Shown here: one piece after another, positions 1 through 64,000 of the stretch
Layout: the number at the start of each line of letters is the position of its first letter
Numbering within the stretch: the first letter of the stretch is position 1
DNA from: Deltaproteobacteria bacterium
GTDB taxonomy: Bacteria; Desulfobacterota; GWC2-55-46; DRME01
Direction of reading: 5' to 3'
Length of the DNA stretch: 64,000 bases
NCBI GenBank assembly: GCA_011375175.1
Contig: DRME01000072.1
Coordinates: forward strand, 1,782-65,781
Notes under the pieces: model-generated
The model's database searches: none
Told to the model about the DNA's origin: nothing
What the model saw: the letters and a program-made list of their open reading frames with translations, nothing else
Program-made: the position numbers and the translations under genes

Positions 1-548
1 GCGGAAGCGGACCGGCGAGAGGCCGGCGGCGTAGCTCACGAGGTCCCACGGTATGTTCATGAGCCGCAGCATGAGGGTCGTTGAAAAACCCTTCTCTCTC
101 CACCGCTCGTCCATGCGCCGCACCAGGGCCTTTCGCCCCAGGTGTTTCGTAACGGCCTCGCGCAGCACGATGCGGGCCGCGTAGAAGCCCACGACCGTCG
201 AGGCCATACCCCCGAGGGCCACGTAGAGCGTGCCCATAAGAGGGCCGAAGAGCGCGCCCGCCACGACGGTCAGTCCCAGGGATGGGACGAAGAAGAGCAG
301 CGGCTTCACGGCGCACAGCCCGATGAAGACGAGGGGCGCGACGGCCCCCTGTCTCTCGACGAAGGCCCTTACCGAGGCGGCGTCCAGGCCCGGAAGGTTC
401 AGGGCTACCGCCAGGGCCGCGCCGACGGCCGCCGTCGATGCCAGGAGTTTCAGGGGACCGGCCCCGGCGCCGCGGCCCCACTGCGCCGAGTCCCGAGCTT
501 CGCCGCGGCTGTCCCCGCACGCCCAGGCGCTCCTTTCAGTAGAACTCA
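1..548 (-). CDS. DedA/TVP38/TMEM64-family membrane protein; N-terminal part only, the C-terminus lies beyond the window start
   Basis: Reverse-strand translation from the ATG at complement 546-548 gives MSSTERSAW...FVERQGAVAPLVFIGLCAVKPLLFFVPSLGLTVVAGALFGPLMGTLYVALGGMASTVVGFYAARIVLRE...MNIPWDLVSYAAGLSPVRF. Hydrophobic helices and the SNARE-associated/DedA signature are present. Not in the ORF track because no stop occurs in-window. Confidence 0.6.
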
Positions 549-1276
549 TCTTCCTCACCGGTGAGGACCGCCACGCCCTCGGGCGGCGTGAAGGTGAAGG
601 CGTCGGCCGGGAGAGGGGGGTTGAGCCGCACGTCGAAGAGCTCGGTCCTGGTGAGCGCCCCGCCCCTGCCCCGCAGCTCGATGAGCCGCGGCGCGCCGTC
701 GCCGCCGTAGCGTATGCACAGGGACTCGACGAACCGGCCGGCGAGCGCGCTCTTCGGCCTCAGCGAAAGGTCGCTGTATGCGCCGCCGTCGCGGACGGTC
801 ACGACGAACCTCTCTTCCAGGGCGCCGAGCGAGTGCGTCGCCCTGGAGAAGAACTCCATGGCGGTGCGCACGCCGGGGTCGTCCGCCACGGCCCGCTTGC
901 GGACCACGCCCTCCCCGGGGCTGTAGACCCAGAGGGTCCGGCCGTCCGAGACGACCACGAGCCTTTCGGGCTCCGTCACCTCCCAGCGCATGAGACCGGG
1001 ACGGCCGAGAAGGAGCGAGCCGCCGGAGCGTATCTCCCCTTTCAGCAGGACCGTGCGTTTGTACTGGCGGAACGACGCGGAGAGCGTCTCCACGGCCCCG
1101 GCGAGCCCCTGGAGCCGCTCGAGCTCGGCGGCCCGGCGCTCTCCCTCGAGCACTGGGCCTTCGCAGGGGCCGGGAGCCAGGCCATCGCCGCCGGCGTGGG
1201 CGGAGAGGGCCGTCGCCGCGGCGAACCCCATCGCGGCGAACCACACTGCGGCTAACCCCATCGCGGCGAGCCCCAT
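536..1276 (-). CDS. LolA-like outer-membrane lipoprotein carrier / lipoprotein-sorting protein with N-terminal signal peptide
   Basis: C-terminal 246 aa of minus ORF 536..2623: MGLAAMGLAAVWFAAMGFAAATALSAHA...LWVYSPGEGVV...FVVTVRDGGAYSDLSLRPKSALAGRFVESLCIRYGGDGAPRLIELRGRGGALTRTELFDVRLNPPL. This is LolA/LppX-like fold composition. The longer 695-aa ORF upstream is antisense to the radical SAM gene and is judged spurious. The start was chosen at the ATG at complement 1274-1276. Confidence 0.5.
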   Translation of the reverse strand: MGLAAMGLAAVWFAAMGFAAATALSAHAGGDGLAPGPCEGPVLEGERRAAELERLQGLAGAVETLSASFRQYKRTVLLKGEIRSGGSLLLGRPGLMRWEVTEPERLVVVSDGRTLWVYSPGEGVVRKRAVADDPGVRTAMEFFSRATHSLGALEERFVVTVRDGGAYSDLSLRPKSALAGRFVESLCIRYGGDGAPRLIELRGRGGALTRTELFDVRLNPPLPADAFTFTPPEGVAVLTGEEDEFY

Positions 1277-1353
1277 GGAACGCAGCCCCCCACGCAGCCC
1301 CCCACGCAGTTCCGCCCCACGCAGCCCCGCCCCGGCGGCCACCGGCGCTTCCT

Positions 1354-2937
1354 CTACGTCCGCCCGCCGGCGGCCTCGGCCCAGGCGCGCTCGACCTTGC
1401 GCCTGAAGGTGTGCCCGGAGTTGTAGGTGCAGAAGGGGTATAGCCTGCCGTTGGACGCCGAGTAGTGGACGGCGCAGCGGCGCACCCGCTCTATCGAGTA
1501 GTTGTAGTTGTCCATGAAGTGCATTCCGAGGATGAAGAAGGTCTTGTAGGTGTGGCCTTTGTGGGCCTCGTCCCACGAGTATTTCTTGTCGGTGTAGCCG
1601 TCGAGGGTGCGGAGGAACTTCCTGAACGTCAGCCCCTCCGGGGCCCTGTCGCCGTGAAAGTGTTTCTTGAGGATCGAGAGGAGCTTGAGGTCCGAGAAGA
1701 GCCTGAACCTGCGTTTCGACGCCCTGGCCGCAAGGGCGTCGATGTCGGCCAGGGCCTTCTTGTAGTCGAGAAAGCGCGTCACCGGCACGGCGCGCCGCCG
1801 GCGGTCCACGAAGAGGAGCGTGCCTATGACGCAGTGGTGGTGGCATGTGTGGTTTGTGAGGTCCCGGCCCGTGAGCGCCATGCCGAGCTTTACGAAGGGG
1901 GTAGCCGAGCTCACGGGGAACCAGTCGGTCCTCGGGTCGGTCAGTCCCGTCTGGAGGCTCACGTCCCTTGCCATGTCGCCCAGCGTGTAACGCTTTTCCA
2001 GGCGCTCGGCCTCGGGGTAGCGGCCCGTGAAGACGACGGGCTGGATCGAGATGCCCGTCACCACGTCGAGGTTCTCGAAGGCGAGCCTCAGGAGAGGTCC
2101 TATCTGGCCGTCGTTTACGCCCCTGACGATGGTGGGCACGAAGATTATGCGAAGCCCGGCCGCTCTCGCCCCCTCGATGGCGGCGAGTTTCCTGTCGAAG
2201 AGCCCGCGCCCCCGGATCTTCTCGTAGACGGCGTCGTCGGTGCCGTCGATCTGGAGATAGAGGTACTGGAGGCCCGCCTCCCTTGCCGCCGCGGCGAAGC
2301 CTTTGTCCGCGAAGCGCAGCCCGTTTGTGGCGCACTGGATGTGCGTGAAGCCGAGCTCGCGCGTCTTCCTTACGATGTCCATGAATCTGGGGTGCACCGT
2401 CGGCTCGCCGCCCGTGTACTGGACCGTCGCCGCCGGCGCGGGCCGCTGGGCGCGGAGCCTCTCGAGCATGCAGACGATCTCCTCGTAGGAGGGCTCGTAG
2501 GGATTGGTGTTCGAGTCGGCGAAGCAGACGTTGCAGCTCAGGTTGCAGCGGGCCGTGAGGTCCACGTTGGCGAGCGAGGTGTGGGTGGTGTGCATGTTGC
2601 AGATGCCGCACGACGAGGGACACCGCGCGGCGCCGCGAACCTGCGGGTTTTCAAGGCCCCGGCCGTCGCCGAAGTGCCAGTCCTCGAGCTCGAGGTAGAG
2701 CTCGGCGTCGGAGAAGACGAGGTCCCGGAACGTGCCGTGGTCGGGACAGGTCTTGGCGGACATGACGCGGCCGTCTTCGACGAAGTAGCGCGCCCTGACC
2801 ACCTTCAGGCACTCGGGGCATATGGAGTCCACCGTCTTGGGCAGCCCCCTTGTGAGCGGCGGGATGGGCGAGCCCGACAGCGTGCAGGCCACCCCCCCTG
2901 CGACAGTCTCCTCTGCGGGATGGATCGATTCGAGCAT
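1354..2937 (-). CDS. Multi-cluster radical SAM enzyme with an N-terminal rubredoxin/zinc-ribbon-like CxxC...CPxH motif; possibly a Tes / GDGT-MAS-like membrane-spanning lipid synthase homolog
   Basis: 527-aa ORF with diverse composition; the + strand ORF 1465..2955 is the GC-mirror artefact. Motifs: CPECLKV...TCPDHG at the N-terminus; CPSSCGIC followed by VDLTARCNLSCNVCFA (canonical radical SAM Cx3Cx2C preceded by a second Cx3Cx2C); a further Cys/His-rich C-terminus (HTCHHHC, YPFCTYN). The architecture matches multi-[4Fe-4S] radical SAM enzymes such as tetraether synthase. The family assignment is inference. Confidence 0.55.
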   Translation of the reverse strand: MLESIHPAEETVAGGVACTLSGSPIPPLTRGLPKTVDSICPECLKVVRARYFVEDGRVMSAKTCPDHGTFRDLVFSDAELYLELEDWHFGDGRGLENPQVRGAARCPSSCGICNMHTTHTSLANVDLTARCNLSCNVCFADSNTNPYEPSYEEIVCMLERLRAQRPAPAATVQYTGGEPTVHPRFMDIVRKTRELGFTHIQCATNGLRFADKGFAAAAREAGLQYLYLQIDGTDDAVYEKIRGRGLFDRKLAAIEGARAAGLRIIFVPTIVRGVNDGQIGPLLRLAFENLDVVTGISIQPVVFTGRYPEAERLEKRYTLGDMARDVSLQTGLTDPRTDWFPVSSATPFVKLGMALTGRDLTNHTCHHHCVIGTLLFVDRRRRAVPVTRFLDYKKALADIDALAARASKRRFRLFSDLKLLSILKKHFHGDRAPEGLTFRKFLRTLDGYTDKKYSWDEAHKGHTYKTFFILGMHFMDNYNYSIERVRRCAVHYSASNGRLYPFCTYNSGHTFRRKVERAWAEAAGGRT

Positions 2938-3085
2938 GGCAGTCTCCTTGGTTAGACGCCTTTATCAAGCCCGCTGATCTTATTAAAAAATACCCAGCTT
3001 GGCAAGGAAAAACATGGAACCGGCGCCGTCGCTTCGGGCCTTCGGACGGGAGGACTCAAGTTGCGGCCCTCACGATGCGATAAGC

Positions 3086-3480
3086 TTATATAATTGCCCT
3101 GAGGGAACCTTTTTGAAAAAAGGTTCCCTCAGACTCCCTCCAAAAACTTTCGACGCGAGTTGGTTTCCCCCTGTTTTGCCTGGCAAAACAGGGGGAAACC
3201 AACTCGTATCGAAAGTCTTTGAAGGGGGTCTGGGGGAAACTTTCTACAGAAAGTTTCCCCCAGAGCAATTAAAGGGGGCGTCCTGCCCGTGCCGGCCGTC
3301 TCGGGGGGGCTGTACCGGGGGGTTCGGGCCGCAAAGGCGTAAAAATCCCGCCTGGCGCGGGCCGAACCCCCGGTACAGCCGAACATCCGAATAACATACG
3401 ATGGGTCCGGGAGAAATGCGGGCCTGTGGCCCTTTTTCAGAAAGTCTCTCCCGGTGAAACAAATCAGAGCTTCCTATTGA
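3086..3480. repeat. MITE-like modular hairpin repeat element, copy 1 (family described in findings)
   Basis: Perfect palindrome cctgagggaacctttttgaaaaaaggttccctcag. Long imperfect inverted repeat ccaaaaactttcgacgcgagttggtttccccctgttttgcc / ggcaaaacagggggaaaccaactcgtatcgaaagtctttgaagg. Hairpin ggctgtaccggggggttcgggccgcaaaggcgtaaaaatcccgcctggcgcgggccgaacccccggtacagcc. Right end aatcagagcttcc. The same modules recur at 10 other sites. Confidence 0.8.
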
Positions 3481-3519
3481 TAATCATCGTCCGATATGGT
3501 AAGTAGCCTCCTGGCTCGC

Positions 3520-3700
3520 CGCCGTGGTGGGGAGGTGGGATGGTGTGCCTGAGTCTTTGAAGGGGGCGTCGTATGCCCGCGGCGGTTGCCTCGGGGAGGC
3601 CGTACCGGGGTTCGGGCCGCAAAGGCGTAAAGATCCCGCCTGGCGCGGGCCGAACCCCGGTACGGCCGAAGAACCGAGGCACGGACGCCTCAATCGGGGG
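3520..3700. repeat. Second partial copy of the same repeat family (ccgtaccggggttcgggccgcaaaggcgtaaagatcccgcctggcgcgggccgaaccccggtacggcc module)
   Basis: Shares the conserved cgggccgcaaaggcgtaaaaatcccgcctggcgcgggccgaa core and flanking ttgaaggggg with copy 1 and the other copies. Confidence 0.7.
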
Positions 3701-3773
3701 AGGGCCGCTCCAGCGAGGCGTTTTTTTGTGCCCGCGGCAGGCGGGGCATCCGTATCGAGTTGGCAGGTGGAAT

Positions 3774-5198
3774 ATGAGACGTCTTGTTCCGGCGTGGGCC
3801 GTGCTCTCTCTGGCGGCCGTTGTGCTGCTCTCCTGCGAGGCTGTGCCGCTTGGCGGGAGGGGCTCCTTCGACCCGGCGGCATCGAGGCTGCTCCTCTACA
3901 TCCACTCCACGTCGCCGTCGCCGCCGGAAGTGGCCTTCACCATAGAGTCCATAGAGATAGAGTCGGCCGACGGTGAGTGGGGGACCCTCGTCGACAGGAC
4001 GATAGACGTCGACTCCAGGGTGCTTGCGGCCGGTCAGCGTTTCCTTGGCGAGAGCTTCGTAAGGCCGGGCGCCTACAAGGCCGTGAGGCTCGTTGTGAGC
4101 CGGGCCTCCACGGGGGGCGAGGGCGAGAGGGTGAGCCTTGCGCTGCCCGAGCCCGAGGGCACCGTCGTCTTCACAAGGCAGCTCAAGCTCGAGCGCGGCG
4201 AGAGCACGGTCCTCTCCTTTGCCTGGGACGCCGACAGGTCGATTGAAAAGGGGTACCGCTTCTCGCCCGACATCGCCATGGAGGTCCAGGTCCACTCGGC
4301 CCGGGGGCTTCTGCTCTTCGTCTCCAACAGCGGCTCCAACTACCTTTCCATCATAGACCGCAGCCTCGAAAGGGTGGTCGGCGCCGTGACGGTGGGCTCG
4401 CGGCCCATGGGCATGGCCCTCAACGAGACGGCCAACCGTATCTACGTCGTGGGCCGCGGCTCCGGCGAGATCACCGTCGTCGACGCCGTCCACCTCCAGG
4501 TGCTCGACAGGATCGTCCTCACCACCGGCGTGGATCCCACGGACATAGCCTTCATGCCGGAGAGGGAGGGCGCGGCCGACGGGAAGCTCTACATCGTCAA
4601 CCGCATCAGCAACGACGTGACCGTCGTGAGCACAACCGCAAGGCGCGTCATCGGCGTCATCCCCGTGGGCATGAGGCCCGCCTTCATAGCATCGGACCCG
4701 GAGCGCCGCGAGCTCTACGTGGTCAACGAGAGGTCCAACGACCTGCACATCATAAGCGCCGTCGACGACCGCGTGGTGGCCGTCGTGCCCGTCGACCAGA
4801 ACCCCGGCGGGGTGGCGGTCAAGGACGGCTCGGTCTACGTCTTCTGCGAGGGCGCCAACAGGATAAACATAGTCTCGCCGTCGCAGCGCAAGGTGGTGAG
4901 CACGTTCACCGTCGTGGACCCGCCGCGACGGGGCGCAGTCGGCTTCGGCGGCAGGCTCTTCGTGGCCAACACGGCGGTCGATACCCTGACCTTCTTCAAC
5001 ACGCTCAACGTCCCCACCAGGACCATACCGGCAGGCCCCGGCCCCATCGCCTTCGCCGGCGACGAGCGCCGCAACCGCCTCTATATCTCCAACTTCAACG
5101 GCGACACCGTCTCCGTGGCCGACCCCTTCGCCGAAAGGCTCTTGAAGGAGCTTCGCGTCGGGGAAAATCCTTACGGGCTTCTCATCTTAGACAGGTGA
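3774..5198 (+). CDS. YVTN-family beta-propeller repeat lipoprotein (N-terminal DUF4382-like domain plus about six 40-residue YVTN blades)
   Basis: Start ATG 3774 (MRRLVPAWAVLSLAAVVLLSC, lipobox). Repeated blades: RIYVVGRGSGEITVVD, KLYIVNRISNDVTVVS, ELYVVNERSNDLHIIS, SVYVFCEGANRINIVS, RLFVANTAVDTLTFF, RLYISNFNGDTVSVAD. Stop TGA 5196-5198, one nt before the next gene's ATG. Confidence 0.75.
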   Translation: MRRLVPAWAVLSLAAVVLLSCEAVPLGGRGSFDPAASRLLLYIHSTSPSPPEVAFTIESIEIESADGEWGTLVDRTIDVDSRVLAAGQRFLGESFVRPGAYKAVRLVVSRASTGGEGERVSLALPEPEGTVVFTRQLKLERGESTVLSFAWDADRSIEKGYRFSPDIAMEVQVHSARGLLLFVSNSGSNYLSIIDRSLERVVGAVTVGSRPMGMALNETANRIYVVGRGSGEITVVDAVHLQVLDRIVLTTGVDPTDIAFMPEREGAADGKLYIVNRISNDVTVVSTTARRVIGVIPVGMRPAFIASDPERRELYVVNERSNDLHIISAVDDRVVAVVPVDQNPGGVAVKDGSVYVFCEGANRINIVSPSQRKVVSTFTVVDPPRRGAVGFGGRLFVANTAVDTLTFFNTLNVPTRTIPAGPGPIAFAGDERRNRLYISNFNGDTVSVADPFAERLLKELRVGENPYGLLILDR

Positions 5199-5199
5199 C

Positions 5200-7335
5200 A
5201 TGAGACGATCTCCCCTGGCAAAGCTCCTTGTGTCGCTGCCCTTGGCGGCGCTGTGGCTGTGGCCCCTTTCGGGCCGGGCCATGGCCGACGTCTACGCCCA
5301 GGCGGACCTCAACTACCAGAAGTCCAGGACCCGCAGCGCGACCCTCGACACCGAGCAGGTCCGCCTGGTCCAGGGCTACACCCTCGGCTTCAGCCGGGAC
5401 CTGACAAGGACCATAAGGCTCGCCGCCGACGTGCGGCTCACCGTCTCGGATGTGGACGGCGACAAGAGCGAGAGCCTCTTCCCGCAGCTCACCCTCGACT
5501 TCAGGCCGCCGAGCTTCTACTACTTCACCATGGGGTTCAGCAGGACCGAGACGGCTCCGTCCGAGGGGGACCGCCTCTCCACGTCGATCCTCAACGCCTC
5601 GCTCGTGCTCCCCTTCGAGAAGTGGCCCTCCGTCTCGCTCACCTACAACCGGTCGACCATGGAGGACTTCGCCGTCCCCAAGAAGACCGACTCCGTCTCG
5701 AGCATCCTCGGCGCCACGGCCGACTACAACACCACGCTCCTCGACACCGACGTGGCCCTGAGCTACTCCTTCAACAACACCGTCACCGAGGACAGGGTCT
5801 CGGACGTGGAGACCGAGTCGCCGACACACAACGTGACGGCCAACCTGGCGCGCTCGTTCTTCAGGAAGGCGCTCTGGGTGAGGGGCTACGCCGGCTATTA
5901 CACCCAGGAGACCAAGAGCACGAGCATCGGCACGCCCACGAGGTTCGAAGAGACGGCGAGCCCCGACTTCGGCTTCTACGTCCCCTTTGACGACACGCCC
6001 GCAGTGACGACGCTCGTCGACACCGGCGTCGTCACCGAGCTCACCGACAAGAACACGTCGAGCTCCGCCGGCATCGACCTCGATCAGCCCTACAGGAGCA
6101 TCGGTCTGAAGTTCACGCTGCCCCAGACGATCCACAAGCTCTACTACTACATCACCACCACCGACTACACCAACTTCCAGAACGTCTTCAGGAACTACGG
6201 CTGGTACGTCTACTGGAGCAACGACGGCACCAACTGGAAGGCGGTCACGGGCCTGACGATAAATTACGACTCGGCCTTCAAGCGCCTGGTCTTCAACTTC
6301 GTCGAGACGAGCGCCAAGTACTTCAAGGTCGTCAACACCCAGGTGCCGCTCGTCTCGCAGACCGTGTCGGCCACCGAGATCGAGGCCCTGAGATATATCC
6401 TCACGACGCCGAAGGAGACGATCACCTTCGGCACGGACAGGGACTTCGGCGGCTTCAGCCTCGCCTTCTCCCCGCGTTCGTGGTTCAACATCCGCTATGA
6501 CCTGTCGTTCGAACACTTCAGGCAGGACTCGAACGACCTTGAGAACACGTCGGTCACCCACGCCGTGAACTCAAGCCTCGTCGTCTCGCCGCGCTACCTC
6601 GTCATACAGTCGGGCCTGTCGCGCAACATCCTCGATTCCTCCCAGCGGCTCGCGGGCACCACAACCGCCACCTCCCTCGAGACGGAGAGCTCCAACTACA
6701 CGCTCACCCTCAGCTCCAACCCCCTCGACACCCTGAGCTCGAGCCTCACCTTCGGCCGCTTCGACTCCAAGGAGGACGGCGTAATGATATCGACAAACCG
6801 CAACGCCAACCTGGCCGCCAACATGGTCCTCTACTCCGGCATAGACCTCACTCTGACCTCGACGGTCACGAACATAGAGGAGTTCCGCTCCGACCAGACC
6901 ACCGATTCCGTCTCCCATCTCTACAACCTGCGGCTCACTCCCTGGGAGACGGTGACGGTCATCTTCAACGGCGGCCTCATCTCCAGCAGCGTGCACTCCA
7001 AGTCCGGCACCAGGGACTCGGACCTGAACTCTCTGGAGATGATGCTCTCCTACACGCCGACGCGCAAGCTCTACCTCTCCATGGTATGGACCATGGAGCC
7101 CACGGATGCGAAGATCGTCACGCTGGCGTGGCTGCCGACCGCCGCCTTCCAGCTCAACATGCGCTACGGCCTGACCGATACCACAACGAACGCGGGCCTG
7201 GACCTCAGCTGGAGCCCCATACGCAAGCTCTCCGTCTCGGTGGGCTACAACAGGGCGGAGACGGAGGATGTGAGCAGGAGCGTCGTCACCAAGGTGGACT
7301 CCTTTTACGCCAGGTTCTCGGCCCGCTTCGAATAG
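5200..7335 (+). CDS. Large (711 aa) outer-membrane beta-barrel protein of unknown function; candidate porin component
   Basis: Signal peptide MRRSPLAKLLVSLPLAALWLWPLSGRAMA. Amphipathic beta-strand pattern throughout (alternating hydrophobic residues rich in T/S/Y/N/D) and C-terminal strand ...VDSFYARFSARFE. No cysteines or CxxCH. The ATG is 1 nt after the upstream lipoprotein stop (translational coupling). Confidence 0.6.
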   Translation: MRRSPLAKLLVSLPLAALWLWPLSGRAMADVYAQADLNYQKSRTRSATLDTEQVRLVQGYTLGFSRDLTRTIRLAADVRLTVSDVDGDKSESLFPQLTLDFRPPSFYYFTMGFSRTETAPSEGDRLSTSILNASLVLPFEKWPSVSLTYNRSTMEDFAVPKKTDSVSSILGATADYNTTLLDTDVALSYSFNNTVTEDRVSDVETESPTHNVTANLARSFFRKALWVRGYAGYYTQETKSTSIGTPTRFEETASPDFGFYVPFDDTPAVTTLVDTGVVTELTDKNTSSSAGIDLDQPYRSIGLKFTLPQTIHKLYYYITTTDYTNFQNVFRNYGWYVYWSNDGTNWKAVTGLTINYDSAFKRLVFNFVETSAKYFKVVNTQVPLVSQTVSATEIEALRYILTTPKETITFGTDRDFGGFSLAFSPRSWFNIRYDLSFEHFRQDSNDLENTSVTHAVNSSLVVSPRYLVIQSGLSRNILDSSQRLAGTTTATSLETESSNYTLTLSSNPLDTLSSSLTFGRFDSKEDGVMISTNRNANLAANMVLYSGIDLTLTSTVTNIEEFRSDQTTDSVSHLYNLRLTPWETVTVIFNGGLISSSVHSKSGTRDSDLNSLEMMLSYTPTRKLYLSMVWTMEPTDAKIVTLAWLPTAAFQLNMRYGLTDTTTNAGLDLSWSPIRKLSVSVGYNRAETEDVSRSVVTKVDSFYARFSARFE

Positions 7336-7392
7336 AGGAGGACGCGGCGCCGGGCAAACGGAGGGAATGCGCCGGAAAAGGAAGAAAAGTGG

Positions 7393-7421
7393 TTGAACTG
7401 TCAGGGATTGAAAGGTATAAT
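7393..7421 (+). promoter_or_regulatory. Sigma70-like promoter (TTGAAC - 17 nt - TATAAT)
   Basis: TTGAAC at 7393-7398, a 17-nt spacer, TATAAT at 7416-7421, in an AT-rich island between the OMP gene and the lipoprotein gene starting at 7597. Confidence 0.5.
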
Positions 7422-7596
7422 GCCTATTGGTTAATTTTTTTTAATAAATCTCCGTACGAACCTGTTTTTCCGGAGGTCCCGGTCGGACCGGCCGGATTTG
7501 CGGGTTCATCGGCGTCTTTTGTCGCTCCCCCGTAGTACGATTGTTTTCGGTTTGAAAAGTGTAACATATAAAACCATTGAAAGCCATGAGGGGATA

Positions 7597-8184
7597 ATGT
7601 ATAATTTACTGAGAAGACACATCGTTTGCGGTCTTGTGCTTGCGGCGCTGCTGGCAGGGGGTTGCGCGCCCACATCGCTCATATACATAAGCCCTTCGGC
7701 CAACTTCTCCTACATCAAGAAGGTGGCCGTGCTGCCCTTCAACAACCTGAGCGAGGACCGTTACGCCGGAGAGCGGGTGCGCAGCATCGTCACCGTCGAC
7801 CTCATGAGCCGCCAGGTCTTCGAGGTCATGGAGCAGGGCGAGGTCTCCAAGGTCCTGAGCATCATCTTCAGGGAAGAGGGCTTCGAAGAGGGGAGGGCGG
7901 TGCAGGTCGACAAGGAGACGCTCAACCTCATAGAGCAGCGTCTCGGCGTGCAGGCCGTCATCCTCGGAAGCGTCGACGAGTACTCGGGAGGACGCTACGG
8001 CGGCAACACGGTCGTCTCCATCTCGCTGAGGATGCTCGACACGAGCTCGGGGATCATCCTCTGGCAGGTGAGCGTAACGGAGCTGGGCGGCAGCATATGG
8101 CGCAAGCTCATCGGCCTGGAGGACATAGACAAGAGCGTCCTTACCCAGCGGGCCGTGAAGAGGGCACTGGACACGCTGGTCTGA
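7597..8184 (+). CDS. Lipoprotein with TolB-N/LpoB/CsgG-like domain (paralog 1 of 3)
   Basis: ATG 7597 with SD gagggga upstream. MYNLLRRHIVCGLVLAALLAGGC lipobox. Core KKVAVLPFNNLSEDRYAGERVRSIVTVDLMS...VQAVILGSVDEYSGG...ISLRMLDTSSGIILWQ. Paralogous to the N-terminus of 8346..10745 and to 12574..13143. Confidence 0.65.
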   Translation: MYNLLRRHIVCGLVLAALLAGGCAPTSLIYISPSANFSYIKKVAVLPFNNLSEDRYAGERVRSIVTVDLMSRQVFEVMEQGEVSKVLSIIFREEGFEEGRAVQVDKETLNLIEQRLGVQAVILGSVDEYSGGRYGGNTVVSISLRMLDTSSGIILWQVSVTELGGSIWRKLIGLEDIDKSVLTQRAVKRALDTLV

Positions 8185-8345
8185 GGCCGGAGCGCAGAGT
8201 GCGGTTCTTGCCGGCTCCGGGCGGGGGCGGCCCCCGCGAACAAGGGTGTGACGGGAGGCGGTAGGGGAGCGGCTTGCGCCGGGATCGCCCGGGACCCGCT
8301 GCCGTCGCCGGGAAGAGGCCGCCAAGCGGCTAAGGATGATTCGTT

Positions 8346-10745
8346 ATGAAAGGCATCCTCCAAATAGCTGTCGGTTTGCCTGTGACCCGTGAAGGTTCCC
8401 CGCCCGGCCGCCTGCCGCGCAGTCTCGCGGCGACACTGGTGGCCGCAGCGGTCCTTCTCTTCACGGCGGCGGACCTGTCCGCCCCGCCGAGCGCATGGGC
8501 GTCGGTGTCGGCCCGTCACGGCGACGAGGTTTCGTCGCAGAGAGTCGAGATCGACAGCATCGCCATACTCCCCTTCGAGAACCTCACCGACTACCCCGGC
8601 GCTTCGAAGCTCGTGGCGGACATGGTCGCTCAGGAGATCGGGCGCAGGGGCTGGCGCGTGGTCTCCGGCGCCAGGCTCGTCGACGAGTACCTGGCCAAGA
8701 GACGCATCCGCTACACCGGCGCCATCACGAGGACCAGCGTGCGCGAGATGCGCAAGATCTTCGGCATCGACGCCGTGCTGCTCGGATCGATAGACCTCTT
8801 TTCCGCAGAGGGGCGCGACTCGGCGGTGAGCATCAACATGAGGCTCGTCAACACCGTCGACGGCTCCATCATGTGGGCCGATAACCTCGCCTACGCCGGG
8901 CTCGACTTCCAGGGCATACTCGGCCTCGGGACGATCACCTCGCCGGAAACACTCTCGGAGAGGATCGTGCACCGCCTCGTCGCCGGTCTGCCCGACAGCT
9001 ACGCCGTCGAGCTCTCGGAGCTGAGTCCCTACGAGATAGAGAAGATATACCTGAACCCCAAGGTGGCCAAGGGGGGGCAGCCCATCGACCTGCGCGTGAG
9101 GTTTCTGAGCCTCAAGGGCGAGCTGCCCGCGGCGGTCACGGCCGTCATCGACGGCCGCCAGACCGAGCTGCGCCGCTCTCGCGGCGGCTACTACGACGCC
9201 GAGATACCGGCCCCCCGGCGGGAGGGGCTCTATCCGGTGACCATAATCGCCCGCCCCAGGGACTCCCATAAGGCCTTCGTCTTCGACGCCGCCGCCCAGG
9301 TGAGCGTGGACACAACTCCGCCCGACGTGGACGTCTCCCTCTCCAGGACGATCTTCGCCCCCAGAAGGCGCGGCTACGTCATCTTCACGCCCAGGCTCAA
9401 CAACTTCGACATCGTCGACGAATGGAAGATGGAGATACTCGACGCCGACGGCCTCGTCATCAGAAACGACAGGGGCTTCGGCAGTCTCCCCAAGGGGCTC
9501 GTCTGGAAGGGCGAGACCGACAAGAGGCGCATGGTCGACGACGGCACCTACACCTACAGGTTCATCATCAAGGACCCGGCGGGCAACACGAGCACCGTCG
9601 ACGGCAAGCTCCAGGTCAAGAACAAGCCGCCCGACATCAAGGTCGACGTCGACAAGGTGAGGGGGCCCGTCAGGGCGAAGGACAAGCTCATATTCGGCTT
9701 CAACTACGAGGGGCGCGAGAGGGTCAGGTCCTGGCGGCTCACCATAAACGACAAGGACGGCCGGGTGATCGACATCATCGACGGCGAGGGCCCCCTGCCC
9801 GAGCGGCTCGACTATCCCCTCAAGGCCGGGCTCGACGTGGAGAGGATGACCTGCTCCGTATCGGTCGTCGACAGCGACGGCAACGTCACAAAGCTCTCCA
9901 ACGTGTGGATAGACCTCGACAGAGGCGAAGAAGAGGGCGGGCTCATCTTCTCCTTCAGGTACGACCGCAGCGAGGAGATAAGCGCCTGGAGACTCGCCAT
10001 ACTCGACGCCTCGGGCGCCGAAATCGACGTCATCGACGGCGAGGGCCCCCTGCCCGAGCGCCTCGAATACCCCCTGAAGGAGGGGGTGGACGCAAGCGGG
10101 CTCTCCTTCGTGGTGACGGCCGTCGACAAGGTCGGCAACCCCATGAGGCTCACCAACATCAAGGTTGAGGACCGGGTCTCCGACAAGCTCATCTTCTCGT
10201 TCAACTACGACACGAGCGAGCCCATAGAGTCGTGGCGGATATCCATACTCGGCGAGGACGGCGAGGTCCTCGACGTCATCGACGGCGAGGGGCCCCTGCC
10301 CCGGCAAATCGAGTACCCCGTGGCTCCGGGCGTTGACGCGACGAACCTCGCCTATTCGGTGACGGCCACAGACAGGGCCGGCAACCCCTTCAAGCTCGAC
10401 AAGGTCAAGGTCGACGTGGAGGAGCTGCGCAAGTTCGTCAGGGACAAGCTCATCTTCTCCTTCGACTACGACCCGCAGGAGAAGATAGAGCGCTGGCAGA
10501 TCGCCATCCAGGACCTCGACGGCCGGATACTCGACATAATAGACGGAAAAGGAGCGCTTCCATCGCGGGTCGAGTACCCCGTGGGCCGGGACTACGACCT
10601 CAGCAAGATGGCCTTTGTCGTGACGGCCACCGACAAGGCCGGCAATCCCTTCAAGTATTCCAAGGCGCTGCCCACGATCCTCTCACGCAAGCGACCCTTT
10701 GCCGAACTGCGCGGCGACGGCGGTTTCATGATGAAGGATTTCTGA
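8346..10745 (+). CDS. Large lipoprotein: N-terminal TolB-N/LpoB-like domain (paralog 2) followed by 5 tandem FlgD-Ig-like (about 80 aa) repeats
   Basis: IDSIAILPFENLTDYPGASKLVADMVAQEIGRRGWRVV...AVLLGSIDLFSAEG...INMRLVNTVDGSIMWA. Then repeats of KLIFSFNYD...W(R/Q)(L/I)xIxDxDGxxIDxIDGEGPLPxRxEYPxxxGxD...V(T/S)AxDKAGNPxKL, four clear copies plus one degenerate copy containing DGTYTYRFIIKDPAGN. Confidence 0.65.
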   Translation: MKGILQIAVGLPVTREGSPPGRLPRSLAATLVAAAVLLFTAADLSAPPSAWASVSARHGDEVSSQRVEIDSIAILPFENLTDYPGASKLVADMVAQEIGRRGWRVVSGARLVDEYLAKRRIRYTGAITRTSVREMRKIFGIDAVLLGSIDLFSAEGRDSAVSINMRLVNTVDGSIMWADNLAYAGLDFQGILGLGTITSPETLSERIVHRLVAGLPDSYAVELSELSPYEIEKIYLNPKVAKGGQPIDLRVRFLSLKGELPAAVTAVIDGRQTELRRSRGGYYDAEIPAPRREGLYPVTIIARPRDSHKAFVFDAAAQVSVDTTPPDVDVSLSRTIFAPRRRGYVIFTPRLNNFDIVDEWKMEILDADGLVIRNDRGFGSLPKGLVWKGETDKRRMVDDGTYTYRFIIKDPAGNTSTVDGKLQVKNKPPDIKVDVDKVRGPVRAKDKLIFGFNYEGRERVRSWRLTINDKDGRVIDIIDGEGPLPERLDYPLKAGLDVERMTCSVSVVDSDGNVTKLSNVWIDLDRGEEEGGLIFSFRYDRSEEISAWRLAILDASGAEIDVIDGEGPLPERLEYPLKEGVDASGLSFVVTAVDKVGNPMRLTNIKVEDRVSDKLIFSFNYDTSEPIESWRISILGEDGEVLDVIDGEGPLPRQIEYPVAPGVDATNLAYSVTATDRAGNPFKLDKVKVDVEELRKFVRDKLIFSFDYDPQEKIERWQIAIQDLDGRILDIIDGKGALPSRVEYPVGRDYDLSKMAFVVTATDKAGNPFKYSKALPTILSRKRPFAELRGDGGFMMKDF

Positions 10746-10749
10746 TTAG

Positions 10750-11964
10750 ATGAAAAGAAGAGCGTCGAAGTTCACTTTCAAGGTTCTTCCCTTCACCGTC
10801 ATCCTCTCCATCTTTGCCATGTCACCAGTGATAAGCGGCGACGGGCTGGCGCAGCCCAGGGGCGGCGACTGCCGCCGCTGCCATGCCGGTCCCGAAGCGC
10901 GCAAGCGCGGTCTCGTCGACATCTACGGCAGGATCGCCTCGTACCGCTTCCCCCATACGCCGGTCATCCAGGGCAACTGCACGATCTGCCACCGCGTCAG
11001 CACCTCTCCGTCGAGACGCTTCGGCGCCGCGGCGGGCGGGACGAAGACGATCAAGGGACCCGGCGGGCTGAGAAGACGCTACATACCCGTGGCCGCCGAC
11101 AAGGCCGGCTCGACCTACAGGGTGGACCTCACCATCGAGGACGAGCGCGGCCGCGTCATCGGTAAGGCCGGCTTCGACCTCGACCCCCGGTCCGTGAGCA
11201 GCTCGCTTAAGGACGACGGCCGGGAGCCCAGGGCGACGGACGTCAAAGTGGTGGGGGTGAAGCAGGCCGTCTTCATCGAGTCGGTGATCGACTGGAAGAC
11301 CGACAAGGCCGCGACCTCGTACATCGAGTACGGCCCCCGCGACGCCGTGGTCCTGGAGAGATCGCCCGCGCCGCAGGTCTACTCCAAGGAGCACAGGGCC
11401 GTCCTCAAGGGCCTCAAGGCCGAGGTCTACCGCTTCCGCGTCGTCTCCACCGACATCTTCGGCAACAGGGGCGTCTCCAAGGAGTACATCCTCGACGCCA
11501 GAAAGCCCAGGCGCCTGCGGGAGAAGAGAAACCCCGGCGGCGGGTTGGAGAAGCCCTCGCTTCGAGCGGAAGACTTCGTCAAGGTCCCGGCAACGGGCCT
11601 GATCCACCTGCTCGTCAGGACCAGGAGACCGTCGCGGGCCGTCGTGCGCGTCTCGGAGGCGGGCGCCCCGGCCGCGGGCCCGGGAGCCGCTGCCGGAGGA
11701 CACGGCGCGACGGGGAGCAGGAGCCGATACGTCCAGATCGACGCCTGCCTCAAGTGCCACTCCGACGGCGTATCGCACCCCGTGGCCGTAAGAAGCGACG
11801 GCAGAAAGACGCGCATCCCGCCGAACCTGCCGACCATCGAGCACGGCCTCCTGACGTGTGTAACCTGCCACTATCCTCACGGCGGCGACGCGAGGCACTT
11901 TTCGAGGCTCGACAAGAACAGGGACCTCTGCGTAGAATGCCACATCGGCGAGCCTTTTATGTGA
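10750..11964 (+). CDS. Secreted multiheme c-type cytochrome (5 CxxCH)
   Basis: Signal peptide MKRRASKFTFKVLPFTVILSIFAMSPVISG. Heme motifs CRRCH, CTICH, CLKCH, CVTCH, CVECH. The central region is beta-rich (Ig/FN3-like). Confidence 0.75.
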   Translation: MKRRASKFTFKVLPFTVILSIFAMSPVISGDGLAQPRGGDCRRCHAGPEARKRGLVDIYGRIASYRFPHTPVIQGNCTICHRVSTSPSRRFGAAAGGTKTIKGPGGLRRRYIPVAADKAGSTYRVDLTIEDERGRVIGKAGFDLDPRSVSSSLKDDGREPRATDVKVVGVKQAVFIESVIDWKTDKAATSYIEYGPRDAVVLERSPAPQVYSKEHRAVLKGLKAEVYRFRVVSTDIFGNRGVSKEYILDARKPRRLREKRNPGGGLEKPSLRAEDFVKVPATGLIHLLVRTRRPSRAVVRVSEAGAPAAGPGAAAGGHGATGSRSRYVQIDACLKCHSDGVSHPVAVRSDGRKTRIPPNLPTIEHGLLTCVTCHYPHGGDARHFSRLDKNRDLCVECHIGEPFM

Positions 11965-12013
11965 CACCACGATGGCGGAGCCGTGTCCACTTCAATAAAA
12001 GGCGGTATGGCAA

Positions 12014-12577
12014 ATGGAAGACAGGGTTAAAGACAGAAGGCGCATGTTGAACTTCAGCATAAAGCGTGCCATGCAACTGAGGATCTTCGCCAGGATAATG
12101 ATCATAGTGCTCTGCTCCGTGGCCGCCACATCCATCGTCTTCTATCTCTACAGCTACCAGGAGATATCGGGCTCCTACAGGCAGTTCCACGTGCAGGCCA
12201 GGAACTTCCTCGACTACCTCCTGCCGGTCATCGGCATATCGCTTGTGCTCGGCGTCGCGGCGGCCGCGGTGCTGACGCTCTTTTTCCCGCGCAACATAGC
12301 GGGACCGGTCTACAGGCTGGAAAAGGACATAAAGGAGAGGCTGGCCAGGGGGGACCTGACCGTCAGGTTCAGACTCCGCGAGGGCGACGAACTCACCGAT
12401 CTCGTGACGGCCCTCAACGAGGTGGTCGACAACTTCAGGGAGAGGCTCGCCGAGGTGAAGTCGGCGGCGAGGGAACTGGAGGGGCTGCGCGCCGGAGGCG
12501 GCGGAGCGGAGACTGACACCAGGCTCGCCGACGTGGAGAGCCGCCTGAGGGAGACACTGAAAGAATTCAAGCTATGA
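12014..12577 (+). CDS. Small membrane protein with two TM helices and a HAMP-like coiled-coil domain
   Basis: IFARIMIIVLCSVAATSIVFYLY and LLPVIGISLVLGVAAAAVLTLFF helices, followed by NIAGPVYRLEKDIKERLARGDLTVRFRLREGDELTDLVTALNEVVDNF (HAMP signature). The start could alternatively be the ATG near 12044. Confidence 0.55.
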   Translation: MEDRVKDRRRMLNFSIKRAMQLRIFARIMIIVLCSVAATSIVFYLYSYQEISGSYRQFHVQARNFLDYLLPVIGISLVLGVAAAAVLTLFFPRNIAGPVYRLEKDIKERLARGDLTVRFRLREGDELTDLVTALNEVVDNFRERLAEVKSAARELEGLRAGGGGAETDTRLADVESRLRETLKEFKL

Positions 12578-13143
12578 GACGCGTATTCTCCGCCGCCTGC
12601 CTCGCCGTCCTCGTCGTCTCCCTGCTTTCAGTCTCCGCCGGCTGCTACGCCCGCCGGGCAAGGGTGCCGCGGCCGGACCTCTCGGCCATACACAAGATAG
12701 CCGTCATCCCCTTCAGCAATATAAGCGGCAGGCGCGACGCCGGCCGCATAGTCTCCAACATATTCATCACCGAGCTCTTCAAGACCGGCCTCTTCGACGT
12801 GGAAGAGCCCGGCAACGTCATGCAGTTTCTCATTCAGGAACGCATAGACAGCCTCGGCGAGATGGAGCTGGACAGGGTGCGGATACTCGGCAAGCGGCTC
12901 AACGTGGACGCCGTCATAGTGGGCCAGGTCGAGGAGTTCGAGGACGCCTCCAAGAGTTCGTCGGTGCCCGTGGTCTCGCTCTCGGCGAGGATGATCGACT
13001 CCGCCACGGGCAGGATCGTCTGGTCGCACCACGTCAAGCGCCGGGGCGACGACTTCATAATAATCTTCGACTTCGGCAAGATAAGGACCGTGACCGGTCT
13101 TGCCGGAACCGTCGTGAGAGAGATGATAGAGACCCTCATTTGA
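12574..13143 (+). CDS. Lipoprotein with TolB-N/LpoB/CsgG-like domain (paralog 3 of 3)
   Basis: MRRVFSAACLAVLVVSLLSVSAGC lipobox. HKIAVIPFSNISGRRDAGRIVSNIFITELFK...VDAVIVGQVEEFED...SLSARMIDSATGRIVWSH. The ATGA start/stop overlap with the upstream HAMP gene. Confidence 0.65.
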   Translation: MRRVFSAACLAVLVVSLLSVSAGCYARRARVPRPDLSAIHKIAVIPFSNISGRRDAGRIVSNIFITELFKTGLFDVEEPGNVMQFLIQERIDSLGEMELDRVRILGKRLNVDAVIVGQVEEFEDASKSSSVPVVSLSARMIDSATGRIVWSHHVKRRGDDFIIIFDFGKIRTVTGLAGTVVREMIETLI

Positions 13144-13484
13144 CGGCGCGAACGCCGGGGAGGGAGTCAAGAAATCCCTGGAAAAGGCCGGCGCTCTTGT
13201 GTTAAGTTTTACAGTCGAACCGGCCGCGCGGGGCGTGAAGGTCTGGAAAGCCGCCAGCCAGGTCATACCCGGGGTGAGAGTTCTGCAATCGAACCGGCCG
13301 TCCGGGGCGCGAAGGGGCGTGAAGGGGAAAGGCCGCGGTCACGGAAGCCCGGGGCCTTGGGGGTTCGCGCAGGGACCACGCAGCCTTCCGAGCCAGACGG
13401 CCGCCATGCAGCCGTGGGCCGCTGGCGCGCAAAGCCCGCGGCGCTTGCCCCGCGTCGGACGGAGCCGGCAAGTCTTCCCGGCCC

Positions 13485-15038
13485 ATGGTCACGGATAGAA
13501 GGCGTCCGCCGGGGCTCTTCGACGGCATACCGGCGGACGGGAACTTTCAGGCGGCCTCCGCCGTCCGGTCCGCCGCATCAAGGGAGATCGTGAACAGCTT
13601 CGCACTCTTTGCAAGGTTTCTTGTCGTCCTGACGGTCCTTCTGCTTCCGGGCCGCTCTTTCGGGTTCTGGCCCTTTTCCTCGCCCCGGGAGCCCTACCTC
13701 GCCAAGGTGGGCGAGAAGGTCATAACGACCGGGGAGTTCGTCGAGGCCGTAAACAAGCTCCATACGTCTAACCGCGTCGGCAAGGCCCTGGCCGAAAGCC
13801 ACGACAAATCCTTCACAAAACAGAACTACCGCGCCTTCCTCGACGAGATGATAGACAAAAAGCTCATCATCCTCGACAGCGAGAGTCTCGGTCTTGACGA
13901 GGGGGCGCTCTTCAGAAGCAGGTACGACACCTTCCGGCTCAACCTCTTTCTCGAAAGGCTCCGCCAGGAAGAGGTGCTCGACAAGGTGACCGTCACCGAC
14001 GACGAGGTCAAGGCCCGTTTCTTCGAACGGCTCCGCAAGGCCGAAGAGGAGCGCAGGAAGAAGGCCGAGGAGGAGGGGGAGGAAGAAAAGGAGCAGCCCG
14101 AGGAGACCAAGACCCCGGAAGAGAGGTTCGAGGCCCTCCCGGCGGTGGAGAAGGGCAACATCTGGCGCGAGATTTACAGGGAGAAGGTTTCGGCCAGGGA
14201 GAAGGAGTACTTCGAGGCCGTCAAGTCCAAGGCCCAGGTGGTCGTCTACGAAGAGAACCTCGAGGATATCTCCCTCGACGACCCGGACCTGGGCGAGAGG
14301 GTCGTGGCCGAGGTGGACGGCGACCCAATCTACGCCGTGGAGCTCGTAAACCGTGACAGCGTGCCCGGCCCGGAGCAGATGCGCCGCCGCCTCGACGCGC
14401 TCATACTCCACCGCGCCCTCGACCACGAGGCCCTCTCAAGGGGCTACGAGGAGGACGAAGAGGTCCGCAAAAAGCTTGCCGCCTACAGGGAAAAGCTCCT
14501 CGTCGACATCTTCAAGCGCGAGATCATACGCCCCCTCGTGGTCATCACCGACGAGGAGGTGAAGAAGTTCTACGAGGAGAACAAGCAGCGCTACCGCAAG
14601 CCCGATGAGGTGGACTTCAGGATCATCATCGTCGAGACCGAGGACGAGGCCCTCTCGCTCCTCGAAGAGCTGCGCAAGGGGGCCGACTTCGCCTATCTCG
14701 CCAAGAAGCGCTCCATAGACTCCTCTGCCGAGAAGGGCGGGCTCATGACGTCGGTGCCGGTCAACGTCTTTGCGCGGGAGATATACACCCTCTTCTACAG
14801 GTCCCACAAGGGCGATATCCTCGGTCCATTCACGCTCAACGGCAAGTACGCCATAATAAAGCTGCTGGAGATGAGCAAGGGCGAGTACGTGCCCGTTGAA
14901 AAGGTCAGGTCTTCCATCGTGAAGCGCCTGGGCAGGGAGAAGTTCGACGAGCAGCTCAACGCCTATGTGGCGCGTCTGCGAGAGCACGTCCCCATCGAGA
15001 TAAACGAGGACGAACTCAAGCGGATAAGCGGTGAGTGA
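13485..15038 (+). CDS. SurA/PpiD-like periplasmic chaperone with parvulin-type PPIase domain
   Basis: N-terminal SurA-like helical region (LAKVGEKVITTGEFVEAVNKL...) and a PPIC-type rotamase domain (DEVDFRIIIVETEDEALSLLEELRKGADFAYLAKKRSIDSSAEKGGLMTSVP...GDILGPFTLNGKYAIIKLLE). The start is uncertain; a signal-like segment FLVVLTVLLLPGRSFG lies a little downstream of 13485. Confidence 0.65.
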   Translation: MVTDRRRPPGLFDGIPADGNFQAASAVRSAASREIVNSFALFARFLVVLTVLLLPGRSFGFWPFSSPREPYLAKVGEKVITTGEFVEAVNKLHTSNRVGKALAESHDKSFTKQNYRAFLDEMIDKKLIILDSESLGLDEGALFRSRYDTFRLNLFLERLRQEEVLDKVTVTDDEVKARFFERLRKAEEERRKKAEEEGEEEKEQPEETKTPEERFEALPAVEKGNIWREIYREKVSAREKEYFEAVKSKAQVVVYEENLEDISLDDPDLGERVVAEVDGDPIYAVELVNRDSVPGPEQMRRRLDALILHRALDHEALSRGYEEDEEVRKKLAAYREKLLVDIFKREIIRPLVVITDEEVKKFYEENKQRYRKPDEVDFRIIIVETEDEALSLLEELRKGADFAYLAKKRSIDSSAEKGGLMTSVPVNVFAREIYTLFYRSHKGDILGPFTLNGKYAIIKLLEMSKGEYVPVEKVRSSIVKRLGREKFDEQLNAYVARLREHVPIEINEDELKRISGE

Positions 15039-17016
15039 GGAGGGAGAGTTGAGGATCTACAGGGTCTTGAGTCTTTTGCTCCTTGCCGTTGCGGTCGGCC
15101 TTGCCGGCGGGTGCGCGCCTCAGCCCAAAAAGGCCTTCAGGAAGCAGTGCGTCGACTGCCATCAGGCATCGCTCGACAAGTACAAGGCCGGAACCCTGCA
15201 CGCCCCGGTGGCGGAGAACAGGTGCGAGGAGTGCCACAAGCCCCACGGTCTTCTCGGCGGCCTGAGCCTGCGCTCCGACGGCGCGCCGCTGTGCTACCAG
15301 TGCCACGAGGGGCAGAAAAAGACGCTGGAGAAGAAGAGCGTCCACCGGCCCTTCGGGGACGGCAAGTGCCTCTTCTGTCACGACTCGCATTCGTCATACA
15401 GGGCGCCCGGCAGCAGGGGGCTTGTCAGCGCCGCGGGCAACGACCTCTGTTACCAGTGCCACGACAGGGACTCCTACAGCGGAGGCAAGACGGTCCACGG
15501 CGCGGTTGAGAAGGGTTGCATGAGCTGCCACGACCCCCACGCCTCGGACCTTCCCTTCGGACTCAGGGCCGAGGGCGACAGACTGTGCCTGGACTGCCAT
15601 GACCCCGGGGCCTCGGCCTTCCGCAGCGGCCACTCCGGTTACGACGTCGAGGGCACGGCCTGCCTGGCCTGTCACGAGCCCCATTCGACCGACAAGGACC
15701 GGCTCGTGAGGGCCTACGTCCACGAGCCTTTCGCAAGGCGTGCCTGCGCCGACTGCCACCGGGGACCGGACTCCAGCCCCCCCCTTGCCCTCAAGGTCGG
15801 CGGCGAGCGGCTATGCTACGAGTGCCACGACGAGCAGAGGGCCGAGTTCAACAGGACCCACAGCCACGAGCCCGTGGCCGGGGGGCGCTGCACGACCTGT
15901 CACGACCCCCATGTCTCCGACTACGAGAGCATCCTCTCAAGGCCCCAGAAAGAGCTCTGCTACGGCTGCCACACCGACTCGGCGGCCCGTCACGACAGGA
16001 AGTTCGTCCACGGCGTGGTGGAGGAGGGGAAGTGCTCGGCCTGCCACCTGCCCCACGGCTCGGACAACAGGATGATCCTCAAGGCCACGGGCGCGGCCCT
16101 CTGCTACGAGTGCCACTCCAGGGACGGCTTTGCCGACGCCGTGACGCACGCCCCCATACGCGAGGGCGACTGCCTCAACTGCCACGACCCCCACGCCTCG
16201 GACGAGCCGTCCCAGCTTACCGCGGCGCTTGGTCCGCTCTGCTACGGCTGCCACAGCGCCGAGAAGGAGCGCTTCACCAAGGTCTCCATGCACCCCAAGG
16301 TGAGGGAAGGGGCCTGCACGGCCTGCCACTCGCCCCACGCCTCTGCGAGGGAGGGGCTCCTCAAGAGCGGGCGCCGGGAGCTGTGCTTCACGTGTCATGA
16401 GAGCTACGCAAAGCTTCGGGACATGGCGGGAGAGCACCCCGTGGTGAGCCGCGGCGAGTGCCTCAGCTGTCACGACGCCCACGGCAGCGTGAACGCCATG
16501 CAGCTTCTGGCCGTGGACAGCTCGCTGTGCTACAAGTGCCACAAAGAGACGAAGGCCGCCTTCGACAGTGCGCCGACGAGGCACAGGCCCATATCGCAGG
16601 GCAGGTGCCTGGTCTGCCACATGCCCCACGGCAGCAAGATCGAGGGCTCGCTGCCCAGGCCGCTCGACGCGCTCTGCTACTCCTGTCACGACGGCCTCCA
16701 GGCAAGGCTCAAGGACATATCGCTCACCAGCCACAAGCCCGTCTCCGAGGGGCGGTGCGACAGTTGCCACGACCACCACGTCGGCGACAACGACAACCTC
16801 CTCGTCGCCACGGGCGCGGCCCTGTGCGTGGAGTGCCACGGCGAGCGCATGAAGACACCCGGGTACGCCGCGGCCCACGGAGGCATCCCGACCGAGGGGG
16901 TCGAGTGCCTCGGCTGTCACGAGCCCCACGCGGCCGAGGACGCCAAGCTGCTCCACAAGGTGAAGCATGAACCCTTCCGCAAGAGACTCTGCGAAAAGTG
17001 CCACCAGAAGCTTTGA
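15031..17016 (+). CDS. Giant multiheme c-type cytochrome, about 26 CxxCH motifs, of the doubled-CxxCH (paired CxxCH...CxxCH) type
   Basis: 661 aa. Signal peptide/lipobox-like LLLAVAVGLAGGC. CxxCH sites counted: CVDCH CEECH CYQCH CLFCH CYQCH CMSCH CLDCH CLACH CADCH CYECH CTTCH CYGCH CSACH CYECH CLNCH CYGCH CTACH CFTCH CLSCH CYKCH CLVCH CYSCH CDSCH CVECH CLGCH CEKCH. They form a regular repeat CxxCH-x(~10-15)-CxxCHxxH. The antisense ORFs 15016..15390 and 15937..17004 are artefacts. Confidence 0.85.
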   Translation: MSEEGELRIYRVLSLLLLAVAVGLAGGCAPQPKKAFRKQCVDCHQASLDKYKAGTLHAPVAENRCEECHKPHGLLGGLSLRSDGAPLCYQCHEGQKKTLEKKSVHRPFGDGKCLFCHDSHSSYRAPGSRGLVSAAGNDLCYQCHDRDSYSGGKTVHGAVEKGCMSCHDPHASDLPFGLRAEGDRLCLDCHDPGASAFRSGHSGYDVEGTACLACHEPHSTDKDRLVRAYVHEPFARRACADCHRGPDSSPPLALKVGGERLCYECHDEQRAEFNRTHSHEPVAGGRCTTCHDPHVSDYESILSRPQKELCYGCHTDSAARHDRKFVHGVVEEGKCSACHLPHGSDNRMILKATGAALCYECHSRDGFADAVTHAPIREGDCLNCHDPHASDEPSQLTAALGPLCYGCHSAEKERFTKVSMHPKVREGACTACHSPHASAREGLLKSGRRELCFTCHESYAKLRDMAGEHPVVSRGECLSCHDAHGSVNAMQLLAVDSSLCYKCHKETKAAFDSAPTRHRPISQGRCLVCHMPHGSKIEGSLPRPLDALCYSCHDGLQARLKDISLTSHKPVSEGRCDSCHDHHVGDNDNLLVATGAALCVECHGERMKTPGYAAAHGGIPTEGVECLGCHEPHAAEDAKLLHKVKHEPFRKRLCEKCHQKL

Positions 17017-17039
17017 GGGCGCAGTCGATGGTTAAGAGG

Positions 17040-18299
17040 ATGGTATACGCAAAGCGACGGAGACGGCCCGCGGCGGGCGCCCTAACGGCCCTCGCCGGCG
17101 CCGCCGCCCTGCTCGCCGCCTCGGTCCTCGGGCCGGCCGCGGCGGAGGCGGGCGAGGTGAGTCACAGGGTGACAAAGCAGCTCTGTGCCGAGTGCCACGA
17201 CACGTCACGCGCCCTGGCGGCCAAGCCCTACCAGCACAGGCCCGTCGAGCTCGGCAAGTGCACGGCCTGCCACAACCCCCATGCCTCCAGGCACGCCGGG
17301 CTGCTCAGCGAGGAGGGCGGCAGGCTCTGCTTCAACTGCCACGAGCAGGACGAGGGCTTCAAGGGCGCGGTGCTCCACGCCCCCTACGCCTCGGGCCGCT
17401 GTCTCGAGTGTCACGAGGCCCACGTCTCCGACAACGCCGGACTCCTGAAGGTGGCCGGCGGCAAGGGCTGCTACCTCTGCCACAAGCGCGATGAGATAGT
17501 GGCGGGGGCCAACGTCCACCCGGAGGTGAAAAAGGACCACTGTACGGCGTGCCACAACCCGCACTCTTCCGACAACGTGGGACTTCTCACCGCCGACAGG
17601 AACTCGGTGTGCGCCCGCTGCCACTACAAGGACGGCGCGCCCGTCATCCCATGCCCCTACGAGGTGGCCGGCACCGACTGCCTCGGCTGTCACAGCCCCC
17701 ACTCGTCGGACAGGAGAGCCATCCTCAGGGCCTCGCTCCACGACCCCTTCGAGAAGAAGGACTGCGCCGCCTGCCACAGCGGAGCCGACGGCGGCGAGGT
17801 CAGGCCCGGCATAGCGGTGTGCCTGAAGTGCCACGAAAAGGTCATGGAAGGCTTCAACAAGCTGGCGAGCCACCTCATGCCGGCTCCCGGCGGCGGCAAC
17901 GCCTGCTCCAACTGCCACAACCCCCACGGCTCGGACCGCATGGCGCTGCTCAGGGACAAGGAGTCGCGCATCTGCTATAGATGTCACAGCGACGCCAGGC
18001 AGTTCGTCGCCGACAGCCTCTACGTCCATCCCGACCTCGAAAAGTGCACCGAGTGCCACGCCTCGCACGGCTCCAACGAGCCGTTCCTCATGGCCCGCGG
18101 GGCCGAGACCTGCTCGTCGTCGCGGTGCCACGCCACACAGGGCACTTTCACCCATCCCATAGGAGAGGACGTCATCGATCCCCGCTCGGGAGGCGCCATG
18201 GACTGCAACACCTGCCACAACCCCATGGGCTCGCCGGAGGAGACGATACTGCGCGACGAGAAGGACAGGGGGCTGTGCATACAGTGTCACCAGGTTTAA
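17040..18299 (+). CDS. Multiheme c-type cytochrome (about 15 CxxCH)
   Basis: SD aagagg before ATG 17040; alternative ATGs at 17028 and 16998. Signal peptide ALTALAGAAALLAASVLGPAAAEA. Motifs CAECH CTACH CFNCH CLECH CYLCH CTACH CARCH CLGCH CAACH CLKCH CSNCH CYRCH CTECH CNTCH CIQCH. Confidence 0.8.
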   Translation: MVYAKRRRRPAAGALTALAGAAALLAASVLGPAAAEAGEVSHRVTKQLCAECHDTSRALAAKPYQHRPVELGKCTACHNPHASRHAGLLSEEGGRLCFNCHEQDEGFKGAVLHAPYASGRCLECHEAHVSDNAGLLKVAGGKGCYLCHKRDEIVAGANVHPEVKKDHCTACHNPHSSDNVGLLTADRNSVCARCHYKDGAPVIPCPYEVAGTDCLGCHSPHSSDRRAILRASLHDPFEKKDCAACHSGADGGEVRPGIAVCLKCHEKVMEGFNKLASHLMPAPGGGNACSNCHNPHGSDRMALLRDKESRICYRCHSDARQFVADSLYVHPDLEKCTECHASHGSNEPFLMARGAETCSSSRCHATQGTFTHPIGEDVIDPRSGGAMDCNTCHNPMGSPEETILRDEKDRGLCIQCHQV

Positions 18300-18318
18300 G
18301 AGAGAGGGAGTGAGTTTC

Positions 18319-19305
18319 ATGGCTTCTGGGATTTACAGGTCGGCGCCGGCGGGAGTGAGCGAGCGCGCCCCGGCTGCTTCGGTGCGGGCTGTGCTGGGCC
18401 GGAGCCTCTTCGCCGCGGCCGCCGTTGCGGTCTCCCTTGTTGCGCCGCAGGCCGTATCGTCGCAGGACGAGGGGACCGAGATGCTGGCCGTCATCAGCGG
18501 CAACGAGATGATAGGGCGGCTCAAGAACCCCTCGGCCCTCTTCTTCGACGAGGTGAAAAAGCGCATATACGTCGCCGACACGGGCAACAGGCGTCTCGTC
18601 TCCTTCGACAACGAGTACAAGTACCTGGCCGAGCTCTACCTCGAGGAATTCGACCTCCCTTCCGGCATCGTCAAGGACAGCGCCGGTCTCTTCTACGTGG
18701 TGGACAGCGGCAAGGCCGCCATCCTCAGGATAGACGTGCGCAACAACGTGGTCGAGCCCATCGAACCAAGCGGCGTGCCCGAGGCCGGAGAGCCCTTCAT
18801 CCCCGGCAGGATCGCCATCGACGGCAGCGACACACTCTACGTCGTCGACAAGCTCAACAAGAGGATACTGGCCTTGGACGGCGACGGCGTCTTCGTGGCC
18901 CAGTACACCGTGCCGGGCGACGAGAGGCTCACCGGTTTCGCCGACGTGAGGGTGGCCGAAAACGGCGAGGTCTACGCCATCGACACGCTCAGCGGCACCA
19001 TCTATATATTCGACGGCAGTGGCGAGGTGGTCAAGAGTTTTTCCAGGCGCGGCACGGGACGGGGCATGTTGCGCTTCCCCACGAGCATCGCCGTGGACCG
19101 CAACGGCCATATCTACGTCGCCGACCGCCACGGCGGCATGGTCCTCGTCTACGACCGCAGCGGCATATTCCTGCGCGCCATTTCAAGGCCCGGCTTCCGC
19201 GAGGGCGAGCTCTCCTACCCCTTCTACATCTACCTCGACGGGGAGGGCAGGCTCTATACGATAGACGTAACGAGGATACAGGTCTTCAAGGGCGAGAAGG
19301 GATGA
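18319..19305 (+). CDS. Secreted NHL-repeat six-bladed beta-propeller protein
   Basis: ATG 18319 with SD gggagtga. Signal peptide. Blades: RIYVADTGNRRLVSFD, LFYVVDSGKAAILRID, TLYVVDKLNKRILALD, EVYAIDTLSGTIYIFD, HIYVADRHGGMVLVYD, RLYTIDVTRIQVF. Confidence 0.75.
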   Translation: MASGIYRSAPAGVSERAPAASVRAVLGRSLFAAAAVAVSLVAPQAVSSQDEGTEMLAVISGNEMIGRLKNPSALFFDEVKKRIYVADTGNRRLVSFDNEYKYLAELYLEEFDLPSGIVKDSAGLFYVVDSGKAAILRIDVRNNVVEPIEPSGVPEAGEPFIPGRIAIDGSDTLYVVDKLNKRILALDGDGVFVAQYTVPGDERLTGFADVRVAENGEVYAIDTLSGTIYIFDGSGEVVKSFSRRGTGRGMLRFPTSIAVDRNGHIYVADRHGGMVLVYDRSGIFLRAISRPGFREGELSYPFYIYLDGEGRLYTIDVTRIQVFKGEKG

Positions 19306-19311
19306 CCCCCC

Positions 19312-20124
19312 ATGTCCCGCCCTCTCCTCACAACAGTGGTCCTCGCGGCCGCGCTCCTGCTCGTCGGCTGCGAGCCGCCGGTAAAAAGGGTTGACAACCC
19401 GGCGCTCCTCGAAGAGCATCCAGGCCTGGACACCGTGCCGGTCTACAGGAAGGGCTCCGTATCCTTCAGCACTGCCGAGGCCCTGAGGCTCGCCGAGCAG
19501 GACAGGAAGGCGGCGCTGGAGGAGCGTTTCAGGGGCGAGGAGACCTCGTCGCTGGAGATACCGGACCCCTGGATCCCGCCGGCCTACCGCAGCGCATCCT
19601 CGCTACCCAAGGCCCTGCGGGCCTTCCCCAAGGACAAGTTCGGCTATCCCGACTGGACGGCCTCGGTACAGGAGGGGATCATCATGCCCAGGGCGGGGCT
19701 TCTGAACAAGAAGGTCAAGGGCGAGTACCAGAGGGACTACTGGCAGTGGGCCGTCTCCTCGGACGTGATGCTCAAGCTCAGCGACAGCGGAGAGGTCAAG
19801 AAGGGCAAGGAGATAACCCTCGAGGACGTGGAGCGCGAGATAGAAGACGCGCCCTACGACCTGGACATAGTCTTCGAGATCAACGACCGGCTCATGGCCA
19901 ACGTCCTCTTCCCCCACAAAGTGCACTCCTACTGGCTGGGCTGCAAGGTCTGCCATCCCGGCATATTCGTCGCCAAGAAGGGTGCCAACGTCTTTACCAT
20001 GTACGACGTCTGGGAAGGCAAGTACTGCGGCCGCTGTCACGGCAAGGTGGCCTTTCAGCCCAAGGGGTTCGAGAACTGCCAGCGCTGCCACAAGGTCAAG
20101 AAGAAAACCATGGGCATAAAGTAG
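19312..20124 (+). CDS. Lipoprotein c-type cytochrome (3 CxxCH)
   Basis: MSRPLLTTVVLAAALLLVGC lipobox. The C-terminal domain has CKVCH, CGRCH, CQRCH. The stop is immediately followed by a MITE-like repeat. Confidence 0.7.
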   Translation: MSRPLLTTVVLAAALLLVGCEPPVKRVDNPALLEEHPGLDTVPVYRKGSVSFSTAEALRLAEQDRKAALEERFRGEETSSLEIPDPWIPPAYRSASSLPKALRAFPKDKFGYPDWTASVQEGIIMPRAGLLNKKVKGEYQRDYWQWAVSSDVMLKLSDSGEVKKGKEITLEDVEREIEDAPYDLDIVFEINDRLMANVLFPHKVHSYWLGCKVCHPGIFVAKKGANVFTMYDVWEGKYCGRCHGKVAFQPKGFENCQRCHKVKKKTMGIK

Positions 20125-20130
20125 AGGAAG

Positions 20131-20530
20131 CTCTGATTTATTGCACTGAGGGAACCTTTTTGTAAAAGGGTCACAGACCCACGGTTCCCTCAGACTCCCT
20201 CCAAAAACTTTCAACGCCCTGCGGCTCATCCCGATTTTGCTTGCAAAATCGGGATGAGCCGCAGGGAATTAAAAGTCTTTGAAGGGGGTCTGGGGGAAAC
20301 GTGGGCCTATGGCCCTTCTACAGAAAGTTTCCCCCAGATTGCCCGCGTCGGCTCCTCGGAGGCTGTACCGGGGGGTCGGGCCGCAAAGGCGTAAAAAAAT
20401 CCCGCCTGGCGCGGGCCGCCCCCCCGGTACAGCCGAAGATCCGAATAACATACGATGGGGCAGGGGGAAACGCGGGCCTGTGGCCCTTCTACAGAGAGTT
20501 TCCCCCGGTGCAATGAATCGGAGCTTTCTC
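20131..20530. repeat. MITE-like modular hairpin repeat element, full copy with both terminal inverted repeats
   Basis: Left end gaagctctgatttattgcactgagggaacc. Modules ctccctccaaaaactttcaacg, hairpin ctgcggctcatcccgattttgcttgcaaaatcgggatgagccgcag, aaagtctttgaaggggg, gggggaaacgtgggcctatggcccttctacagaaagtttccccc, ggctgtaccggggggtcgggccgcaaaggcgtaaaaaaatcccgcctggcgcgggccgcccccccggtacagcc. Right end aatcggagctttc. Confidence 0.85.
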
Positions 20531-20591
20531 GGTCGGAGTCCATCTCCGGCCGTTCTTGACGACTGGGACGTCTCGGCTTCAGGATTGTCAT

Positions 20592-20837
20592 GTGAGCGAG
20601 TATATCCTCACCTTCGGCTCCGCCCACAAGGCCCTCAAGGCCGAGAGCGTTCTCAGGGAGGCGGGCGCCGCCTTCCGTCTCATGCCCGGGCCCAGGGGGA
20701 TGGACAGGGCCTGCGACCTCGTCATCGCCGTCGATGGCGAAGGAGCGCTCTCGGCTGCGATGGAAGCCCTGGAGCGGGGCGGCCCTGCCGTCAGGGCCGT
20801 CTACCGCAGAGAGGGGGCCCGTTACGTCGCCGTCTGA
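20592..20837 (+). CDS. DUF3343-like small protein
   Basis: Starting at GTG 20592: VSEYILTFGSAHKALKAESVLREAGAAFRLMPGPRGMDRACDLVIAVDGEG...; size and motif pattern resemble DUF3343 proteins. The start is uncertain (the ORF track begins at 20556). Confidence 0.4.
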   Translation: MSEYILTFGSAHKALKAESVLREAGAAFRLMPGPRGMDRACDLVIAVDGEGALSAAMEALERGGPAVRAVYRREGARYVAV

Positions 20838-20888
20838 CCGGCCGCGCGGCCGGTTCCCCGCGCGAAGGCGTGGCCTCCGCTTTCGGCC

Positions 20889-21770
20889 ATGGAACTCAGA
20901 TACCTCGAGATATTCTGCAAGGTCGTCGAGTGCCGCAGCTTTTCGAAGGCCGCGGCCTCCCTCTGTCTCACCCAGTCCACGGTCAGCATCCACATCAAGG
21001 CCCTGGAAAGAGAGCTCTCCGTAAGACTCCTCGACAGGCTGGGCCGCACCGTCACGCCCACCAGGGCCGGCGCCATCCTCTACCGCTACGCCGGTAAGAT
21101 AGTGCGCCTCAAGCACGAGGCCCGCCAGGCGATAGACCAGTTCACGGGCACCATGAAGGGCGTGCTCGAGGTCGGGGCGAGCACCATACCCGGAGAGTAC
21201 ATCCTGCCTCGCTTGATAGGCGAGTTCAAGCGCGCCCATCCCGATGTGCGGCCCGTGCTGCGGGTGGGAGATACGCGCTCCATCTACGGGGAGGTGCTGG
21301 CGGGCCGCGTGGAAGTCGGCGTGGTCGGCTCGCCCATAAAGGACAGGAACGTGCGGTGCGCCCCCTTCGCAAGCGACGAGATGGTCCTTGTGGCGCCGCC
21401 GGACTTCGACCGCTCCGCGCTCGCCCCCGGAGAGCTGGCCGGCGTGGCGCTGCTCGCCCGCGAGGAGGGTTCGGGCTCGCGCAGCTCCGTCGAGGCCCGT
21501 CTCGCCGAGGCGGGCGTGGACCCGGCCACGCTCGTCTACGCCGCCAGTCTCGGCTCCACCCAGGCGCTGAAAGAGGGGGTGAAGTCCGCTATGGGGCTCG
21601 CCTTCATCTCCAGGATGGCCGTCGCCGAGGAGCTCCGCTCCGGTACGCTCAAGGCCGTGGAGGTGAAGGGCCTGAACCTCGATAGGAGCTTCTACGTCAT
21701 CACCCACCGCCTGAGGTTCCTCTCGCCCATAGCCGTCTCCTTCCTCGATTTCCTCTCGGCGCGTCCGTAG
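20889..21770 (+). CDS. LysR-family transcriptional regulator
   Basis: N-terminal HTH MELRYLEIFCKVVECRSFSKAAASLCLTQSTVSIHIKALERELSVRLLDR, and a LysR substrate-binding domain (293 aa). Confidence 0.85.
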   Translation: MELRYLEIFCKVVECRSFSKAAASLCLTQSTVSIHIKALERELSVRLLDRLGRTVTPTRAGAILYRYAGKIVRLKHEARQAIDQFTGTMKGVLEVGASTIPGEYILPRLIGEFKRAHPDVRPVLRVGDTRSIYGEVLAGRVEVGVVGSPIKDRNVRCAPFASDEMVLVAPPDFDRSALAPGELAGVALLAREEGSGSRSSVEARLAEAGVDPATLVYAASLGSTQALKEGVKSAMGLAFISRMAVAEELRSGTLKAVEVKGLNLDRSFYVITHRLRFLSPIAVSFLDFLSARP

Positions 21771-21855
21771 ATTTCCATAGGCCGCATCAAAGACACCGCC
21801 GCCTTCTATTGATGATTCCAATTTGACTTATTCATGAATTTGAGGTATCTTTTAC

Positions 21856-22200
21856 TACAGGTCAGGTTTGTAAAAGGGTCACAGACCCACGGTTCCCTCA
21901 GACTCCCTCCAAAAACTTTTAACGCCCTGCGGCTCATCCCGATTTTGCTTGCAAAATCGGGATGAGCCGCAGGGAATTAAAGGTCTTTGAAGGGGGTGTC
22001 CTGCCCGCATTGGCTGGCCGGGGTGGCGGTCCTCTGGAGGTTCGGGCCGCAAAGGCGTAAGAAAACCCCGCCTGGCGCGGGCCGAACCTCCAGAGGACCG
22101 CCACAGACATCCGAGTAACATACGGTGGGGGAGGGGGGAAACGTGGGCCTATGGCCCTTCTACAGAAAGTTTCCCCCGGGGCAATTAATCAGAGTATCCC
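21856..22200. repeat. MITE-like modular hairpin repeat element copy
   Basis: ggtttgtaaaagggtcacagacccacggttccctcagactccctccaaaaacttttaacgccctgcggctcatcccgattttgcttgcaaaatcgggatgagccgcagggaattaaaggtctttgaaggggg ... cgggccgcaaaggcgtaagaaaaccccgcctggcgcgggccgaa ... gggggaaacgtgggcctatggcccttctacagaaagtttccccc ... aattaatcagagtatcc. Confidence 0.85.
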
Positions 22201-22278
22201 CGGTATTCACCGGCGCCGGGCGGTAACGGGTGTTGTCGGGTCCTTCCGTCCGGTCTTTCTGAGCAAGGGGAGTTGGTT

Positions 22279-23301
22279 ATGAGCAAGAAGATGCTACTCA
22301 ACGCCGCGGCCTTTGTCGTCGTCTCGTCTCTGCTTTTTGCCGCTTCGGCCGCGCCGGCGCAGCCGGTCAAGACGAGAAAGAGTGAGATAACCTACGCCTT
22401 CGAGGTCACGGGCATCCCGGAAGGGGCCCGCAGCGTGCGCGTCTGGGTCCCCTTTCCCACGGACACGGCCGAGCAGCGCATCTACGACATGAGGGTCAAC
22501 AGCCCCTTTCCCTTCGAGATCAACTATGACAAGGTATGGGGCAACGCCATCATATACTTCAAGGGCGAGCCCCGCGACTTCACCTTCGAGATGAAGTTCA
22601 GGGTCGAACGCCGCGAGGCGAGGTCCGAGGACCTCGGCAAGATACGTAACGCCACGGCGGCCGACCGGAGGCTCTTCGCCAAGTACCTGGCCCCCTCGAG
22701 GCTGGCCGTCCGTGACGAGAGGGTGGAGAGGCTTTCGCGCATGGCCGTCGACGGCCGCAGCGACCCGCTTGAAAAGGCGCGGGCCATATACGATTTCGTG
22801 CTGGAAAAGATGGACTACGACAAGAAAACGCCCGGCTGGGGCCGCGGCGACGTGAAGAGGGTCTGTCTGTCCATCGGCGCCCGCGGCAAGGGCACGGGCA
22901 ACTGCACGGACTTCCACTCTTTCTTCTCCTCGCTCATGCAGGCCCAGGGCATACCCGTAGTCTTCGAGATGGGCTATCCCCTCGCTCCCGGCGGCGAGCA
23001 GCGCGAGCCGAAGGAGGGGGGCTACCACTGCTGGGCAAGGTTCTACATACCCGAGGCGGGCTGGGTGCCGGTCGACATATCGGAGGCCGACAAGGACCCC
23101 TCCCGTCGTGACTACTTCTTCGGCTCCCTCTGCGAGAACAGGATACGCTTCAGCCGGGGGCGCGACATAGTGCTCATGCCGCCCCAGGACGGCGAGCCCC
23201 TCAACTACTTCGGACCCGACCCCTATATCGAGGTCGACGGAAAGCCCTTCAATGGCTTCAAGAGGACCATAGCCTACACCAACGAAAGAGAGCGCCTCTG
23301 A
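22279..23301 (+). CDS. Secreted transglutaminase-like cysteine protease domain protein
   Basis: Signal peptide MSKKMLLNAAAFVVVSSLLFAASAAPA. Transglutaminase core Cys motif GTGNCTDFHSFFSSLMQAQGIPVVFEMGY and His/Asp region GGYHCWARFYIPEAGWVPVDISEAD. Confidence 0.7.
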   Translation: MSKKMLLNAAAFVVVSSLLFAASAAPAQPVKTRKSEITYAFEVTGIPEGARSVRVWVPFPTDTAEQRIYDMRVNSPFPFEINYDKVWGNAIIYFKGEPRDFTFEMKFRVERREARSEDLGKIRNATAADRRLFAKYLAPSRLAVRDERVERLSRMAVDGRSDPLEKARAIYDFVLEKMDYDKKTPGWGRGDVKRVCLSIGARGKGTGNCTDFHSFFSSLMQAQGIPVVFEMGYPLAPGGEQREPKEGGYHCWARFYIPEAGWVPVDISEADKDPSRRDYFFGSLCENRIRFSRGRDIVLMPPQDGEPLNYFGPDPYIEVDGKPFNGFKRTIAYTNERERL

Positions 23302-23394
23302 GCGCACGCCCGCGCCGGAGGGGGACCTCGCCCGCGGGGTCCCCCATCCCCTCCGAATGCCTCGTGGGAGACTCCGACTTACTCCGCCGGGGCA

Positions 23395-23470
23395 GCCTCT
23401 TGTAAAGGGCCGGAGACCTCCGGTCCCCTCGGACTCCCTGAAGAAAGTTTCCCCCATGGCGGCCGACCGG
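23395..23470. repeat. Truncated copy of the repeat family (gagacctccggtcccctcggactccctgaagaaagtttccccc)
   Basis: Shares the gactccct...gaaagtttccccc modules with the full copies. Confidence 0.5.
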
Positions 23471-23607
23471 AGCTTTACCTGACTCCCTGCTCTCCGCCTC
23501 GTCTCGATCGTGCTTGACTGCGCGGCGGGCTGCCTCCGTCAGGGGGGAGCGCCGGAGCCGGGAGGGCGCGGTTGCCATCGGCCCCGGGACGTGGTACGCT
23601 CTCCGTC

Positions 23608-24294
23608 ATGGGAGCGAGAAAGGCCCTTGCCGTCATGTTCAAGGCGCCAGAGGCGGGCCGGGTGAAGACGAGGCTCGTGCCGCCGCTCACGGCGGACGAG
23701 GCGGCCTCGCTCTACCGCTCTTTTCTGGCCGACACCTTCGCGCTCGCCTCGGCCGTCGAGGGAGCCGACCGCTTCGGAGTCTACAGCCCCGACGATGCGC
23801 TTTCGCGGGTCCGGGCGCTCGTGCCCCCAGGCTGGCGCCTCGAGCCCCAGCGGGGCCGGGACCTGGGGGAGCGGCTCTTGCGCCTCTTCGCCGGGCTCTT
23901 CGCCCGCGGATACGCCCGGGCGGCCGTAATCGGCGGCGACAGTCCCGACCTGCCGCCGCGGCTCATCGCCGAGGCCTTCTCGAGGCTCGACGGCGGAGAC
24001 GACGTGGTGCTCGTTCCGGCCGACGACGGCGGCTACTGCCTCATAGCCATGTCCGGGCCTCACGGCGCGCCCTTCCGGGAGGTGCCGTGGAGCAGCGAGA
24101 GGGTGCTGGACGTAACAGTCGCAAGGCTCGAGGAGGCCGGGCTCCGTTTCTCGCTGCTCGAGCCGTGGCGGGACGTGGACCGGCCTGGGGACCTGGCCGC
24201 CCTCATGGAGAGCGCCGCCGCCCCGGCGAGCAGGGCGTGGCTTGAGAAGGCCGGCGTGGCGCTCAGGCTCCGCGCGGCGCGGAAAAGCTGTTGA
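23608..24294 (+). CDS. DUF2064 / TIGR04282-family glycosyltransferase-like protein
   Basis: MGARKALAVMFKAPEAGRVKTRLVPPLTADEAASLYRSFLADT...AAVIGGDSPDLPP...VVLVPADDGGYCLIAM; nucleotidyl/glycosyl-transferase-like fold typical of DUF2064. Confidence 0.6.
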   Translation: MGARKALAVMFKAPEAGRVKTRLVPPLTADEAASLYRSFLADTFALASAVEGADRFGVYSPDDALSRVRALVPPGWRLEPQRGRDLGERLLRLFAGLFARGYARAAVIGGDSPDLPPRLIAEAFSRLDGGDDVVLVPADDGGYCLIAMSGPHGAPFREVPWSSERVLDVTVARLEEAGLRFSLLEPWRDVDRPGDLAALMESAAAPASRAWLEKAGVALRLRAARKSC

Positions 24295-24346
24295 CAAGTT
24301 CCGTGAAAGTCAAGTATATTATTACCCTTTAATGCGGGCTCCCCCA

Positions 24347-24910
24347 ATGAAGCTCAACGTCCGGGATATAGGCGAAGCCGGCCGCACCGTGGAGCTTGCG
24401 GAGTCGGTTGCGGACCTCGACGAGAAGACGCGGGGGCTCGGCTACGTCTTCCTCTCCCCGCTCAGGGCCCGTCTCGAAGTGACGCGCAGCGGCGCGGACG
24501 TCTGTGTCCGGGGGACTATGACCGTCGTCTGCTCGCTTGTCTGCTCGCGCTGCACCGAGACCTTCCCCCATACCGTCGACGCCGGGCTCTCGCGCCACTT
24601 CAAGGTCGCCGTCCCGGCGCCCTCCGGCCGCAAGGGCGCGGGCGGAGGCGGGAGACGCCGCGCCGGGGATGTGGAGCTCGGCCCCCGGGATGTGGAGACG
24701 GCGATCCTCGAGGGCGACGAGCTCGACCTGACCGAGCTCGTCGTGGAGCAACTGGCGCTCGAGCTGCCCATTCAGCCGCTCTGCTCGGAGGAGTGCAAGG
24801 GGCTCTGTCCGGTCTGCGGCGCCGACCGCAACAGGACGGAGTGCGGCTGCGCTGCCGCCGGCAGGGTGGACCCCCGCTTCGCCGTTCTCGAAAGACTCAG
24901 GAAGAAGTGA
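24347..24910 (+). CDS. yceD: YceD/DUF177 (large ribosomal RNA subunit accumulation protein), located upstream of rpmF
   Basis: [38 protein letters not shown]...C-terminal [23 protein letters not shown] zinc-ribbon. The conserved yceD-rpmF-plsX synteny supports the call. Confidence 0.8.
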
Positions 24911-25116
24911 ATCTCACGGCCGAAGCCGGCGGCCGGGGGGCGACAAGGGGGGCTGCCAGGCGACAAGGGGGCGGCAAGGGAGGCGGACAGGCGGCCAGGG
25001 GGGCTGCCAGGCGGCCAGGGGGCGGCCAAAGCGGCGGACAGGGGGAGCGGACGTCGCCGGGACGCGCGCCCGGGCCGGCGGGAACAAGAAACGGAAAAAA
25101 GAGAGGTGACAGACCC

Positions 25117-25302
25117 ATGCCCACTCCGAGAAAGAAGAAGTCCAGGTCCAAGCGCAACATGAGGCGAAGCCACGACGCCCTGGCGGCTCCGGCCGCGTCG
25201 ACCTGTCCCAGGTGCGGCGAACCCAAGCGTCCCCACCACGCATGTCCGGCCTGCGGCACGTACAGGGGAAGGGAAGTCTTGAGGACCGGGGAGACGGTCT
25301 GA
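25117..25302 (+). CDS. rpmF: 50S ribosomal protein L32
   Basis: [55 protein letters not shown] (bL32 signature with CxxC...CxxC); SD gagagg upstream. Confidence 0.9.
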
Positions 25303-25322
25303 AGGTCCGGTCCTTTTGACGC

Positions 25323-26363
25323 ATGAAGATAGCCGTTGATGCGATGGGAGGGGACTACGCCCCGGCGGTCGTCGTCGAGGGCAGCGTCCAGGCCGCCGAG
25401 GACCTGGGCATCGCCTCCATCCTCGTGGGAGACCGGGAGAGGATAGAGGCCGAGCTTGCAAGGCTCGGCTCCAAGCACCCCCTCGTCTCGGTGAAGCACG
25501 CCTCCGAGGTGGTGGGCATGGACGAGTCTCCCGTTCTCGCCTTCCGAAAGAAGAAGGACTCGTCCATACGGGTCTGCTTCGACCTGGTGCGCGGCGGCGA
25601 GGCGAGCGCGGTTGTGAGCGCCGGCAACTCGGGCGCCGCCATGGCATCGGGCATCTTCGTGCTCAAAAAGCTCAAGGGCGTGGACCGTCCGGCCATAACG
25701 GTCTGCATGCCCACCCTCGGAGAGCCGGCCGTCATGCTCGACGTGGGCGGCAACGTGGACTGCAAGCCCGTTCACCTCGTGCAGTTCGCCATCATGGGCG
25801 AGGTCTACGCGAGGTACGTGCTCGGAAAGGACCGCCCCCGCATAGGGCTGCTCTCCAACGGCGAGGAGGAGGGCAAGGGCAACGAGCTCACCAGGGCGAC
25901 CCACGCCATCCTCAAGAAGACATCGCTCAACTACATGGGACCCGTCGAAGGGCGCGACATCTTCTACGGCAACGTCGACGTCGTGGTGACCGACGGCTTC
26001 GTAGGCAACGTGGCGCTCAAGATAAGCGAGGGCATCGTCGAGGCCGCGGGCGCCATGCTCAAGGCCGAGATAACAAAGCGTCCGGCCGCGAAGCTCGGCT
26101 ACCTGCTCGGCAGGGGGGCCCTGGCCGGGCTGAGAAAGAAGCTCGACTACTCGGAGTACGGCGGCGCGCCTCTTCTGGGCATAGGAGGGGTCTGCATCAT
26201 AAGCCACGGCGGCTCGTCGGCCAAGGCCATACGCAACGCCATAAGGCTCGCCGCCGAGTACGCGAGGATAAAGGTCAACACCCACCTGCTCGAAGAGCTC
26301 GAGAGGAACAGGGACCTCGACAGGCTGGCCAGGGGGGAGGCCGGCGGGGTCATGAACGCCTGA
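25323..26363 (+). CDS. plsX: Phosphate acyltransferase PlsX
   Basis: [37 protein letters not shown]... full-length PlsX (346 aa) in the conserved position. Confidence 0.9.
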
Positions 26364-26371
26364 GGCGGGCC

Positions 26372-27352
26372 GTGGTGCGTGCGAGGATAGTCGGCACGGG
26401 CTCCTATGCGCCCGAACGTGTGGTCACCAACCGCGAGATCGAGCTGATGGTGGAGACCACGGACGAGTGGATAAGGACCCGCACGGGCATAAGCGAGCGC
26501 AGGGTCACGACGGGCGAGAACCCCTCGGAGATGGCCGCCAAGGCCGCCAGGGCGGCGCTGCGCAGCGCCGCCCTGGCGCCGCGCGACATAGACCTCGTCG
26601 TCGTCGGCACCGTAACGCCGGAGATGACCTTTCCGTCGACGGCCTGCTTCGTCCAGTCGCAGCTCCACATACGAAGCGGCGTGCCCGTCTTCGACGTCTC
26701 GGCCGCATGTTCGGGCTTCATATACGCCCTCGACGCCGCCGACAAGTACATACGCAGCGGCGCCTGCACAAACGCCCTCGTCATAGGGGTCGACGCCTTC
26801 TCGAGGATAGTGGACTGGAAAGACCGCTCCACCTGCATCCTCTTCGGCGACGGCGCCGGGGCCGTGGCGCTCACGGCCCACAGGGGCAGGCGAGGCATAC
26901 TCTCGTCGCGCATCCATTCCGACGGAAGGCGCTGGGAGATGCTCTACGCCAGGGGACCGGCCGCGGCCAGCCCCTTCGAGAGGGGGGAGAGGGGCCAGGA
27001 CCCGGGGCCGCTGAAGATGCAGGGCAACGAAACCTTCAAGATAGCCATAAAGACGATGAGGGCCGTATGCGGCGAGCTCCTCGAGGAGACGGGCCTTGCG
27101 ATGTCGGACGTCTCGCTCGTCATCCCGCACCAGGCCAACATACGGATCATCAAGGCCCTCAGCGAAAAGCTGCGGCTTGCCGAGGACCGGGTATACTCCA
27201 ACATCGAGCGCTACGGCAACACCTCGGCGGGCTCCATACCGCTCGCCCTCGACGAGGCCGTGCGCGACGGCAGGATAAAGGACGGCGACATCGTGCTCTT
27301 TGTCGCCTTCGGAGGGGGGCTCACCTGGGGCGCCACCGCCGTCAGGTGGTAG
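26372..27352 (+). CDS. fabH: 3-oxoacyl-ACP synthase III (FabH)
   Basis: VRARIVGTGSYAPERVVTNREIELMVETTDEWIRTRTGI... active-site context DVSAACSGFIYAL, ...HQANIRII..., GNTSAGSIPLAL. Confidence 0.9.
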   Translation: MVRARIVGTGSYAPERVVTNREIELMVETTDEWIRTRTGISERRVTTGENPSEMAAKAARAALRSAALAPRDIDLVVVGTVTPEMTFPSTACFVQSQLHIRSGVPVFDVSAACSGFIYALDAADKYIRSGACTNALVIGVDAFSRIVDWKDRSTCILFGDGAGAVALTAHRGRRGILSSRIHSDGRRWEMLYARGPAAASPFERGERGQDPGPLKMQGNETFKIAIKTMRAVCGELLEETGLAMSDVSLVIPHQANIRIIKALSEKLRLAEDRVYSNIERYGNTSAGSIPLALDEAVRDGRIKDGDIVLFVAFGGGLTWGATAVRW

Positions 27353-27419
27353 GGCGCCATCGCCGCGGCCGGTTGCCGGCGCGCGGTCAGCAGGAAAGAC
27401 ACCACGGAGCGGACAAGAC

Positions 27420-28364
27420 GTGAAGAGGACGGCGTTCATATTTCCGGGCCAGGGCTCGCAGTACGTGGGCATGGCCAAGGGATTCTTCGATGACCGCAGG
27501 GACGCGAGGGATGTCTTCGAGAGGGCGAGCGAATGTCTGGGCTACGACATGGCCGCCCTCTGCTTCGAGGGGCCCCGCGACGAGCTCGACAGGACAGAGA
27601 AGACCCAGCCCGCGATCCTCACGGCCAGCGTGGCGGCGCTTACGGCCCTGCGCGGCGCCTGCGACGGCGAGCCCGCCTTCGTGGCGGGCCACAGCCTCGG
27701 CGAGTACACGGCGCTTGTGGCCTCCGGCGCCCTCGACTTCGAGACGGCGCTGCGTCTGGTGAGGCTGCGCGGCAGGTTCATGCAGGAGTGCGTGGCCGAC
27801 GGCGTCGGCAGGATGAGCGCCGTCATAGGGCTCGACGCCGACACGGTCTCGGAGCTGTGCAGGGAGGCCTCCAACGACACGACGCAGGTGGTTGCGGCCA
27901 ACCTCAACAGCCCGGAGCAGGTGGTCGTCTCGGGCCACGCCGAGGCCGTCGAGAGGTTCGCGGCCCTTGCCTCGGAGCGCGGCGCGCGAAGGGTCATACC
28001 CCTGCCGGTGAGCGTGCCGTCCCACTCCCATCTCATGAGCAGGGCCGTGGAAAGACTCACGGCCGAGCTCGAGGGCGTGGAATTCAGGAAGCCGAGGGTG
28101 CCGGTCGTCTCAAACGTCGAGGCCGCTGCGGTGAGCGACGAGGGGCCGATACTGGAGCTGCTTGCGCGCCAGCTCATCTGTCCGGTGCGCTGGGTCGAGT
28201 CGGTGAGGTTCATGGCCCGGGCCGGCGTGACCACGACCGTCGAGATCGGGCCCGGCAAGGTCCTGAGCGGCCTCGTGCGCCGCATCGACAGGTCCCTGCG
28301 AACGCTCAACATAGACTCCCCCGCCGACCTCGAAGGGGTGGTCGCGGCGTTGCGGGAGGCGTAG
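27420..28364 (+). CDS. fabD: Malonyl CoA-ACP transacylase (FabD)
   Basis: GTG start. FIFPGQGSQYVGM..., GHSLGEYTALVASG active-site motif. Confidence 0.9.
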   Translation: MKRTAFIFPGQGSQYVGMAKGFFDDRRDARDVFERASECLGYDMAALCFEGPRDELDRTEKTQPAILTASVAALTALRGACDGEPAFVAGHSLGEYTALVASGALDFETALRLVRLRGRFMQECVADGVGRMSAVIGLDADTVSELCREASNDTTQVVAANLNSPEQVVVSGHAEAVERFAALASERGARRVIPLPVSVPSHSHLMSRAVERLTAELEGVEFRKPRVPVVSNVEAAAVSDEGPILELLARQLICPVRWVESVRFMARAGVTTTVEIGPGKVLSGLVRRIDRSLRTLNIDSPADLEGVVAALREA

Positions 28365-28450
28365 GCCGTCGAGACCGGGGGGCGCGGACCGGGGGCGCGA
28401 AAGGGCGGCGGGGAGAACGCTTCGCTGCGGCACTGTGGGGAGGTGAGGAA

Positions 28451-29185
28451 ATGGATGGCAGGTGTGCGCTCGTCACGGGCGCAGGTCAGGGCATAGGAAA
28501 GACTGTGGCGCTGAGGCTCGCCTCGGCGGGGGCCCACGTGGCCGTCGCCGACGTGAACGCCGACAAGGCCGCCGAGACGGCGGCGGCGGTCGAGGCCATG
28601 GGGAGGAAGTCGGCGGCCCTCAAGGCCGACGTCTCCATGGCTCAGGAGGCGGAGGCGATGGTCGACGCCGCGGCCGGCGCCCTCGGGTCCATCGACATAC
28701 TGGTGAACAACGCCGGCATAACCCGCGACGGCCTCCTCCTGCGGATGAAGGAAGAGGACTGGGACCTCGTCATGGCGGTGAACCTCAAGGGCGCCTTCAA
28801 CTGCACCAAGGCGGCCGTGAGACACATGAGCAGGAAGCGCTACGGCCGCATAGTGAACATAGCCTCCATAGTGGGGCTCATGGGCAACGTCGGGCAGGCC
28901 AACTACTCGGCCAGCAAGGCCGGGCTCATCGGCCTCACCAAGACGGTGGCCCGCGAGTTCGCCCGCCGGGGCATCACCTGCAACGCCGTGGCCCCGGGCT
29001 TCATAGAGACGGCCATGACCGACAAACTCCCGGAGAATGTGAGGGACGAGCTCTCCGCCCGGATACCGATGGGACGGCTGGGCTCGCCGGAAGACGTGGC
29101 CGACGGCGTGCTCTTTCTCGCCTCCGACGCCTCGTCCTACATAACGGGACACGTGCTGAGCATAAACGGCGGCATGTACATGTGA
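28451..29185 (+). CDS. fabG: 3-oxoacyl-ACP reductase (FabG)
   Basis: MDGRCALVTGAGQGIGKTVAL (Rossmann motif TGxxxGIG), NNAGI, catalytic YSASKAG. This frame is part of track ORF 27533..29185; the ORF 28462..29340 is out of frame and rejected. Confidence 0.9.
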   Translation: MDGRCALVTGAGQGIGKTVALRLASAGAHVAVADVNADKAAETAAAVEAMGRKSAALKADVSMAQEAEAMVDAAAGALGSIDILVNNAGITRDGLLLRMKEEDWDLVMAVNLKGAFNCTKAAVRHMSRKRYGRIVNIASIVGLMGNVGQANYSASKAGLIGLTKTVAREFARRGITCNAVAPGFIETAMTDKLPENVRDELSARIPMGRLGSPEDVADGVLFLASDASSYITGHVLSINGGMYM

Positions 29186-29327
29186 GACCCCTCGTAGGCC
29201 CCCCTCGCAGGGGCCTGGAAGGGGGGAGCGCCGCGGGGGCTGCGCGGGAAGTTTCCCCGGGGAAATTGACAATCGTCGTCAAAGGATGGTATACACAGTG
29301 TGCCGTCCTTTCGAACGACCGTCAGGG

Positions 29328-29640
29328 AAGCTCTGATTAAGGAAACTCCGATTTATTTCGCTCTTCGAGCCGCGTCGCCTCTTGCGACGGCCGGAGGATA
29401 TGAGATTCCTTTGGCCCCAATAGAAAGTCTTTGAAGGGGCGTCCTCCCCGCGCCGGCCGCCTCGGGGGGCGGCGCCGGGGGTGTCCGGGCCGCAAGGGCG
29501 TAAAACCCCGCCCGGCGCGGGCCGGACACCCCCGGCGCCGCCGGAGATCACAATAACATGCGAGGGGCGCGGGGGGAGGGGCGGACCTATGGCCCTTCTT
29601 CGGAAAGTTTCCCCCGGAGTGCTTAATCGGAGCTTGCTTG
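29328..29640. repeat. MITE-like modular hairpin repeat element copy inserted between fabG and acpP
   Basis: Left end ggaagctctgattaagg. Modules aaagtctttgaagggg, gtccgggccgcaagggcgtaaaaccccgcccggcgcgggccggac, cccttcttcggaaagtttccccc. Right end gcttaatcggagcttgc. Confidence 0.8.
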
Positions 29641-29797
29641 GGAGTAAAGGGGGGCGCTGTCCGCGGCCTCTGGTCTTCGGGCGGCCCCGGCCCGGTCTGT
29701 TCTCATTATCCAAAGGCTTCCGCTTCAATCGACGCTATCGGTTTGAGGGGGACGAGGCCCGCTCAGGCGGGGTCAACCACTTCAGGAGGTGCAGGAA

Positions 29798-30031
29798 ATG
29801 TCGACCGCAAACAAGGTTAAGAAGATCATCGTAGACCAGCTCGGCGTCTCGGAGGACGAGGTGACGCCCCAGGCGTCCTTCGTCGACGACCTCGGCGCCG
29901 ATTCGCTCGACAGGGTCGAGATGGTCATGGCCTTCGAGGAGGAGTTCTCCATAGACATACCGGACGAGGACGCCGAAAAGATACTGACCGTCCAGGACGC
30001 CATCGACTACATCGACAAGAAGGCCAAGTAG
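29798..30031 (+). CDS. acpP: Acyl carrier protein
   Basis: SD aggagg. [50 protein letters not shown] (DSLD phosphopantetheine site). Confidence 0.95.
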
Positions 30032-30167
30032 GGCATCGAAGACCCGCCGGGAACAGGATGTAGGCCGAGGGCCTTGCGTCCTGTTTTCTTTTTGACCGCC
30101 GGAGAAGACGCCGCCGGGCGGCCGCCGTGTACGCCCGCGACCCCGGAGAACGGAGAGATACGGCCAG

Positions 30168-31406
30168 ATGAGAAGGGTAGTTGTCACAGGCTTGGGAATC
30201 ATTTGCCCGCTGGGGACGGGCACCGACGCCGTATGGGAGGCCGCGAGGGAGGGCCGCAGCGGCATCGGACCCATAACGAGGTTCGACGCCTCCGGCTTCC
30301 CGGTGCGCATAGCCGGAGAGGTGCCCCGTTTCGATCCCTCGCCCTTCATCCCCCGCAAGGACCTCAAGAAGATGGACCTCTTCATCCAGTACGCCATGGC
30401 GGCGAGTCTCATGGCCTTCGAGGACTCGGGGCTGGTCATAGACGAGGACAACGCCGAGCGGGTGGGCGTGTACATCGGCGCCGGCATGGGGGGGCTTCCC
30501 GCCATCGAGCACTGGCACAACGTTATGCTCGAAAAGGGGCCGGAGCGGCTGACCCCCTTCTTCATCCCCATGGTCATAATAAACCTCGCCTCCGGCCAGG
30601 TCTCCATAAGGCTCGGCGCCAAGGGGCCCAACAGCTGCGCCGTCACGGCCTGCGCCACCGGCACCCACTCCATCGGCGACGCCGCCAAGCTCATAGAGCG
30701 CGGCGCCGCCGACGTGATGATAGCCGGAGGCGCCGAGTCGACCATAACGCCCCTTTGCATCGCCGGGTTCAACGCCATGAAGGCCCTGTCGCGCCGCAAC
30801 GACGAGCCCCGTCGGGCAAGCCGCCCCTTCGACGCCGAGCGCGACGGCTTCGTCGTCGGCGAGGGCGCGGGCGTAATGGTGCTCGAGGAGTACGGGCACG
30901 CCAGAAAGCGGGGCGCCCGCATATACGCCGAGCTCGTCGGCTACGGCCTCAACTCCGACGCCTTCCACATGACCACCCCCTCCGAGGGCGGCGAGGGAGC
31001 GGCCCGCTGCATGGAGATGGCCCTCGAGGACGGGCGGCTCAACCCCGAGGATATCGACTACATCAACGCCCACGGCACGTCTACCTACTATAACGACATG
31101 TACGAGACCATGGCGGTCAAGAGGGTCTTCGGCGACCACGCCCGCCGCCTCATGATGAGTTCCACCAAGTCCATGACCGGCCATCTCCTCGGCGCGGCCG
31201 GCGGCATAGAAGCGGTCTTCACCGTAAAGGCGCTACACGACGGCGTCGTGCCTCCGACCGTGAACTACGAGAACCCGGACCCGGACTGCGACCTCGACTA
31301 CGTGCCCAACAGCGCGCGCGGCGCGCGGCTCCGGGCGGCCATAAGCAATTCCTTCGGCTTCGGAGGCACCAACGCCGTGCTCGCCTTCCGGGCCTTCCGG
31401 GGGTAG
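30168..31406 (+). CDS. fabF: 3-oxoacyl-ACP synthase II (FabF)
   Basis: [18 protein letters not shown]... active-site motifs [18 protein letters not shown], and a GHLLGAAG C-terminus. Confidence 0.9.
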
Positions 31407-31414
31407 CGCAGGCC

Positions 31415-31885
31415 ATGGGCGCGCGGGAGAGCAGGGTCGTGGCCATAGCGAGCGACCACGCCGGCAGGGAGCTCAAGGAGGACATAAAGGAGTTCCTCAA
31501 AGAGTCCGGCTACGAGGTGCTCGACATGGGCGTCAACAGCGACGCCTCCGTCGACTACCCCGACTACGGCATCCCCGTGGCCGAGAAGGTCTCGAGCGGC
31601 GAGATCGAGCGGGCCATACTCCTGTGCGGCACGGGCGTGGGCATGAGCATCGTGGCCAACAAGTTCAAGGGTGTGCGCGCCGCCCTGGTGGGCGACATAT
31701 ACGCCGCCAGGATGGCGAGGGAACACAACGACGCCAACGTGCTCGTCATCGGCGGCCGCCTCGTGGGCAAGGGGCTCGCCCGCGAGATGGTCAGGGCCTG
31801 GCTCGAGGCGCGTTTCGAAGGCGGACGCCACCAGCGCCGCCTCGACAAGATAAGAGAGATAGAGGCCAGGATGGTCAAACCTTGA
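31415..31885 (+). CDS. rpiB: Ribose 5-phosphate isomerase B
   Basis: RVVAIASDHAGRELKEDIKEFLKESGYEVLDMG...ILLCGTGVGMSIVANKFKGVRAAL... Confidence 0.85.
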   Translation: MGARESRVVAIASDHAGRELKEDIKEFLKESGYEVLDMGVNSDASVDYPDYGIPVAEKVSSGEIERAILLCGTGVGMSIVANKFKGVRAALVGDIYAARMAREHNDANVLVIGGRLVGKGLAREMVRAWLEARFEGGRHQRRLDKIREIEARMVKP

Positions 31886-31889
31886 GTCC

Positions 31890-32100
31890 TCCCAGGCGGA
31901 GCCTCTTCGTGAAGGGGCTTGAGGGCCGAGGTTCGTTCGAGTCGCCTTGTGTGTCGTTATGTTTCCCCCCGCCCCCGCGAGGGGTCGGGCCGCAAAGGCG
32001 TACCCCCCCCGCCTGGCGCGGGCCGACCCCTCGCGGGGGCGGGGGAAGTGGATCTGAAGAAGGGGGGGCGGTTCCCCCGGCGTAAATCGATCAGGGCTTC
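31890..32100. repeat. Partial copy of the repeat family (cgggccgcaaaggcgtacccccccgcctggcgcgggccga core) between rpiB and glyA
   Basis: Hairpin gccccccgcgaggggtcgggccgcaaaggcgtacccccccgcctggcgcgggccgacccctcgcgggggc; ends aatcgatcagggcttccc. Confidence 0.7.
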
Positions 32101-32123
32101 CCTGAGATGGTAGGAGACGTGAG

Positions 32124-33374
32124 ATGTCGGTGCTTAAGGAATTCGACCCGGAGATATACGAGGCCATAAGGCTCGAGACGGAGCGCCAGGAGTACAAGCT
32201 CGAGCTCATAGCCTCGGAGAACATCGTGAGCGAGGCCGTGCTCGAGGCCCAGGGGAGCGTCATGACCAACAAGTACGCCGAGGGCTATCCGGGCAGGCGC
32301 TACTACGGCGGGTGCGAGTACGTGGACATGGCCGAGGAGCTTGCGAGAAGCAGGGCCAGGAGGCTCTTCGGCTGCGAGCACGTCAACGTGCAGGCCCACT
32401 CGGGCACGCAGGCCAACATGGCCGTCTACATGACGGTGCTCAAGCCGGGCGATACGATTCTCGGCATGAACCTGAGCCACGGCGGCCACCTGAGCCACGG
32501 AAGCCCCGTCAACTTCTCCGGCCAGGTCTACCGCTCGGTCTTCTACGGCGTGGACAGGGAGACCCACCGCATAGACATGGACGAGGTGAGGCGCCTTGCA
32601 CTGGAGCACAGGCCCAGGCTCATCGTCGTGGGAGCGAGCGCCTATCCGAGGACCATAGACTTCGAGGCCTTCCGCGCCGTGGCCGACGAGACGGGGGCCA
32701 TGCTCATGGCCGACATCGCCCACATAGCGGGACTCGTGGCCGCCGGCATCCACCCCTCGCCCGTGCCCCACGCCGAGTTCGTGACGACCACCAACCACAA
32801 GACTCTCCGCGGCCCGCGAGGCGGCATGGTCATGTGCCGCCGGGAGTTCGCAAAGACGCTCGACAAGCACGTCTTCCCGGGAATGCAGGGCGGCCCGCTC
32901 ATGCACGTAATCGCCGCCAAGGCCGTGGCCCTCAAGGAGGCCCTGGAGCCGTCCTTCAGGGACTACCAGCGCCAGATAGTGCGCAACGCGGCGGCGCTCG
33001 CCGAAAGGCTCATGGAGCTCGGCTACGACCTCGTCTCCGGCGGGACGGACAACCACCTCATGCTCGTGGACCTCACGGCGCTCGACATAACGGGCAAGGA
33101 GGCCGAGGAGGCCCTCCAGAGGGCGGGCATAACGGTCAACAAGAACACCATACCCTTCGAGACGCGAAGCCCCTTCGTGACGAGCGGCATAAGGATCGGC
33201 GTGCCGGCCGCGACCACCAGGGGCATGAAGGAGGACGAGATGCGGCTCATAGGGGACCTCATAGACCGGGCCGTCAAGGGCCGCGCCGACGAGGCCGGGC
33301 TCGACAGGATAAAGGCCGAGGTCAGGGACCTCTGCAAGCGCTTTCCCTTCTACGCCCACAGGCTCGAGGACTGA
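32124..33374 (+). CDS. glyA: Serine hydroxymethyltransferase
   Basis: [63 protein letters not shown]...[14 protein letters not shown] (PLP lysine motif). Confidence 0.95.
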
Positions 33375-33399
33375 TCGGCGCCGGGCCCCGGCGGCCGCC

Positions 33400-33600
33400 G
33401 TTTGAACGGCGGGGGAACCTTTGAAAAAGGGGCCGCGGAGCCGCAGCCGGCCTCCGACCCCTGTCCCCGGTGGTTCCCAGCGGCGTCCTCCGGGAGGTCG
33501 GGGCGCAAGGGCGTATAATCCCGTCCCGGCGCGCCCCGACCTCCCGGAGGACGCCGTGAAGGCGCGGTCAAAGGGAGATCTCCCCCGGTGACGCCCTGTC
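33400..33600. repeat. Degenerate copy of the repeat family after glyA
   Basis: gggaacctttgaaaaagggg, and ccgggaggtcggggcgcaagggcgtataatcccgtcccggcgcgccccgacctcccgg (same architecture as the cgggccgcaaaggcgtaaaaatcccgcc core). Confidence 0.6.
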
Positions 33601-33763
33601 ACGATTACAGGTTGATTTTTTTTGTTCCCTGAGTTATAATAGTAATGTTTCCTTGGGATGTTTCCGGTCTGGATTGATGAATCATGGGGGGGCGGGCCTC
33701 TTCGTTCGAGGGTGAGGCCGCTCCGAGGGTTGGTGCGCGCCTCCGGCGGGCCGGGCCCGAAAC

Positions 33764-34831
33764 ATGGTGAAAGGCGAGCTCATGGATACCATGGGGTACA
33801 AGACTGAAGAGGCGCGCCACACCGGCAGCGGCGGCTCCATAGCCAGGCCTCACAGGGTGCTCATCGTCGACGACAATGCCCAGAACCTGGAGCTTCTCGA
33901 CGCCCTGCTGACCACGAGCGGCTACGAGGTCGTAAGGGCCTCGAACGGCAGGGAGGCGCTGGAGCGCGTGGAAGAGGACCCGCCCCACATCATCCTCCTC
34001 GACGTGCTCATGCCCGTGATGGACGGCTACGAGACGTGCCGCAGGCTCAAGGAGAGCGAGAAGACGCGTTTTATCCCCGTTGTCATGGTGACGGCCCTCA
34101 ACAGCCTCGAGGACCGGGTGCGCGGCATCGAGGCCGGCGCCGACGACTTCATATCCAAGCCCTTCCAGCGCCCGGAGCTGCTGGCCAGGGTCAAGTCGCT
34201 GGTGCGGGTCAAGGGTCTGCTCGACGAGCTCGAGAACGCCCACAACGTCCTCATAAGCCTCGCCGTGGCCCTCGACTTCAACGACCCCTACACCCACGGC
34301 CACTCCCAGCGGGTGGCCGAGTACGCCGCAAGGCTCGCGGCCTTCATCGGCCTCTCCGAGGAGGAGCAGGGCAACATACGCAACGCCGGCATCCTCCACG
34401 ACATAGGCAAGATAGCGACCGACAAGGGCGTGCTCCACAAGCCCGGCGCCCTCAACGACACGGAGTACGACCACGTGAAGCAGCACCCCGTGGTGGGCGA
34501 GAAGATATGCAGGCCGCTTAAGTTCGCGCAGCCCTTCCTCCCGGCCATCAGACACCACCATGAAAAGCACAACGGCACGGGCTACCCCGACGGCCTCGCG
34601 GGCGAAGAGATCCCCCTGGGCGGCAGGATAATCGCCATCGTCGACGTCTACGACGCCCTCACCACGGTGCGGCCCTACAGGCGCGGCATGCCGCCCAACG
34701 TGGCCGTCGAGGTGATGAAGGCCGAGGCGATCAAGGGCTTCTGGGACAGAAGGCTCGTCGACGCCTTCGCCGGCCTGCTCCGCGAGGAAGGCACCGCCGG
34801 GCGCACCCCCGCCCGGGCCATCGGCGTCTGA
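33764..34831 (+). CDS. Response regulator (receiver domain) fused to HD-GYP c-di-GMP phosphodiesterase domain
   Basis: Receiver RVLIVDDNAQNLELLDALLTTSGYEVVRASNGREALE...IILLDVLMPVMDGYE...IPVVMVTAL. HD-GYP: HGHSQRVAEYAARLAAF...ILHDIGKI...HHHEKHNGTGYPDGL. The start is uncertain (33764 or the ATG near 33782/33794). Confidence 0.8.
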   Translation: MVKGELMDTMGYKTEEARHTGSGGSIARPHRVLIVDDNAQNLELLDALLTTSGYEVVRASNGREALERVEEDPPHIILLDVLMPVMDGYETCRRLKESEKTRFIPVVMVTALNSLEDRVRGIEAGADDFISKPFQRPELLARVKSLVRVKGLLDELENAHNVLISLAVALDFNDPYTHGHSQRVAEYAARLAAFIGLSEEEQGNIRNAGILHDIGKIATDKGVLHKPGALNDTEYDHVKQHPVVGEKICRPLKFAQPFLPAIRHHHEKHNGTGYPDGLAGEEIPLGGRIIAIVDVYDALTTVRPYRRGMPPNVAVEVMKAEAIKGFWDRRLVDAFAGLLREEGTAGRTPARAIGV

Positions 34832-34889
34832 CCCGTTTTTCTCCCCCTCCGGCACGTTTGTGCTTGTCTTCCGCCTCCCGCAATGTTAT

Positions 34890-34980
34890 CCTTTCATTAC
34901 CCTGGGGGAGACGTGGGCCTATGGCCCTTCTACAGAAAGTTTCCCCCAGGGCAATTAATCAGGGTTTCCATCTTTCCACC
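34890..34980. repeat. Short copy (right-hand modules only) of the repeat family immediately upstream of the ANTAR regulator
   Basis: gggggagacgtgggcctatggcccttctacagaaagtttcccccagggcaattaatcagggtttcc. Confidence 0.75.
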
Positions 34981-34981
34981 G

Positions 34982-35596
34982 ATGACCAGGACCGAGCAGA
35001 TGAGACCAGGGTCTGAGAGCCGCCCGGCCGGTGTCCTCGTCGTCGAGGATGACGAGGCGACGAGGCGGTGTCTCTGCGACCAGCTCACAACGCTGGGCTT
35101 CAAGGTGGCCGGCGCGCTCACTTCCGGCGAGGAGGCCGTCGAGCAGGTGGAGCGGATAAGGCCTTCGCTCGTGATAATGGACATCAAGATGCCGGGCATG
35201 GACGGCATCGAGGCGGCGAGGCTCGTGAGCCAGAGACACCCCTGCCCCGTCATCATCGTGACCGGCCACTCGCAGGAGGAGCTCATGGACGACGCCGCCG
35301 GGGCCGGCGTCTTCGCCTACCTCACGAAACCGGTCACCCGCGCCGCGCTCCAGCCGGCCATCAAGCTGGCGCTCGCCCGCTACGGCGAGTTCAGGGCGCT
35401 GAGCGAGGGCATAGACAACCTCAAGGAGGCCCTCGAAACGCGCAAATTGGTGGAGCGGGCCAAGGGCATTCTCATGAAGAGATGTAATGTAGGCGAGGAC
35501 GAGGCCTTCAGGATGCTCCAGGCCCACTCGCAGAGGGAGAACAGGAAACTCAAGGATATCGCGGAGATGGTCATCTCGGCGAGCAAACTCATGTAG
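34982..35596 (+). CDS. Response regulator with ANTAR RNA-binding antitermination output domain (AmiR/NasT-type)
   Basis: Receiver VLVVEDDEATRRCLCDQLTTLGFKVAGALTSGEEAVEQV...LVIMDIKMPGMDGIEAARLV...VIIVTGH. ANTAR: LETRKLVERAKGILMKRCNVGEDEAFRMLQAHSQRENRKLKDIAEMVI. Confidence 0.8.
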   Translation: MTRTEQMRPGSESRPAGVLVVEDDEATRRCLCDQLTTLGFKVAGALTSGEEAVEQVERIRPSLVIMDIKMPGMDGIEAARLVSQRHPCPVIIVTGHSQEELMDDAAGAGVFAYLTKPVTRAALQPAIKLALARYGEFRALSEGIDNLKEALETRKLVERAKGILMKRCNVGEDEAFRMLQAHSQRENRKLKDIAEMVISASKLM

Positions 35597-35662
35597 CCCC
35601 GGCAAAGCGGCTGGCCGGTTGTTCCAGAATTAATCGTGTATTAAAAGTTTGTAATTTTAAGC

Positions 35663-35691
35663 TTGACACCCGCACCGTTGTCTGATAACAT
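35663..35691 (+). promoter_or_regulatory. Sigma70-like promoter (TTGACA - 17 nt - TAACAT) preceding an approximately 250-nt structured leader of the OmcS-like gene
   Basis: TTGACA 35663-35668, spacer 35669-35685, TAACAT 35686-35691, in an AT-rich block (ttaatcgtgtattaaaagtttgtaattttaagcttgacac). The SD aggagg lies at about 35925 before ATG 35940. Confidence 0.45.
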
Positions 35692-35939
35692 GAGGGTAAA
35701 GGCGGAGTTGAAGGGGACGGATCATGACAGGGGCGTCCCTGCGGAGCGACGGTTGCTCGAGTATCCGCCTTGCGCGGCCTCAGAGGTTACGGCAGCCTCA
35801 CACGGTTACTGCAGGTGACGGTCTCCACTATACTTTTGAGGCTTTTTCTGTGTCTCGAAAGGGCGGCGTCAGGGTTCAGCAAAGGGTTTCAGGCTCATAA
35901 TCGTTTTTTAACCGTACCATCAGGAAAGGAGGATAGGGT

Positions 35940-37226
35940 ATGAAAAGGCTTGTGGTGGCAACCCTCGCAGCTGTCGCTGTCGGGCTCTTCGCGGCCGGGC
36001 CGTCCATGGCTCTCCACAAGAACTTCGACAACAAGCTCACATGCGGCAACTGCCACACCATGCACAACAGTCAGGGTAACAGCGAGATCGGCGGTACCAC
36101 GGGTACCGGGGCGCTCGTGCTTCTCAGGGGCAACGTCTCCGGCAGGCAGGAGATCCACAACTTCTGTCTCCAGTGTCACGCCTCCAACGGCGCCCAGGCC
36201 GGCGACACCTTCAACAACAACCACCCGGCTCCCAAGGTCTACATCGACGGCTCCGACGGCGGCGGCATAGGCGGTACCGGTGTGGACTTCAAGAGCACCG
36301 GCGACTTCGGCCAGATAGGCGCCGGCGGCGACTTCTCCGGCGAGCTCACCGGTAACAGCTCCGGCTGGAGTGTGAGGACCGACAGGGGCCAGAACAACAT
36401 AGCCCGCGGCTTCGGCCATTCGCTGGGCGCCACCAACGTGCTGCCTCCCGGCTCGGCCGACGGCAACCTCGCCGCTTTCTCCTGCACGAGCTGTCACGAC
36501 CCGCACGGCGCGTACGACGCCGACACCAGCACGGTCGACAAGTATCGTAACCTGAGGAAGACCCCCACCGGCTCTGGCTCCACTTCGGTCAACGTCAACG
36601 ACAACACGACGAGCTGGATAGGCATGGGCGGGCAGAGCTCGGCGGCCTTCGCCAACGCCGTCATGATCGGTACCGACAAGACGACGGCCATCTGGCCCGT
36701 CTACGACTCGGACAACACCCTCGTCGGTGACGGCGGCACGGCCGACCAGGCGATATCCAACTACTACCCCGTCAACTCGGGCGACAGCATCTCCAACTGG
36801 TGCGCCACCTGCCACGACAACTGGCACGAGGACATCGCCACGACCAACGACACGGGCAGCGGCGACTGGAGACGCCACCCGGTGGACGAGATAATCTACG
36901 CCCCCGGTAACGCCAACCAGAAGTCCGGCGCCGGCGTGGACATCATCAACCTGAGCAACTACACCCAGGCGCTCATCGCGGCCGGTAAGGCGCTGCCTGT
37001 GGCCAACAACGCGTCCGACGGCAGCGGTGTATACTACCTCGACCCGGCGAGCTACAACAGCACTGACAGGGTCTTCTGTCTCTCCTGTCACTTCGCCCAC
37101 GGCGGTCCCTACTACGACAACCTCAGGTGGGACTACCTCAGTGAGGTGTGGCCGGGCGGCTCGGCCGGTCAGTCCGGTAACTCCATCGCCTCGACCGTCG
37201 GTTGTCAGCTCTGCCACAACAGGTAA
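35940..37226 (+). CDS. OmcS-family six-heme c-type cytochrome (cytochrome nanowire subunit-like), secreted
   Basis: Signal peptide MKRLVVATLAAVAVGLFAAGPSMA. Six heme sites in the same order and context as Geobacter OmcS: CGNCHTMHN (OmcS CEGCHTMHN), CLQCHASNG (CLNCHQHAG), CTSCHDPHG (CSSCHDPHG), CATCHDNWHE (CANCHTDIHN), CLSCHFAHGG (CLSCHRAHAS), CQLCHNR (CNKCHAKD). G/S/T/N-rich low-complexity spacers, about 428 aa like OmcS. Confidence 0.75.
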   Translation: MKRLVVATLAAVAVGLFAAGPSMALHKNFDNKLTCGNCHTMHNSQGNSEIGGTTGTGALVLLRGNVSGRQEIHNFCLQCHASNGAQAGDTFNNNHPAPKVYIDGSDGGGIGGTGVDFKSTGDFGQIGAGGDFSGELTGNSSGWSVRTDRGQNNIARGFGHSLGATNVLPPGSADGNLAAFSCTSCHDPHGAYDADTSTVDKYRNLRKTPTGSGSTSVNVNDNTTSWIGMGGQSSAAFANAVMIGTDKTTAIWPVYDSDNTLVGDGGTADQAISNYYPVNSGDSISNWCATCHDNWHEDIATTNDTGSGDWRRHPVDEIIYAPGNANQKSGAGVDIINLSNYTQALIAAGKALPVANNASDGSGVYYLDPASYNSTDRVFCLSCHFAHGGPYYDNLRWDYLSEVWPGGSAGQSGNSIASTVGCQLCHNR

Positions 37227-37273
37227 AGACGACCGGTAGTCGGACGACGGTTCGACAAGGCTGAACTTCTGAA

Positions 37274-37307
37274 GGGGGGAGGGATTCACACTCCCCCCTT
37301 TTTTTGT
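37274..37307 (+). terminator. Rho-independent terminator after the OmcS-like gene
   Basis: gggggagggattcacactcccccc stem-loop followed by ttttttt. Confidence 0.6.
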
Positions 37308-37402
37308 GGCGGCCGCTGTCGCCGGCGGGAGGAGACCGGAGAGAAAGGTAACTCAGGGCTTCAACGGTCCGCCGCGACAGGGCCGGGAAACCGGGTGCGC
37401 AG

Positions 37403-38353
37403 ATGTCGGCAGTCATCTACAGGCTCATAGGCGCGGTTGTTGCGGCCGCGGTCCTGCTGCTCCCAACACCGTCAGGCGTCCACGCACAGGACGAGCAGCG
37501 CGGGCCGGCCACCGTCTACGTGAAGTTCCTCTTCGGCTTCGACGCAAAGCTCAGCGGCACACCCCTCACCTGGGTGAGCTGCATCTTCATCGACCCGGCC
37601 AGCGAGGAGGTCTACCTCCTCGACTCCGGCAACAGTCGGGTCGTCGTCACCGACAGGGAGGGCATCTTCCTCTACCAGTTCCGCTACAGCGAGGCCGGAC
37701 TCTCAAACCCCCGCTACCTCTCCGTCGATCCCCGAAACGGCGACATCTACATGGCCGAGAACAACCGCATCGCCGTGCTCAACTACAGGGGAGACTACAA
37801 GCGCGACGTGGACCTCACCAAGGTGCCGGACTACGAAAGACTCCAGATACAGTCCTTCTACATCGTATACGACGACGACGGCGGCGGCCGCATATACATG
37901 GGCGACAATACGCTCGGCAGGGTGGTGACCGTAACCCTCGACGGCGAGTTCGTCGGCCAGTTCGTGAGGGACGACGTGGTCTTCGGCAATGTCAAGGGCC
38001 TCTACGTCGACGAGGAGAACGAAGAGCTCGTCTTCCTCGATCCCGGCATGTTCAGCGTCTTCATCTTCGGTCTCGACGGCGAGTTCATCCACCGCTTCGG
38101 CCGTGTCTCCAGTCTCATGGGAGGGTTCAGCATGGCCACGGGCATGGCCGTGGACAAGGCCAACGGGAGGATAATCGTAGTCGACACGAACAGGATGATG
38201 ATCATAGGGTTCGACTGGGACGGCAAGGCCCTCTTCGAGTTCGGCGGCCCCACGGTCTTCAAGTGGCCCCGCGCCGTGGGCGTGGACTTCGAGGGGCGCA
38301 TATACGTGGCCGACAACACCGGGGTCATCAAGGTATTCGAGGTGGTGGAGTGA
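37403..38353 (+). CDS. Secreted NHL-repeat beta-propeller protein
   Basis: Signal peptide MSAVIYRLIGAVVAAAVLLLPTPSGVHA. Blades EVYLLDSGNSRVVVTD, DIYMAENNRIAVLN, RIYMGDNTLGRVVTV, ELVFLDPGMFSVFIFGLDGEF, RIIVVDTNRMMIIGFD, RIYVADNTGVIKVFEV. Confidence 0.75.
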   Translation: MSAVIYRLIGAVVAAAVLLLPTPSGVHAQDEQRGPATVYVKFLFGFDAKLSGTPLTWVSCIFIDPASEEVYLLDSGNSRVVVTDREGIFLYQFRYSEAGLSNPRYLSVDPRNGDIYMAENNRIAVLNYRGDYKRDVDLTKVPDYERLQIQSFYIVYDDDGGGRIYMGDNTLGRVVTVTLDGEFVGQFVRDDVVFGNVKGLYVDEENEELVFLDPGMFSVFIFGLDGEFIHRFGRVSSLMGGFSMATGMAVDKANGRIIVVDTNRMMIIGFDWDGKALFEFGGPTVFKWPRAVGVDFEGRIYVADNTGVIKVFEVVE

Positions 38354-38412
38354 GCGAAGCGTCCCCGCAGAGAGCTTCCTTGCGCCGGCGCCCACGGCGT
38401 GATGCGGCGTCC

Positions 38413-39318
38413 ATGGCCGGCGCCTGCCGCATAGGCGCCCTCGTCCTCGCCGCCGCGGCGCTCCTGCTCGCGCCGTGGGCCGGAGGCGGGGAGGCCCTGG
38501 GCAGCGTCCATGGACTGCGCCTGCTCAGCACCATAGAGCGCTACTACGGCGAGACCTTCGATACGCCGCTCGACATCTTCGTGAGCCTCGACGACGAGGA
38601 GATATACCTCGTCGACGGCGGAAGGAGCGAGGTCTTCATCTTCGACCTCGAGGGCACCCCCATCTTCCGCTTCGGCAGGCGCCAGGGCGTCTCCAATCCC
38701 ACGGCCGTGGCCGTGAGGGACGGGCTTATCTACCTCAGCCAGGAGGGAAAGGACTATATCGAGATATTCAACTACCGCGGCGAGAGCGTGGGACGCATAG
38801 CCCCGGACGGCGGCGTCCCCTTCAGCCCGGGCAAGATGCGTTTTGACGTGGCGGGAAACCTCTACGTGGTGAACAAGGCCCGGTCCACCTGTATCGTCTT
38901 CGACAGTGAGCTCAACTACGTGGGCGCCGTGGGCAGGCGCTTCAACTCGCTGACGGCCGTGGCCGTCTCCGAGGAGAGGGTGTATCTCATAACCCCCTAC
39001 GAAGAGCAGGCCGTCAACGTCTACGGCCTCGACGGCGCCTTCATCATGAGCTACGAGGCGCTGGAGACGAGGGGGGGGACGCTGGGGCTCCCCATCGACG
39101 GCCGTGTCGACGCCTCCGGGAACCTGTGGCTCGTCGATGCGCTCCGCGGCGTGGTGGTCTACGACCGGGACGGACGGGAGCGCTGGCGTTTCGACCGCTA
39201 CGGAACGGCCCGTGGAGAGGTCTTTTTCCCCGTCGATATTGATTTCGGCAGGGAAAATATGGTATATTTATTAGAAAAAGGCACTAAAAGAATCAGCGTT
39301 TTCAGGATGCTCGACTGA
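38413..39318 (+). CDS. Second secreted NHL-like beta-propeller protein
   Basis: Starts at in-frame ATG 38413 inside track ORF 37306..39318, which is an artificial fusion across the upstream antisense-free region. MAGACRIGALVLAAAALLLAPWAGG signal. Blades EIYLVDGGRSEVFIFD, LIYLSQEGKDYIEIFN, NLYVVNKARSTCIVFD, RVYLITPYEEQAVNVYGLDG, NLWLVDALRGVVVYD, MVYLLEKGTKRISVF. Confidence 0.65.
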   Translation: MAGACRIGALVLAAAALLLAPWAGGGEALGSVHGLRLLSTIERYYGETFDTPLDIFVSLDDEEIYLVDGGRSEVFIFDLEGTPIFRFGRRQGVSNPTAVAVRDGLIYLSQEGKDYIEIFNYRGESVGRIAPDGGVPFSPGKMRFDVAGNLYVVNKARSTCIVFDSELNYVGAVGRRFNSLTAVAVSEERVYLITPYEEQAVNVYGLDGAFIMSYEALETRGGTLGLPIDGRVDASGNLWLVDALRGVVVYDRDGRERWRFDRYGTARGEVFFPVDIDFGRENMVYLLEKGTKRISVFRMLD

Positions 39319-39422
39319 GTCCGGCGGTAGACGGCGAGAGCAACGCGGAAGTGTGCCAGTACCCCCGGCTCCCGGGCCGGCCGTGGCAGGGATAGGCCCA
39401 CACAGCCCCGAGAGGAAAGCGA

Positions 39423-40601
39423 ATGCCTTTGTCGACTGGAGTCTCAAACCGTGGAGCCCTCTGGAGGCTGATAAGCAGGGTCGTTTCTCTTGCAGCGGCG
39501 CTGCATATCGGCATCGGCGTCGGCCTGGCCGGCGAGTATCACGCCACCAAGGAGGAGACCTTCTCCAAGACCACGGAGACACTGGCCTGCTCGCAGTGCC
39601 ACACCATGCACGGCACCCAGGGCGGGGCGTCCATGATATACACGGGGGGGACGGCCACCTATCCGGCGCTCATCCGCGCCGCCTCCATAGTGGAGCTGTG
39701 CCGCACCTGCCACGAGGCCAACTCCCTGGGGATGAGCAATCCCACGCCGCCCGACGTGTGGAACAACACGCTCGGCTACGTGGCCTCGGCCGGCGACTTC
39801 AACGACAGGGGGGTCTCTCCGGCCAACGAGGCCAACCGCCATTCGGTGGGGCAGAGCAACAAGGTTCCGCCGGGCTCCAACCCGACGCTCACCATACCCT
39901 ACTTCAGCTGCATAAGCTGCCACGATCAGCACGGCAACACGAATTTCAGGAACCTGCGCTTTCGTCCCGGCAACGCCACATCGGACATAACGGTCAGCTA
40001 CAGGCTCGACAACAGCTCGCAGTGCTCGGACGGGACCTCCACGCCCTGTGACGTGAACAACGATACCACCTCAAACCCCCTTTCGCAGGCCAATCTCACC
40101 AAGTACCAGCGCGACAACGTGACGTTCACCAGGACGGCCAGCAACACCAACGGCATCGCCGCATGGTGCGGCGGCTGCCACAACGACTTCCACGGCGCCG
40201 GCGGGGCCTCCAACATGGGAGGAAGCCCCTCGGGCGACACCAACACGGGGAACCCGTGGAAACGCCATCCGGTGCGGGACGTCGATATAAACGAGGGACA
40301 GACCAACATGCACGCCGACAGGGCCAACTGGGCCTCCGAGTATCCGACCGCCCAGCTCAGGGTGGTCAACCCCGACGACGTAGACCCGACCTCCAGCGTG
40401 GCCGACGAGCAGCCCTTCTGCCTCACCTGCCACTATGCGCACGGCGGCGGCAACCCCAACAGCGCCACCGACCCGGCTTACGACCACAGCAACCTCGTGC
40501 AGCTCGATACGTCGGTGCCGCCGAAGCTCAACATCGAGAGCGGCTACAACACCTCCACCGGCATGCTCCGAAACGTCTGCCAGAAGTGCCACAACCAGTA
40601 G
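39423..40601 (+). CDS. Second OmcS-family six-heme c-type cytochrome paralog
   Basis: Signal segment LWRLISRVVSLAAALHIGIGVGLAGEYHA. Heme sites CSQCHTMHG, CRTCHEANS, CISCHDQHGN, CGGCHNDFHG, CLTCHYAHGGG, CQKCHNQ, collinear with 35940..37226 and with OmcS; T/N/S-rich spacers. Confidence 0.75.
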   Translation: MPLSTGVSNRGALWRLISRVVSLAAALHIGIGVGLAGEYHATKEETFSKTTETLACSQCHTMHGTQGGASMIYTGGTATYPALIRAASIVELCRTCHEANSLGMSNPTPPDVWNNTLGYVASAGDFNDRGVSPANEANRHSVGQSNKVPPGSNPTLTIPYFSCISCHDQHGNTNFRNLRFRPGNATSDITVSYRLDNSSQCSDGTSTPCDVNNDTTSNPLSQANLTKYQRDNVTFTRTASNTNGIAAWCGGCHNDFHGAGGASNMGGSPSGDTNTGNPWKRHPVRDVDINEGQTNMHADRANWASEYPTAQLRVVNPDDVDPTSSVADEQPFCLTCHYAHGGGNPNSATDPAYDHSNLVQLDTSVPPKLNIESGYNTSTGMLRNVCQKCHNQ

Positions 40602-40889
40602 CCGGCCTCAGGCGGCCCACCGCCGTGCCGCATCCCTCTTGGCTTGTTCCGGGCGAGATTCGGGAGCCTCCCGGCAGAGGCCTCTTCTCATGGGCAGCCG
40701 CGAGGCCTGAGCGCGCCAGGCGGGGTTTGTTACGCCTTTGCGCTCCGGCCTCGCGGCCTCCGCTACGCGGGCAGGCCGCAATAGACGGGGAATCCGAGGC
40801 GGGCGCTGGGCCCGGGCTCCCTTCTTCGGAAAGGGTTCCACGCCGGCAGTGAACGAATCATATCTTCCAGAGGGGAAAGAGGAACGTCC

Positions 40890-41651
40890 ATGAAACAGAT
40901 CGGTCTTGTCGTCGTCATGGCCCTTCTCATAGGCGGGGTCATCTACGGCGGCTACTACGGCTACAAACTCAAGAACACGCCGCCCGAGCAGGTCGTCTAC
41001 ACCGACGCGGCGCAGATGCAAGAGGACATCGAAAGGCTCGAGGGCCTGAAAAAGAGCAGGGGTCTGAGCTGGCAGGACGCCTACCGTCTCGGCGTGGCCT
41101 ACGTCCAGAGCGGCCGCATCGCCGAGGCCGTGGCCCAGCTCGAGGACGTGGCCGAGCGCAGGCCCCGTTTCTACAAGACCTACGTCTCCCTCGGCATGGC
41201 CTATTTCCGCAGCGGAGAGTACGAGAAGGCCGTCTCCGCATGGAATACCGCCATGGAGCTCGACCCGGAGCAGTCGGCCTTCCTCGACGAGATGATAAAG
41301 AGGGCCGAGCGGAAGATCGAGTTCATAAAGAGGATAGCCGAGCTCGAAGAGGAGATACAGAGACCCGGAGCCTCGTGGGAGAAACGTTTCGAGCTGGCCA
41401 CCCTCTACTTCGGCATGAAAGAGGTCGCCAAGGCGAGAGAGCAGCTCGAAGAGGTCGTCAAGAGCCGCAAGGACATGCCCGAGGTGTACGACGCCCTCTC
41501 GCGCACCTACATGATGGAGGGGCGCGTAAAGGATGCCGCCGATGCGCTGGGCAGGGCCGCAGAGCTCAGCCCCGACAACGAAGACTACAAAAAACGCCTC
41601 TCCGAGATGGAGAACTACCTGGCCGCTCAAGAGGAGCGCCCCGACCGGTAG
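40890..41651 (+). CDS. TPR-repeat protein with N-terminal membrane anchor
   Basis: MKQIGLVVVMALLIGGVIYGGYY anchor. TPR units (AYRLGVAYVQSGRIAEAVAQLEDVAERRP; KTYVSLGMAYFRSGEYEKAVSAWNTAMELDP; ...ELATLYFGMKEVAKAREQLEEVV...YDALSRTYMMEGRVKDAADALGRAAELSP). Confidence 0.7.
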   Translation: MKQIGLVVVMALLIGGVIYGGYYGYKLKNTPPEQVVYTDAAQMQEDIERLEGLKKSRGLSWQDAYRLGVAYVQSGRIAEAVAQLEDVAERRPRFYKTYVSLGMAYFRSGEYEKAVSAWNTAMELDPEQSAFLDEMIKRAERKIEFIKRIAELEEEIQRPGASWEKRFELATLYFGMKEVAKAREQLEEVVKSRKDMPEVYDALSRTYMMEGRVKDAADALGRAAELSPDNEDYKKRLSEMENYLAAQEERPDR

Positions 41652-41749
41652 GGCACGGCCCGCCGACACCCCCAACACACCGTTTTTTTGTCAACACCTG
41701 CTAAAGAAAGCCGTCCCCCTTCCGAAAAGTATTATATCGGCTCCATGAG

Positions 41750-41965
41750 ACGGCCTCATATGATCGATTACCCTGAGGGAACCTTTTTGAAAAAAGGTTC
41801 CCTCAGACTCCCTCCAAAAACTTTCAATACGAGTTGGTTTCCCCCTGTTTTGCCAAGCAAAACAGGGGGAAACCAACTCGTATTGAAAGTCTTTGAAGGG
41901 GGTCTGGGGGAAACGTGGGCCTATGGCCCTTCTACAGAAAGTTTCCCCCAGGGTAATTAATCAGA
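41750..41965. repeat. MITE-like modular hairpin repeat element copy
   Basis: gatcgattaccctgagggaacctttttgaaaaaaggttccctcagactccctccaaaaactttcaatacgagttggtttccccctgttttgccaagcaaaacagggggaaaccaactcgtattgaaagtctttgaagggggtctgggggaaacgtgggcctatggcccttctacagaaagtttcccccagggtaattaatcagagtttgcc; nearly identical to copy 1 at 3086. Confidence 0.9.
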
Positions 41966-41999
41966 GTTTGCCGAACATTTCATCAAAAGGAGGGGGACT

Positions 42000-44192
42000 G
42001 TGCATACTCCTCGCGGAGAGTCTCAGTCCGGCGGTGGCAAGAGGTACTCGTTGAAACTGTACAGGCCCAAGATAGGCGTAGGTCCCAAGACATGGATGGC
42101 GTTGTCGGTGATATTCTGGGTGCCCATCGTGGGACTGGCCGCCGTCCTGTTTTTCTTTTTCAAGAGCATAGTCTATGAAGAGACGCTCGGTTCCATAAAC
42201 ATCCACCTCAAGGGGGCGGAGGGGGTGTTCAGCGAGCGCCGCCAGGTGGTGGAGAGTCTGGCCGCCGAGGCGGCCGGCCGTCAGGAGGTGCGCTCGGCGC
42301 TTGCGGGCCGTGACGAGGCCGCCCTGAGGTCGGTGCTGCTCGAGCTCGGAAAGCGCAATCCCTTCATCGACATCTGGGCCTTCGTAGACGACAAGCAGCG
42401 TGTCGTGGCCAGGCGAAGCGGCGCGAGCGGCGATATCATGCGCCTGGGCGACACAATCCCCAACGCCATAACCCAGGGCGATGTGACAAGCTCGGTGGAG
42501 CTTGTGAGCACCGAGTTCCTGGCCCGCGAGTCACGGGAGCTCACCGAGCGCATAAAGGACAAGACGGCCATAGCCCAGTTCGTCGTCGCTCCTGTGAGAG
42601 GCGGCGACAAGGTGATCGGCGCCCTCGTGGCCGGCATGGTCCTCTCCGGCGACCCCTGGCTCGGCAACGCGGTCTACGAGCGTTACGGCATAGAGCTCGC
42701 GCTCTTCGCAGGCGAGCCCCCGGAGTACTCCTTCCTCCACGCCACGGCCTCCCTGCCCAGGAGCACCTGGGTCATCGGCCAGCCCATACCCGAAAAGCTC
42801 AACTTCGAGATATCGCTCGGCAGGCCCTTCAGCGGCATCGTGACCGTAGACGGCAGGGAAAACCTCGTGGCCTTCGAGCCCCTGAAGGACAGCCGCAACC
42901 GCATCATCGGCGCCCTCGGCGTGAGCATGCCGGCAAAGGAGATCGAGGGGCTTGTGCTCCGCACCATCGCCAAGGGCGTTGCCATTGCGGCCCTGCTCGG
43001 TCTCGTAATAGCCGCCGTAGTCACCTTTTTCATCCATGCCGACATCACCAGGCCCATGAAGCTTCTGGTGGAGGCCATGGAGGCCTTCGGCAGAGGCGAG
43101 ATCGACATAAGCGTCGACCTCAAGACGGGCGACGAGTTCGAAACCCTCGGCTCGGGTTTCAACGTCATGGCCCAGGGCATCCAGAGGCGGGAAGAGCGTC
43201 TGAAAAAGCACAACGAGGTCGCCAAGCTGCTCATGAGCACCCTCAACCTGCAGGAACTCCTCGAGAGGATACTCGACATAGTCGTGGAGGTGACGGACTC
43301 GCAGCTTGGGATCATATACCTGTGCGAGAACGAGGGCGGCGAGGCGGTCCTCTCGCCGCGCGTGCGCTACGGCACGGCGTCGGAGCTCAAGACCCTGAAG
43401 ATTGACTCCGGCTATCCCGGCCGGGCCGCCAGGGACATGCGCACCTTCATCGTGGCGACGCCGGAGGGCGCCGAGGCGGAGCTCATGGAGCTCGGCTTTG
43501 CCAAGGTCACGCCCCGGGAGGTCGCCTACATACCGCTTTCCTACCAGGAAAAGCTGCTGGGCGTGCTCGTCGTGGGAAGCTCGGGCCGGTACAGCGAAGA
43601 CGAGGTCCAGCTCTTCGACTACCTGGCCAGCCAGATTTCCATCGCCCTCGACAACGCCATAATGCACCAGCAGATCCAGGAGCTCTCCATCACCGACGCC
43701 CTCACCGGCCTCTATAACCGCCGCTACCTCAACAAGCGGCTCGGCGAGGAGTGGGCACGCAGTCTGCGCCACAAGGAGCCGCTCTCCATCTTCCTCTCCG
43801 ACGTCGACAACTTCAAGTCCGTCAACGACACCTACGGCCACGACCGCGGCGACGAGGTCCTCAAGCACATCGCCGCCACCATCAAAAAATGCGTGCGCAA
43901 GGAAGACATCGCAGCCCGCTACGGTGGAGAGGAGTTCGTCATCGTGCTGCCGGACACGAAGGGCGAGGACGCCCGCGTCTTCGCCGAGCGCGTGGCCGCC
44001 GCCGTGAAGGAGCACAAGTTCGAGTGGATGGGCCGGGGTGTGACCATGAGCATAGGCATCGCCTGTCTCCCGGAGGTGAAGGTAGACAGCTACGACGACC
44101 TCGTCCAGGCCGCCGACCAGGCCATGTACCGCGCCAAGGTGACGGGCAAGGACCGGGTGGTGGTCAAGGGCGCCGACGGCGACGACGCATAG
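42000..44192 (+). CDS. Membrane sensor diguanylate cyclase (periplasmic sensor domain - HAMP - GAF - GGDEF)
   Basis: TM MALSVIFWVPIVGLAAVLFFFF; second TM and HAMP (AIAALLGLVIAAVVTFFIHADITRPMKLLVEAMEAFGRGE). GAF-like region. GGDEF domain with intact active site RYGGEEFVIVLPD and SITDALTGLYNRRYL. The start may instead be the ATG near 42103. Confidence 0.8.
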   Translation: MHTPRGESQSGGGKRYSLKLYRPKIGVGPKTWMALSVIFWVPIVGLAAVLFFFFKSIVYEETLGSINIHLKGAEGVFSERRQVVESLAAEAAGRQEVRSALAGRDEAALRSVLLELGKRNPFIDIWAFVDDKQRVVARRSGASGDIMRLGDTIPNAITQGDVTSSVELVSTEFLARESRELTERIKDKTAIAQFVVAPVRGGDKVIGALVAGMVLSGDPWLGNAVYERYGIELALFAGEPPEYSFLHATASLPRSTWVIGQPIPEKLNFEISLGRPFSGIVTVDGRENLVAFEPLKDSRNRIIGALGVSMPAKEIEGLVLRTIAKGVAIAALLGLVIAAVVTFFIHADITRPMKLLVEAMEAFGRGEIDISVDLKTGDEFETLGSGFNVMAQGIQRREERLKKHNEVAKLLMSTLNLQELLERILDIVVEVTDSQLGIIYLCENEGGEAVLSPRVRYGTASELKTLKIDSGYPGRAARDMRTFIVATPEGAEAELMELGFAKVTPREVAYIPLSYQEKLLGVLVVGSSGRYSEDEVQLFDYLASQISIALDNAIMHQQIQELSITDALTGLYNRRYLNKRLGEEWARSLRHKEPLSIFLSDVDNFKSVNDTYGHDRGDEVLKHIAATIKKCVRKEDIAARYGGEEFVIVLPDTKGEDARVFAERVAAAVKEHKFEWMGRGVTMSIGIACLPEVKVDSYDDLVQAADQAMYRAKVTGKDRVVVKGADGDDA

Positions 44193-44428
44193 ACCGTCTC
44201 GACGAGACCCCGAGCCCCGCGGGGAAGCTCTCTGAGCAGGCCCGCCTCCCCCGCCCGCACACCACTTCGATAACTCTGACTCGGGCCGAAGGGCCTCGTT
44301 CCCTTCCTTCGGGCATGAACGCGGACGCGGCTCGAAGAGCGAATGAGAGGTCTTTGGAGGTTCCCCCGGTCTCGTTACGGCGGGAGAGGGTTGTCTCTTA
44401 CGGGCGGGGCGGAACACGCCCCGCCCGT

Positions 44429-44989
44429 TTACCGGTCGTCGAGGAAGGCCAGTCTCCTTTCGAGTTCGGCGCCGTCGCCGAGTGACTCGGCGAGCCCGGC
44501 TGGCCGGCCTTGCGGCGGGAGGCCGACCACCGGCCTTCGCCGCAGCCCCATCCCCCTCAGCTCCCTTTTCAGTTCGCCGTGGTGGGGGTCGATCTCAAGG
44601 CCCTTTCTGAAGGCCTTGGCGGCGAACTCCAGGCATCCTCCGAGCTGGCAGACGCGACCGAGGTTTAGATATATGTCGGGATTGTGGATCTCTCGTCGAA
44701 CGGCCATTATGCCGAGCGAGAGGGCCTGTTCGTAGTCGCCTTCCACTCTGGCTATACTGAGGGCGTAGTACGAAAGGGCGGCGGCGTCCATGGTGAAGAG
44801 CAGGTCCTTTTCGAGGACCTCTATGGCCTCGGCGTAGCGGCCGGCCCGCGCAAGGGCCATGCCCTCTTCGATCCTTCTCCGGTTGTGGGGGTCAAGCATA
44901 GGCGGCCCTTCGATGGTTGCGCTATTTGCAGAGAGCTGCAGACGGCGGGTGAGCCCTGTTTGATTATAGCCGTCCGGGCGCGCCGCCAT
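44429..44989 (-). CDS. TPR-repeat protein (minus strand)
   Basis: ...MALARAGRYAEAIEVLEKDL...AAALSYYALSIARVEGDYEQALSLGIMAVRREIHNPDIYLNLGRVCQLGGCLEFAAKAFRKGLEIDPHH. A likely true start is the internal ATG near 44899 (MLDPHNRRRIEEG). Confidence 0.55.
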   Translation of the reverse strand: MAARPDGYNQTGLTRRLQLSANSATIEGPPMLDPHNRRRIEEGMALARAGRYAEAIEVLEKDLLFTMDAAALSYYALSIARVEGDYEQALSLGIMAVRREIHNPDIYLNLGRVCQLGGCLEFAAKAFRKGLEIDPHHGELKRELRGMGLRRRPVVGLPPQGRPAGLAESLGDGAELERRLAFLDDR

Positions 44990-45569
44990 ATGTGACGTGG
45001 GTCACGGGACGGGTGAATTTCGGCGATCCCTTTAATGCGGTTGTTTTTTTCTTGATGATCGGATATAATGGAAAGCAATCGTTGATGCGGTCTTCTCGCA
45101 ACCGGCCTTCCGGGCCGGTGTCGCCCGGTCGGTTGTCGCTTGACCCTTCCGGTGCTCAAGCGGACACCTCGAAGCCCTGTGCGGCGGGACCTTCGATTTC
45201 GATTCTGCACAGACATTTGCGGTGACGCCTTTATTCGCTCGACCAATGCCTTTCGTGACCGGGTGTCCAGGAGCCTTTCCATTTTCATGTAGATATCGGC
45301 AGTGGGGTGACGGCAGGTTGGGCCGCCGGTGTTGACGTCTACAGTCTTCCCGTCCCGCCGGTTCCGGTGCCGGCAGGCTCGCGGCCGGTGAGGGGTTGTA
45401 GCTCGGTCCCGAAGGCCGCCGGAGGTGGGGCTGTTTGCAGGTGCGCGGCCTTTGGCGTCGGGTCTTTCGACTCCGGCGTCCGCTGAACTGGTGAAGCGTA
45501 GAACTCTGTAACGGTGCCGGCGGCCGGCGACTCCCTCCGACGCCGTGCGACAAAGAAGGTGACGGCCGA

Positions 45570-46952
45570 ATGCTCAAAGGTCTTCTGAGGAAAAAGCGCA
45601 ACAGCAGGAAGCTCTGCATAGTCGGTCTCGACGGCGTGCCCTGCACGCTGCTCAAGGAATACATGGACAAGGGGTATCTGCCGTCCCTGTCGCGCATACT
45701 CGATGGCGGTTTCAGGCTCCACCAGATGGACGCCTCGATCCCCGACGTCTCGTCCACGTCGTGGACCTCCTTCATGACCGGCGTGAACCCGGCCGAGCAC
45801 GGCATCTACGGCTTCATGGACCTGCGGCCCGGAGGCTACGAGCTCTTCTTCCCCAACTCGTCGGACATAAAGGCCCCGGCGCTCTGGGACATCGCCGGGA
45901 AGAGAGTCGACGGCAAGACGTCGACTCTCGCCGAGAGTTACGGAGACCGCCTTTGCGAGCCTCTTCGTTCCGTCGTGCTCAACATACCGCAGACCTACCC
46001 GGCCCGGCCTCTGAACGGCCTGCTCACCGCCGGGTTCGTCTGCCCCGACCTGAGAAAGGGCACCTACCCAGACTCGCTCTACCGCTACCTCGACTCCATC
46101 GGCTATCTCTCCGACGTCGACGCAACCAGGGCGGTGAGCGACGCCGACGGCTTCTTCAGGGAGCTGTTCGAGGCCCTCGAAAAGCGAAGGATCGCCTACG
46201 AGCACCTCATGAGGAACGAGGAGTGGGACCTCTTCATCGGCGTAGTCACCGAGACGGACAGGCTCCACCACTTCTTCTTCCACGCGGCCCGCGACGACGG
46301 CGACCCGCGCCACCGGGTCTTCGTCGACCTCTACCGGGAGATCGACTCGCTCGTGGGCTCGCTCTTCGACACCTTCATGGACATGACCGGCGGCGAGGGC
46401 TTCTTCATGACCATGTCGGACCACGGTTTCACTACACTCGAGAGGGAATTCTACATCAACGCATGGCTCAGGCGCGAGGGCTTCCTCAAGCTCGACCCCT
46501 CGGGCAGCTTCTACGAGCAGGTGGCCGCGGGCACCAGGGCCTTTGCGCTCGATCCCGCCAGGATATACATCAACGTCGAGGGGAGGTATCCGCGTTCCGG
46601 TGTCGCCGCCGCCGACAGGGACGCCGTGAAGTCGGAGCTCAAGTCCCTCCTCTCGGAGATCCGCCACAGTGACGGCAGGAAGGTCGTAAGGGAGATATAC
46701 GACGGCGACGAAATCTACGACGGACCCATGCGCGCCAGCGGGCCGGACCTGGTCTGTCTCCCCAGCGACGGCTTCGATATCAAGGGCGCCCTGAAAAAGG
46801 ACGAGCCTTTCGGAAAGGGACACTTTACGGGAATGCACACATCCTATGACGCCCACTGCGTGCTGCCCGAGGGAGCGCGGACGCCGGAGCGCCTTCAGAT
46901 AGAGAACCTCGCCTGGATCGCCCTGGAATACCTCGCCGGTCGAGGCGCTTAG
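45570..46952 (+). CDS. Alkaline-phosphatase superfamily enzyme, type I phosphodiesterase/nucleotide pyrophosphatase-like
   Basis: KLCIVGLDGVPCTLLKEYMDKGYLPSLSRI...DVSSTSWTSFMTGVNPAEHGIYGF...FMTMSDHGF: metal-ligand pattern of the PF01663-type phosphodiesterase family. Confidence 0.65.
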   Translation: MLKGLLRKKRNSRKLCIVGLDGVPCTLLKEYMDKGYLPSLSRILDGGFRLHQMDASIPDVSSTSWTSFMTGVNPAEHGIYGFMDLRPGGYELFFPNSSDIKAPALWDIAGKRVDGKTSTLAESYGDRLCEPLRSVVLNIPQTYPARPLNGLLTAGFVCPDLRKGTYPDSLYRYLDSIGYLSDVDATRAVSDADGFFRELFEALEKRRIAYEHLMRNEEWDLFIGVVTETDRLHHFFFHAARDDGDPRHRVFVDLYREIDSLVGSLFDTFMDMTGGEGFFMTMSDHGFTTLEREFYINAWLRREGFLKLDPSGSFYEQVAAGTRAFALDPARIYINVEGRYPRSGVAAADRDAVKSELKSLLSEIRHSDGRKVVREIYDGDEIYDGPMRASGPDLVCLPSDGFDIKGALKKDEPFGKGHFTGMHTSYDAHCVLPEGARTPERLQIENLAWIALEYLAGRGA

Positions 46953-46973
46953 TTCGGAAAGGAGTTACATGCC

Positions 46974-47777
46974 ATGGATCATCTCAGTGCGCTGGAGAAC
47001 AAGAGCATCTTCATAATAAGGGAGGCCTACTACAGGTTCCGCAACATCGCCATGCTCTGGTCTGTAGGCAAGGACTCTACCACCCTTCTGTGGCTTTGCC
47101 GCAAGGCCTTCTTCGGCAGGATACCCTTTCCGGTAATCCACATCGACACGGGCTACAAGTTCCCCGAGATGTACAGGTTCAGGGACGAGTACGCCAGGAA
47201 ATGGGGGCTCAACCTCATAGTGGGGCGCAACGAGGAGAAGATAGCCGAGGGCATGGGGCCCGACAAGGGCGCAAAGCTCGACTGCTGCAACGAGCTCAAG
47301 ACCAACGCCCTCAAGCAGACCATAGCGAAGTACGGGATCGACGCGCTCTTGCTGGGCATACGGCGCGACGAGCACGGAATACGCGCAAAAGAGAGGGTCT
47401 TCTCGCCGCGCGACGACGACTTCAAGTGGAACTACGAGGACCAGCCCGCCGAGCTCTGGGACCAGTACAAGTCCACCGCCGCCGAGGACAATCACTTCAG
47501 GATACATCCCATACTCCACATGACGGAGCTTGACATCTGGCGCTACATCAGGCGGGAGAATATCCCTCTCTCGGAGCTGTATCTTGCCAGGGACGGCAAG
47601 CGCTACCGGAGCCTGGGATGCGTGCCATGCTGCGGCCCCGTGGAGTCGACGGCGTCGAACGTGGACGAGATTATATACGAGATCGAACACTCCACGACCT
47701 CGGAGCGCGCCGGAAGGGCCCAGGACAAGGAGGATGCCTACACCATGCAGAAACTGCGCTCGCTGGGCTACATGTAA
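46974..47777 (+). CDS. cysD: Sulfate adenylyltransferase subunit 2
   Basis: MDHLSALENKSIFIIREAYYRFRNIAMLWSVGKDSTTLLWLCRKAFFGRIPFPVIHIDTGYKFPEMYRFRDEYARKWGLNLIV... (PAPS reductase-like fold, SxGKDS motif). Followed 13 nt later by the cysN GTPase. Confidence 0.85.
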   Translation: MDHLSALENKSIFIIREAYYRFRNIAMLWSVGKDSTTLLWLCRKAFFGRIPFPVIHIDTGYKFPEMYRFRDEYARKWGLNLIVGRNEEKIAEGMGPDKGAKLDCCNELKTNALKQTIAKYGIDALLLGIRRDEHGIRAKERVFSPRDDDFKWNYEDQPAELWDQYKSTAAEDNHFRIHPILHMTELDIWRYIRRENIPLSELYLARDGKRYRSLGCVPCCGPVESTASNVDEIIYEIEHSTTSERAGRAQDKEDAYTMQKLRSLGYM

Positions 47778-47789
47778 GGAGGAACCGCG

Positions 47790-49013
47790 ATGATGGAGGA
47801 GAATTCGCTTCACATAGTGATAGTAGGGCACGTCGACCACGGCAAGAGCACCCTTATAGGGAGGCTCTTCTACGACACCGGTTCCCTCCCCCCCGACAAG
47901 CTCGAAGAGATAAGGCGCATAAGCGCTTCCCAGGGCAGGGACACGGAGTTCGCCTATGTGATGGATCACCTCGAGGAGGAGCGCAACAAGGGCATCACCA
48001 TAGACATAGCCCATACCTTCTTCACCACCGACAGGCGCCGCTACGTCATAATAGACGCGCCCGGCCACAAGGAGTTCATAAAGAACATGATAAGCGGAAC
48101 GTCGCAGGCCGAGGCGGCGCTCCTTCTCGTCGACATAAGCCAGGGCATAAGGGAGCAGACCCGCAGGCACTGCTACATACTGAGCATGCTCGGCGTGAGA
48201 CAGGTGGCGGTGGTGGTCAACAAGATGGACATGGTCGGCTACGACCGTCAGCGCTTCGAGGCCCTGGCAACGGAGATCACGGCGCTTCTCGAAGGTCTCG
48301 GCGTGACCCCTTCCTATGTGATACCAATCAGCGCAAAGCTGGGCGACAACGTGGCGGCCCGTTGCGAGCGGCTCGACTGGTTCGACGGTCCAACGGTGCT
48401 CGAGGCCCTTGACAGTTTCGAGGCCCTCAAGGTGGAGGAGAAGGGGTTGAGGTTCCCGGTCCAGGACATCTACGACCTCGACGGTGTCGCCGTCGCCGTG
48501 GGCCGGGTGGAGGCCGGACGGATCGAAAAGGGCCGCAAGGCGATAGTCCTTCCCGACAACAGGGAGGTGACGATCCTTGAGGTGAAGAAATTCGGCGAGG
48601 ACGACATGGCCTGCGCCGGCGCCGGCGAGTGTGTGGGGCTGAGGATCGAGGGAGAGGGGCTGCGCAGAGGTCACGTGCTCGTCGACAAGCCCACGGCGAC
48701 CGTGACCGACACCATAGAGGCCAATATCTTCTGGATGGTGGAGAAGGATTACGAGATGGGCGTTCCCGTCACATGGAAGTGCGCCACCCAGGAGGCGCGC
48801 GGCACGATAAGGAAGATCAGCAAGCGCTTTGATCCCGCCTCCATCGAGATCATAGAAAAGGACGCCAGCCGCATAAAGCCCGCCGAGGTAGCCGAGGTTG
48901 AGATAAGACTCGACCATCCGGTGGTCATCGACAGGTTCGCCGACATCCCCGAGATGGGGCGCTTCGTCCTGGAGCACAGGGGATACCCCGTCGCCGGCGG
49001 CATCATAATCTGA
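47790..49013 (+). CDS. cysN: Sulfate adenylyltransferase subunit 1 (GTPase; no APS kinase fusion)
   Basis: [20 protein letters not shown] (G1), DAPGHKEF (G3), NKMD (G4); 407 aa EF-Tu-like three-domain protein. Confidence 0.85.
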
Positions 49014-49153
49014 CGATTCGGCGGCCGCGGCGAACCGGCAATGGCGTGGTCTCGGGAAGGTCCGCCGCCGTGTGCTCCACGTGGCGACGGCAAACCTGCC
49101 AGTTCCTCACATAAAAACGTCTAATCAACGAAGTATGATGTCTTCAAACGTCT

Positions 49154-49500
49154 GTGGCGCAAGTGACTACGCAGCGTTCCGTACTCTGTGAGGGAGTTGG
49201 GGCATTCTGTTGCCGGCTGATAGAGTATTGTAGTCGAAGCGGCACGGCCACCTGCTTCCCGGCCGAGAGCCTGTTGTTCGACCGCCCTCTCGCAGCCTCG
49301 CTCGCTGAGGCAAGGCTCGACACCATATGCTTCTCCATTGATGACTTTGGTGGGACAGCGGATGCCGTTCGGCGGAAGCGGGTCGCATTCGTCAAGGTAA
49401 GACGGGTGCTCGAAAACGTCCTTACAGGGCGCGGCGGGGCAAACGACCGAAGATCGAGATATGCACGACCATATTCGATTCTGCAAGCGGTTGAAATCAA
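49154..49500 (+). pseudogene. Decayed fragment of a radical SAM/SPASM gene, paralogous to the central part of 58971..60128. It lacks the Cx3Cx2C N-terminus and is frameshifted after ...ENVL
   Basis: IEYCSRSGTATCFPAESLLFDRPLAASLAEARLDTICFSIDDFGGTADAVRRKRVAFVKVRRVLENVL aligns with IEHCSRNGMATYFPTNSLLLDRDTAASLVEAGLDTIYFSLDDVGETGDAIRGSDGSFAKVKQALENVL of the intact gene. The next conserved segment PKIEVCTTVSNM appears as KIEICTTIFD in a different frame (about 49448-49490) and is followed by a stop. Confidence 0.6.
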
Positions 49501-49516
49501 GGGACCGGAGGATGGC

Positions 49517-51310
49517 GTGGCTGTTTTGTCTTCGGAAAAGATCGATTTGCTATACAACGAGGTGCGCAGGGGTGGGTGGACTAAAGGATTCTCGCTGTTG
49601 GCCTCGTCTCTGCCTTTCGATGAGGTATTGCTCCTGGACAATGTCGTCAACGGCGGCTTTGTTGGCTGGAAGTTGCTCCTTGATCTCTCTGGAATAAGAA
49701 GAGCCTTGATAGTTGAGACTCTGCTGGGGAATATAACGGAATCATTCGCACTCCATTGCGGCGAAGTCCACACGCTGCACTTCGATCAGCGGATACTGGA
49801 ATGTGTAGTGGAAAGGTTGAAGGAGAAGAAGATTGAAAATGTAACCCATGGCAGGCTTGATGGCGGCAAGGACCTGCCTTTTGTCGATAACTCCTTTGAT
49901 CTGATTGTCGTGCACGATATGGGTGTCGTATTCCAGTATCTTGACGGCGGGGCGGCACATAAAGAAAAGTTGAAATGGTTTTTGGGGGAGACAAGAAGGC
50001 TCTTGGCGGAGTCCGGTACCCTTTACCTTTCGTTCGGTAACAGGCTCGGCCTCTATAATCTTTTTCACCGGACAAGGCGCGGGAGCGGTGTTGCAACTCC
50101 AGGAAGTGAGAGGGAGTTGTTCTCAATGTATGAGGTTAAGAGGGTTCTGCGTGAAAGCGGTCTAAACTCGTTTAAATTCTATGCGGCAAACCCCTCAATA
50201 GAGGAGATGAGACAAATCAGGAGGTTGTGTTCTCCCATGGACTTTAGCTGGAGGGAGAAGGGTGGGAGCAGGGGGGTTAAAGCCGCTATAAAGGATTACT
50301 TCAAGAGTTCGGGTATATGCGCTCAGGCCTTTGTGGTCACTGCCTCAACTTCCGGGGGGGCAGGATTCTTGGAACAAATAATCGATTATTCAGGGTTGGG
50401 CGAGAAAGGATGCAAGATAAAGGATTTCAAACTGGGCAATGTCCCTATAGCGATACTCGAATCTGACGAAAACAAAGTACGTGACGGAGGTTTCGTCGTA
50501 CGCTTGCCTCTCGACAAAGAACGCATCGGTCTTTGCAAGCGCAACGCCGACACATTGAGCTTGCTGGCGGAGATGAAGTGGGAGGGGGTCGGCATATCCC
50601 GTCCCTGGAAAAAGACTTACAATGGACTGACCTTCTTTGTGGAGGATAAGATAGCGGGTGTTTCGGCCAGAGACAACCTCGGCGCTTCCTTCGCAGACTG
50701 CTTTACGAATATTGCCGATTACTTGATCGACATGCACCTGAGAACCGCAAGAAGGGCTACATTGACGGCTGATTCTTTCGTAAGGCTTTTTGAACCCTAT
50801 AAGAGCTTTCTTGAAAGCAATCTCGACAAGGCCGACGGCGGTCGTCTCGGCTCCTTCGAGAGGTTTGTGAGGACGAGGCTCGTGGGGGCGGAGCTTCCGA
50901 AGGTGCTCCAGCACGGCGACTTGAGCCTGGAGAATGTCTTGGTCGACCCGGAAACGGCTTCCGTTAATGGTATCATAGACTGGGAGTTCTCCGAGCACGA
51001 GGGACTGCCTTTTATTGACTGCCTTCAGCTGATCGCTTCCAAGCGAAGAGTGCAACAGAGGAAGACTCTCGGCGATATCTTTGCGACGGTCATCTTGCCG
51101 TTGAGGTTCGATGCCTTGGAGAAAAACTTTGTGGAAAGGTATGTCGAAGCTCTTGGAATAGACAGGAACCTTCTGGCGCCGTTGGCGATCATATCGTGGC
51201 TTCATCATATTGTAAGAAAAGTGCGATTTCAATTCTTGTGGAGCCATCCCGAGTGGAAGGAAAACGGGATAGCCGGACCATTCAGGGTCGTAAGGTCCCT
51301 GTACTTGTGA
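49517..51310 (+). CDS. Bifunctional-looking protein: class I SAM-dependent methyltransferase-like N-domain plus aminoglycoside/choline-kinase-like phosphotransferase C-domain (low-GC island gene)
   Basis: In frame with track ORF 49154..51310; the start is uncertain (GTG 49517 proposed; no in-frame ATG until far downstream). MTase-like region: LLLDLSGIRRALIVETLLGN...FDLIVVHDMGVVFQYL...ESGTLYLSFGNRLGLYN. Kinase-like region: Brenner motif HGDLSLENVLVD and IIDWEFSEHEGLPFID. Confidence 0.5.
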   Translation: MAVLSSEKIDLLYNEVRRGGWTKGFSLLASSLPFDEVLLLDNVVNGGFVGWKLLLDLSGIRRALIVETLLGNITESFALHCGEVHTLHFDQRILECVVERLKEKKIENVTHGRLDGGKDLPFVDNSFDLIVVHDMGVVFQYLDGGAAHKEKLKWFLGETRRLLAESGTLYLSFGNRLGLYNLFHRTRRGSGVATPGSERELFSMYEVKRVLRESGLNSFKFYAANPSIEEMRQIRRLCSPMDFSWREKGGSRGVKAAIKDYFKSSGICAQAFVVTASTSGGAGFLEQIIDYSGLGEKGCKIKDFKLGNVPIAILESDENKVRDGGFVVRLPLDKERIGLCKRNADTLSLLAEMKWEGVGISRPWKKTYNGLTFFVEDKIAGVSARDNLGASFADCFTNIADYLIDMHLRTARRATLTADSFVRLFEPYKSFLESNLDKADGGRLGSFERFVRTRLVGAELPKVLQHGDLSLENVLVDPETASVNGIIDWEFSEHEGLPFIDCLQLIASKRRVQQRKTLGDIFATVILPLRFDALEKNFVERYVEALGIDRNLLAPLAIISWLHHIVRKVRFQFLWSHPEWKENGIAGPFRVVRSLYL

Positions 51311-51891
51311 CGATCGCCACCGTGGACGGTATGAAGAACCGAATAGTATTGTTTTTCGCCATGGCCGACTCAGACATCGGCAACGTCTTTTCGGGACGGC
51401 CTGTTAATACTCCGGCCACAAGTATGCCTGAATATGCTATAGTAATCTCGTGGAAAAGATAGAGACTCGCAGACTATCCGAAGCAGTGTTTGAGGACAAG
51501 GGCCTTAAGCCGCTGCGGTTGATGAAGAAGGGGATTGGTCGCCTCCGAAGTGGAGGAAGTTGCAGGTCTACATGGAGAGACTGACGGGTTGGTGTCCGTT
51601 CCGGGCGATCATCAGCTCGGATAAGGCGCTCAGCTCCATGGACGGCTTTCGCGGTAGGGGCCGGAACGCTTTTGAGAGTATTTCCGGCGTGAAGATCCAC
51701 TATACTTCCATGGAAATTGTGTTTAACTACCTTGAGGGAGCCGGGGGCTTATACGCCGGCTCCCCCGGCGGAACACATCAGAGTCTCCATAATAGATATA
51801 GCCGGTCGACTTGACGGCCACCGTTGGGTATCGAAGAAGTTTCCTGAGATGGGTTAAATCGACTTTTCTTCCATCAGTGTACGCCTGAGTT

Positions 51892-53010
51892 ATGAGAGTA
51901 GAGCTTATAGAATCGTGCGACGGCCTCAAGCGGCTCTCGGGCAGATGGAATGAACTGCTGGAGGAGAGCGGCTGCGCTAACATATTCCTCACCGAGGAAT
52001 GGGTCTGGACGTGGTGGGAGTGTTTCGGTGACGGCAAGCGACTGTATATAATAACCGTGTATACCGACGAGGGAGAGCTTGTGGGTATCGCGCCCTTCTT
52101 GAGACATCGTGTCCGGACTTGCGGAATGGACTTCACGGCGGTGGGATTGCTTGGTTCGGGCGACGAAGTCTCGCCCGACTACCTCGACATAATCGTCCGT
52201 AAGAATATGAGCGACAAAGTAGCGGAAGAGGTGGCCGGCTTTCTTCTCGGCGCCGGCAAGAGGGACTGGGACCTTGTTGCTCTCAACGATGTGCTCTCCA
52301 ACTCGATCGTGATGGCCATGGTGAAGAAAATGGCCGACAGCCGGGGATTGAAGTTGTGGGACTTTCCCCACAACGCTTGTCCGTATATCCGTCTGCCCGA
52401 TACGTGGGACGAATACTCCAAGAGTATCTCCGGCAAGAAGAGATACGAGATGAGAAGGAGGCTCAAGCTGCTGAAAAAGGACCACCGTGTGGAGTTTGTG
52501 CGGCTTGAGAGGAGAGAGGATGTTGAAGACGCCCTCAGTACCTTCTTCTCCCTACATTCAGGCCGCTGGGAGGGACGGGGTAAAAAAGGGATGTTTGACG
52601 CCCATAATAATGTCATGGCCTTCCACAGGAAAGTGGCACCTCTGCTCTTTGAAAGGAACTGGCTTCGCATCTTCTTCTTGAAGGTCGACGGCAAGCCGGT
52701 GGCGGCGCTCTACGGCTTCGAATACGACCGACGACTCTTTCACTACAACGCCGGCTACGATATCAGCTGGTCGAAGTTTGGAGTGGCCAAGCAACTCATT
52801 GCCTTTGTAATCGAGGAGTCTATCGTCAATGGTCTTGTTGAGTTTGACTTCCTGAAAGGGGAGGAGCCTTACAAGTACGACTTCACTAAGACCCAGCGAC
52901 AGCTCTTCACCGCTCTGCTCTGGAGCGACTCGCTGAAAGGAAGGCTCCACAGGGTGGCTAATGGCGCCTTGCGTAAACTGAAAGGCTATAAACGACAAAT
53001 CAACACCTGA
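51892..53010 (+). CDS. FemAB-like / CelD-like GNAT-fold acyltransferase (PEP-CTERM/exosortase-locus type), paralog A
   Basis: MRVELIESCDGLKRLSGRWNELLEESGCANIFLTEEWVWTWWECFGDGKRLYIITVYTDEGELVGIAPF... Collinear with 57797..58945 (SVFLTWEWLYTWWKSFGDDKQLYIIVAGDDETRAILPLY). Low-GC coding sequence. Confidence 0.7.
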   Translation: MRVELIESCDGLKRLSGRWNELLEESGCANIFLTEEWVWTWWECFGDGKRLYIITVYTDEGELVGIAPFLRHRVRTCGMDFTAVGLLGSGDEVSPDYLDIIVRKNMSDKVAEEVAGFLLGAGKRDWDLVALNDVLSNSIVMAMVKKMADSRGLKLWDFPHNACPYIRLPDTWDEYSKSISGKKRYEMRRRLKLLKKDHRVEFVRLERREDVEDALSTFFSLHSGRWEGRGKKGMFDAHNNVMAFHRKVAPLLFERNWLRIFFLKVDGKPVAALYGFEYDRRLFHYNAGYDISWSKFGVAKQLIAFVIEESIVNGLVEFDFLKGEEPYKYDFTKTQRQLFTALLWSDSLKGRLHRVANGALRKLKGYKRQINT

Positions 53011-53039
53011 AGGTGGGGGCCGTATACGACTTGCAGGTT

Positions 53040-53340
53040 GACTTTGCTGGTGGTCAGGGAAGCTCTGATCGATTACCCTGGAGGAAATTTGCTGTAGAAG
53101 GGCCATAGGTCTGAGGGAACCGCGGGGCTATGCCCCTTTTATTACCCTGAGGTAACCTTTTTGTAAAAAGGTTCCCTCAGACTCCCTCCAAAAACTTTTA
53201 ACGCCCTGCGGATCACCCCGATTTTGCTTGCAAAATCGGGGTGATCCGCAGGGAATTTAAAGTCTTTGAAGGGCCTGGGGAAAACGTGGGCCTATGGCCC
53301 TTCTACAGAAAGTTTCCCTCAGTGTAATAAATCAGAGCTT
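53040..53340. repeat. MITE-like modular hairpin repeat element copy inside the low-GC island
   Basis: Left end ggaagctctgatcgattaccctggagg. Modules cctgaggtaacctttttgtaaaaaggttccctcag, ctccctccaaaaacttttaacg, ctgcggatcaccccgattttgcttgcaaaatcggggtgatccgcag, aaagtctttgaaggg, gaaaacgtgggcctatggcccttctacagaaagtttccc. Right end aataaatcagagcttcc. Confidence 0.85.
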
Positions 53341-53383
53341 CCATAAGAGTATAAACACTCCAAGCCTAAAAGGATGATGAACT

Positions 53384-54790
53384 ATGAGCGGTACCGGTAG
53401 ACCCAACATGATAATTTTTCTCATGGACTGCGTCAGGCCCGATCACATGTCCTGTTACGGCTATCGGAGAGAGACGACGCCCAACTTGGACAGGATGGTA
53501 AAGGAGGAAGGGACCCTCTTCAGGCAGGCTATCACTACTTCCGGATGGACACTGCCTACTCATGCTTCCCTGTTCACCGGCGTATACCCTTCTCTTCATG
53601 GGGCGAGTAAGGAATACCTCAGTCTGGACAAGACTTATCCGACGATGGCGGAGATATTGGGGGAGGTTGGCTACCAGACGGCAGGTTTCAGTTCCGTCGG
53701 CTATGTAAGCAGGGCCACAGGGCTGGATAGGGGATTCGATGCCTTTTTCGAGAGCTTCGATAAGGAAGGGATGGGCGCCAATCTCAATAGATACATGTTA
53801 AAGTATTTGGCGTTGCGGTTGCTGGCCAAGCATACCGGCCTGGGGTGGAAGGACGCCATACCCGGTAAGATCGTCAACTGGAAGGTTAAGGACTGGCTTC
53901 GCAGATGCGACCGCTCAAGGCCTTTTTTCTTGTTCATCCACTACATAGACGCACATAAGCCTTACTCGTTCAACCGCTTTTACAACCGCAAGTTCATTGG
54001 CTGCGACGGCAAACTCAAGCTGTCGAAAGAGATATCCCACTACAACTGGCCACATTTTACACTCCAACTCGACTCACTCGACAAGGAGCTCATTACAGAC
54101 CTTTATGACTCGAAGATATATACCGTGGACTACTGTATATCCGAAATTATGGATTACCTGAAGAGGCTCGGCAGTTATGACAACACGGCATTTTTTGTCA
54201 TGGCTGACCATGGAGAGATCGTCACGGACAGATACGATCACCACTTCTTTCTGAACGAAGACGTGCTGCGGATACCTCTTCTTGTGCGGTGGCCGGCGCT
54301 CTTCGAGCCAGGCACCGAGAGGGATGAACTCGTAAGTATCGTGGATATCCTCCCAACTCTCCTCGACATTGCCGGCGTGGCCACGCAAGGCCGGTTCGAT
54401 CATCTCCAGGGCCGGACTCTCCTGTCGTCCTGTGATGAAGAGAGGTTTGTGATAGCCGAGCGAGGCAAGATGCTGGATCCGTGGTTTGAGAAATTTCCGG
54501 AACTCAAGGAGCGGGATGACATCCCACCCCTCGACTGCGTTATGAAGGTATTGAGGACGAAGCGATACAAATACGTATGGTCCTCCACCGGGGAAGAGGC
54601 CCTTTACGACGTCATCGCCGACTCGGCGGAATCCGAGGACCTCGCTGCGGCGCTGCCTGAGGTGGTTGAAGAATACAAGGGATTGCTGTTTGAAACACTC
54701 AAGGGGGGGAGGAACAGGAGTGACCGGCAAAAGAGCACGGAGGTAGAGGAGACGGTGCGAAAATCTCTGGAGAGTCTTGGATACCTTTGA
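53384..54790 (+). CDS. Sulfatase-family (PF00884-like) hydrolase/transferase lacking the formylglycine CxPxR motif
   Basis: NMIIFLMDCVRPDHMSCYGYRRETTPNLDRMVKEEGTLFRQAITTSGWTLPTHASLFTGVYPSLHG; the position where sulfatases carry C/S-x-P-x-R reads GWTLPTH, so true sulfatase chemistry is doubtful. Full alkaline-phosphatase-like core follows (FLFIHYIDAHKPY..., VMADHGE). Confidence 0.6.
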   Translation: MSGTGRPNMIIFLMDCVRPDHMSCYGYRRETTPNLDRMVKEEGTLFRQAITTSGWTLPTHASLFTGVYPSLHGASKEYLSLDKTYPTMAEILGEVGYQTAGFSSVGYVSRATGLDRGFDAFFESFDKEGMGANLNRYMLKYLALRLLAKHTGLGWKDAIPGKIVNWKVKDWLRRCDRSRPFFLFIHYIDAHKPYSFNRFYNRKFIGCDGKLKLSKEISHYNWPHFTLQLDSLDKELITDLYDSKIYTVDYCISEIMDYLKRLGSYDNTAFFVMADHGEIVTDRYDHHFFLNEDVLRIPLLVRWPALFEPGTERDELVSIVDILPTLLDIAGVATQGRFDHLQGRTLLSSCDEERFVIAERGKMLDPWFEKFPELKERDDIPPLDCVMKVLRTKRYKYVWSSTGEEALYDVIADSAESEDLAAALPEVVEEYKGLLFETLKGGRNRSDRQKSTEVEETVRKSLESLGYL

Positions 54791-55035
54791 AGTGTCGGTT
54801 GCCGAAGCCGCCGCCCTGCCTTACATGATGACGGCGCTTTGTTGCTCGTGTGGAGACGAGGGGGATGGCGGTGTTGGCTTTACCACCTGGAGAGCATGAT
54901 ACTTTGCCAAGTAAGAAGGCAGCTTCTGCCGCTGCCGGTGACTGGTGGAGACGAAAGAGGGGTGCTTGATCATCCGTCTGGCGTGAGGCTTGGGCACCGG
55001 GGGAAGAGCGGAAAATGAGATGAACAGGCGATACC

Positions 55036-56079
55036 ATGAAAAAGAAGGCACTCGCATGGCTTCTGTATTACAGCGGGGTCCTGTGGCTGCGGACACTTTA
55101 CAACCGCATATTCGGTTCAAAGAAGCTGATAATACTTGCATATCACCGGGTTCTGGATATCGACCGCAACGCGTTCGCCTACGACGAGGGGGTGGTTGAC
55201 GCCTCTGTGGCCGACTTCGAATGGCAGATGAAATTCGTATCCCGCCATTTCGATGTGATAACCTTCGGCGACCTCGACAGATACGCCACAAGAGAGGCGT
55301 TGCCAAAAAATCCCCTCATTATAACATTCGATGACGGCTACAAGGACAACTATACCAATGCCTATCCCATACTCAAGAAATACGGCCTTCCGGCGGTAAT
55401 CTTTCTCGCCACCGGCCATATCGGCACGGATAAGCTCTTTTGGTGGGATAGGCTCGCCTATCTGATCAAGATGACGGATAGGAAGAGGATGGATGTTGCG
55501 CCGTCGTTAGGCTTTGATCTGAGGGGAAGGGGGGAGAGAAGCAGAGCCATCCGGGAGGTGGACGCCTGGCTCAAGACCATGGGGGACGACGAAAAGGAGA
55601 GGGTCTTAGCCTCCCTCGAAGAAACGCTCGACGTCGACATTTCCCCGGCCGTGGGCGAGGGAATGCTCCTCTCTTGGGATGACGTCGAAGCCATGTCGGA
55701 AGGTGGTGTGGAGTTCGGGGCTCATACGGACAGTCACAGGATCCTTACCAACATATCGTCATCTCAAGAGATTCTGGAAGAGATCGAGATTTCCCGTAAA
55801 AAGATCGAGGAACATATCGGCCGGCCCGTAATCTCCTTTGCCTATCCGTCGGGGAAGGTCGATGAAAGGTCCAAGGAGTTGCTTGCAAAGACTGGTCTGA
55901 AGTTTGCCTGCACATGCGAGGGGGGGAGTAACCCCATTGACAGGGACCCTCTACAACTGCGACGATTTCTCGTGAACCCCTCTATAGACAGGCGTATGTT
56001 TGCGGCTCTGCTGCTCTTTCCTTCTCTCATGAGTATGAATCTTCCCGGTGTCTTCTCGTTTCCGGCAGGGAAGAGATAA
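55036..56079 (+). CDS. Polysaccharide deacetylase family protein (exosortase/EPS-locus type)
   Basis: KLIILAYHRVLDIDRN..., NPLIITFDDGYKDNYTNAYPILKKYGLPAVIFLATGHIGT (NodB-like motif DDGY...), ...EFGAHTDSHRIL. Confidence 0.75.
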   Translation: MKKKALAWLLYYSGVLWLRTLYNRIFGSKKLIILAYHRVLDIDRNAFAYDEGVVDASVADFEWQMKFVSRHFDVITFGDLDRYATREALPKNPLIITFDDGYKDNYTNAYPILKKYGLPAVIFLATGHIGTDKLFWWDRLAYLIKMTDRKRMDVAPSLGFDLRGRGERSRAIREVDAWLKTMGDDEKERVLASLEETLDVDISPAVGEGMLLSWDDVEAMSEGGVEFGAHTDSHRILTNISSSQEILEEIEISRKKIEEHIGRPVISFAYPSGKVDERSKELLAKTGLKFACTCEGGSNPIDRDPLQLRRFLVNPSIDRRMFAALLLFPSLMSMNLPGVFSFPAGKR

Positions 56080-56166
56080 GATCGGGGCATCAAAAGAAGT
56101 ACGGAGAGGTCTTTGCCCCCATGGCTGGAGGATGAAGGGCTGCTTAGTGTGCCGCTGTGATCGACG

Positions 56167-57780
56167 ATGAACAAGAACAGCTACGAGGAGCAGACGCCCG
56201 CCGCTTCGCTTCCTCCCTGCGCCGGGCCTTCCCGCCGGGATGCCGCCGCGCCGGGGCGGCAGAGCCATCCGCTGCCGGATGCGCTCAGGGATTCGCCGGC
56301 CGTCGTCCTCGTGCTCTGCATGGCGGTCATCCTCCTCTTGGTCCTTTATATTCCGGTCTTCGCATCATTTGTGGATGTATGGTGGAACTCCAAGGTATAT
56401 TCCTACGGCTTCTTCGTCATCTTCATAAGCCTCTATCTGGCGTGGGACGACAGGGAGAGGCTCGCAAGGGCCGCCGTGGCGCCGTCGCTCGGCGCGGGCT
56501 CAGCCGTCGTGGCCGCGGCCGGCGTCCTGTATGTGGCGGGCGGGGCCGGCGCCGTGGATATGCTCCGGCAGCTCTCCTTCGTGGTCATGGTGGCTGGACT
56601 TACGCTGCTGCTGGCGGGCAGGGAGGTTCTTCGGGTGCTGTCGTTTCCCGTGGCGAACCTGCTCTTCATGATCCCCTTTCTCGACGCCGTTACCACGAAG
56701 GTCCACTGGCCGTTCCAGTTGCTCGCAGCCCGGGCCAGCGCCTGGGTGCTCAAACTCATGAGCGTGCCCGTCTTCAGGGACGCCCAGTTCCTTGAGCTGC
56801 CCACAACGCGCCTTGAAGTGGCAGTCGAGTGCAGCGGGCTGAGCTACCTCATGTCCATACTGGCCGTAAGCGTCCCGCTTGCGCACATTACGCAGCGAGG
56901 CTGGAAGAGGAAGGCGGCCCTCGTCGCCGCGGCCCTGCTCGTGGCCGTGGCGGCCAACGTCTTGAGGGTGGTCCTCATAGGGTGGTGGGTGTACTTCCAC
57001 AACCATACGACCGTTCACGGCCCGCTCCATATCTTTCAGGGATTCTTCGTCTTCCAGGTGGGGCTGGTCTTCCTGTTCATCCTCGCCTGGCTCTTTTCAC
57101 GTCTACCGGCCGCCGGGGCCGCAGGCCCGGCGCCCTCGGCGGCGGAGCCGGTGGCTGTGGACGGCCGGAGGCTGGCCCTGTCGGCCGTTACGGCCGTGGC
57201 GCTGCTCGCTTCGGTACTCGCCTGCTCGAACTTCAGGCGTCCTCAGCCCGTTGGCCTGAAAGAGGACCTCTCGGCCGTGCCCGCTGTCCTGGGCGACTGG
57301 AGGGCGAGGGGCGAGGGGGGGACGAGGCGGTGGTTCAACGAGTTCGAAGGGGCCGATACCGAGCTTCTCAGGACTTACCGGGACCGGGCCGGCAGGGAGA
57401 CGGACCTCTACATCGGCTACTTCGCATCGATGAGACAGGGCGGGGAGCTGGCCGGCTACCTCGCCACCAAGATGCACCGTGGCGTGGAGGAGACCGAGGT
57501 GGACGCAGAGGGCGGCTCCGTCAAGGTCAACAGAGCCGTGTTGCGGGCCGGGGGCGGAAGCTTTCTCGTCCACTTCTGGTACCATCTCAACGGCCGGGTG
57601 GTGACCGACCTGTACGGCGTCAAGCTGCTGACCATATACAACGCCCTCGTCAACGGACGCAGTAACGGGGCCGTCGTCGTCGTCTCGACGAGGCTCGGAG
57701 GCGACGACACGACAGCGGTGGAGGAAGGCCAGAGGCGTTTCGTCGAGACGGTCCTGGCCGTGACAGAGGGGCTTTTCTGA
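56167..57780 (+). CDS. Exosortase (EpsH/Xrt family) fused to a C-terminal EpsI-like exosortase-associated domain
   Basis: Eight or so TM helices with exosortase hallmarks: WNSKVYSYGFFVIFISLYLAW, catalytic Cys context LEVAVECSGLSYLMSIL, Arg motif AANVLRVVLIGWW. C-terminal soluble region (about 230 aa: DLYIGYFASMRQGGELAGYLATKMHRG...LVHFWYHLNGRVVTD...) resembles the EpsI family. High-GC (native) composition. Confidence 0.75.
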   Translation: MNKNSYEEQTPAASLPPCAGPSRRDAAAPGRQSHPLPDALRDSPAVVLVLCMAVILLLVLYIPVFASFVDVWWNSKVYSYGFFVIFISLYLAWDDRERLARAAVAPSLGAGSAVVAAAGVLYVAGGAGAVDMLRQLSFVVMVAGLTLLLAGREVLRVLSFPVANLLFMIPFLDAVTTKVHWPFQLLAARASAWVLKLMSVPVFRDAQFLELPTTRLEVAVECSGLSYLMSILAVSVPLAHITQRGWKRKAALVAAALLVAVAANVLRVVLIGWWVYFHNHTTVHGPLHIFQGFFVFQVGLVFLFILAWLFSRLPAAGAAGPAPSAAEPVAVDGRRLALSAVTAVALLASVLACSNFRRPQPVGLKEDLSAVPAVLGDWRARGEGGTRRWFNEFEGADTELLRTYRDRAGRETDLYIGYFASMRQGGELAGYLATKMHRGVEETEVDAEGGSVKVNRAVLRAGGGSFLVHFWYHLNGRVVTDLYGVKLLTIYNALVNGRSNGAVVVVSTRLGGDDTTAVEEGQRRFVETVLAVTEGLF

Positions 57781-57796
57781 ACGGCGGCGCAGGCTC

Positions 57797-58945
57797 TTGT
57801 CTCAGCACGTTTCGTCTGCACAACGTGGCGTAGCGAAGGACGATACAGCATTGATGAAGGTCAGGGTCGTAAGCGATGAAGGGGAGTTCCGCGCCATGAG
57901 ACAGGCGTGGGACGCCCTGCTCGGCAGGTCGGGGACGGGCAGCGTCTTCCTCACATGGGAATGGCTCTACACCTGGTGGAAGTCGTTCGGCGACGACAAG
58001 CAGCTCTACATAATTGTCGCCGGCGACGACGAGACGAGGGCCATACTCCCCCTCTACAGGCGAAAGGTCCCGGGCTTTGTCTATCCAGGCTCCGTGAAGC
58101 TCGAGTTTCTCGGCACCGGCGAAGAGCGCAGCGACGAAGTCTGTTCCTACATGCTCGACATGATAGCGGAGGCGGGCTGTGAGGAGCAGGCTTACGCCGA
58201 CATCTTCGCCTTCCTGCGCGAGGTCCGTCCCTGCGACTGGGACTTGATGTCGCTTAAGTTCGTCTCCTCCCGTTCGGGATTCATCGACGCCGCGAGGCGC
58301 TACTTCGGAGAGGACGCCTATACGGTCCATGTGGAGGAGAGCTTCCGCAACGGCATAACCCTCCTGGACGACGGCTGGCAGGGGTTCTACAACGGTCTCG
58401 GGAAAAAGACCCGCAAGATGGTGAGAAGCGGCAGGAGGCGGCTTGAGTCCATGAACGGCTTTTCATACAGGTTCCTGCAGCGGCGCGACGAGCTTAGCGG
58501 TATGCTCGACGCCTTCGTGAAGCTGAGCCTCAAGAGGTGGGGCGGGGGAGGGGCCTTCGCGAGCCCCAAGTTCAGCAGCTTCCAGAGGGCCGTGTGCGAG
58601 GAGTTCGCCGACCGGGGGATGCTCAAGCTCTCCCTGATGGAGGTCGGGGGCAGACCCGTGGCCGGCAACCTCGACTACTGCTACAGGGACACGGTGTACG
58701 GATATCAGACGGCCTTCGACGCCGGTTTCAGCAAGAACTTGAGCGTGGGGCTTCTGGGCATGCTCTACTGCATCGAGAACGCCGCCGAAGAAGGGTTCAG
58801 GAAGTATGACTGGTACAGGGTGGCCCGGGAGAGCTACAAGGAGCGCTTCATAAGCTGCTATGAAGAGATCGTGAACTTGGTGGTGGCCAGGAAGAGCTTC
58901 TACATCGCGCTGCTCGGCCTGTTAGGGAGGCTCAAGAAGCTGTGA
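57797..58945 (+). CDS. FemAB-like / CelD-like GNAT-fold acyltransferase, paralog B (high-GC)
   Basis: MKVRVVSDEGEFRAMRQAWDALLGRSGTGSVFLTWEWLYTWWKSFGDDKQLYIIVAGDD...GNLDYCYRDTVYGYQTAFDAGFSKNLSVGLLGMLYCIENAAEEGFRKYDW. Confidence 0.7.
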   Translation: MSQHVSSAQRGVAKDDTALMKVRVVSDEGEFRAMRQAWDALLGRSGTGSVFLTWEWLYTWWKSFGDDKQLYIIVAGDDETRAILPLYRRKVPGFVYPGSVKLEFLGTGEERSDEVCSYMLDMIAEAGCEEQAYADIFAFLREVRPCDWDLMSLKFVSSRSGFIDAARRYFGEDAYTVHVEESFRNGITLLDDGWQGFYNGLGKKTRKMVRSGRRRLESMNGFSYRFLQRRDELSGMLDAFVKLSLKRWGGGGAFASPKFSSFQRAVCEEFADRGMLKLSLMEVGGRPVAGNLDYCYRDTVYGYQTAFDAGFSKNLSVGLLGMLYCIENAAEEGFRKYDWYRVARESYKERFISCYEEIVNLVVARKSFYIALLGLLGRLKKL

Positions 58946-58970
58946 GAGCGTCGTCGCCTCGGAGTGTCGG

Positions 58971-60128
58971 ATGATCAGGTTGCTTGCATCAGTAGCCGAG
59001 AAGTTGGCCAGGGCCGCCGAGCTCGAGCGTTGCGACCGCAGGCTGCGGGGGCTCAACGCCATGGTCTTTCTCACCTACAGGTGCGGGAGTCGATGCAGGA
59101 CCTGCACCATGTGGAAGAGGACGGACCCGTCGTCGGAGGAGCTGGGATGGGAGCAGTGGCGCACGGTGCTCGACAGGCTCTGCGCCTACGGCATAAAGAC
59201 GGTAGAGCTCTTCGGCGGCGACGCCCTGTTGCGAAAGGACATAATCTTCCGGATGATAGAGCATTGCAGCCGGAACGGCATGGCCACCTACTTCCCTACG
59301 AACAGCCTGCTGCTCGACCGTGATACCGCGGCCTCGCTGGTAGAGGCCGGGCTCGATACCATTTACTTCTCGCTCGACGACGTCGGTGAGACGGGAGACG
59401 CCATTCGGGGAAGCGACGGCTCTTTTGCCAAGGTGAAGCAGGCGCTCGAGAACGTCCTTGCCGAGCGCGGCGAGGCGCGGCATCCGAAGATCGAGGTATG
59501 CACGACCGTATCCAACATGAACTGCGACCGTTTCGTCGAGATCGTCCGGTTCCTCTCCCGTTACCGTGTCGATACGATCAACCCCAGGGTGGTCGGCGAG
59601 TTCTCGAAGGAGAAGGTGGAGTCCTCCGTCGTCGACGGTGTGAGGGCCGAGCCCTACTTCGTGCCCAGCGACGGGAGCTCGCACCTTCTGAGCGCCGACG
59701 AACTCCGGCGCTTCAGGGAGTCGCTCGACGCGGCAGACTGTATCGAGGGCGCTCCCTTCGTCAACCGCTGGGCCGTGGACATGGCCGGCGATGACGCCTT
59801 CACAAAGGGACTCTACGAGGCGGAAAGGTGCCTGTTGTGCACCACCCTCGTCACCGTGGACCCTTACGGAAACGCCATGCCGTGCCCCATGTTCCGTGAC
59901 TACAGGCTGGGCAGCCTTGTGGAGGCGGACCCGGGGCAGGTGTGGGGCAACGCCCGTCACCGCATCTTCGTCGAACGCCAGAGGGCGGGGGCGATAGAGC
60001 TCTGCCGTAACTGCAACATAAGGATCTACTATCCGCGTCTGGCCGATGTGATGAAGTACTATTACAGGAAGGCCCGGGAGAAGGCGTGGAGGAGGTTGGG
60101 GCGGAGCGCCTCGTCCGGGACGCCGTGA
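58971..60128 (+). CDS. Radical SAM / SPASM-domain protein (EPS-locus associated)
   Basis: MVFLTYRCGSRCRTCTMW (Cx3Cx2C). ...FGGDALLRKDI... C-terminal Cys cluster CLLCTTLVTVDPYGNAMPCPMF...CRNCNI (SPASM-like). Same family as the partial gene at 63593 and the pseudogene fragment at 49154. Confidence 0.75.
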   Translation: MIRLLASVAEKLARAAELERCDRRLRGLNAMVFLTYRCGSRCRTCTMWKRTDPSSEELGWEQWRTVLDRLCAYGIKTVELFGGDALLRKDIIFRMIEHCSRNGMATYFPTNSLLLDRDTAASLVEAGLDTIYFSLDDVGETGDAIRGSDGSFAKVKQALENVLAERGEARHPKIEVCTTVSNMNCDRFVEIVRFLSRYRVDTINPRVVGEFSKEKVESSVVDGVRAEPYFVPSDGSSHLLSADELRRFRESLDAADCIEGAPFVNRWAVDMAGDDAFTKGLYEAERCLLCTTLVTVDPYGNAMPCPMFRDYRLGSLVEADPGQVWGNARHRIFVERQRAGAIELCRNCNIRIYYPRLADVMKYYYRKAREKAWRRLGRSASSGTP

Positions 60129-60772
60129 GCCCGTCGCTGTGGGGGAAGATAAGGAAGGCCTACAGGGAGGGCGGCCTCGGCCTCGTCGCCGTCAGGGCGC
60201 GGAAGGTCCTCCTGCGGAGCAACTCGGCGTGGTGGTACGTAAGGGACCTCTCCAGGCCGGTCGCGGCGCGGGATTGCGGGCTCGACGTCCGTGTATCGAG
60301 AGAAGCGCCCGGGCCGGTCGTCGAGTACATGAGGCGCAAGGAGTACCTCAACGACAGGGAGCTCCGCGAGGCGCGAAGGTCCGGCCACTGGTTCGTCGGT
60401 CTCTACGAGGGCGGCGGTGTCGCCGGCTTCTGCAAGTGCGGCTTCACGAGCGTCTACGTGAACGACTTCGGCGAGGTCCTGACTCTGCCCCCTCATGTGG
60501 CCTTCATATACGAGTATGAAATAGACGAGCGGCTGCGGGGCAGGGGGGTGGGCGGCTTCTTCGTGGGCCGGGTGCTCGAGGCGTTGCGGGAGGCCGGCTT
60601 CCGTCACGTCATCTGCCACGTGCCGCCGTGGAACAAGGCGTCGATGAAGGTCGTAGAACGGTGCGGCTTCGAGAAGGTAGGCTACATCAGGTTCGTGGAA
60701 GTGGCGGGACTCAAGTTCAGGACGGGAAGTGTCGAGACAATACTTGCATCTCTGGAGAAGGGGAGCGGCTGA
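60086..60772 (+). CDS. GNAT-family N-acetyltransferase
   Basis: HWFVGLYEGGGVAGFCKCGFTSVYVNDFGEVLTLPPHVAFIYEYEIDERLRGRGVGGFFVGRVLEALREAGFRHVICHVPPWNKASMKVVERCGFEKVG (acetyl-CoA binding R-G-x-G-x-G motif). The start is uncertain; an ATG near 60332 is also possible. Confidence 0.6.
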   Translation: MEEVGAERLVRDAVSPSLWGKIRKAYREGGLGLVAVRARKVLLRSNSAWWYVRDLSRPVAARDCGLDVRVSREAPGPVVEYMRRKEYLNDRELREARRSGHWFVGLYEGGGVAGFCKCGFTSVYVNDFGEVLTLPPHVAFIYEYEIDERLRGRGVGGFFVGRVLEALREAGFRHVICHVPPWNKASMKVVERCGFEKVGYIRFVEVAGLKFRTGSVETILASLEKGSG

Positions 60773-61869
60773 TGGACGGGCTTGACAGGCGGGGCTTTCT
60801 GCGGCTTCTCGCCGGGCTCGGCCTCTGCGCCCTCGGCCCCCTGCCGGCGGGGGCGCAGGCGGCGCCGTCGCGGTCCTCTTCCGTCCTTTCGCCGGAGAAG
60901 GGCGGGGACCGGGTGGTGGCGCTATCGTCGGAAAAGCTCTTCCCCTGGGACGGCCGAAGCCGTCCCTACGTGGATGCGGTGGAGAGGGAGGAGCTTGATC
61001 GTCTCGTCGACGCCGGCGTCAAGAGGCTCACCGGGGCGGCGAGCGCAAGGCAGGCGTGGCGCTCGCTCTTCGACTACGGCAGGGGTGAGAAGGTCGCCCT
61101 GAAGCCGAACCTCAACTGGATAAAGGACGGCTTTGAAAAGGTCGTGACCTCGCCCCAGCTTGTGGGCAGCACCATACGGGGCCTCGTGGAGCATGTGGGC
61201 GTGCGCGAAAGCGACATCTTCGTCTACGACGTCTCCCGTCCCATCCCCGCCGCCTACAGGGAGAGGGTCGGCTACGACGTGCGTTACGTCCAGCGGGCCG
61301 TCTCCTTCAGCGCCAGGGTGTACAGGCGGATATTCGGCGACCTGACCAGTCCGTCGCAGCGGCGGGTGCCCTTGAGTAACCGTGTGGTGACCGACGAAGG
61401 GGTGGAGCTCGGCTGCTTTGTGCCGCAGGTGGTGGCGCGGTGCGACCACCTCGTGAACCTGCCGGTGCTCAAGTCCCATCAGTTCGTGCTCTTCTCCGGG
61501 GCCATGAAAAACCTCTTCGGCAGCGTCGTCTTCGATAACGGCGACACCACTCCGCGCCATATGCACGGAGCGCACCTTGAGGACCACATAGCCGAGGTTG
61601 CCGCGTCCATGAGGGATGTCACCAGGCTTGTCGTCTGCGACGCCATGGCCGGCACGTGGAGCGACGAGCGTCACGGAGCGCCGGAGCGATGGGAGAGTTT
61701 CGGCGGCGGCTGGCCCTCGTCGCTATTCTTCGCCCGCTGCGCGGTGGCGATGGATGGACATCTGCGCCGCGTGGTGGCCGCCGAGAGGAGTCTGCGCGGC
61801 CTTGAGCTGAGGTCGAGTGCCTTTGTCGAGAGGGCAAAAGAGCTGACAGGATGCGGAAAAAACCCCTGA
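60772..61869 (+). CDS. Tat-signal DUF362-domain protein
   Basis: MDGLDRRGFLRLLAGLGLCALGPLPAGAQA (twin-arginine motif). DUF362-like core GEKVALKPNLNWIKDG..., NLPVLKSHQF. Confidence 0.55.
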   Translation: MDGLDRRGFLRLLAGLGLCALGPLPAGAQAAPSRSSSVLSPEKGGDRVVALSSEKLFPWDGRSRPYVDAVEREELDRLVDAGVKRLTGAASARQAWRSLFDYGRGEKVALKPNLNWIKDGFEKVVTSPQLVGSTIRGLVEHVGVRESDIFVYDVSRPIPAAYRERVGYDVRYVQRAVSFSARVYRRIFGDLTSPSQRRVPLSNRVVTDEGVELGCFVPQVVARCDHLVNLPVLKSHQFVLFSGAMKNLFGSVVFDNGDTTPRHMHGAHLEDHIAEVAASMRDVTRLVVCDAMAGTWSDERHGAPERWESFGGGWPSSLFFARCAVAMDGHLRRVVAAERSLRGLELRSSAFVERAKELTGCGKNP

Positions 61870-62076
61870 TTGTCATTGCGAAGAGTGATTTCCGCGACGG
61901 AGCAATCAAGTGTCTGTTTTATTCAAAGACGAAAGGGCTTTGCGGTCCTCCGCTCGCCATGACCTCATTTCGGGTTTTCCTCATCCTGATATTGCGACGA
62001 TGGGTGTCACCGACTAAGCGGGAGCAGACACAGGCCGCCACCGCATGAGCGTCAATGAACAAGTAGTGGTTATCGT

Positions 62077-63573
62077 ATGTCAGGGAAGGTAGACGGATAC
62101 CAGGTGCATACTGAACTCAGAAATTTTCTGCAACATTCCTCTGTGTATTTCGTCGGAAACCTTTTGAACAGGCTTGCCGTCTTTGTACTGCTCCCAGTCT
62201 ATACGAATTATTTGAGGCCGGAAGAGTACGGCCTCCTTGAGCTCGTCCTGGTCCTCAGCTCCATTACGAGGGAACTGCTGGGGTTGCGTCTCGGTCATGC
62301 AACTATCCGATTCTTCTTCGAATACGACGACGTGGCGGACAGAAAGAGACTTGTCGGCACCTCGCTCGTCTCCATAACAGTCTGGTGTCTTCTGCTGACC
62401 ATTCTGCTCATGGCGTTTTCGAAGCACTTTTCGGTTCTTCTCTACGGGAGCAGCGAATACGCTCTCCTCATCGTGCTCGGTTTTGGCTGCATGTTTTTCG
62501 AGGTAACCAACCAGGTCCCTTTAGCTTTCATGAGGGCGGCGAAGCGCTCTGTCTTGTTTGTCTCTTCGTCTTTCGTCCATCTGGTAATTCGGATCGCGCT
62601 CAACATTTATCTTGTCGTCTTCCTCCATAAAGGAGTAGAGGGGGTCCTTCTCGGAAACCTGATCACGAGCTTTTTTTACTGGTCTTTTCTCAACATATTT
62701 GTGATCTGGCACTCGGGGCTCAGTTTTGATTTCCCGAAACTCAAGAATCTATGGATGTATAGTTATCCGCTGGTTATTGCGGCGCTACCGGGAATCTTTC
62801 TGTCGAACATGGACAGAATATTTCTCGGTTGGTACACCTCCCTTGAGACCGTCGGCATATACGCTCTCGCAATCAGGTTCGGTCTTCTGATTCACGCCTT
62901 GCTTCTCAATCCTTTTCAGATGAATTACGGTCCTTTCAGGTTCTCCATAATGAAGCAGGACAATGCGCCGCAGCTATATTCTCGGATGCTCATCTATTTC
63001 CTTTATGTAGTGACGGTTGTGGGTCTTGCTGTTGCCTTCTTCTCCCGTGAGATAATTGAGGTCATGGCTTCAGAGGCCTTTGTGGACGCCTACAAGTTCG
63101 TTCCCTTTATAGTGCTTGCCATTATCTTCAACGGTATAAACTATATCTTTCAGACAGGCTTAATGATCGCGAAGAAAACAGCCGATATAGCCTATATCAC
63201 GGTCATTGGCGCGGCGGTTAATGTGGCGTCGCTCTATATTCTGGTTCCGAAGCTGGGTATCTACGGTGCTATAATCACTTACGTGCTGGTGTCCTTTCTC
63301 ATGATGACGCTTACTTACGTGTTGTCGCAGAAATACTATCGTATCGATTACGACTTGCTGCGTGCCGGAAAGATTGCAGCAGTAGCTTTTACGCTTTTCC
63401 TTGCAACGTCGTTGCTGGATGCGATGGCATTTTATGAAAGGGTGGTGTCCAAGACTTTTCTGATCCTGACCTTTCCTTTTCTCCTCGTGCCGCTGGGATT
63501 CTATACGAAAGGCGAGATTGAGAAGTTTCAGGTGCTCAGGCAAAAAGTGGGCCTGAGATTTTTTTCGCAATAA
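62077..63573 (+). CDS. Wzx-like oligosaccharide/polysaccharide flippase (MOP superfamily); low-GC gene
   Basis: 498 aa with about 12-14 TM helices. N-terminal SVYFVGNLLNRLAVFVLLPVYTNYLRPEEYG (Polysacc_synt family signature). Confidence 0.7.
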   Translation: MSGKVDGYQVHTELRNFLQHSSVYFVGNLLNRLAVFVLLPVYTNYLRPEEYGLLELVLVLSSITRELLGLRLGHATIRFFFEYDDVADRKRLVGTSLVSITVWCLLLTILLMAFSKHFSVLLYGSSEYALLIVLGFGCMFFEVTNQVPLAFMRAAKRSVLFVSSSFVHLVIRIALNIYLVVFLHKGVEGVLLGNLITSFFYWSFLNIFVIWHSGLSFDFPKLKNLWMYSYPLVIAALPGIFLSNMDRIFLGWYTSLETVGIYALAIRFGLLIHALLLNPFQMNYGPFRFSIMKQDNAPQLYSRMLIYFLYVVTVVGLAVAFFSREIIEVMASEAFVDAYKFVPFIVLAIIFNGINYIFQTGLMIAKKTADIAYITVIGAAVNVASLYILVPKLGIYGAIITYVLVSFLMMTLTYVLSQKYYRIDYDLLRAGKIAAVAFTLFLATSLLDAMAFYERVVSKTFLILTFPFLLVPLGFYTKGEIEKFQVLRQKVGLRFFSQ

Positions 63574-63592
63574 GCCTCGGTCGGAGATGCCG

Positions 63593-64000
63593 ATGTCATA
63601 CAAAAAATATCTGAAAGCATTTGTAAAGAAGATCGTACCCCCTGTAGTCATCAGTAATGTCAAGGGAACGGTGGATGCCATCAGGACTTATTATCCTGAC
63701 TTTATTTTCGGAGATGGCAAGGTTAGGTCGTTGCGGAGTGTCTGCATCGAGGTTACCTTCAAGTGCAACTGCCGTTGTCAGATGTGTCCTCTCTACGGAG
63801 TTCAGGTGGATGGAGGTAAGGAGCTTTTAGAGTCCATCGGCAAGGAACCGGAGATGACGGTGGAAGAGTTCAAGATGCTGTTTGACGGACTCAAAAAGAT
63901 GGGGACCCAGTCGGTAGCCTTTTCAGGAGGGGAGGCGTTCCTGAGAAAGGATATGGCGGATATCACCAGGCTTGCAAAGGATGCCGGCTTCGAGGTCCAC
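63593..64000 (+). CDS. Radical SAM protein, N-terminal part (continues past window end)
   Basis: ATG 63593. MSYKKYLKAFVKKIVPPVVISNVKGTVDAIRTYYPDFIFGDGKVRSLRSVCIEVTFKCNCRCQMCPLYG...VAFSGGEAFLRKDMADITRLAKDAGFEV; Cx3Cx2C and GGE motif. Paralogous to 58971..60128. Absent from the ORF track because no stop occurs in-window. Confidence 0.7.
   Translation, partial: MSYKKYLKAFVKKIVPPVVISNVKGTVDAIRTYYPDFIFGDGKVRSLRSVCIEVTFKCNCRCQMCPLYGVQVDGGKELLESIGKEPEMTVEEFKMLFDGLKKMGTQSVAFSGGEAFLRKDMADITRLAKDAGFEVH

Follow-up and report, generated by a model that had tools for sequence, protein, structure and literature searches.

Results

Genes and features of the locus

The window analysed here, a stretch of DNA 64,000 nucleotides long, belongs to the MAG of an uncultured hydrothermal-vent 'Deltaproteobacteria' (Thermodesulfobacteriota-like) and carries the following features.

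3573 to 20124, + strand: osc-like/EET island, recognised by tblastn, Pfam and heme counts
33764 to 34831, + strand: REC-HD-GYP regulator, a predicted c-di-GMP phosphodiesterase (Response_reg E 5.5e-32, HD_5 E 1.8e-34)
34893 to 34965, no strand assigned: one copy of a palindromic repeat dispersed in intergenic DNA, directly next to the ANTAR gene at its 5' end
34982 to 35596, + strand: REC-ANTAR response regulator of the PdtaR/NasT type (REC E 7.4e-27, ANTAR PF03861 E 3.6e-23)
35663 to 35691, + strand: cytA promoter of sigma-70 type (TTGACA, 17 nt, TG-extended TAACAT), with an AT-rich, UP-like block in front of it
35692 to 35939, + strand: cytA 5' UTR, ~240 nt, with a strong Shine-Dalgarno sequence (GGAAAGGAGG)
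35940 to 37226, + strand: cytA, an OmcS-family hexaheme c-type cytochrome of 428 aa that has a signal peptide and is the candidate for the major (filament) subunit
37274 to 37305, + strand: intrinsic terminator/attenuator directly 3' of cytA (GGGGGGAGGG, loop, CTCCCCCC, then T7)
37403 to 38353, + strand: NHL1, a secreted NHL-repeat beta-propeller (Pfam NHL E 7e-12) with an N-terminal signal-like sequence
38413 to 39318, + strand: NHL2, a second secreted NHL-repeat beta-propeller (Pfam NHL E 2e-4)
39423 to 40601, + strand: cytB, a second OmcS-family hexaheme cytochrome, of 392 aa, in an OmcT-like position
40890 to 41651, + strand: TPR protein (Pfam TPR families), membrane-anchored, with an N-terminal hydrophobic helix, the conserved last structural gene
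42000 to 44192, + strand: Cache-HAMP-GAF-GGDEF diguanylate cyclase (Pfam)

The six ORFs from the ANTAR gene to the TPR gene, all on the + strand, agree with the gene calls of the source contig, and the preliminary description had located them correctly. It was also right about the REC and ANTAR domains of the regulator, the two secreted propellers between the cytochromes (Pfam finds NHL repeats in both) and the TPR membrane protein, for which Pfam TPR repeats and the hydrophobic helix both speak. Related loci were gathered by hmmsearch iteration on ORFs, and the order conserved among them is REC-HD-GYP, promoter, cytA, intrinsic terminator, NHL, NHL, cytB and TPR protein; a GGDEF cyclase follows the TPR protein in the closest clade only. 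The 20-mer of the dispersed repeat, TTAATTACCCTGGGGGAAAC, has 6 matches in the window against 0.01 expected, and its copies can be aligned.

cytA and cytB belong to the OmcS family

Each cytochrome contains exactly six CxxCH motifs, and their local contexts are shared: CGNCHTMH in cytA and CSQCHTMH in cytB at the first site, CTSCHDPHG and CISCHDQHG at the third, CATCHDNWH and CGGCHNDFH at the fourth, CLSCHFAHGG and CLTCHYAHGG at the fifth, and CQLCHNR and CQKCHNQ at the C-terminal site. In the mature proteins the motifs start at residues 11/52/158/264/356/398 (cytA) and 18/55/125/211/295/348 (cytB), compared with 9/47/140/239/328/400 in OmcS, and such an OmcS-collinear set of six in each protein is far beyond chance. 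Threonine, serine, asparagine and glycine together make up 0.41 of mature cytA, 0.38 of mature cytB and 0.37 of OmcS, compared with 0.20-0.26 of the housekeeping proteins in the window. Both the heme-site contexts and the T/S/N/G richness had been pointed out beforehand, and both stand.

Similarity searches lead to the same family. The two cytochromes match OmcS with phmmer E values of 3.5e-8 and 2.9e-6, and the profiles of their two families match it at 4.6e-22 and 2.8e-17; OmcS is the sole significant PDB match of the cytA-family profile, and the cytB-family profile has one marginal second match (9yuq_N, E 9.7e-4). By BLASTP, cytA and cytB match Geomonas OmcS (E 1.8e-19 and 4.9e-6, respectively), and cytB also matches Geomonas OmcT (E 3.2e-7). 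Comparison of the window-family profile with OmcE (7TFS) was not significant (E 0.017). Pfam and NCBIfam returned no dedicated OmcS model, just generic Paired_CXXCH or cytochrome c3/c7 matches. cytB is the more conserved of the two. Both proteins conform to the OmcS fold. Sequence and profile matches, the fold and the conserved heme ligands all uphold the earlier assignment of both to the OmcS family.

All hemes of OmcS are bis-His ligated, and one ligand, on heme 5, is contributed by another subunit (PMC6584659, PMC7096707). Six histidines outside the motifs occur in shared context in OmcS and in both cytochrome families, with 99-100% conservation at each position, and since this is the number needed for six hemes, bis-His ligation is predicted for both cytochromes. 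In the alignment, OmcS His16 falls in CHTMH and His332 in the fifth CxxCH; the residues opposite His16 are H42 of cytA and H63 of cytB, likewise inside CHTMH and invariant (100%) in both families. His16 is reportedly the ligand that reaches heme 5 of the next subunit, and we take His42 of cytA and H63 of cytB to be its counterparts. cytA is a putative filament subunit.

Propellers, TPR protein and a separated osc-like island

The propellers have orthologues in the related locus L084 (52% identity for NHL1, 60% for NHL2), and in L085 and L086 the NHL1-equivalent gene is fused to an OmpA domain. NHL2 also resembles the propeller that flanks OmcS in Geomonas (BLASTP E 6e-9). The exact order of cytochrome, NHL, NHL and cytochrome recurs in L006, L008, L084, L085 and L086, and L084-L086, L090 and L091 have an orthologue of the TPR protein behind the cytB-type gene, with homologues in L016, L043 and L063. 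Fusion of the propellers to a peptidoglycan-binding OmpA domain in relatives suggests companions anchored to the cell wall, and it is plausible that the NHL proteins are assembly or anchoring companions, the part for which they had been proposed.

The preliminary description had taken the co-encoding of OmcS and NHL proteins to be undescribed, a view that does not survive comparison. GSU2505, adjoining omcS, is itself an NHL protein (PMC9070056), the osc operon is likewise published, and our profiling of NHL genes against OmcS homologues found that 46 of 83 related loci (28 of the 43 with full flanks) have NHL/beta-propeller genes next to the OmcS-like ones. The linkage spans phyla and includes the true OmcS/OmcT loci of Geomonas as well as Desulfuromonas and Anaeromyxobacter; the pairing is therefore not novel.

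Further companions lie in the osc-like island, which encodes a YncE-like propeller, a 711-aa secreted protein, GNA1162/CsgG-like lipoproteins, a SurA-like PPIase and a third NHL protein, together with 5-, 26-, 15- and 3-heme cytochromes. The osc-like companions, at 3.6-15 kb, are 21-32 kb upstream of cytA, and fatty-acid and C1 housekeeping genes occupy the interval between island and cassette. By tblastn the island module is homologous to one situated directly beside the cassette in L084 and L086. The island is collinear with the OmcS/OmcT companions of Geomonas (E 1e-13 to 1e-21); homologues of the PPIase (E 7e-16), the 762-aa protein (E 1e-13) and the 413-aa protein (E 1e-14 to 3e-16) of that locus are all found in the window. 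No large beta-barrel was positively identified in the assembly module, where the 711-aa protein is without a Pfam match.

Transcription signals of cytA and the ANTAR regulator

The promoter scan at cytA gave 10/12 matches with the TG, and L084, L085 and L086 preserve the block ATTAAAA..TAATTTT..CTTGACA..TGnTAnCnT unchanged. The leader behind it is only loosely conserved in relatives, its fold is no more structured than shuffled sequence (z-score -0.04), and no terminator was found in it. Rfam scans, run on 33.4-42.1 kb with a cut-off of E<=10 and on the entire window with gathering thresholds, detected neither a GEMM riboswitch nor any other cis-regulatory family; the sole matches were to miRNA models, owing to long palindromes. 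The terminator behind cytA combines a -17.6 kcal/mol hairpin with a U-run (z-score of the region -2.78), and an equivalent occupies this position in each of the 9 close loci. Family-wide, terminators follow 37 of 128 OmcS-like genes versus 6 of 84 NHL genes. We infer that this conserved attenuator marks cytA as the major subunit. A promoter-like site lies near 39239.

The position of the ANTAR gene, directly upstream of cytA and on the same strand, had led to the proposal of RNA-level antitermination control. The phosphorylated regulator would bind nascent cytochrome mRNA and block termination, and the strong intrinsic terminator right after cytA would give an antiterminator something to act on; a single hairpin with an AAAGCG hexaloop also lies just past the ANTAR stop codon (35599-35614). 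We nevertheless consider such control of the OmcS-like operon very improbable. The ANTAR gene is absent from 88 of 88 related loci, though the cytA promoter and terminator are conserved there, and it sits upstream of that promoter. In other genomes its slot is empty or holds an ORF of unknown type or a transposase. Homologues of the regulator are labelled PdtaR or NasT by their sources. Its closest relatives adjoin thiamine biosynthesis genes, and for one of these the MAG bears the cytochrome cassette on a different contig.

ANTAR targets are reportedly two tandem hairpins with AxxGxx hexaloops that compete with a terminator upstream of or within the regulated operon. Neither the cytA leader nor the three cassette intergenic regions contain tandem perfect-stem hairpins of this kind, and single ones occur there at background frequency. 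No tandem pair lies upstream of the post-cytA terminator, and none overlaps its 5' arm. The fold z-score of the leader also counts against antitermination. As the targets of ANTAR regulators can also be non-canonical or distant, a role here keeps a small probability. Taken together, the regulator looks like a passenger in a variable slot and not the controller of the cassette. A recent foreign insertion of the ANTAR gene is not supported, since no direct repeats flank it and its GC3 matches that of its neighbours; the findings point to a variable slot.

c-di-GMP genes flank the cassette

The HDIGK and GYP motifs of the REC-HD-GYP regulator are intact, as are the GGEEF motif and the RxxD I-site of the cyclase. 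Upstream of cytA, L084 and L086 carry orthologues of the REC-HD-GYP regulator (66-72% identity), and L090 and L091 have a protein of this domain architecture there, so that it is kept upstream of the cassette in 5/5 contexts. Cyclase orthologues (57-61% identity) occupy the same position in L084, L085 and L086 and are absent from L090 and L091, which places a cyclase next to the cassette in 4/6 contexts. No c-di-GMP effector or riboswitch was found in the searches of the locus. Synteny suggests that expression or assembly of the cassette is probably tied to c-di-GMP through REC-HD-GYP, to which the closest clade adds the Cache-GGDEF cyclase.

Discussion

The cassette is a true but unremarkable relative of the "nanowire" cytochrome cluster around Geobacter OmcS. 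We read it, with a probability of roughly 0.8, as an OmcS-family extracellular-electron-transfer cassette that is a divergent counterpart of the Geobacter omcS/omcT and osc system, with the ANTAR gene as a passenger. In the mechanism that we propose, cytA would be an abundantly expressed major subunit. After export by Sec it would receive its hemes in the periplasm, and the subunits would then polymerise head-to-tail, His42 of one binding heme 5 of the next, to give an insulated heme wire. Read-through of the terminator, possibly aided by the promoter-like site near 39239, would yield the downstream products in lower amounts. These are the NHL propellers, both periplasmic, the OmcT-like cytB and the membrane-anchored TPR protein; they may help cytochrome folding, export or anchoring, and c-di-GMP signalling via REC-HD-GYP (with Cache-GGDEF in the closest clade) would probably be tied to expression or assembly.

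Two other readings concern parts of this proposal, and both seem to us possible but rather doubtful. cytA and cytB may share the OmcS fold and yet be non-polymerising carriers, monomeric or surface-bound, that the NHL propellers hold at the outer membrane, possibly for electron uptake and not export. Such a role would suit the proposal that the NHL propellers of Desulfovibrio ferrophilus stabilise outer-membrane cytochrome complexes (PMC5815863), and it accords with the Geobacter OmcS paralogues OmcT, OscC and OmcJ, which have no known filaments, with further paralogues in the same MAG that have no NHL neighbours (L003), with a C-terminal region unlike that of OmcS, and with the 26- and 15-heme cytochromes of the window, which could make a conduit. 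Polymerisation is favoured by the fully conserved counterpart of the reported inter-subunit histidine in both families, by the presence in the window of companions homologous to OmcS-locus machinery, and by the promoter-then-terminator layout at cytA, which fits a highly expressed structural subunit. The other reading has the cyclase and the HD-GYP protein governing the adjacent exopolysaccharide/exosortase locus and general biofilm functions, their place beside the cassette being coincidental. An exosortase/EPS locus indeed begins right behind the cyclase, the cyclase gene of L085 is followed by one for a PEP-CTERM protein, and L090 and L091 lack the cyclase; against this, REC-HD-GYP stays directly 5' of cytA in five genomes whose flanks otherwise differ, and the cyclase stays behind the TPR gene in four with different neighbours further on: L084 and L086 have cytochromes there, L085 the PEP-CTERM protein and the window EPS genes. 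A composite of several ideas, in which cytA and cytB build two distinct filaments, or one mixed filament with cytB as conserved base or adaptor, c-di-GMP switches the system through REC-HD-GYP/GGDEF, and a translocated ANTAR regulator tunes read-through of the post-cytA terminator at a non-canonical RNA site here, strikes us as a long shot. Distinct filament types for the two paralogues, as the preliminary description suggested, are speculation.

The OmcS-family cassette adds a divergent, well-supported example from uncultured hydrothermal Thermodesulfobacteriota-like and Nitrospinota lineages, in agreement with the published view that OmcS-type machinery is widespread. Its compact conserved gene order is a useful detail and, together with the cytA attenuator and the OmpA-fused propellers, could guide heterologous expression of new cytochrome wires. 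It offers no new regulatory principle, as the ANTAR link fails: the regulator has the REC+ANTAR architecture of the antiterminators EutV, AmiR, NasR/NasT and PdtaR but, unlike them, has neither an adjacent target RNA motif nor a conserved linkage to the downstream genes.

Among cytochrome clusters with beta-propellers, those of D. ferrophilus (PMC5815863) pair multiheme cytochromes with co-expressed NHL-repeat proteins, the proposed complex stabilisers; those cytochromes, however, have 12-14 hemes and form a clade apart from OmcS in the tree of that study, and no OmcS fold is implied. OmcE clusters (bioRxiv 10.1101/2025.10.22.684050) follow a similar minimal plan, in which a nanowire subunit is joined by two beta-propeller lipoproteins, by a large outer-membrane protein and by additional multiheme cytochromes, although OmcE is tetraheme and of unrelated fold. 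The closest known system is Geobacter sulfurreducens OmcS (GSU2504; PDB 6EF8/6NEF) with its paralogue OmcT. As far as the osc (omcS companion) operon of that species is described in the citing article (Shen et al. 2025, Cell Chem Biol 32:239, as cited in PMC13194489), it and GSU2505 share with the window OmcS-like paralogues accompanied by beta-propellers, and the window has candidate counterparts of its PPIase-type chaperone (OscH-like) and of its large secreted or lipoprotein components. By the same account the window differs in that its machinery is split, the companions lying at 3.6-15 kb and the cytochrome cassette occupying 35.9-41.7 kb, and in that two small NHL propellers and a TPR protein accompany the cytochromes. 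The Geomonas OmcS/OmcT locus is matched throughout, as the window has a homologue of each of its companions in the same order.

Two hexaheme cytochromes of the OmcS family

The six open reading frames (ORFs) named in the preliminary description were found where it had placed them, in agreement with the gene calls of the source contig (87 kb, locus tags ENJ37_, from a hydrothermal-vent metagenome MAG submitted under the name 'Deltaproteobacteria bacterium'). We refer to the two cytochromes as cytA and cytB, to the NHL-repeat proteins as NHL1 and NHL2, and to cytA, NHL1, NHL2, cytB and the TPR gene together as the cassette.

Genes of the cassette and the adjacent regulator
34982-35596, +, REC and ANTAR domains (Pfam)
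35940-37226, +, cytA, 428 aa, exactly six CxxCH
37403-38353, +, NHL1, NHL repeats (Pfam)
38413-39318, +, NHL2, NHL repeats (Pfam)
39423-40601, +, cytB, 392 aa, exactly six CxxCH
40890-41651, +, TPR repeats (Pfam)

The heme-motif contexts that had been likened to OmcS are present in both cytochromes, as is the claimed T/S/N/G richness (0.41 in cytA and 0.38 in cytB, compared with 0.37 in OmcS and 0.20-0.26 in housekeeping proteins of the window). When the PDB was searched by sequence, OmcS (6EF8/6NEF) was the sole significant match to either protein (E 3.5e-8 for cytA, 2.9e-6 for cytB). Family profiles strengthened these matches: that of cytA aligned collinearly over OmcS residues 8-363 (E 4.6e-22) and that of cytB over residues 9-405, including all six motifs (E 2.8e-17), while OmcE (7TFS) gave no significant match to the profiles. 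Aligned to each other with hhalign, the two families match with a probability of 100% (E 6e-57). In both proteins the first four heme intervals resemble those of OmcS, and the last is shorter (42 and 53 residues vs 72 in OmcS).

All hemes of OmcS are bis-His ligated, with the distal ligand of heme 5 donated by the neighboring subunit (PMC6584659, PMC7096707). Exactly six histidines outside the heme motifs are common in context to OmcS, the cytA family (n = 114) and the cytB family (n = 92), each of them 99-100% conserved.

Candidate distal-ligand histidines by context, in OmcS, cytA and cytB
N-terminal x-His: H2, H26, H40
CHTMH: H16, H42, H63
GH: H110, H160, H140
DPH/DQH: H147, H189, H170
RHP: H257, H313, H282
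xAH: H335, H387, H340

His16 of OmcS is reportedly the cross-subunit ligand, paired with His332 (Wang et al. 2019); in our alignment numbering the fifth CxxCH ends in His332, which agrees with that pairing. Sequence, fold, ligands and spacing are four independent lines of evidence, which together give good support for assigning cytA and cytB to the OmcS family; that they form filaments is what we infer.

Among 1.84 billion representatives, a cutoff of E<=1e-3 yields ~1,640 clusters of the superfamily (50% identity). The same MAG holds two further OmcS-like paralogues, P0043 and the 472-aa P0118, which is encoded on another contig (L003, 7249-8667) beside a cluster of tolQ/tolR/tolA-like, OmpA(Pal)-like and YbgF-like genes, with no NHL genes among these neighbors. 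A marginal match to the cytB-family profile (E 9.7e-4) was a 218-aa 'putative multiheme cytochrome c' present as 16 chains in its entry (PDB 9yuq_N), which may be another polymeric cytochrome.

Propeller companions and an extracellular electron transfer island

We searched 83 related loci (80 on reference contigs, one genome per species, and three from close metagenomic relatives) with an HMM iterated from NHL1 and NHL2. In 46 of these loci an NHL or other propeller gene lies no more than 700 nt from an OmcS-like gene and in the same orientation, and 28 of the 43 loci with at least 2.5 kb of flank on both sides have such a neighbor. Nitrospinota MAGs (L006, L008) share the exact cytochrome-NHL-NHL-cytochrome order, as do the closest relatives (L084-L086). 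Two of these relatives have their first NHL protein fused to a C-terminal, peptidoglycan-binding OmpA domain (L085, 2353-3792; L086, 11629-13053), which suggests a periplasmic, peptidoglycan-anchored placement of the NHL companions.

In L084, L086, L090 and L091 a second module lies immediately next to the cassette. It encodes a SurA-like PPIase, a multiheme protein of 645-664 aa, an NHL protein, a c7-like cytochrome and other cytochromes; the L084 module additionally encodes a YncE-like propeller, a 697-aa protein without a Pfam hit and small lipoproteins. By tblastn this module maps to window positions 3573-20124 (+), although here, unlike in the relatives, it is split from the cassette by ~13.6 kb of housekeeping genes (plsX, fabHDG, acpP, fabF, rpiB, glyA).

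Genes of the island, all +
3573-5198, YncE/lactonase-like propeller
5200-7335, 711-aa secreted protein, no Pfam hit
7498-8184, 8346-10745 and 12574-13143, GNA1162/CsgG-like lipoproteins
10750-11964, 5-heme cytochrome
12014-12577, small HAMP protein
13485-15038, SurA-like PPIase
15031-17016, 26-heme cytochrome
16998-18299, 15-heme cytochrome
18310-19305, third NHL protein
19312-20124, 3-heme c7-like lipoprotein

A true OmcS/OmcT locus in Geomonas limicola (L024; 55% and 50% identical to 6EF8) encodes, in order, a TPR protein, a 321-aa propeller, OmcS, OmcT, a 480-aa YncE-like propeller lipoprotein, proteins of 762 and 413 aa and a 634-aa PPIase. The propeller (E 1e-21), 711-aa protein (1e-13), lipoproteins (1e-14 to 3e-16) and PPIase (7e-16) of the island have homologs, in collinear order, among these Geomonas companions of OmcS.

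Transcription layout and regulation

Alignment of the region upstream of cytA with L084, L085 and L086 revealed an invariant promoter block at 35663-35691, consisting of an AT-rich UP-like element, CTTGACA, 17 nt and TGnTAnCnT. An intrinsic terminator follows cytA at 37274-37305 (GGGGGGAGGG-loop-CTCCCCCC and seven T; -17.6 kcal/mol, region z-score -2.78), and an equivalent with a different stem sequence occupies the same position in 9/9 close loci inspected; across the family, terminators follow 37 of 128 OmcS-like genes vs 6 of 84 NHL genes. A conserved strong promoter, Shine-Dalgarno sequence and terminator are arranged as for a major-subunit gene with high expression, followed by accessory genes that read-through would express at a lower level. 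Identity to the L084 orthologues is 72% for cytB vs 56% for cytA, as would fit tighter constraint on cytB and faster evolution of an exposed cytA. A promoter-like site within the 3' end of NHL2 (39239-39268; TTGATT, 18 nt, TATATT, with TG) could provide cytB with its own transcription start.

The preliminary description had placed the cassette under antitermination control by the ANTAR regulator, a proposal that we now consider very improbable, with five observations against it. An ANTAR gene was present in none of the 88 related loci examined, the sole matches being copies on the window's own contig. The promoter block is also kept in relatives that lack the gene, which therefore lies upstream of the cytA promoter and outside the transcribed leader, in a slot of variable content between the promoter and a conserved REC-HD-GYP gene.

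Content of the slot
L084 and L086: empty
L090, 8223-8606: unknown ORF of 127 aa
L091, 7788-8659: IS200/IS605-type Y1 transposase and a small (82-aa) ORF
Window: ANTAR gene

The cytA leader (~240 nt) folds no better than shuffled sequences (z -0.04) and contains neither a terminator nor tandem AxxGxx hexaloop hairpins; such hairpins are absent from every intergenic region of the cassette. Rfam yielded no cis-regulatory family, GEMM riboswitches included. The regulator is one of a very large family of the PdtaR/NasT type, and its closest relatives (58-59% identity) are all flanked by a GT2/DUF2304 group on one side and by thiH-like/thiS/thiG/lgt/thiE/thiC genes on the other; one such relative is in the MAG (GCA_040960315.1) that bears the L086 cassette on another contig. 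Since its GC3 equals that of its neighbors and no direct-repeat scars flank it, the gene is best read as native, moved or duplicated, and recent foreign DNA is not supported. The evidence thus supports an incidental position beside the cassette, and the regulatory novelty behind the earlier proposal is absent.

In L087-L089, where these closest relatives lie (~6001-6600), the conserved order is GT2, DUF2304, an unknown gene, the ANTAR response regulator and the thiH-like/thiS/thiG/lgt/thiE/thiC genes, with the regulator ~300-500 nt before the thiH-like gene (two in tandem in L088); ANTAR control of thiamine genes is a possibility in this context.

A dispersed palindromic intergenic repeat of ~70-110 nt (core CTGGGGGAAAC-GTGGGCCTATGGCCCTTCTACAGAAA-GTTTCCCCCAGGGCAATTAATCAG) has copies just 5' of the ANTAR gene (abutting its 5' end), the cyclase gene and the island; a 20-mer from it gave 6 matches vs 0.01 expected.

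Copies of the dispersed repeat
3253-3272
22169-22188
34893-34965
41895-41965
53312-53331

Two near-perfect long palindromes score against miRNA models on both strands: 41796-41914, which separates the TPR gene from the cyclase gene and runs into the dispersed repeat, and 33481-33556, a perfect 26-nt inverted repeat after glyA. A PEP-CTERM/exosortase exopolysaccharide locus occupies 45570-63573 (+), with genes for CysD/CysN-like sulfate activation, a sulfatase-family protein, FemAB-type GNATs, a polysaccharide deacetylase, exosortase EpsH with EpsI, a radical-SAM/SPASM protein and a flippase. The low-GC stretches of 50-56 kb and 62-64 kb fall within this locus.

Proposed assembly and alternatives

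The steps backed by evidence are the OmcS-family identity, fold and ligand set, the conserved companions and the promoter and terminator architecture. Building on these, we propose that cytA would be exported by Sec, loaded with heme in the periplasm and polymerized head-to-tail, His42 of one subunit ligating heme 5 of its neighbor. Assistance and anchoring would come from the TPR membrane protein, the NHL propellers in the periplasm and the osc-like module farther away (osc, "omcS companion" operon of G. sulfurreducens), while cytB would resemble OmcT and serve as a minor or alternative component. Judged from sequence, electron flow may run in either direction, export or uptake. It is conceivable, if rather doubtful, that these OmcS-fold cytochromes do not polymerize and are held by their NHL partners.

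The cassette may also receive c-di-GMP input. Each of the five genomes with context has the REC-HD-GYP response regulator 5' of cytA, and in the four closest genomes the gene after the TPR gene encodes a Cache-HAMP-GAF-GGDEF cyclase. The catalytic motifs of both are intact. Effects of c-di-GMP on Geobacter extracellular electron transfer genes are already under study (PMC12285248, PMC12094021); with the conserved synteny, this makes such input plausible and unsurprising. That these enzymes instead serve the adjacent exosortase locus, and not the cytochromes, seems unlikely to us, although its proximity speaks for it.

Comparison with known systems

The co-encoding of OmcS homologs with NHL proteins had been thought undescribed, which is wrong because the association of propellers with cytochromes is already in the literature. 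GSU2505 is an NHL protein encoded beside omcS (PMC9070056). As cited in PMC13194489, the osc operon (Shen et al. 2025) comprises OscH for folding, OscE/F/G for secretion, OscD for morphology and the OmcS-like paralogues OmcT and OscC; beta-propeller pairs are found in OmcE clusters (bioRxiv 10.1101/2025.10.22.684050) and NHL propellers in the cytochrome clusters of D. ferrophilus (PMC5815863). The companion machinery is already published as widespread, and the cassette extends it to uncultured vent, groundwater and sediment lineages, with some useful architectural details.

Follow-up and report, generated by a model that had tools for sequence, protein, structure and literature searches.

Two low-GC patches, most likely imported, in the exosortase-W exopolysaccharide locus of a hydrothermal-vent bacterium

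How did genes of distinctly low GC content come to lie within the exopolysaccharide locus of a bacterium whose genome has a GC content of ~64%? The locus is carried by metagenome contig k127_1176214 of a hydrothermal-vent MAG labelled 'Deltaproteobacteria bacterium', of which a stretch of 64,000 nucleotides (the window) was analysed. It is an exosortase-W (XrtW) locus that begins at ~45.6 kb in the window and runs onward. An earlier note, made from the sequence alone, had proposed that an alternative polysaccharide-decoration cassette was acquired here horizontally. The low-GC patches are real and have most likely been imported.

The island (49020-56100) has a GC content of 52.8%, compared to 64.4% for positions 1-49013, where 839 windows of 7,081 bp showed a standard deviation of 1.5 points and a minimum of 61.6%. 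A second block has a GC content of 48.7% within the window (61880-64000) and of 49.0% when followed from 61870 to ~64780, beyond the window end. The locus is thus a mosaic, with segments of 52.8%, 49.0% and 57.2% (the last in the region holding a Wzy_C gene) interleaved with segments of 64.2% and 60.7%. GC at third codon positions (GC3) was 0.61-0.69 in the island genes and the Wzx gene versus 0.79-0.93 in 37 other genes, and its steps coincided with gene borders: from 0.82 in cysN down into the island, from 0.53-0.57 at the 3′ end of the polysaccharide deacetylase (PDA) gene to 0.82 already in the first 40 codons of XrtW, and from 0.72-0.80 in DUF362 to 0.53 in Wzx. The GC profile and these steps bear out the low-GC stretches and their boundaries as first described, but the gap of 45-50% versus 68% given for them was too large, since the actual differences are ~12 and ~15 points rather than ~20.

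The genes around the patches, all on the forward strand, have the composition of the host. The left flank (46974-49013, GC3 0.82-0.85) is formed by cysD (46974-47777; NF003587, 356 bits, above cutoff) and cysN (47790-49013; TIGR02034, 323 bits, slightly below the cutoff of 336). Between the patches lies a block (56167-61869) with a GC content of 64.2% and a codon usage that cannot be told apart from the background (z 0.0-1.6). It encodes the XrtW/EpsI exosortase (56167-57780; NF038142, 599.5 bits, cutoff 425), in which a TIGR02914 match of 92 bits marks a fused EpsI domain, followed by a FemAB-like protein of the Acetyltransf_6 family (FemAB2, 57797-58945) and a radical SAM/SPASM protein (rSAM1, 58971-60128), both assigned by Pfam/NCBIfam, and by GNAT (60086-60772) and DUF362 (60772-61869) proteins. 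Pfam and NCBIfam also upheld the gene calls of the earlier note in both low-GC stretches and their flanks.

The patches differ from the host in more than GC content. By RSCU distance, all six low-GC genes (z 3.3-5.8) exceeded the maximum of 32 background genes. The raw tetranucleotide distance of the island (z 16.8) lay beyond all 84 equal-sized background windows, and its Markov-normalised tetranucleotide correlation (0.557) fell under the minimum of 84 background windows, compared to 0.768 for the XrtW block. The proteins encoded by the low-GC genes contain more FYMINK and fewer GARP residues, a shift to AT-rich codons. Codon usage and both of these tetranucleotide measures were atypical. 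Dinucleotide relative abundance was not distinct (z 1.0), and in windows of 2 kb the tetranucleotide deviation, once normalised for GC, stayed inside the background range. Patches and host also have unusual codon preferences in common, with AGG as the top arginine codon and CTC as the top leucine codon. Such sharing would be seen after amelioration, or if the donor belonged to the same, possibly thermophilic, community; long residence would account for it as well.

The common AGG/CTC preferences and the indistinct dinucleotide bias are also what would be seen had the low-GC genes been inherited vertically with the XrtW locus and been kept AT-rich by selection (for example, through low expression or membrane-protein composition) or by a local mutational regime. 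In other organisms, too, XrtW is found together with homologues of the sulfatase-like, methyltransferase (MT), FemAB-like, PDA and DUF362 genes, and in many clusters wzx and wzy are low in GC, the causes of which are under debate (PMC3715488). However, the soluble cytoplasmic MT-kinase, FemAB-like (FemAB1) and sulfatase-like proteins of the island show a drop of 0.2 in GC3, the same as the membrane protein Wzx, while XrtW, likewise a membrane protein, and the two native paralogues (FemAB2, rSAM1), all encoded in the same operon-like array, keep the host level of 0.84-0.85. The abrupt switches at gene borders and a truncated gene remnant at the left edge likewise speak against vertical inheritance, which we regard as improbable.

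Sudden switches in GC would also be expected of an assembly chimera that joined contigs from organisms of different GC content, and the source is a metagenome contig. However, independent contigs from another run (Logan, SRR7787189) matched window positions 41940-53183 and 53289-62863 at 100% identity, across all three within-window junctions. These contigs break only at copies of a MITE-like element, the breaks at 53183 and 53289 falling inside the island copy. That copy (53057-53342; strand not assigned), which the earlier note had correctly placed inside the island, has 52-nt terminal inverted repeats and nested palindromes, and at least five more copies occur in the window where GC is high; the host's own element is thus present in the first patch. 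Moreover, an alternation of high, low, high, low and high GC would need four joins, each falling on a gene border and each keeping the direction of transcription. Because independent assemblies reproduce every junction, a chimera can be set aside as extremely improbable.

The left edge of the island holds the remnant of a radical SAM gene (49190-49490, forward strand), which corresponds to approximately residues 94-183 of the native rSAM1 and contains one frameshift, after which the match resumes in another frame ('RPKIEICTT' versus 'HPKIEVCTT'). Identity to the native gene was 60.5% at the amino acid level over 76 residues (tblastn) and 72% at the nucleotide level. By codon position it was 0.79/0.76/0.61, from which it follows that the source gene diverged under purifying selection before it was truncated. 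The remnant is read through in frame within the N-terminal ~120 residues of a 718-residue ORF (49154-51310, forward strand; Methyltransf_11 and APH domains) that is open back to 49154. Members of the protein family are 595-601 residues long and begin at approximately residue 122 of this ORF, and the Logan gene call gives a start identical to the GTG codon at 49517. The gene is therefore assigned to 49517-51310 and encodes a methyltransferase-kinase of 597 residues. The fusion of methyltransferase and kinase domains that had been read from the sequence is confirmed in its two domains, but the longer frame is this gene plus an extension containing the pseudogene remnant.

Structure and profile comparisons also recovered both domains of the MT-kinase. 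Its AF2 model (pLDDT 88) gave Foldseek matches to class I methyltransferases, APH kinases and WbdD, and profile matches identified methyltransferases at profile positions 54-238 and APH kinases at 325-508. Among 32 sequences the motifs H-G-D...N and I-D-W are conserved, with G467, D468, N473 and D488 invariant and H466, I487 and W489 present in at least 90%; conservation across the family is weak at the glycine-rich SAM motif. WbdD is the bifunctional methyltransferase-kinase that caps the O9a O-antigen of Escherichia coli. As in WbdD (PDB 4AZS, 4AZT, 4AX8), an N-terminal class I methyltransferase is followed in one polypeptide by a protein-kinase-like/APH-like kinase, encoded in a polysaccharide locus, and Foldseek aligns both domains. 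However, whole-chain TM-scores were only 0.22-0.24, and WbdD was absent from the profile matches at E ≤ 0.01, giving no match at the sequence level. While WbdD acts in an ABC-transporter pathway, the context here is of the Wzx/Wzy type, with no ABC transporter among the called genes, which makes a chain-terminating role of the MT-kinase unlikely.

Downstream of the MT-kinase, a 580-bp spacer contains a doubtful 84-residue ORF (51560-51814, forward strand) that is called in the ENA annotation and has neither a Pfam or NCBIfam match nor a homologue in related loci. It is followed by FemAB1 (51892-53010, forward strand), a FemAB-like acyl- or aminoacyl-transferase (PF13480, Acetyltransf_6, E 5e-30). 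The next gene (53384-54790, forward strand) encodes a protein of the alkaline-phosphatase superfamily (PF00884, E 3e-49) that had been described as sulfatase-like. The family assignment holds and, like S1 formylglycine sulfatases, the protein keeps the PF00884 fold and its metal ligands (D15, D275-H276). However, alignment to solved sulfatases places the threonine of W-T-L-P-T-H at the nucleophile position, opposite S-x-P-x-R; since T-L-P-T-H replaces C/S-x-P-x-R, formylglycine cannot form. The pattern W-[TS]-L-P-x-H, D15 and D275-H276 are conserved among 11 family members. Fold and metal ligands are also those of the threonine-nucleophile phosphotransferases of the superfamily (PEtN transferases, LtaS, NPP), but, in contrast to PEtN transferases and LtaS, this protein lacks a membrane domain and is apparently cytoplasmic; no signal peptide was evident by eye. 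The last island gene encodes the PDA (55036-56079, forward strand), a PgaB/IcaB-like CE4 enzyme (PF01522, Polysacc_deac_1, E 8e-27, 94 bits, cutoff 23), whose PgaB/IcaB-type matches are below cutoff. Its translation shows an N-terminal hydrophobic segment and TFDD ('ITFDDGY') and H-x-x-x-H ('HTDSH') motifs, and neither TIGR03006 nor DUF3473 appeared in the Pfam/NCBIfam output.

In the second patch, the Wzx flippase gene (62077-63573, forward strand; PF01943, PF13440) has the lowest GC content of all genes in the locus (47.8%; GC3 0.61). The 5′ part of a low-GC second radical SAM/SPASM gene follows (63587-64000, forward strand), which continues to ~64780 past the window (17421-18614 in the L001 gene call). 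The island genes had been taken as functional paralogues of native high-GC genes. Only the FemAB-like genes and the radical SAM genes bear this out, and then distantly, at 26% identity between FemAB1 and FemAB2 and 23% between the second radical SAM protein and rSAM1. The visible locus offers no high-GC equivalent of the sulfatase-like protein, CE4 deacetylase, MT-kinase or Wzx.

On contigs with a GC content of 39-57%, syntenic polysaccharide cassettes encode the proteins most similar to those of the island. In locus L011 (39.5% GC), the contiguous order is Wzz, sulfatase-like (60% identity), PDA (46%, beside the sulfatase-like gene), kinase (24%), radical SAM, Wzx (48%) and a 428-residue protein (55%), thus uniting homologues of genes from both patches. 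L012 and L013 have the order FemAB (46-47%), directly 5′ of the sulfatase-like gene (56%), then PDA (38%). In L094, L159/L160 and L161, XrtW is directly followed by sulfatase-like (55-57%) and MT genes; L094 and L159 go on with FemAB, PDA and DUF362, while L160 and L161 end soon after MT. Neither a close relative nor a donor was found: the closest XrtW among 5.8 billion proteins was 41% identical, the closest island homologue reached 60%, and a scan of genome contigs gave at most 36% identity. Since sulfatase-like homologues and their module lie directly downstream of XrtW elsewhere, the island supplies companion genes that certain other loci have beside XrtW rather than an alien add-on, and the proposal of an alternative cassette does not stand in the sense of an unrelated decoration kit.

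The arrangement of L011, which has genes of both patches contiguous with a homologue of the 432-residue protein described below, raises the possibility that a single low-GC cassette (sulfatase-like, PDA, kinase, radical SAM, Wzx and the 428/432-residue protein) was imported and then split, either because the XrtW block moved in or because the middle was converted to native sequence. GC3 and codon usage are alike in both patches, and the PDA and Wzx genes immediately flank the XrtW block. On the other side, the patches are unequal in GC content (52.8% versus 49.0%), XrtW stands at the left of the module in L094, L159 and L161 rather than within it, and the edges of the XrtW block lack insertion scars. 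We consider this sequence of events unlikely; it differs from the explanation favoured below only in the number of events. Just beyond the window end, the gene for the 432-residue protein (55% identical to its L011 homologue) has a native GC3 of 0.86, which makes this cassette type, at least in part, old in the genome. The gene order of the patches is unlike that of every related locus, and a single simple replacement event is therefore not reconstructable.

The codon usage, tetranucleotides, amino acid shift, lower-GC cassette homologues and truncated left-edge remnant together support a foreign or more recent origin of the low-GC DNA, as the earlier note had suggested, but the hallmarks of a mobile island are missing. 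The search for an integrase and direct repeats that it had called for found none: no integrase or transposase is among the called genes between ~3.5 kb and 67.8 kb, and the boundary segments share only chance matches of 7-9 nt where flanking (att) repeats were sought. There is also no tRNA gene in the window. The stretch resembles classical integrative genomic islands in base composition and codon usage atypical for the host, but lacks their integrase/recombinase, tRNA/tmRNA neighbour and flanking direct repeats, and is thus not an island of that class.

We therefore favour, as the probable explanation, a model in which the two patches came from at least one lower-GC lineage, later than the XrtW core or as later replacements, by recombinational exchange near gene borders. 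The first patch (~49.0-56.1 kb; radical SAM remnant, MT-kinase, FemAB-like, sulfatase-like and CE4 deacetylase genes) and the second (~61.9-64.8 kb; Wzx and the second radical SAM/SPASM gene) would have been acquired or replaced by exchange of cassettes with ends on or close to gene borders, in the manner of O-antigen and capsule clusters; a mobile island would not have been integrated. The locus that served as donor would have been of the same general type, and the patches would have been resident long enough to gain a copy of the host MITE and, possibly, for GC at third codon positions to have drifted part of the way.

Known polysaccharide clusters offer precedents. The rfb O-antigen clusters of Salmonella enterica are GC mosaics in which wzx and wzy are lowest (Reeves et al. 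2013, PMC3715488). As in such O-antigen and capsule clusters, one polysaccharide locus contains segments of differing GC content, all under the genome average and with wzx lowest, between flanks of housekeeping composition, and sugar-tailoring genes appear to have been swapped as blocks without mobility genes, an exchange that we infer here from one population. In contrast to those enterobacterial loci, this one belongs to a vent bacterium whose GC content is 64% and which has an XrtW system, and the XrtW block is fully native in composition. The locus also resembles exosortase/PEP-CTERM EPS loci of the XrtA type (Haft et al. 2006, PMC1569441), in which an EpsI-fused exosortase lies amid deacetylase, FemAB-like, Wzx/Wzy-type and glycosyltransferase genes, but its exosortase is XrtW and its deacetylase PgaB/IcaB-like. 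Among XrtW loci, L010 has, upstream of XrtW, a PDA of the DUF3473/TIGR03006 type, which differs from that of the island. The AsnB/ACP/acyl-CoA-ligase set of L007-L010 is absent here; instead there is the sulfatase-like/MT/FemAB/PDA/DUF362 module, common in full to L094 and L159 and in part to L161.

Families and folds (domain matches, a structure model with fold matches, sulfatase-like motifs and CE4 motifs) suggest that the patch genes tailor and export a polymer. The MT-kinase, with its WbdD domain layout, may phosphorylate a sugar, the phosphate possibly being methylated as well, and the substrate of the threonine-nucleophile alkaline-phosphatase-type enzyme would be a phosphoester and not a sulfate ester. 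The FemAB-like enzyme is predicted to acylate or aminoacylate an amino sugar, Wzx would flip the lipid-linked unit, and the membrane-anchored CE4 enzyme would de-N-acetylate the polymer outside the cytoplasm. Patchwork of this sort is common in sugar-coat gene clusters.

The window lies within an 87,308-bp hydrothermal-vent metagenome contig (ERZ940665, k127_1176214). Genes with housekeeping and respiratory roles lie in its first 45 kb (plsX-fabH-fabD-fabG-acpP-fabF, rpiB, glyA, multihaem cytochromes and a GGDEF protein), and an EPS locus begins at about 45.6 kb, with every listed gene on the + strand. A Phosphodiest-family protein, CysD and CysN are followed by the low-GC island (49020-56100), by a block at 56167-61869 encoding XrtW/EpsI, FemAB-like 2, radical SAM/SPASM 1, GNAT and DUF362, and by a second low-GC block with Wzx and radical SAM/SPASM 2; past the window, a 432-aa protein, a Wzy_C protein and a GT4 glycosyltransferase extend to the contig end. 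Pfam and NCBIfam matches confirmed each gene named in the earlier note, and the exosortase was identified as XrtW (NCBIfam NF038142, 599.5 bits versus a cutoff of 425). The three genes directly upstream of the EPS genes (45570-49013) encode proteins that include the 460-aa Phosphodiest-family member and a short CysN of 407 aa lacking an APS-kinase domain. The EPS locus showed neither an APS kinase nor a sulfotransferase, so that sulfation is not supported despite the neighbouring CysDN.

Base composition drops sharply at the island, as the earlier note had reported, although its figures of 45-50% versus 68% overstated the amplitude by about 4-5 points on each side. The GC content of the island is 52.8%, compared to 64.4% in the 49 kb to its left, where windows of the island's size have a standard deviation of 1.5 points and never fall below 61.6%. 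GC returns to 64.2% in the XrtW block, and the second low-GC block, which ends near 64780, has 49.0%. In-frame GC3 profiles place the switches on gene borders: six low-GC genes have GC3 values of 0.61-0.69, versus 0.79-0.93 in all others. Relative synonymous codon usage (RSCU) of all six is distant from the pooled background (z 3.3-5.8), exceeding the maximum of 32 background genes, versus z -0.1 to 1.6 for the five XrtW-block genes and the 432-aa gene. The raw tetranucleotide distance of the 7.1-kb island reached z 16.8, and its Markov-normalised tetranucleotide correlation with the background (0.557) was lower than in any of 84 background windows of equal size; the XrtW block, likewise kept out of the reference, gave 0.768. 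Amino acid content is also shifted in the patches (FYMINK 0.26-0.32 versus 0.21; GARP 0.20-0.25 versus 0.31). Dinucleotide relative abundance did not distinguish the island from the background (z 1.0), and GC-normalised tetranucleotide deviation in 2-kb windows had no power. The codon and tetranucleotide shifts thus depart from the uniform usage that the earlier note held would speak against acquisition.

The patches nevertheless share two unusual codon choices of the host, AGG being the top arginine codon and CTC the top leucine codon. A preference for AGR codons is typical of thermophiles. This agreement is compatible with partial amelioration or with a donor from a similar, possibly thermophilic, community, and long residence fits it equally well.

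An assembly artefact is made very unlikely by independently assembled Logan contigs from run SRR7787189, which are 100% identical to window positions 41940-53183 and 53289-62863, span the cysN/island, island/XrtW and DUF362/Wzx junctions and break only within MITE copies, and by a host repeat within the island. This MITE-like copy, noticed earlier, is real (53057-53342, with 52-nt terminal inverted repeats), and related copies occur at 3079-3475, 20126-20523, 21862-22200, 29544-29640, 34918-34969 and 41753-41972. Members of the family are about 200-290 nt long, contain nested palindromes and end in inverted repeats of up to 52 nt, and all copies are intergenic; the GC content of the five measured is 47-59%, and they therefore appear as local GC dips. 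The presence of the host's own repeat ties the island to this genome. A second repeat (family D6) is a 52-nt GC-rich hairpin (GGGGTTCGGGCCGCAAAGGCGTAAAAATCCCGCCTGGCGCGGGCCGAACCCC) found at 3319-3370, 3607-3658, 20371-20422, 22037-22088, 29479-29530, 31980-32031 and 33493-33544; it is often found beside a MITE copy or the end of a gene, and may be of the REP or terminator kind. Most short direct-repeat families in the window come from the multihaem cytochrome gene clusters (15031-20124 and 35940-40601), which contain many CxxCH repeats with interspersed NHL-repeat proteins. Between two genes, at 24928-25029, lie overlapping direct repeats that are rich in G and about 51 nt long (GGCGGCCGGGGGGCGACAAGGGGGG..., family D20).

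The search for flanking direct repeats or an integrase that the earlier note had proposed came up empty: boundary segments shared only chance matches of 7-9 nt, and no integrase or transposase was present among the called genes. No tRNA genes were found in the window. The patches are not a classical integrative island. A promoter and terminator scan gave counts near the shuffled expectation (promoters 6 versus 5.3; terminators 21 versus 13.8, standard deviation 3.9) and singled out no feature.

The left edge of the island bears the trace of a truncated gene. Residues 21-96 of a 718-aa open reading frame (49214-49441) align at 60.5% identity with residues 94-169 of the native radical SAM protein (58971-60128); nucleotide identity is 72%, and the match runs on in another frame to about 49490. 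Identity by codon position (0.79/0.76/0.61) indicates that both copies diverged as functional genes before the remnant lost both its ends. The remnant implies that the incoming DNA, or its predecessor, came from a locus with a similar radical SAM gene and thus of broadly the same type. When metagenomes were scanned with the native radical SAM protein for an orthologue preceding a methyltransferase-kinase gene, no such locus was found, and blastx of the island's intergenic spacers revealed no further gene remnant.

This trace also alters the model of the adjacent gene. Homologues of the methyltransferase-kinase are 595-601 aa long and begin near residue 122 of the open reading frame, and a GTG at 49517, preceded by GGAGGA, yields a 597-aa protein, and the Logan annotation places the start at the same codon. 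What had been read as a 718-aa "fusion" is thus a gene for 597 aa plus an in-frame extension of about 120 residues that includes a pseudogene remnant. A public 715-aa call likewise opens with an extension of about 120 residues (49154-49516) containing the frameshifted radical SAM remnant. The family was recovered by exhaustive HMMER search; a word-indexed homologue search with the 718-aa frame matched only itself. A metagenome scan with the family alignment found only distant relatives (24-28% identity), several of which adjoin Wzx, polysaccharide deacetylase or Wzy genes.

WbdD is a bifunctional methyltransferase-kinase that adds a methyl phosphate cap to the E. coli O9a O-antigen. A confident AF2 model of the vent protein (pLDDT 88.2, pTM 0.87) matched class I methyltransferases and APH-type kinases in Foldseek and, across both domains, WbdD (PDB 4azs/4azt/4ax8), which has the same domain order. 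The kinase motifs H-G-D...N and I-D-W are kept: G467, D468, N473 and D488 are present in all 32 family members, and H466, I487 and W489 in at least 90% of them. WbdD was not recovered by sequence profile search, and the locus is of the Wzx/Wzy type; we therefore propose only that the protein may work like WbdD, and not that it belongs to the same family.

The sulfatase-like PF00884 protein (53384-54790) has T-L-P-T-H in place of the sulfatase motif C/S-x-P-x-R, and its clade keeps W-[TS]-L-P-x-H together with the metal ligands. It is thus unable to form formylglycine, and cannot be a formylglycine sulfatase; it resembles the Thr-nucleophile phospho-transferases and phospho-esterases of the same superfamily. 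No signal peptide was apparent by eye. The W-[TS]-L-P-x-H subfamily also occurs in loci L011, L012, L094, L159 and L161, and its members are likely mis-annotated as sulfatases or arylsulfatases in public records. An anaerobic sulfatase-maturase role for the radical SAM/SPASM genes was rejected, as the sulfatase-like protein lacks a Cys/Ser-x-P-x-R target; no anSME model was among the best 25 NCBIfam matches listed for either gene. The CE4 motifs TFDD and H-x-x-x-H occur in the deacetylase, which has a hydrophobic segment at its N-terminus and is PgaB/IcaB-like, not of the TIGR03006 type. Together with the FemAB-like protein, Wzx and the methyltransferase-kinase, these proteins suggest that an EPS containing amino sugars is tailored both with phosphate-based groups and with acyl or aminoacyl groups.

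Homologues of the sulfatase-like protein form a tight clade (50-60% identity), and in four contigs the gene lies directly downstream of exosortase W. In the loci compared, percentages refer to the corresponding window protein. L094 (GC 39.8%) encodes XrtW (NF038142, 559 bits), the sulfatase-like protein (56%), a methyltransferase, FemAB, deacetylase, DUF362, GFO, a methyltransferase, radical SAM/SPASM, Wzx and a deacetylase. L159 and L160 (GC 56-57%) carry the XrtW C-terminus, the sulfatase-like protein (55%) and a methyltransferase, L159 continuing with FemAB, deacetylase and DUF362, and L161 (GC 55%) carries XrtW (42%), the sulfatase-like protein (57%) and a methyltransferase. L011 (GC 39.5%) has Wzz, the sulfatase-like protein (60%), deacetylase (46%), kinase (24%, aligned to residues 116-714 of the open reading frame), B12-radical SAM, Wzx (48%), an unknown protein (unk428) 55% identical to the 432-aa protein, and GT4. 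L012 and L013 (GC 44%) encode FemAB (46%), the sulfatase-like protein (56%) and deacetylase (38%), and L095 (GC 44%), labelled as the Asgard "Hodarchaeota archaeon", has the sulfatase-like gene (50%) amid glycosyltransferase and acyl-activation genes. The idea that all close homologues sit on contigs of 39-45% GC is refuted by L159-L161. These contexts indicate that genes from the two low-GC patches are parts of a single recurrent type of cassette, which in some other loci is a regular companion of XrtW. Other XrtW loci (L007-L010; XrtW identity 41% and 40%) contain none of the island genes and carry an XrtA-like set of AsnB, ACP and acyl-CoA ligase, with a DUF3473 deacetylase also in L010. 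A scan of genome contigs with the sulfatase-like alignment gave, among the matches listed, best identities of at most 36% from many phyla, so that no donor taxon can be named. A literature search on "XrtW" found nothing relevant.

The earlier description of an alternative decoration cassette is only partly apt: in the visible locus, the FemAB-like and radical SAM genes alone have native counterparts (26% and 23% identity), and the sulfatase-like protein, CE4 deacetylase, methyltransferase-kinase and Wzx exist in low-GC form only. Rather, the patches supply companion genes seen beside XrtW elsewhere, as a younger compositional layer. The 432-aa protein (18611-19909 of locus L001, equivalent to window positions 64777-66075 and so past the window's end), which has no Pfam or NCBIfam match, corresponds to the gene after Wzx in L011; its gene has fully native composition (GC3 0.86), although its reading frame and the stop codon of the low-GC radical SAM gene overlap. 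Part of this type of cassette has therefore been in the genome for a long time.

Taken together, a horizontal or recombinational origin of the patches is the best-supported explanation and probably the correct one. Salmonella O-antigen clusters contain segments of differing GC content, all below that of typical genes and lowest in wzx and wzy, ascribed to transfer from lower-GC sources at different times (Reeves et al., PMC3715488); the present exosortase locus is built in the same way. Genes clustering with EpsH exosortases include those for polysaccharide deacetylases, glycosyltransferases and chain-length determinants (Haft et al., PMC1569441). A wider reading, which we regard as rather unlikely, is that one type of XrtW locus would have a conserved, undescribed tailoring module exchanged as blocks among lineages of very different GC content, comprising a "pseudo-sulfatase" with a Thr nucleophile, a methyltransferase (in this locus joined to a kinase, with the domain order found in WbdD), a FemAB-like transferase, a CE4 deacetylase, DUF362 and a radical SAM/SPASM enzyme. 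The vent bacterium would then hold an older, ameliorated set (FemAB-like 2, radical SAM/SPASM 1, GNAT, DUF362 and the 432-aa gene) and a newer set, the low-GC genes. If so, it would document in nature how genes of an exosortase system are replaced step by step, and would point to an EPS decorated with phosphate, possibly as methyl phosphate, and not with sulfate.

The locus opens no long-standing question and will not surprise a specialist in polysaccharide loci. Its most useful by-products are the recurrent XrtW-associated module and corrected gene models, which put right three probable misannotations: part of the 715-718-aa "fusion" is a pseudogene remnant, the "sulfatase" cannot be of the formylglycine type and the deacetylase is not of the XrtA type. 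The gene set recurring beside XrtW could guide experiments on the products of exosortase-W systems, and the window offers a plain example, from an uncultured vent bacterium, of an exosortase-type EPS locus shaped by the patchwork evolution known for the O-antigen and capsule loci of pathogens.
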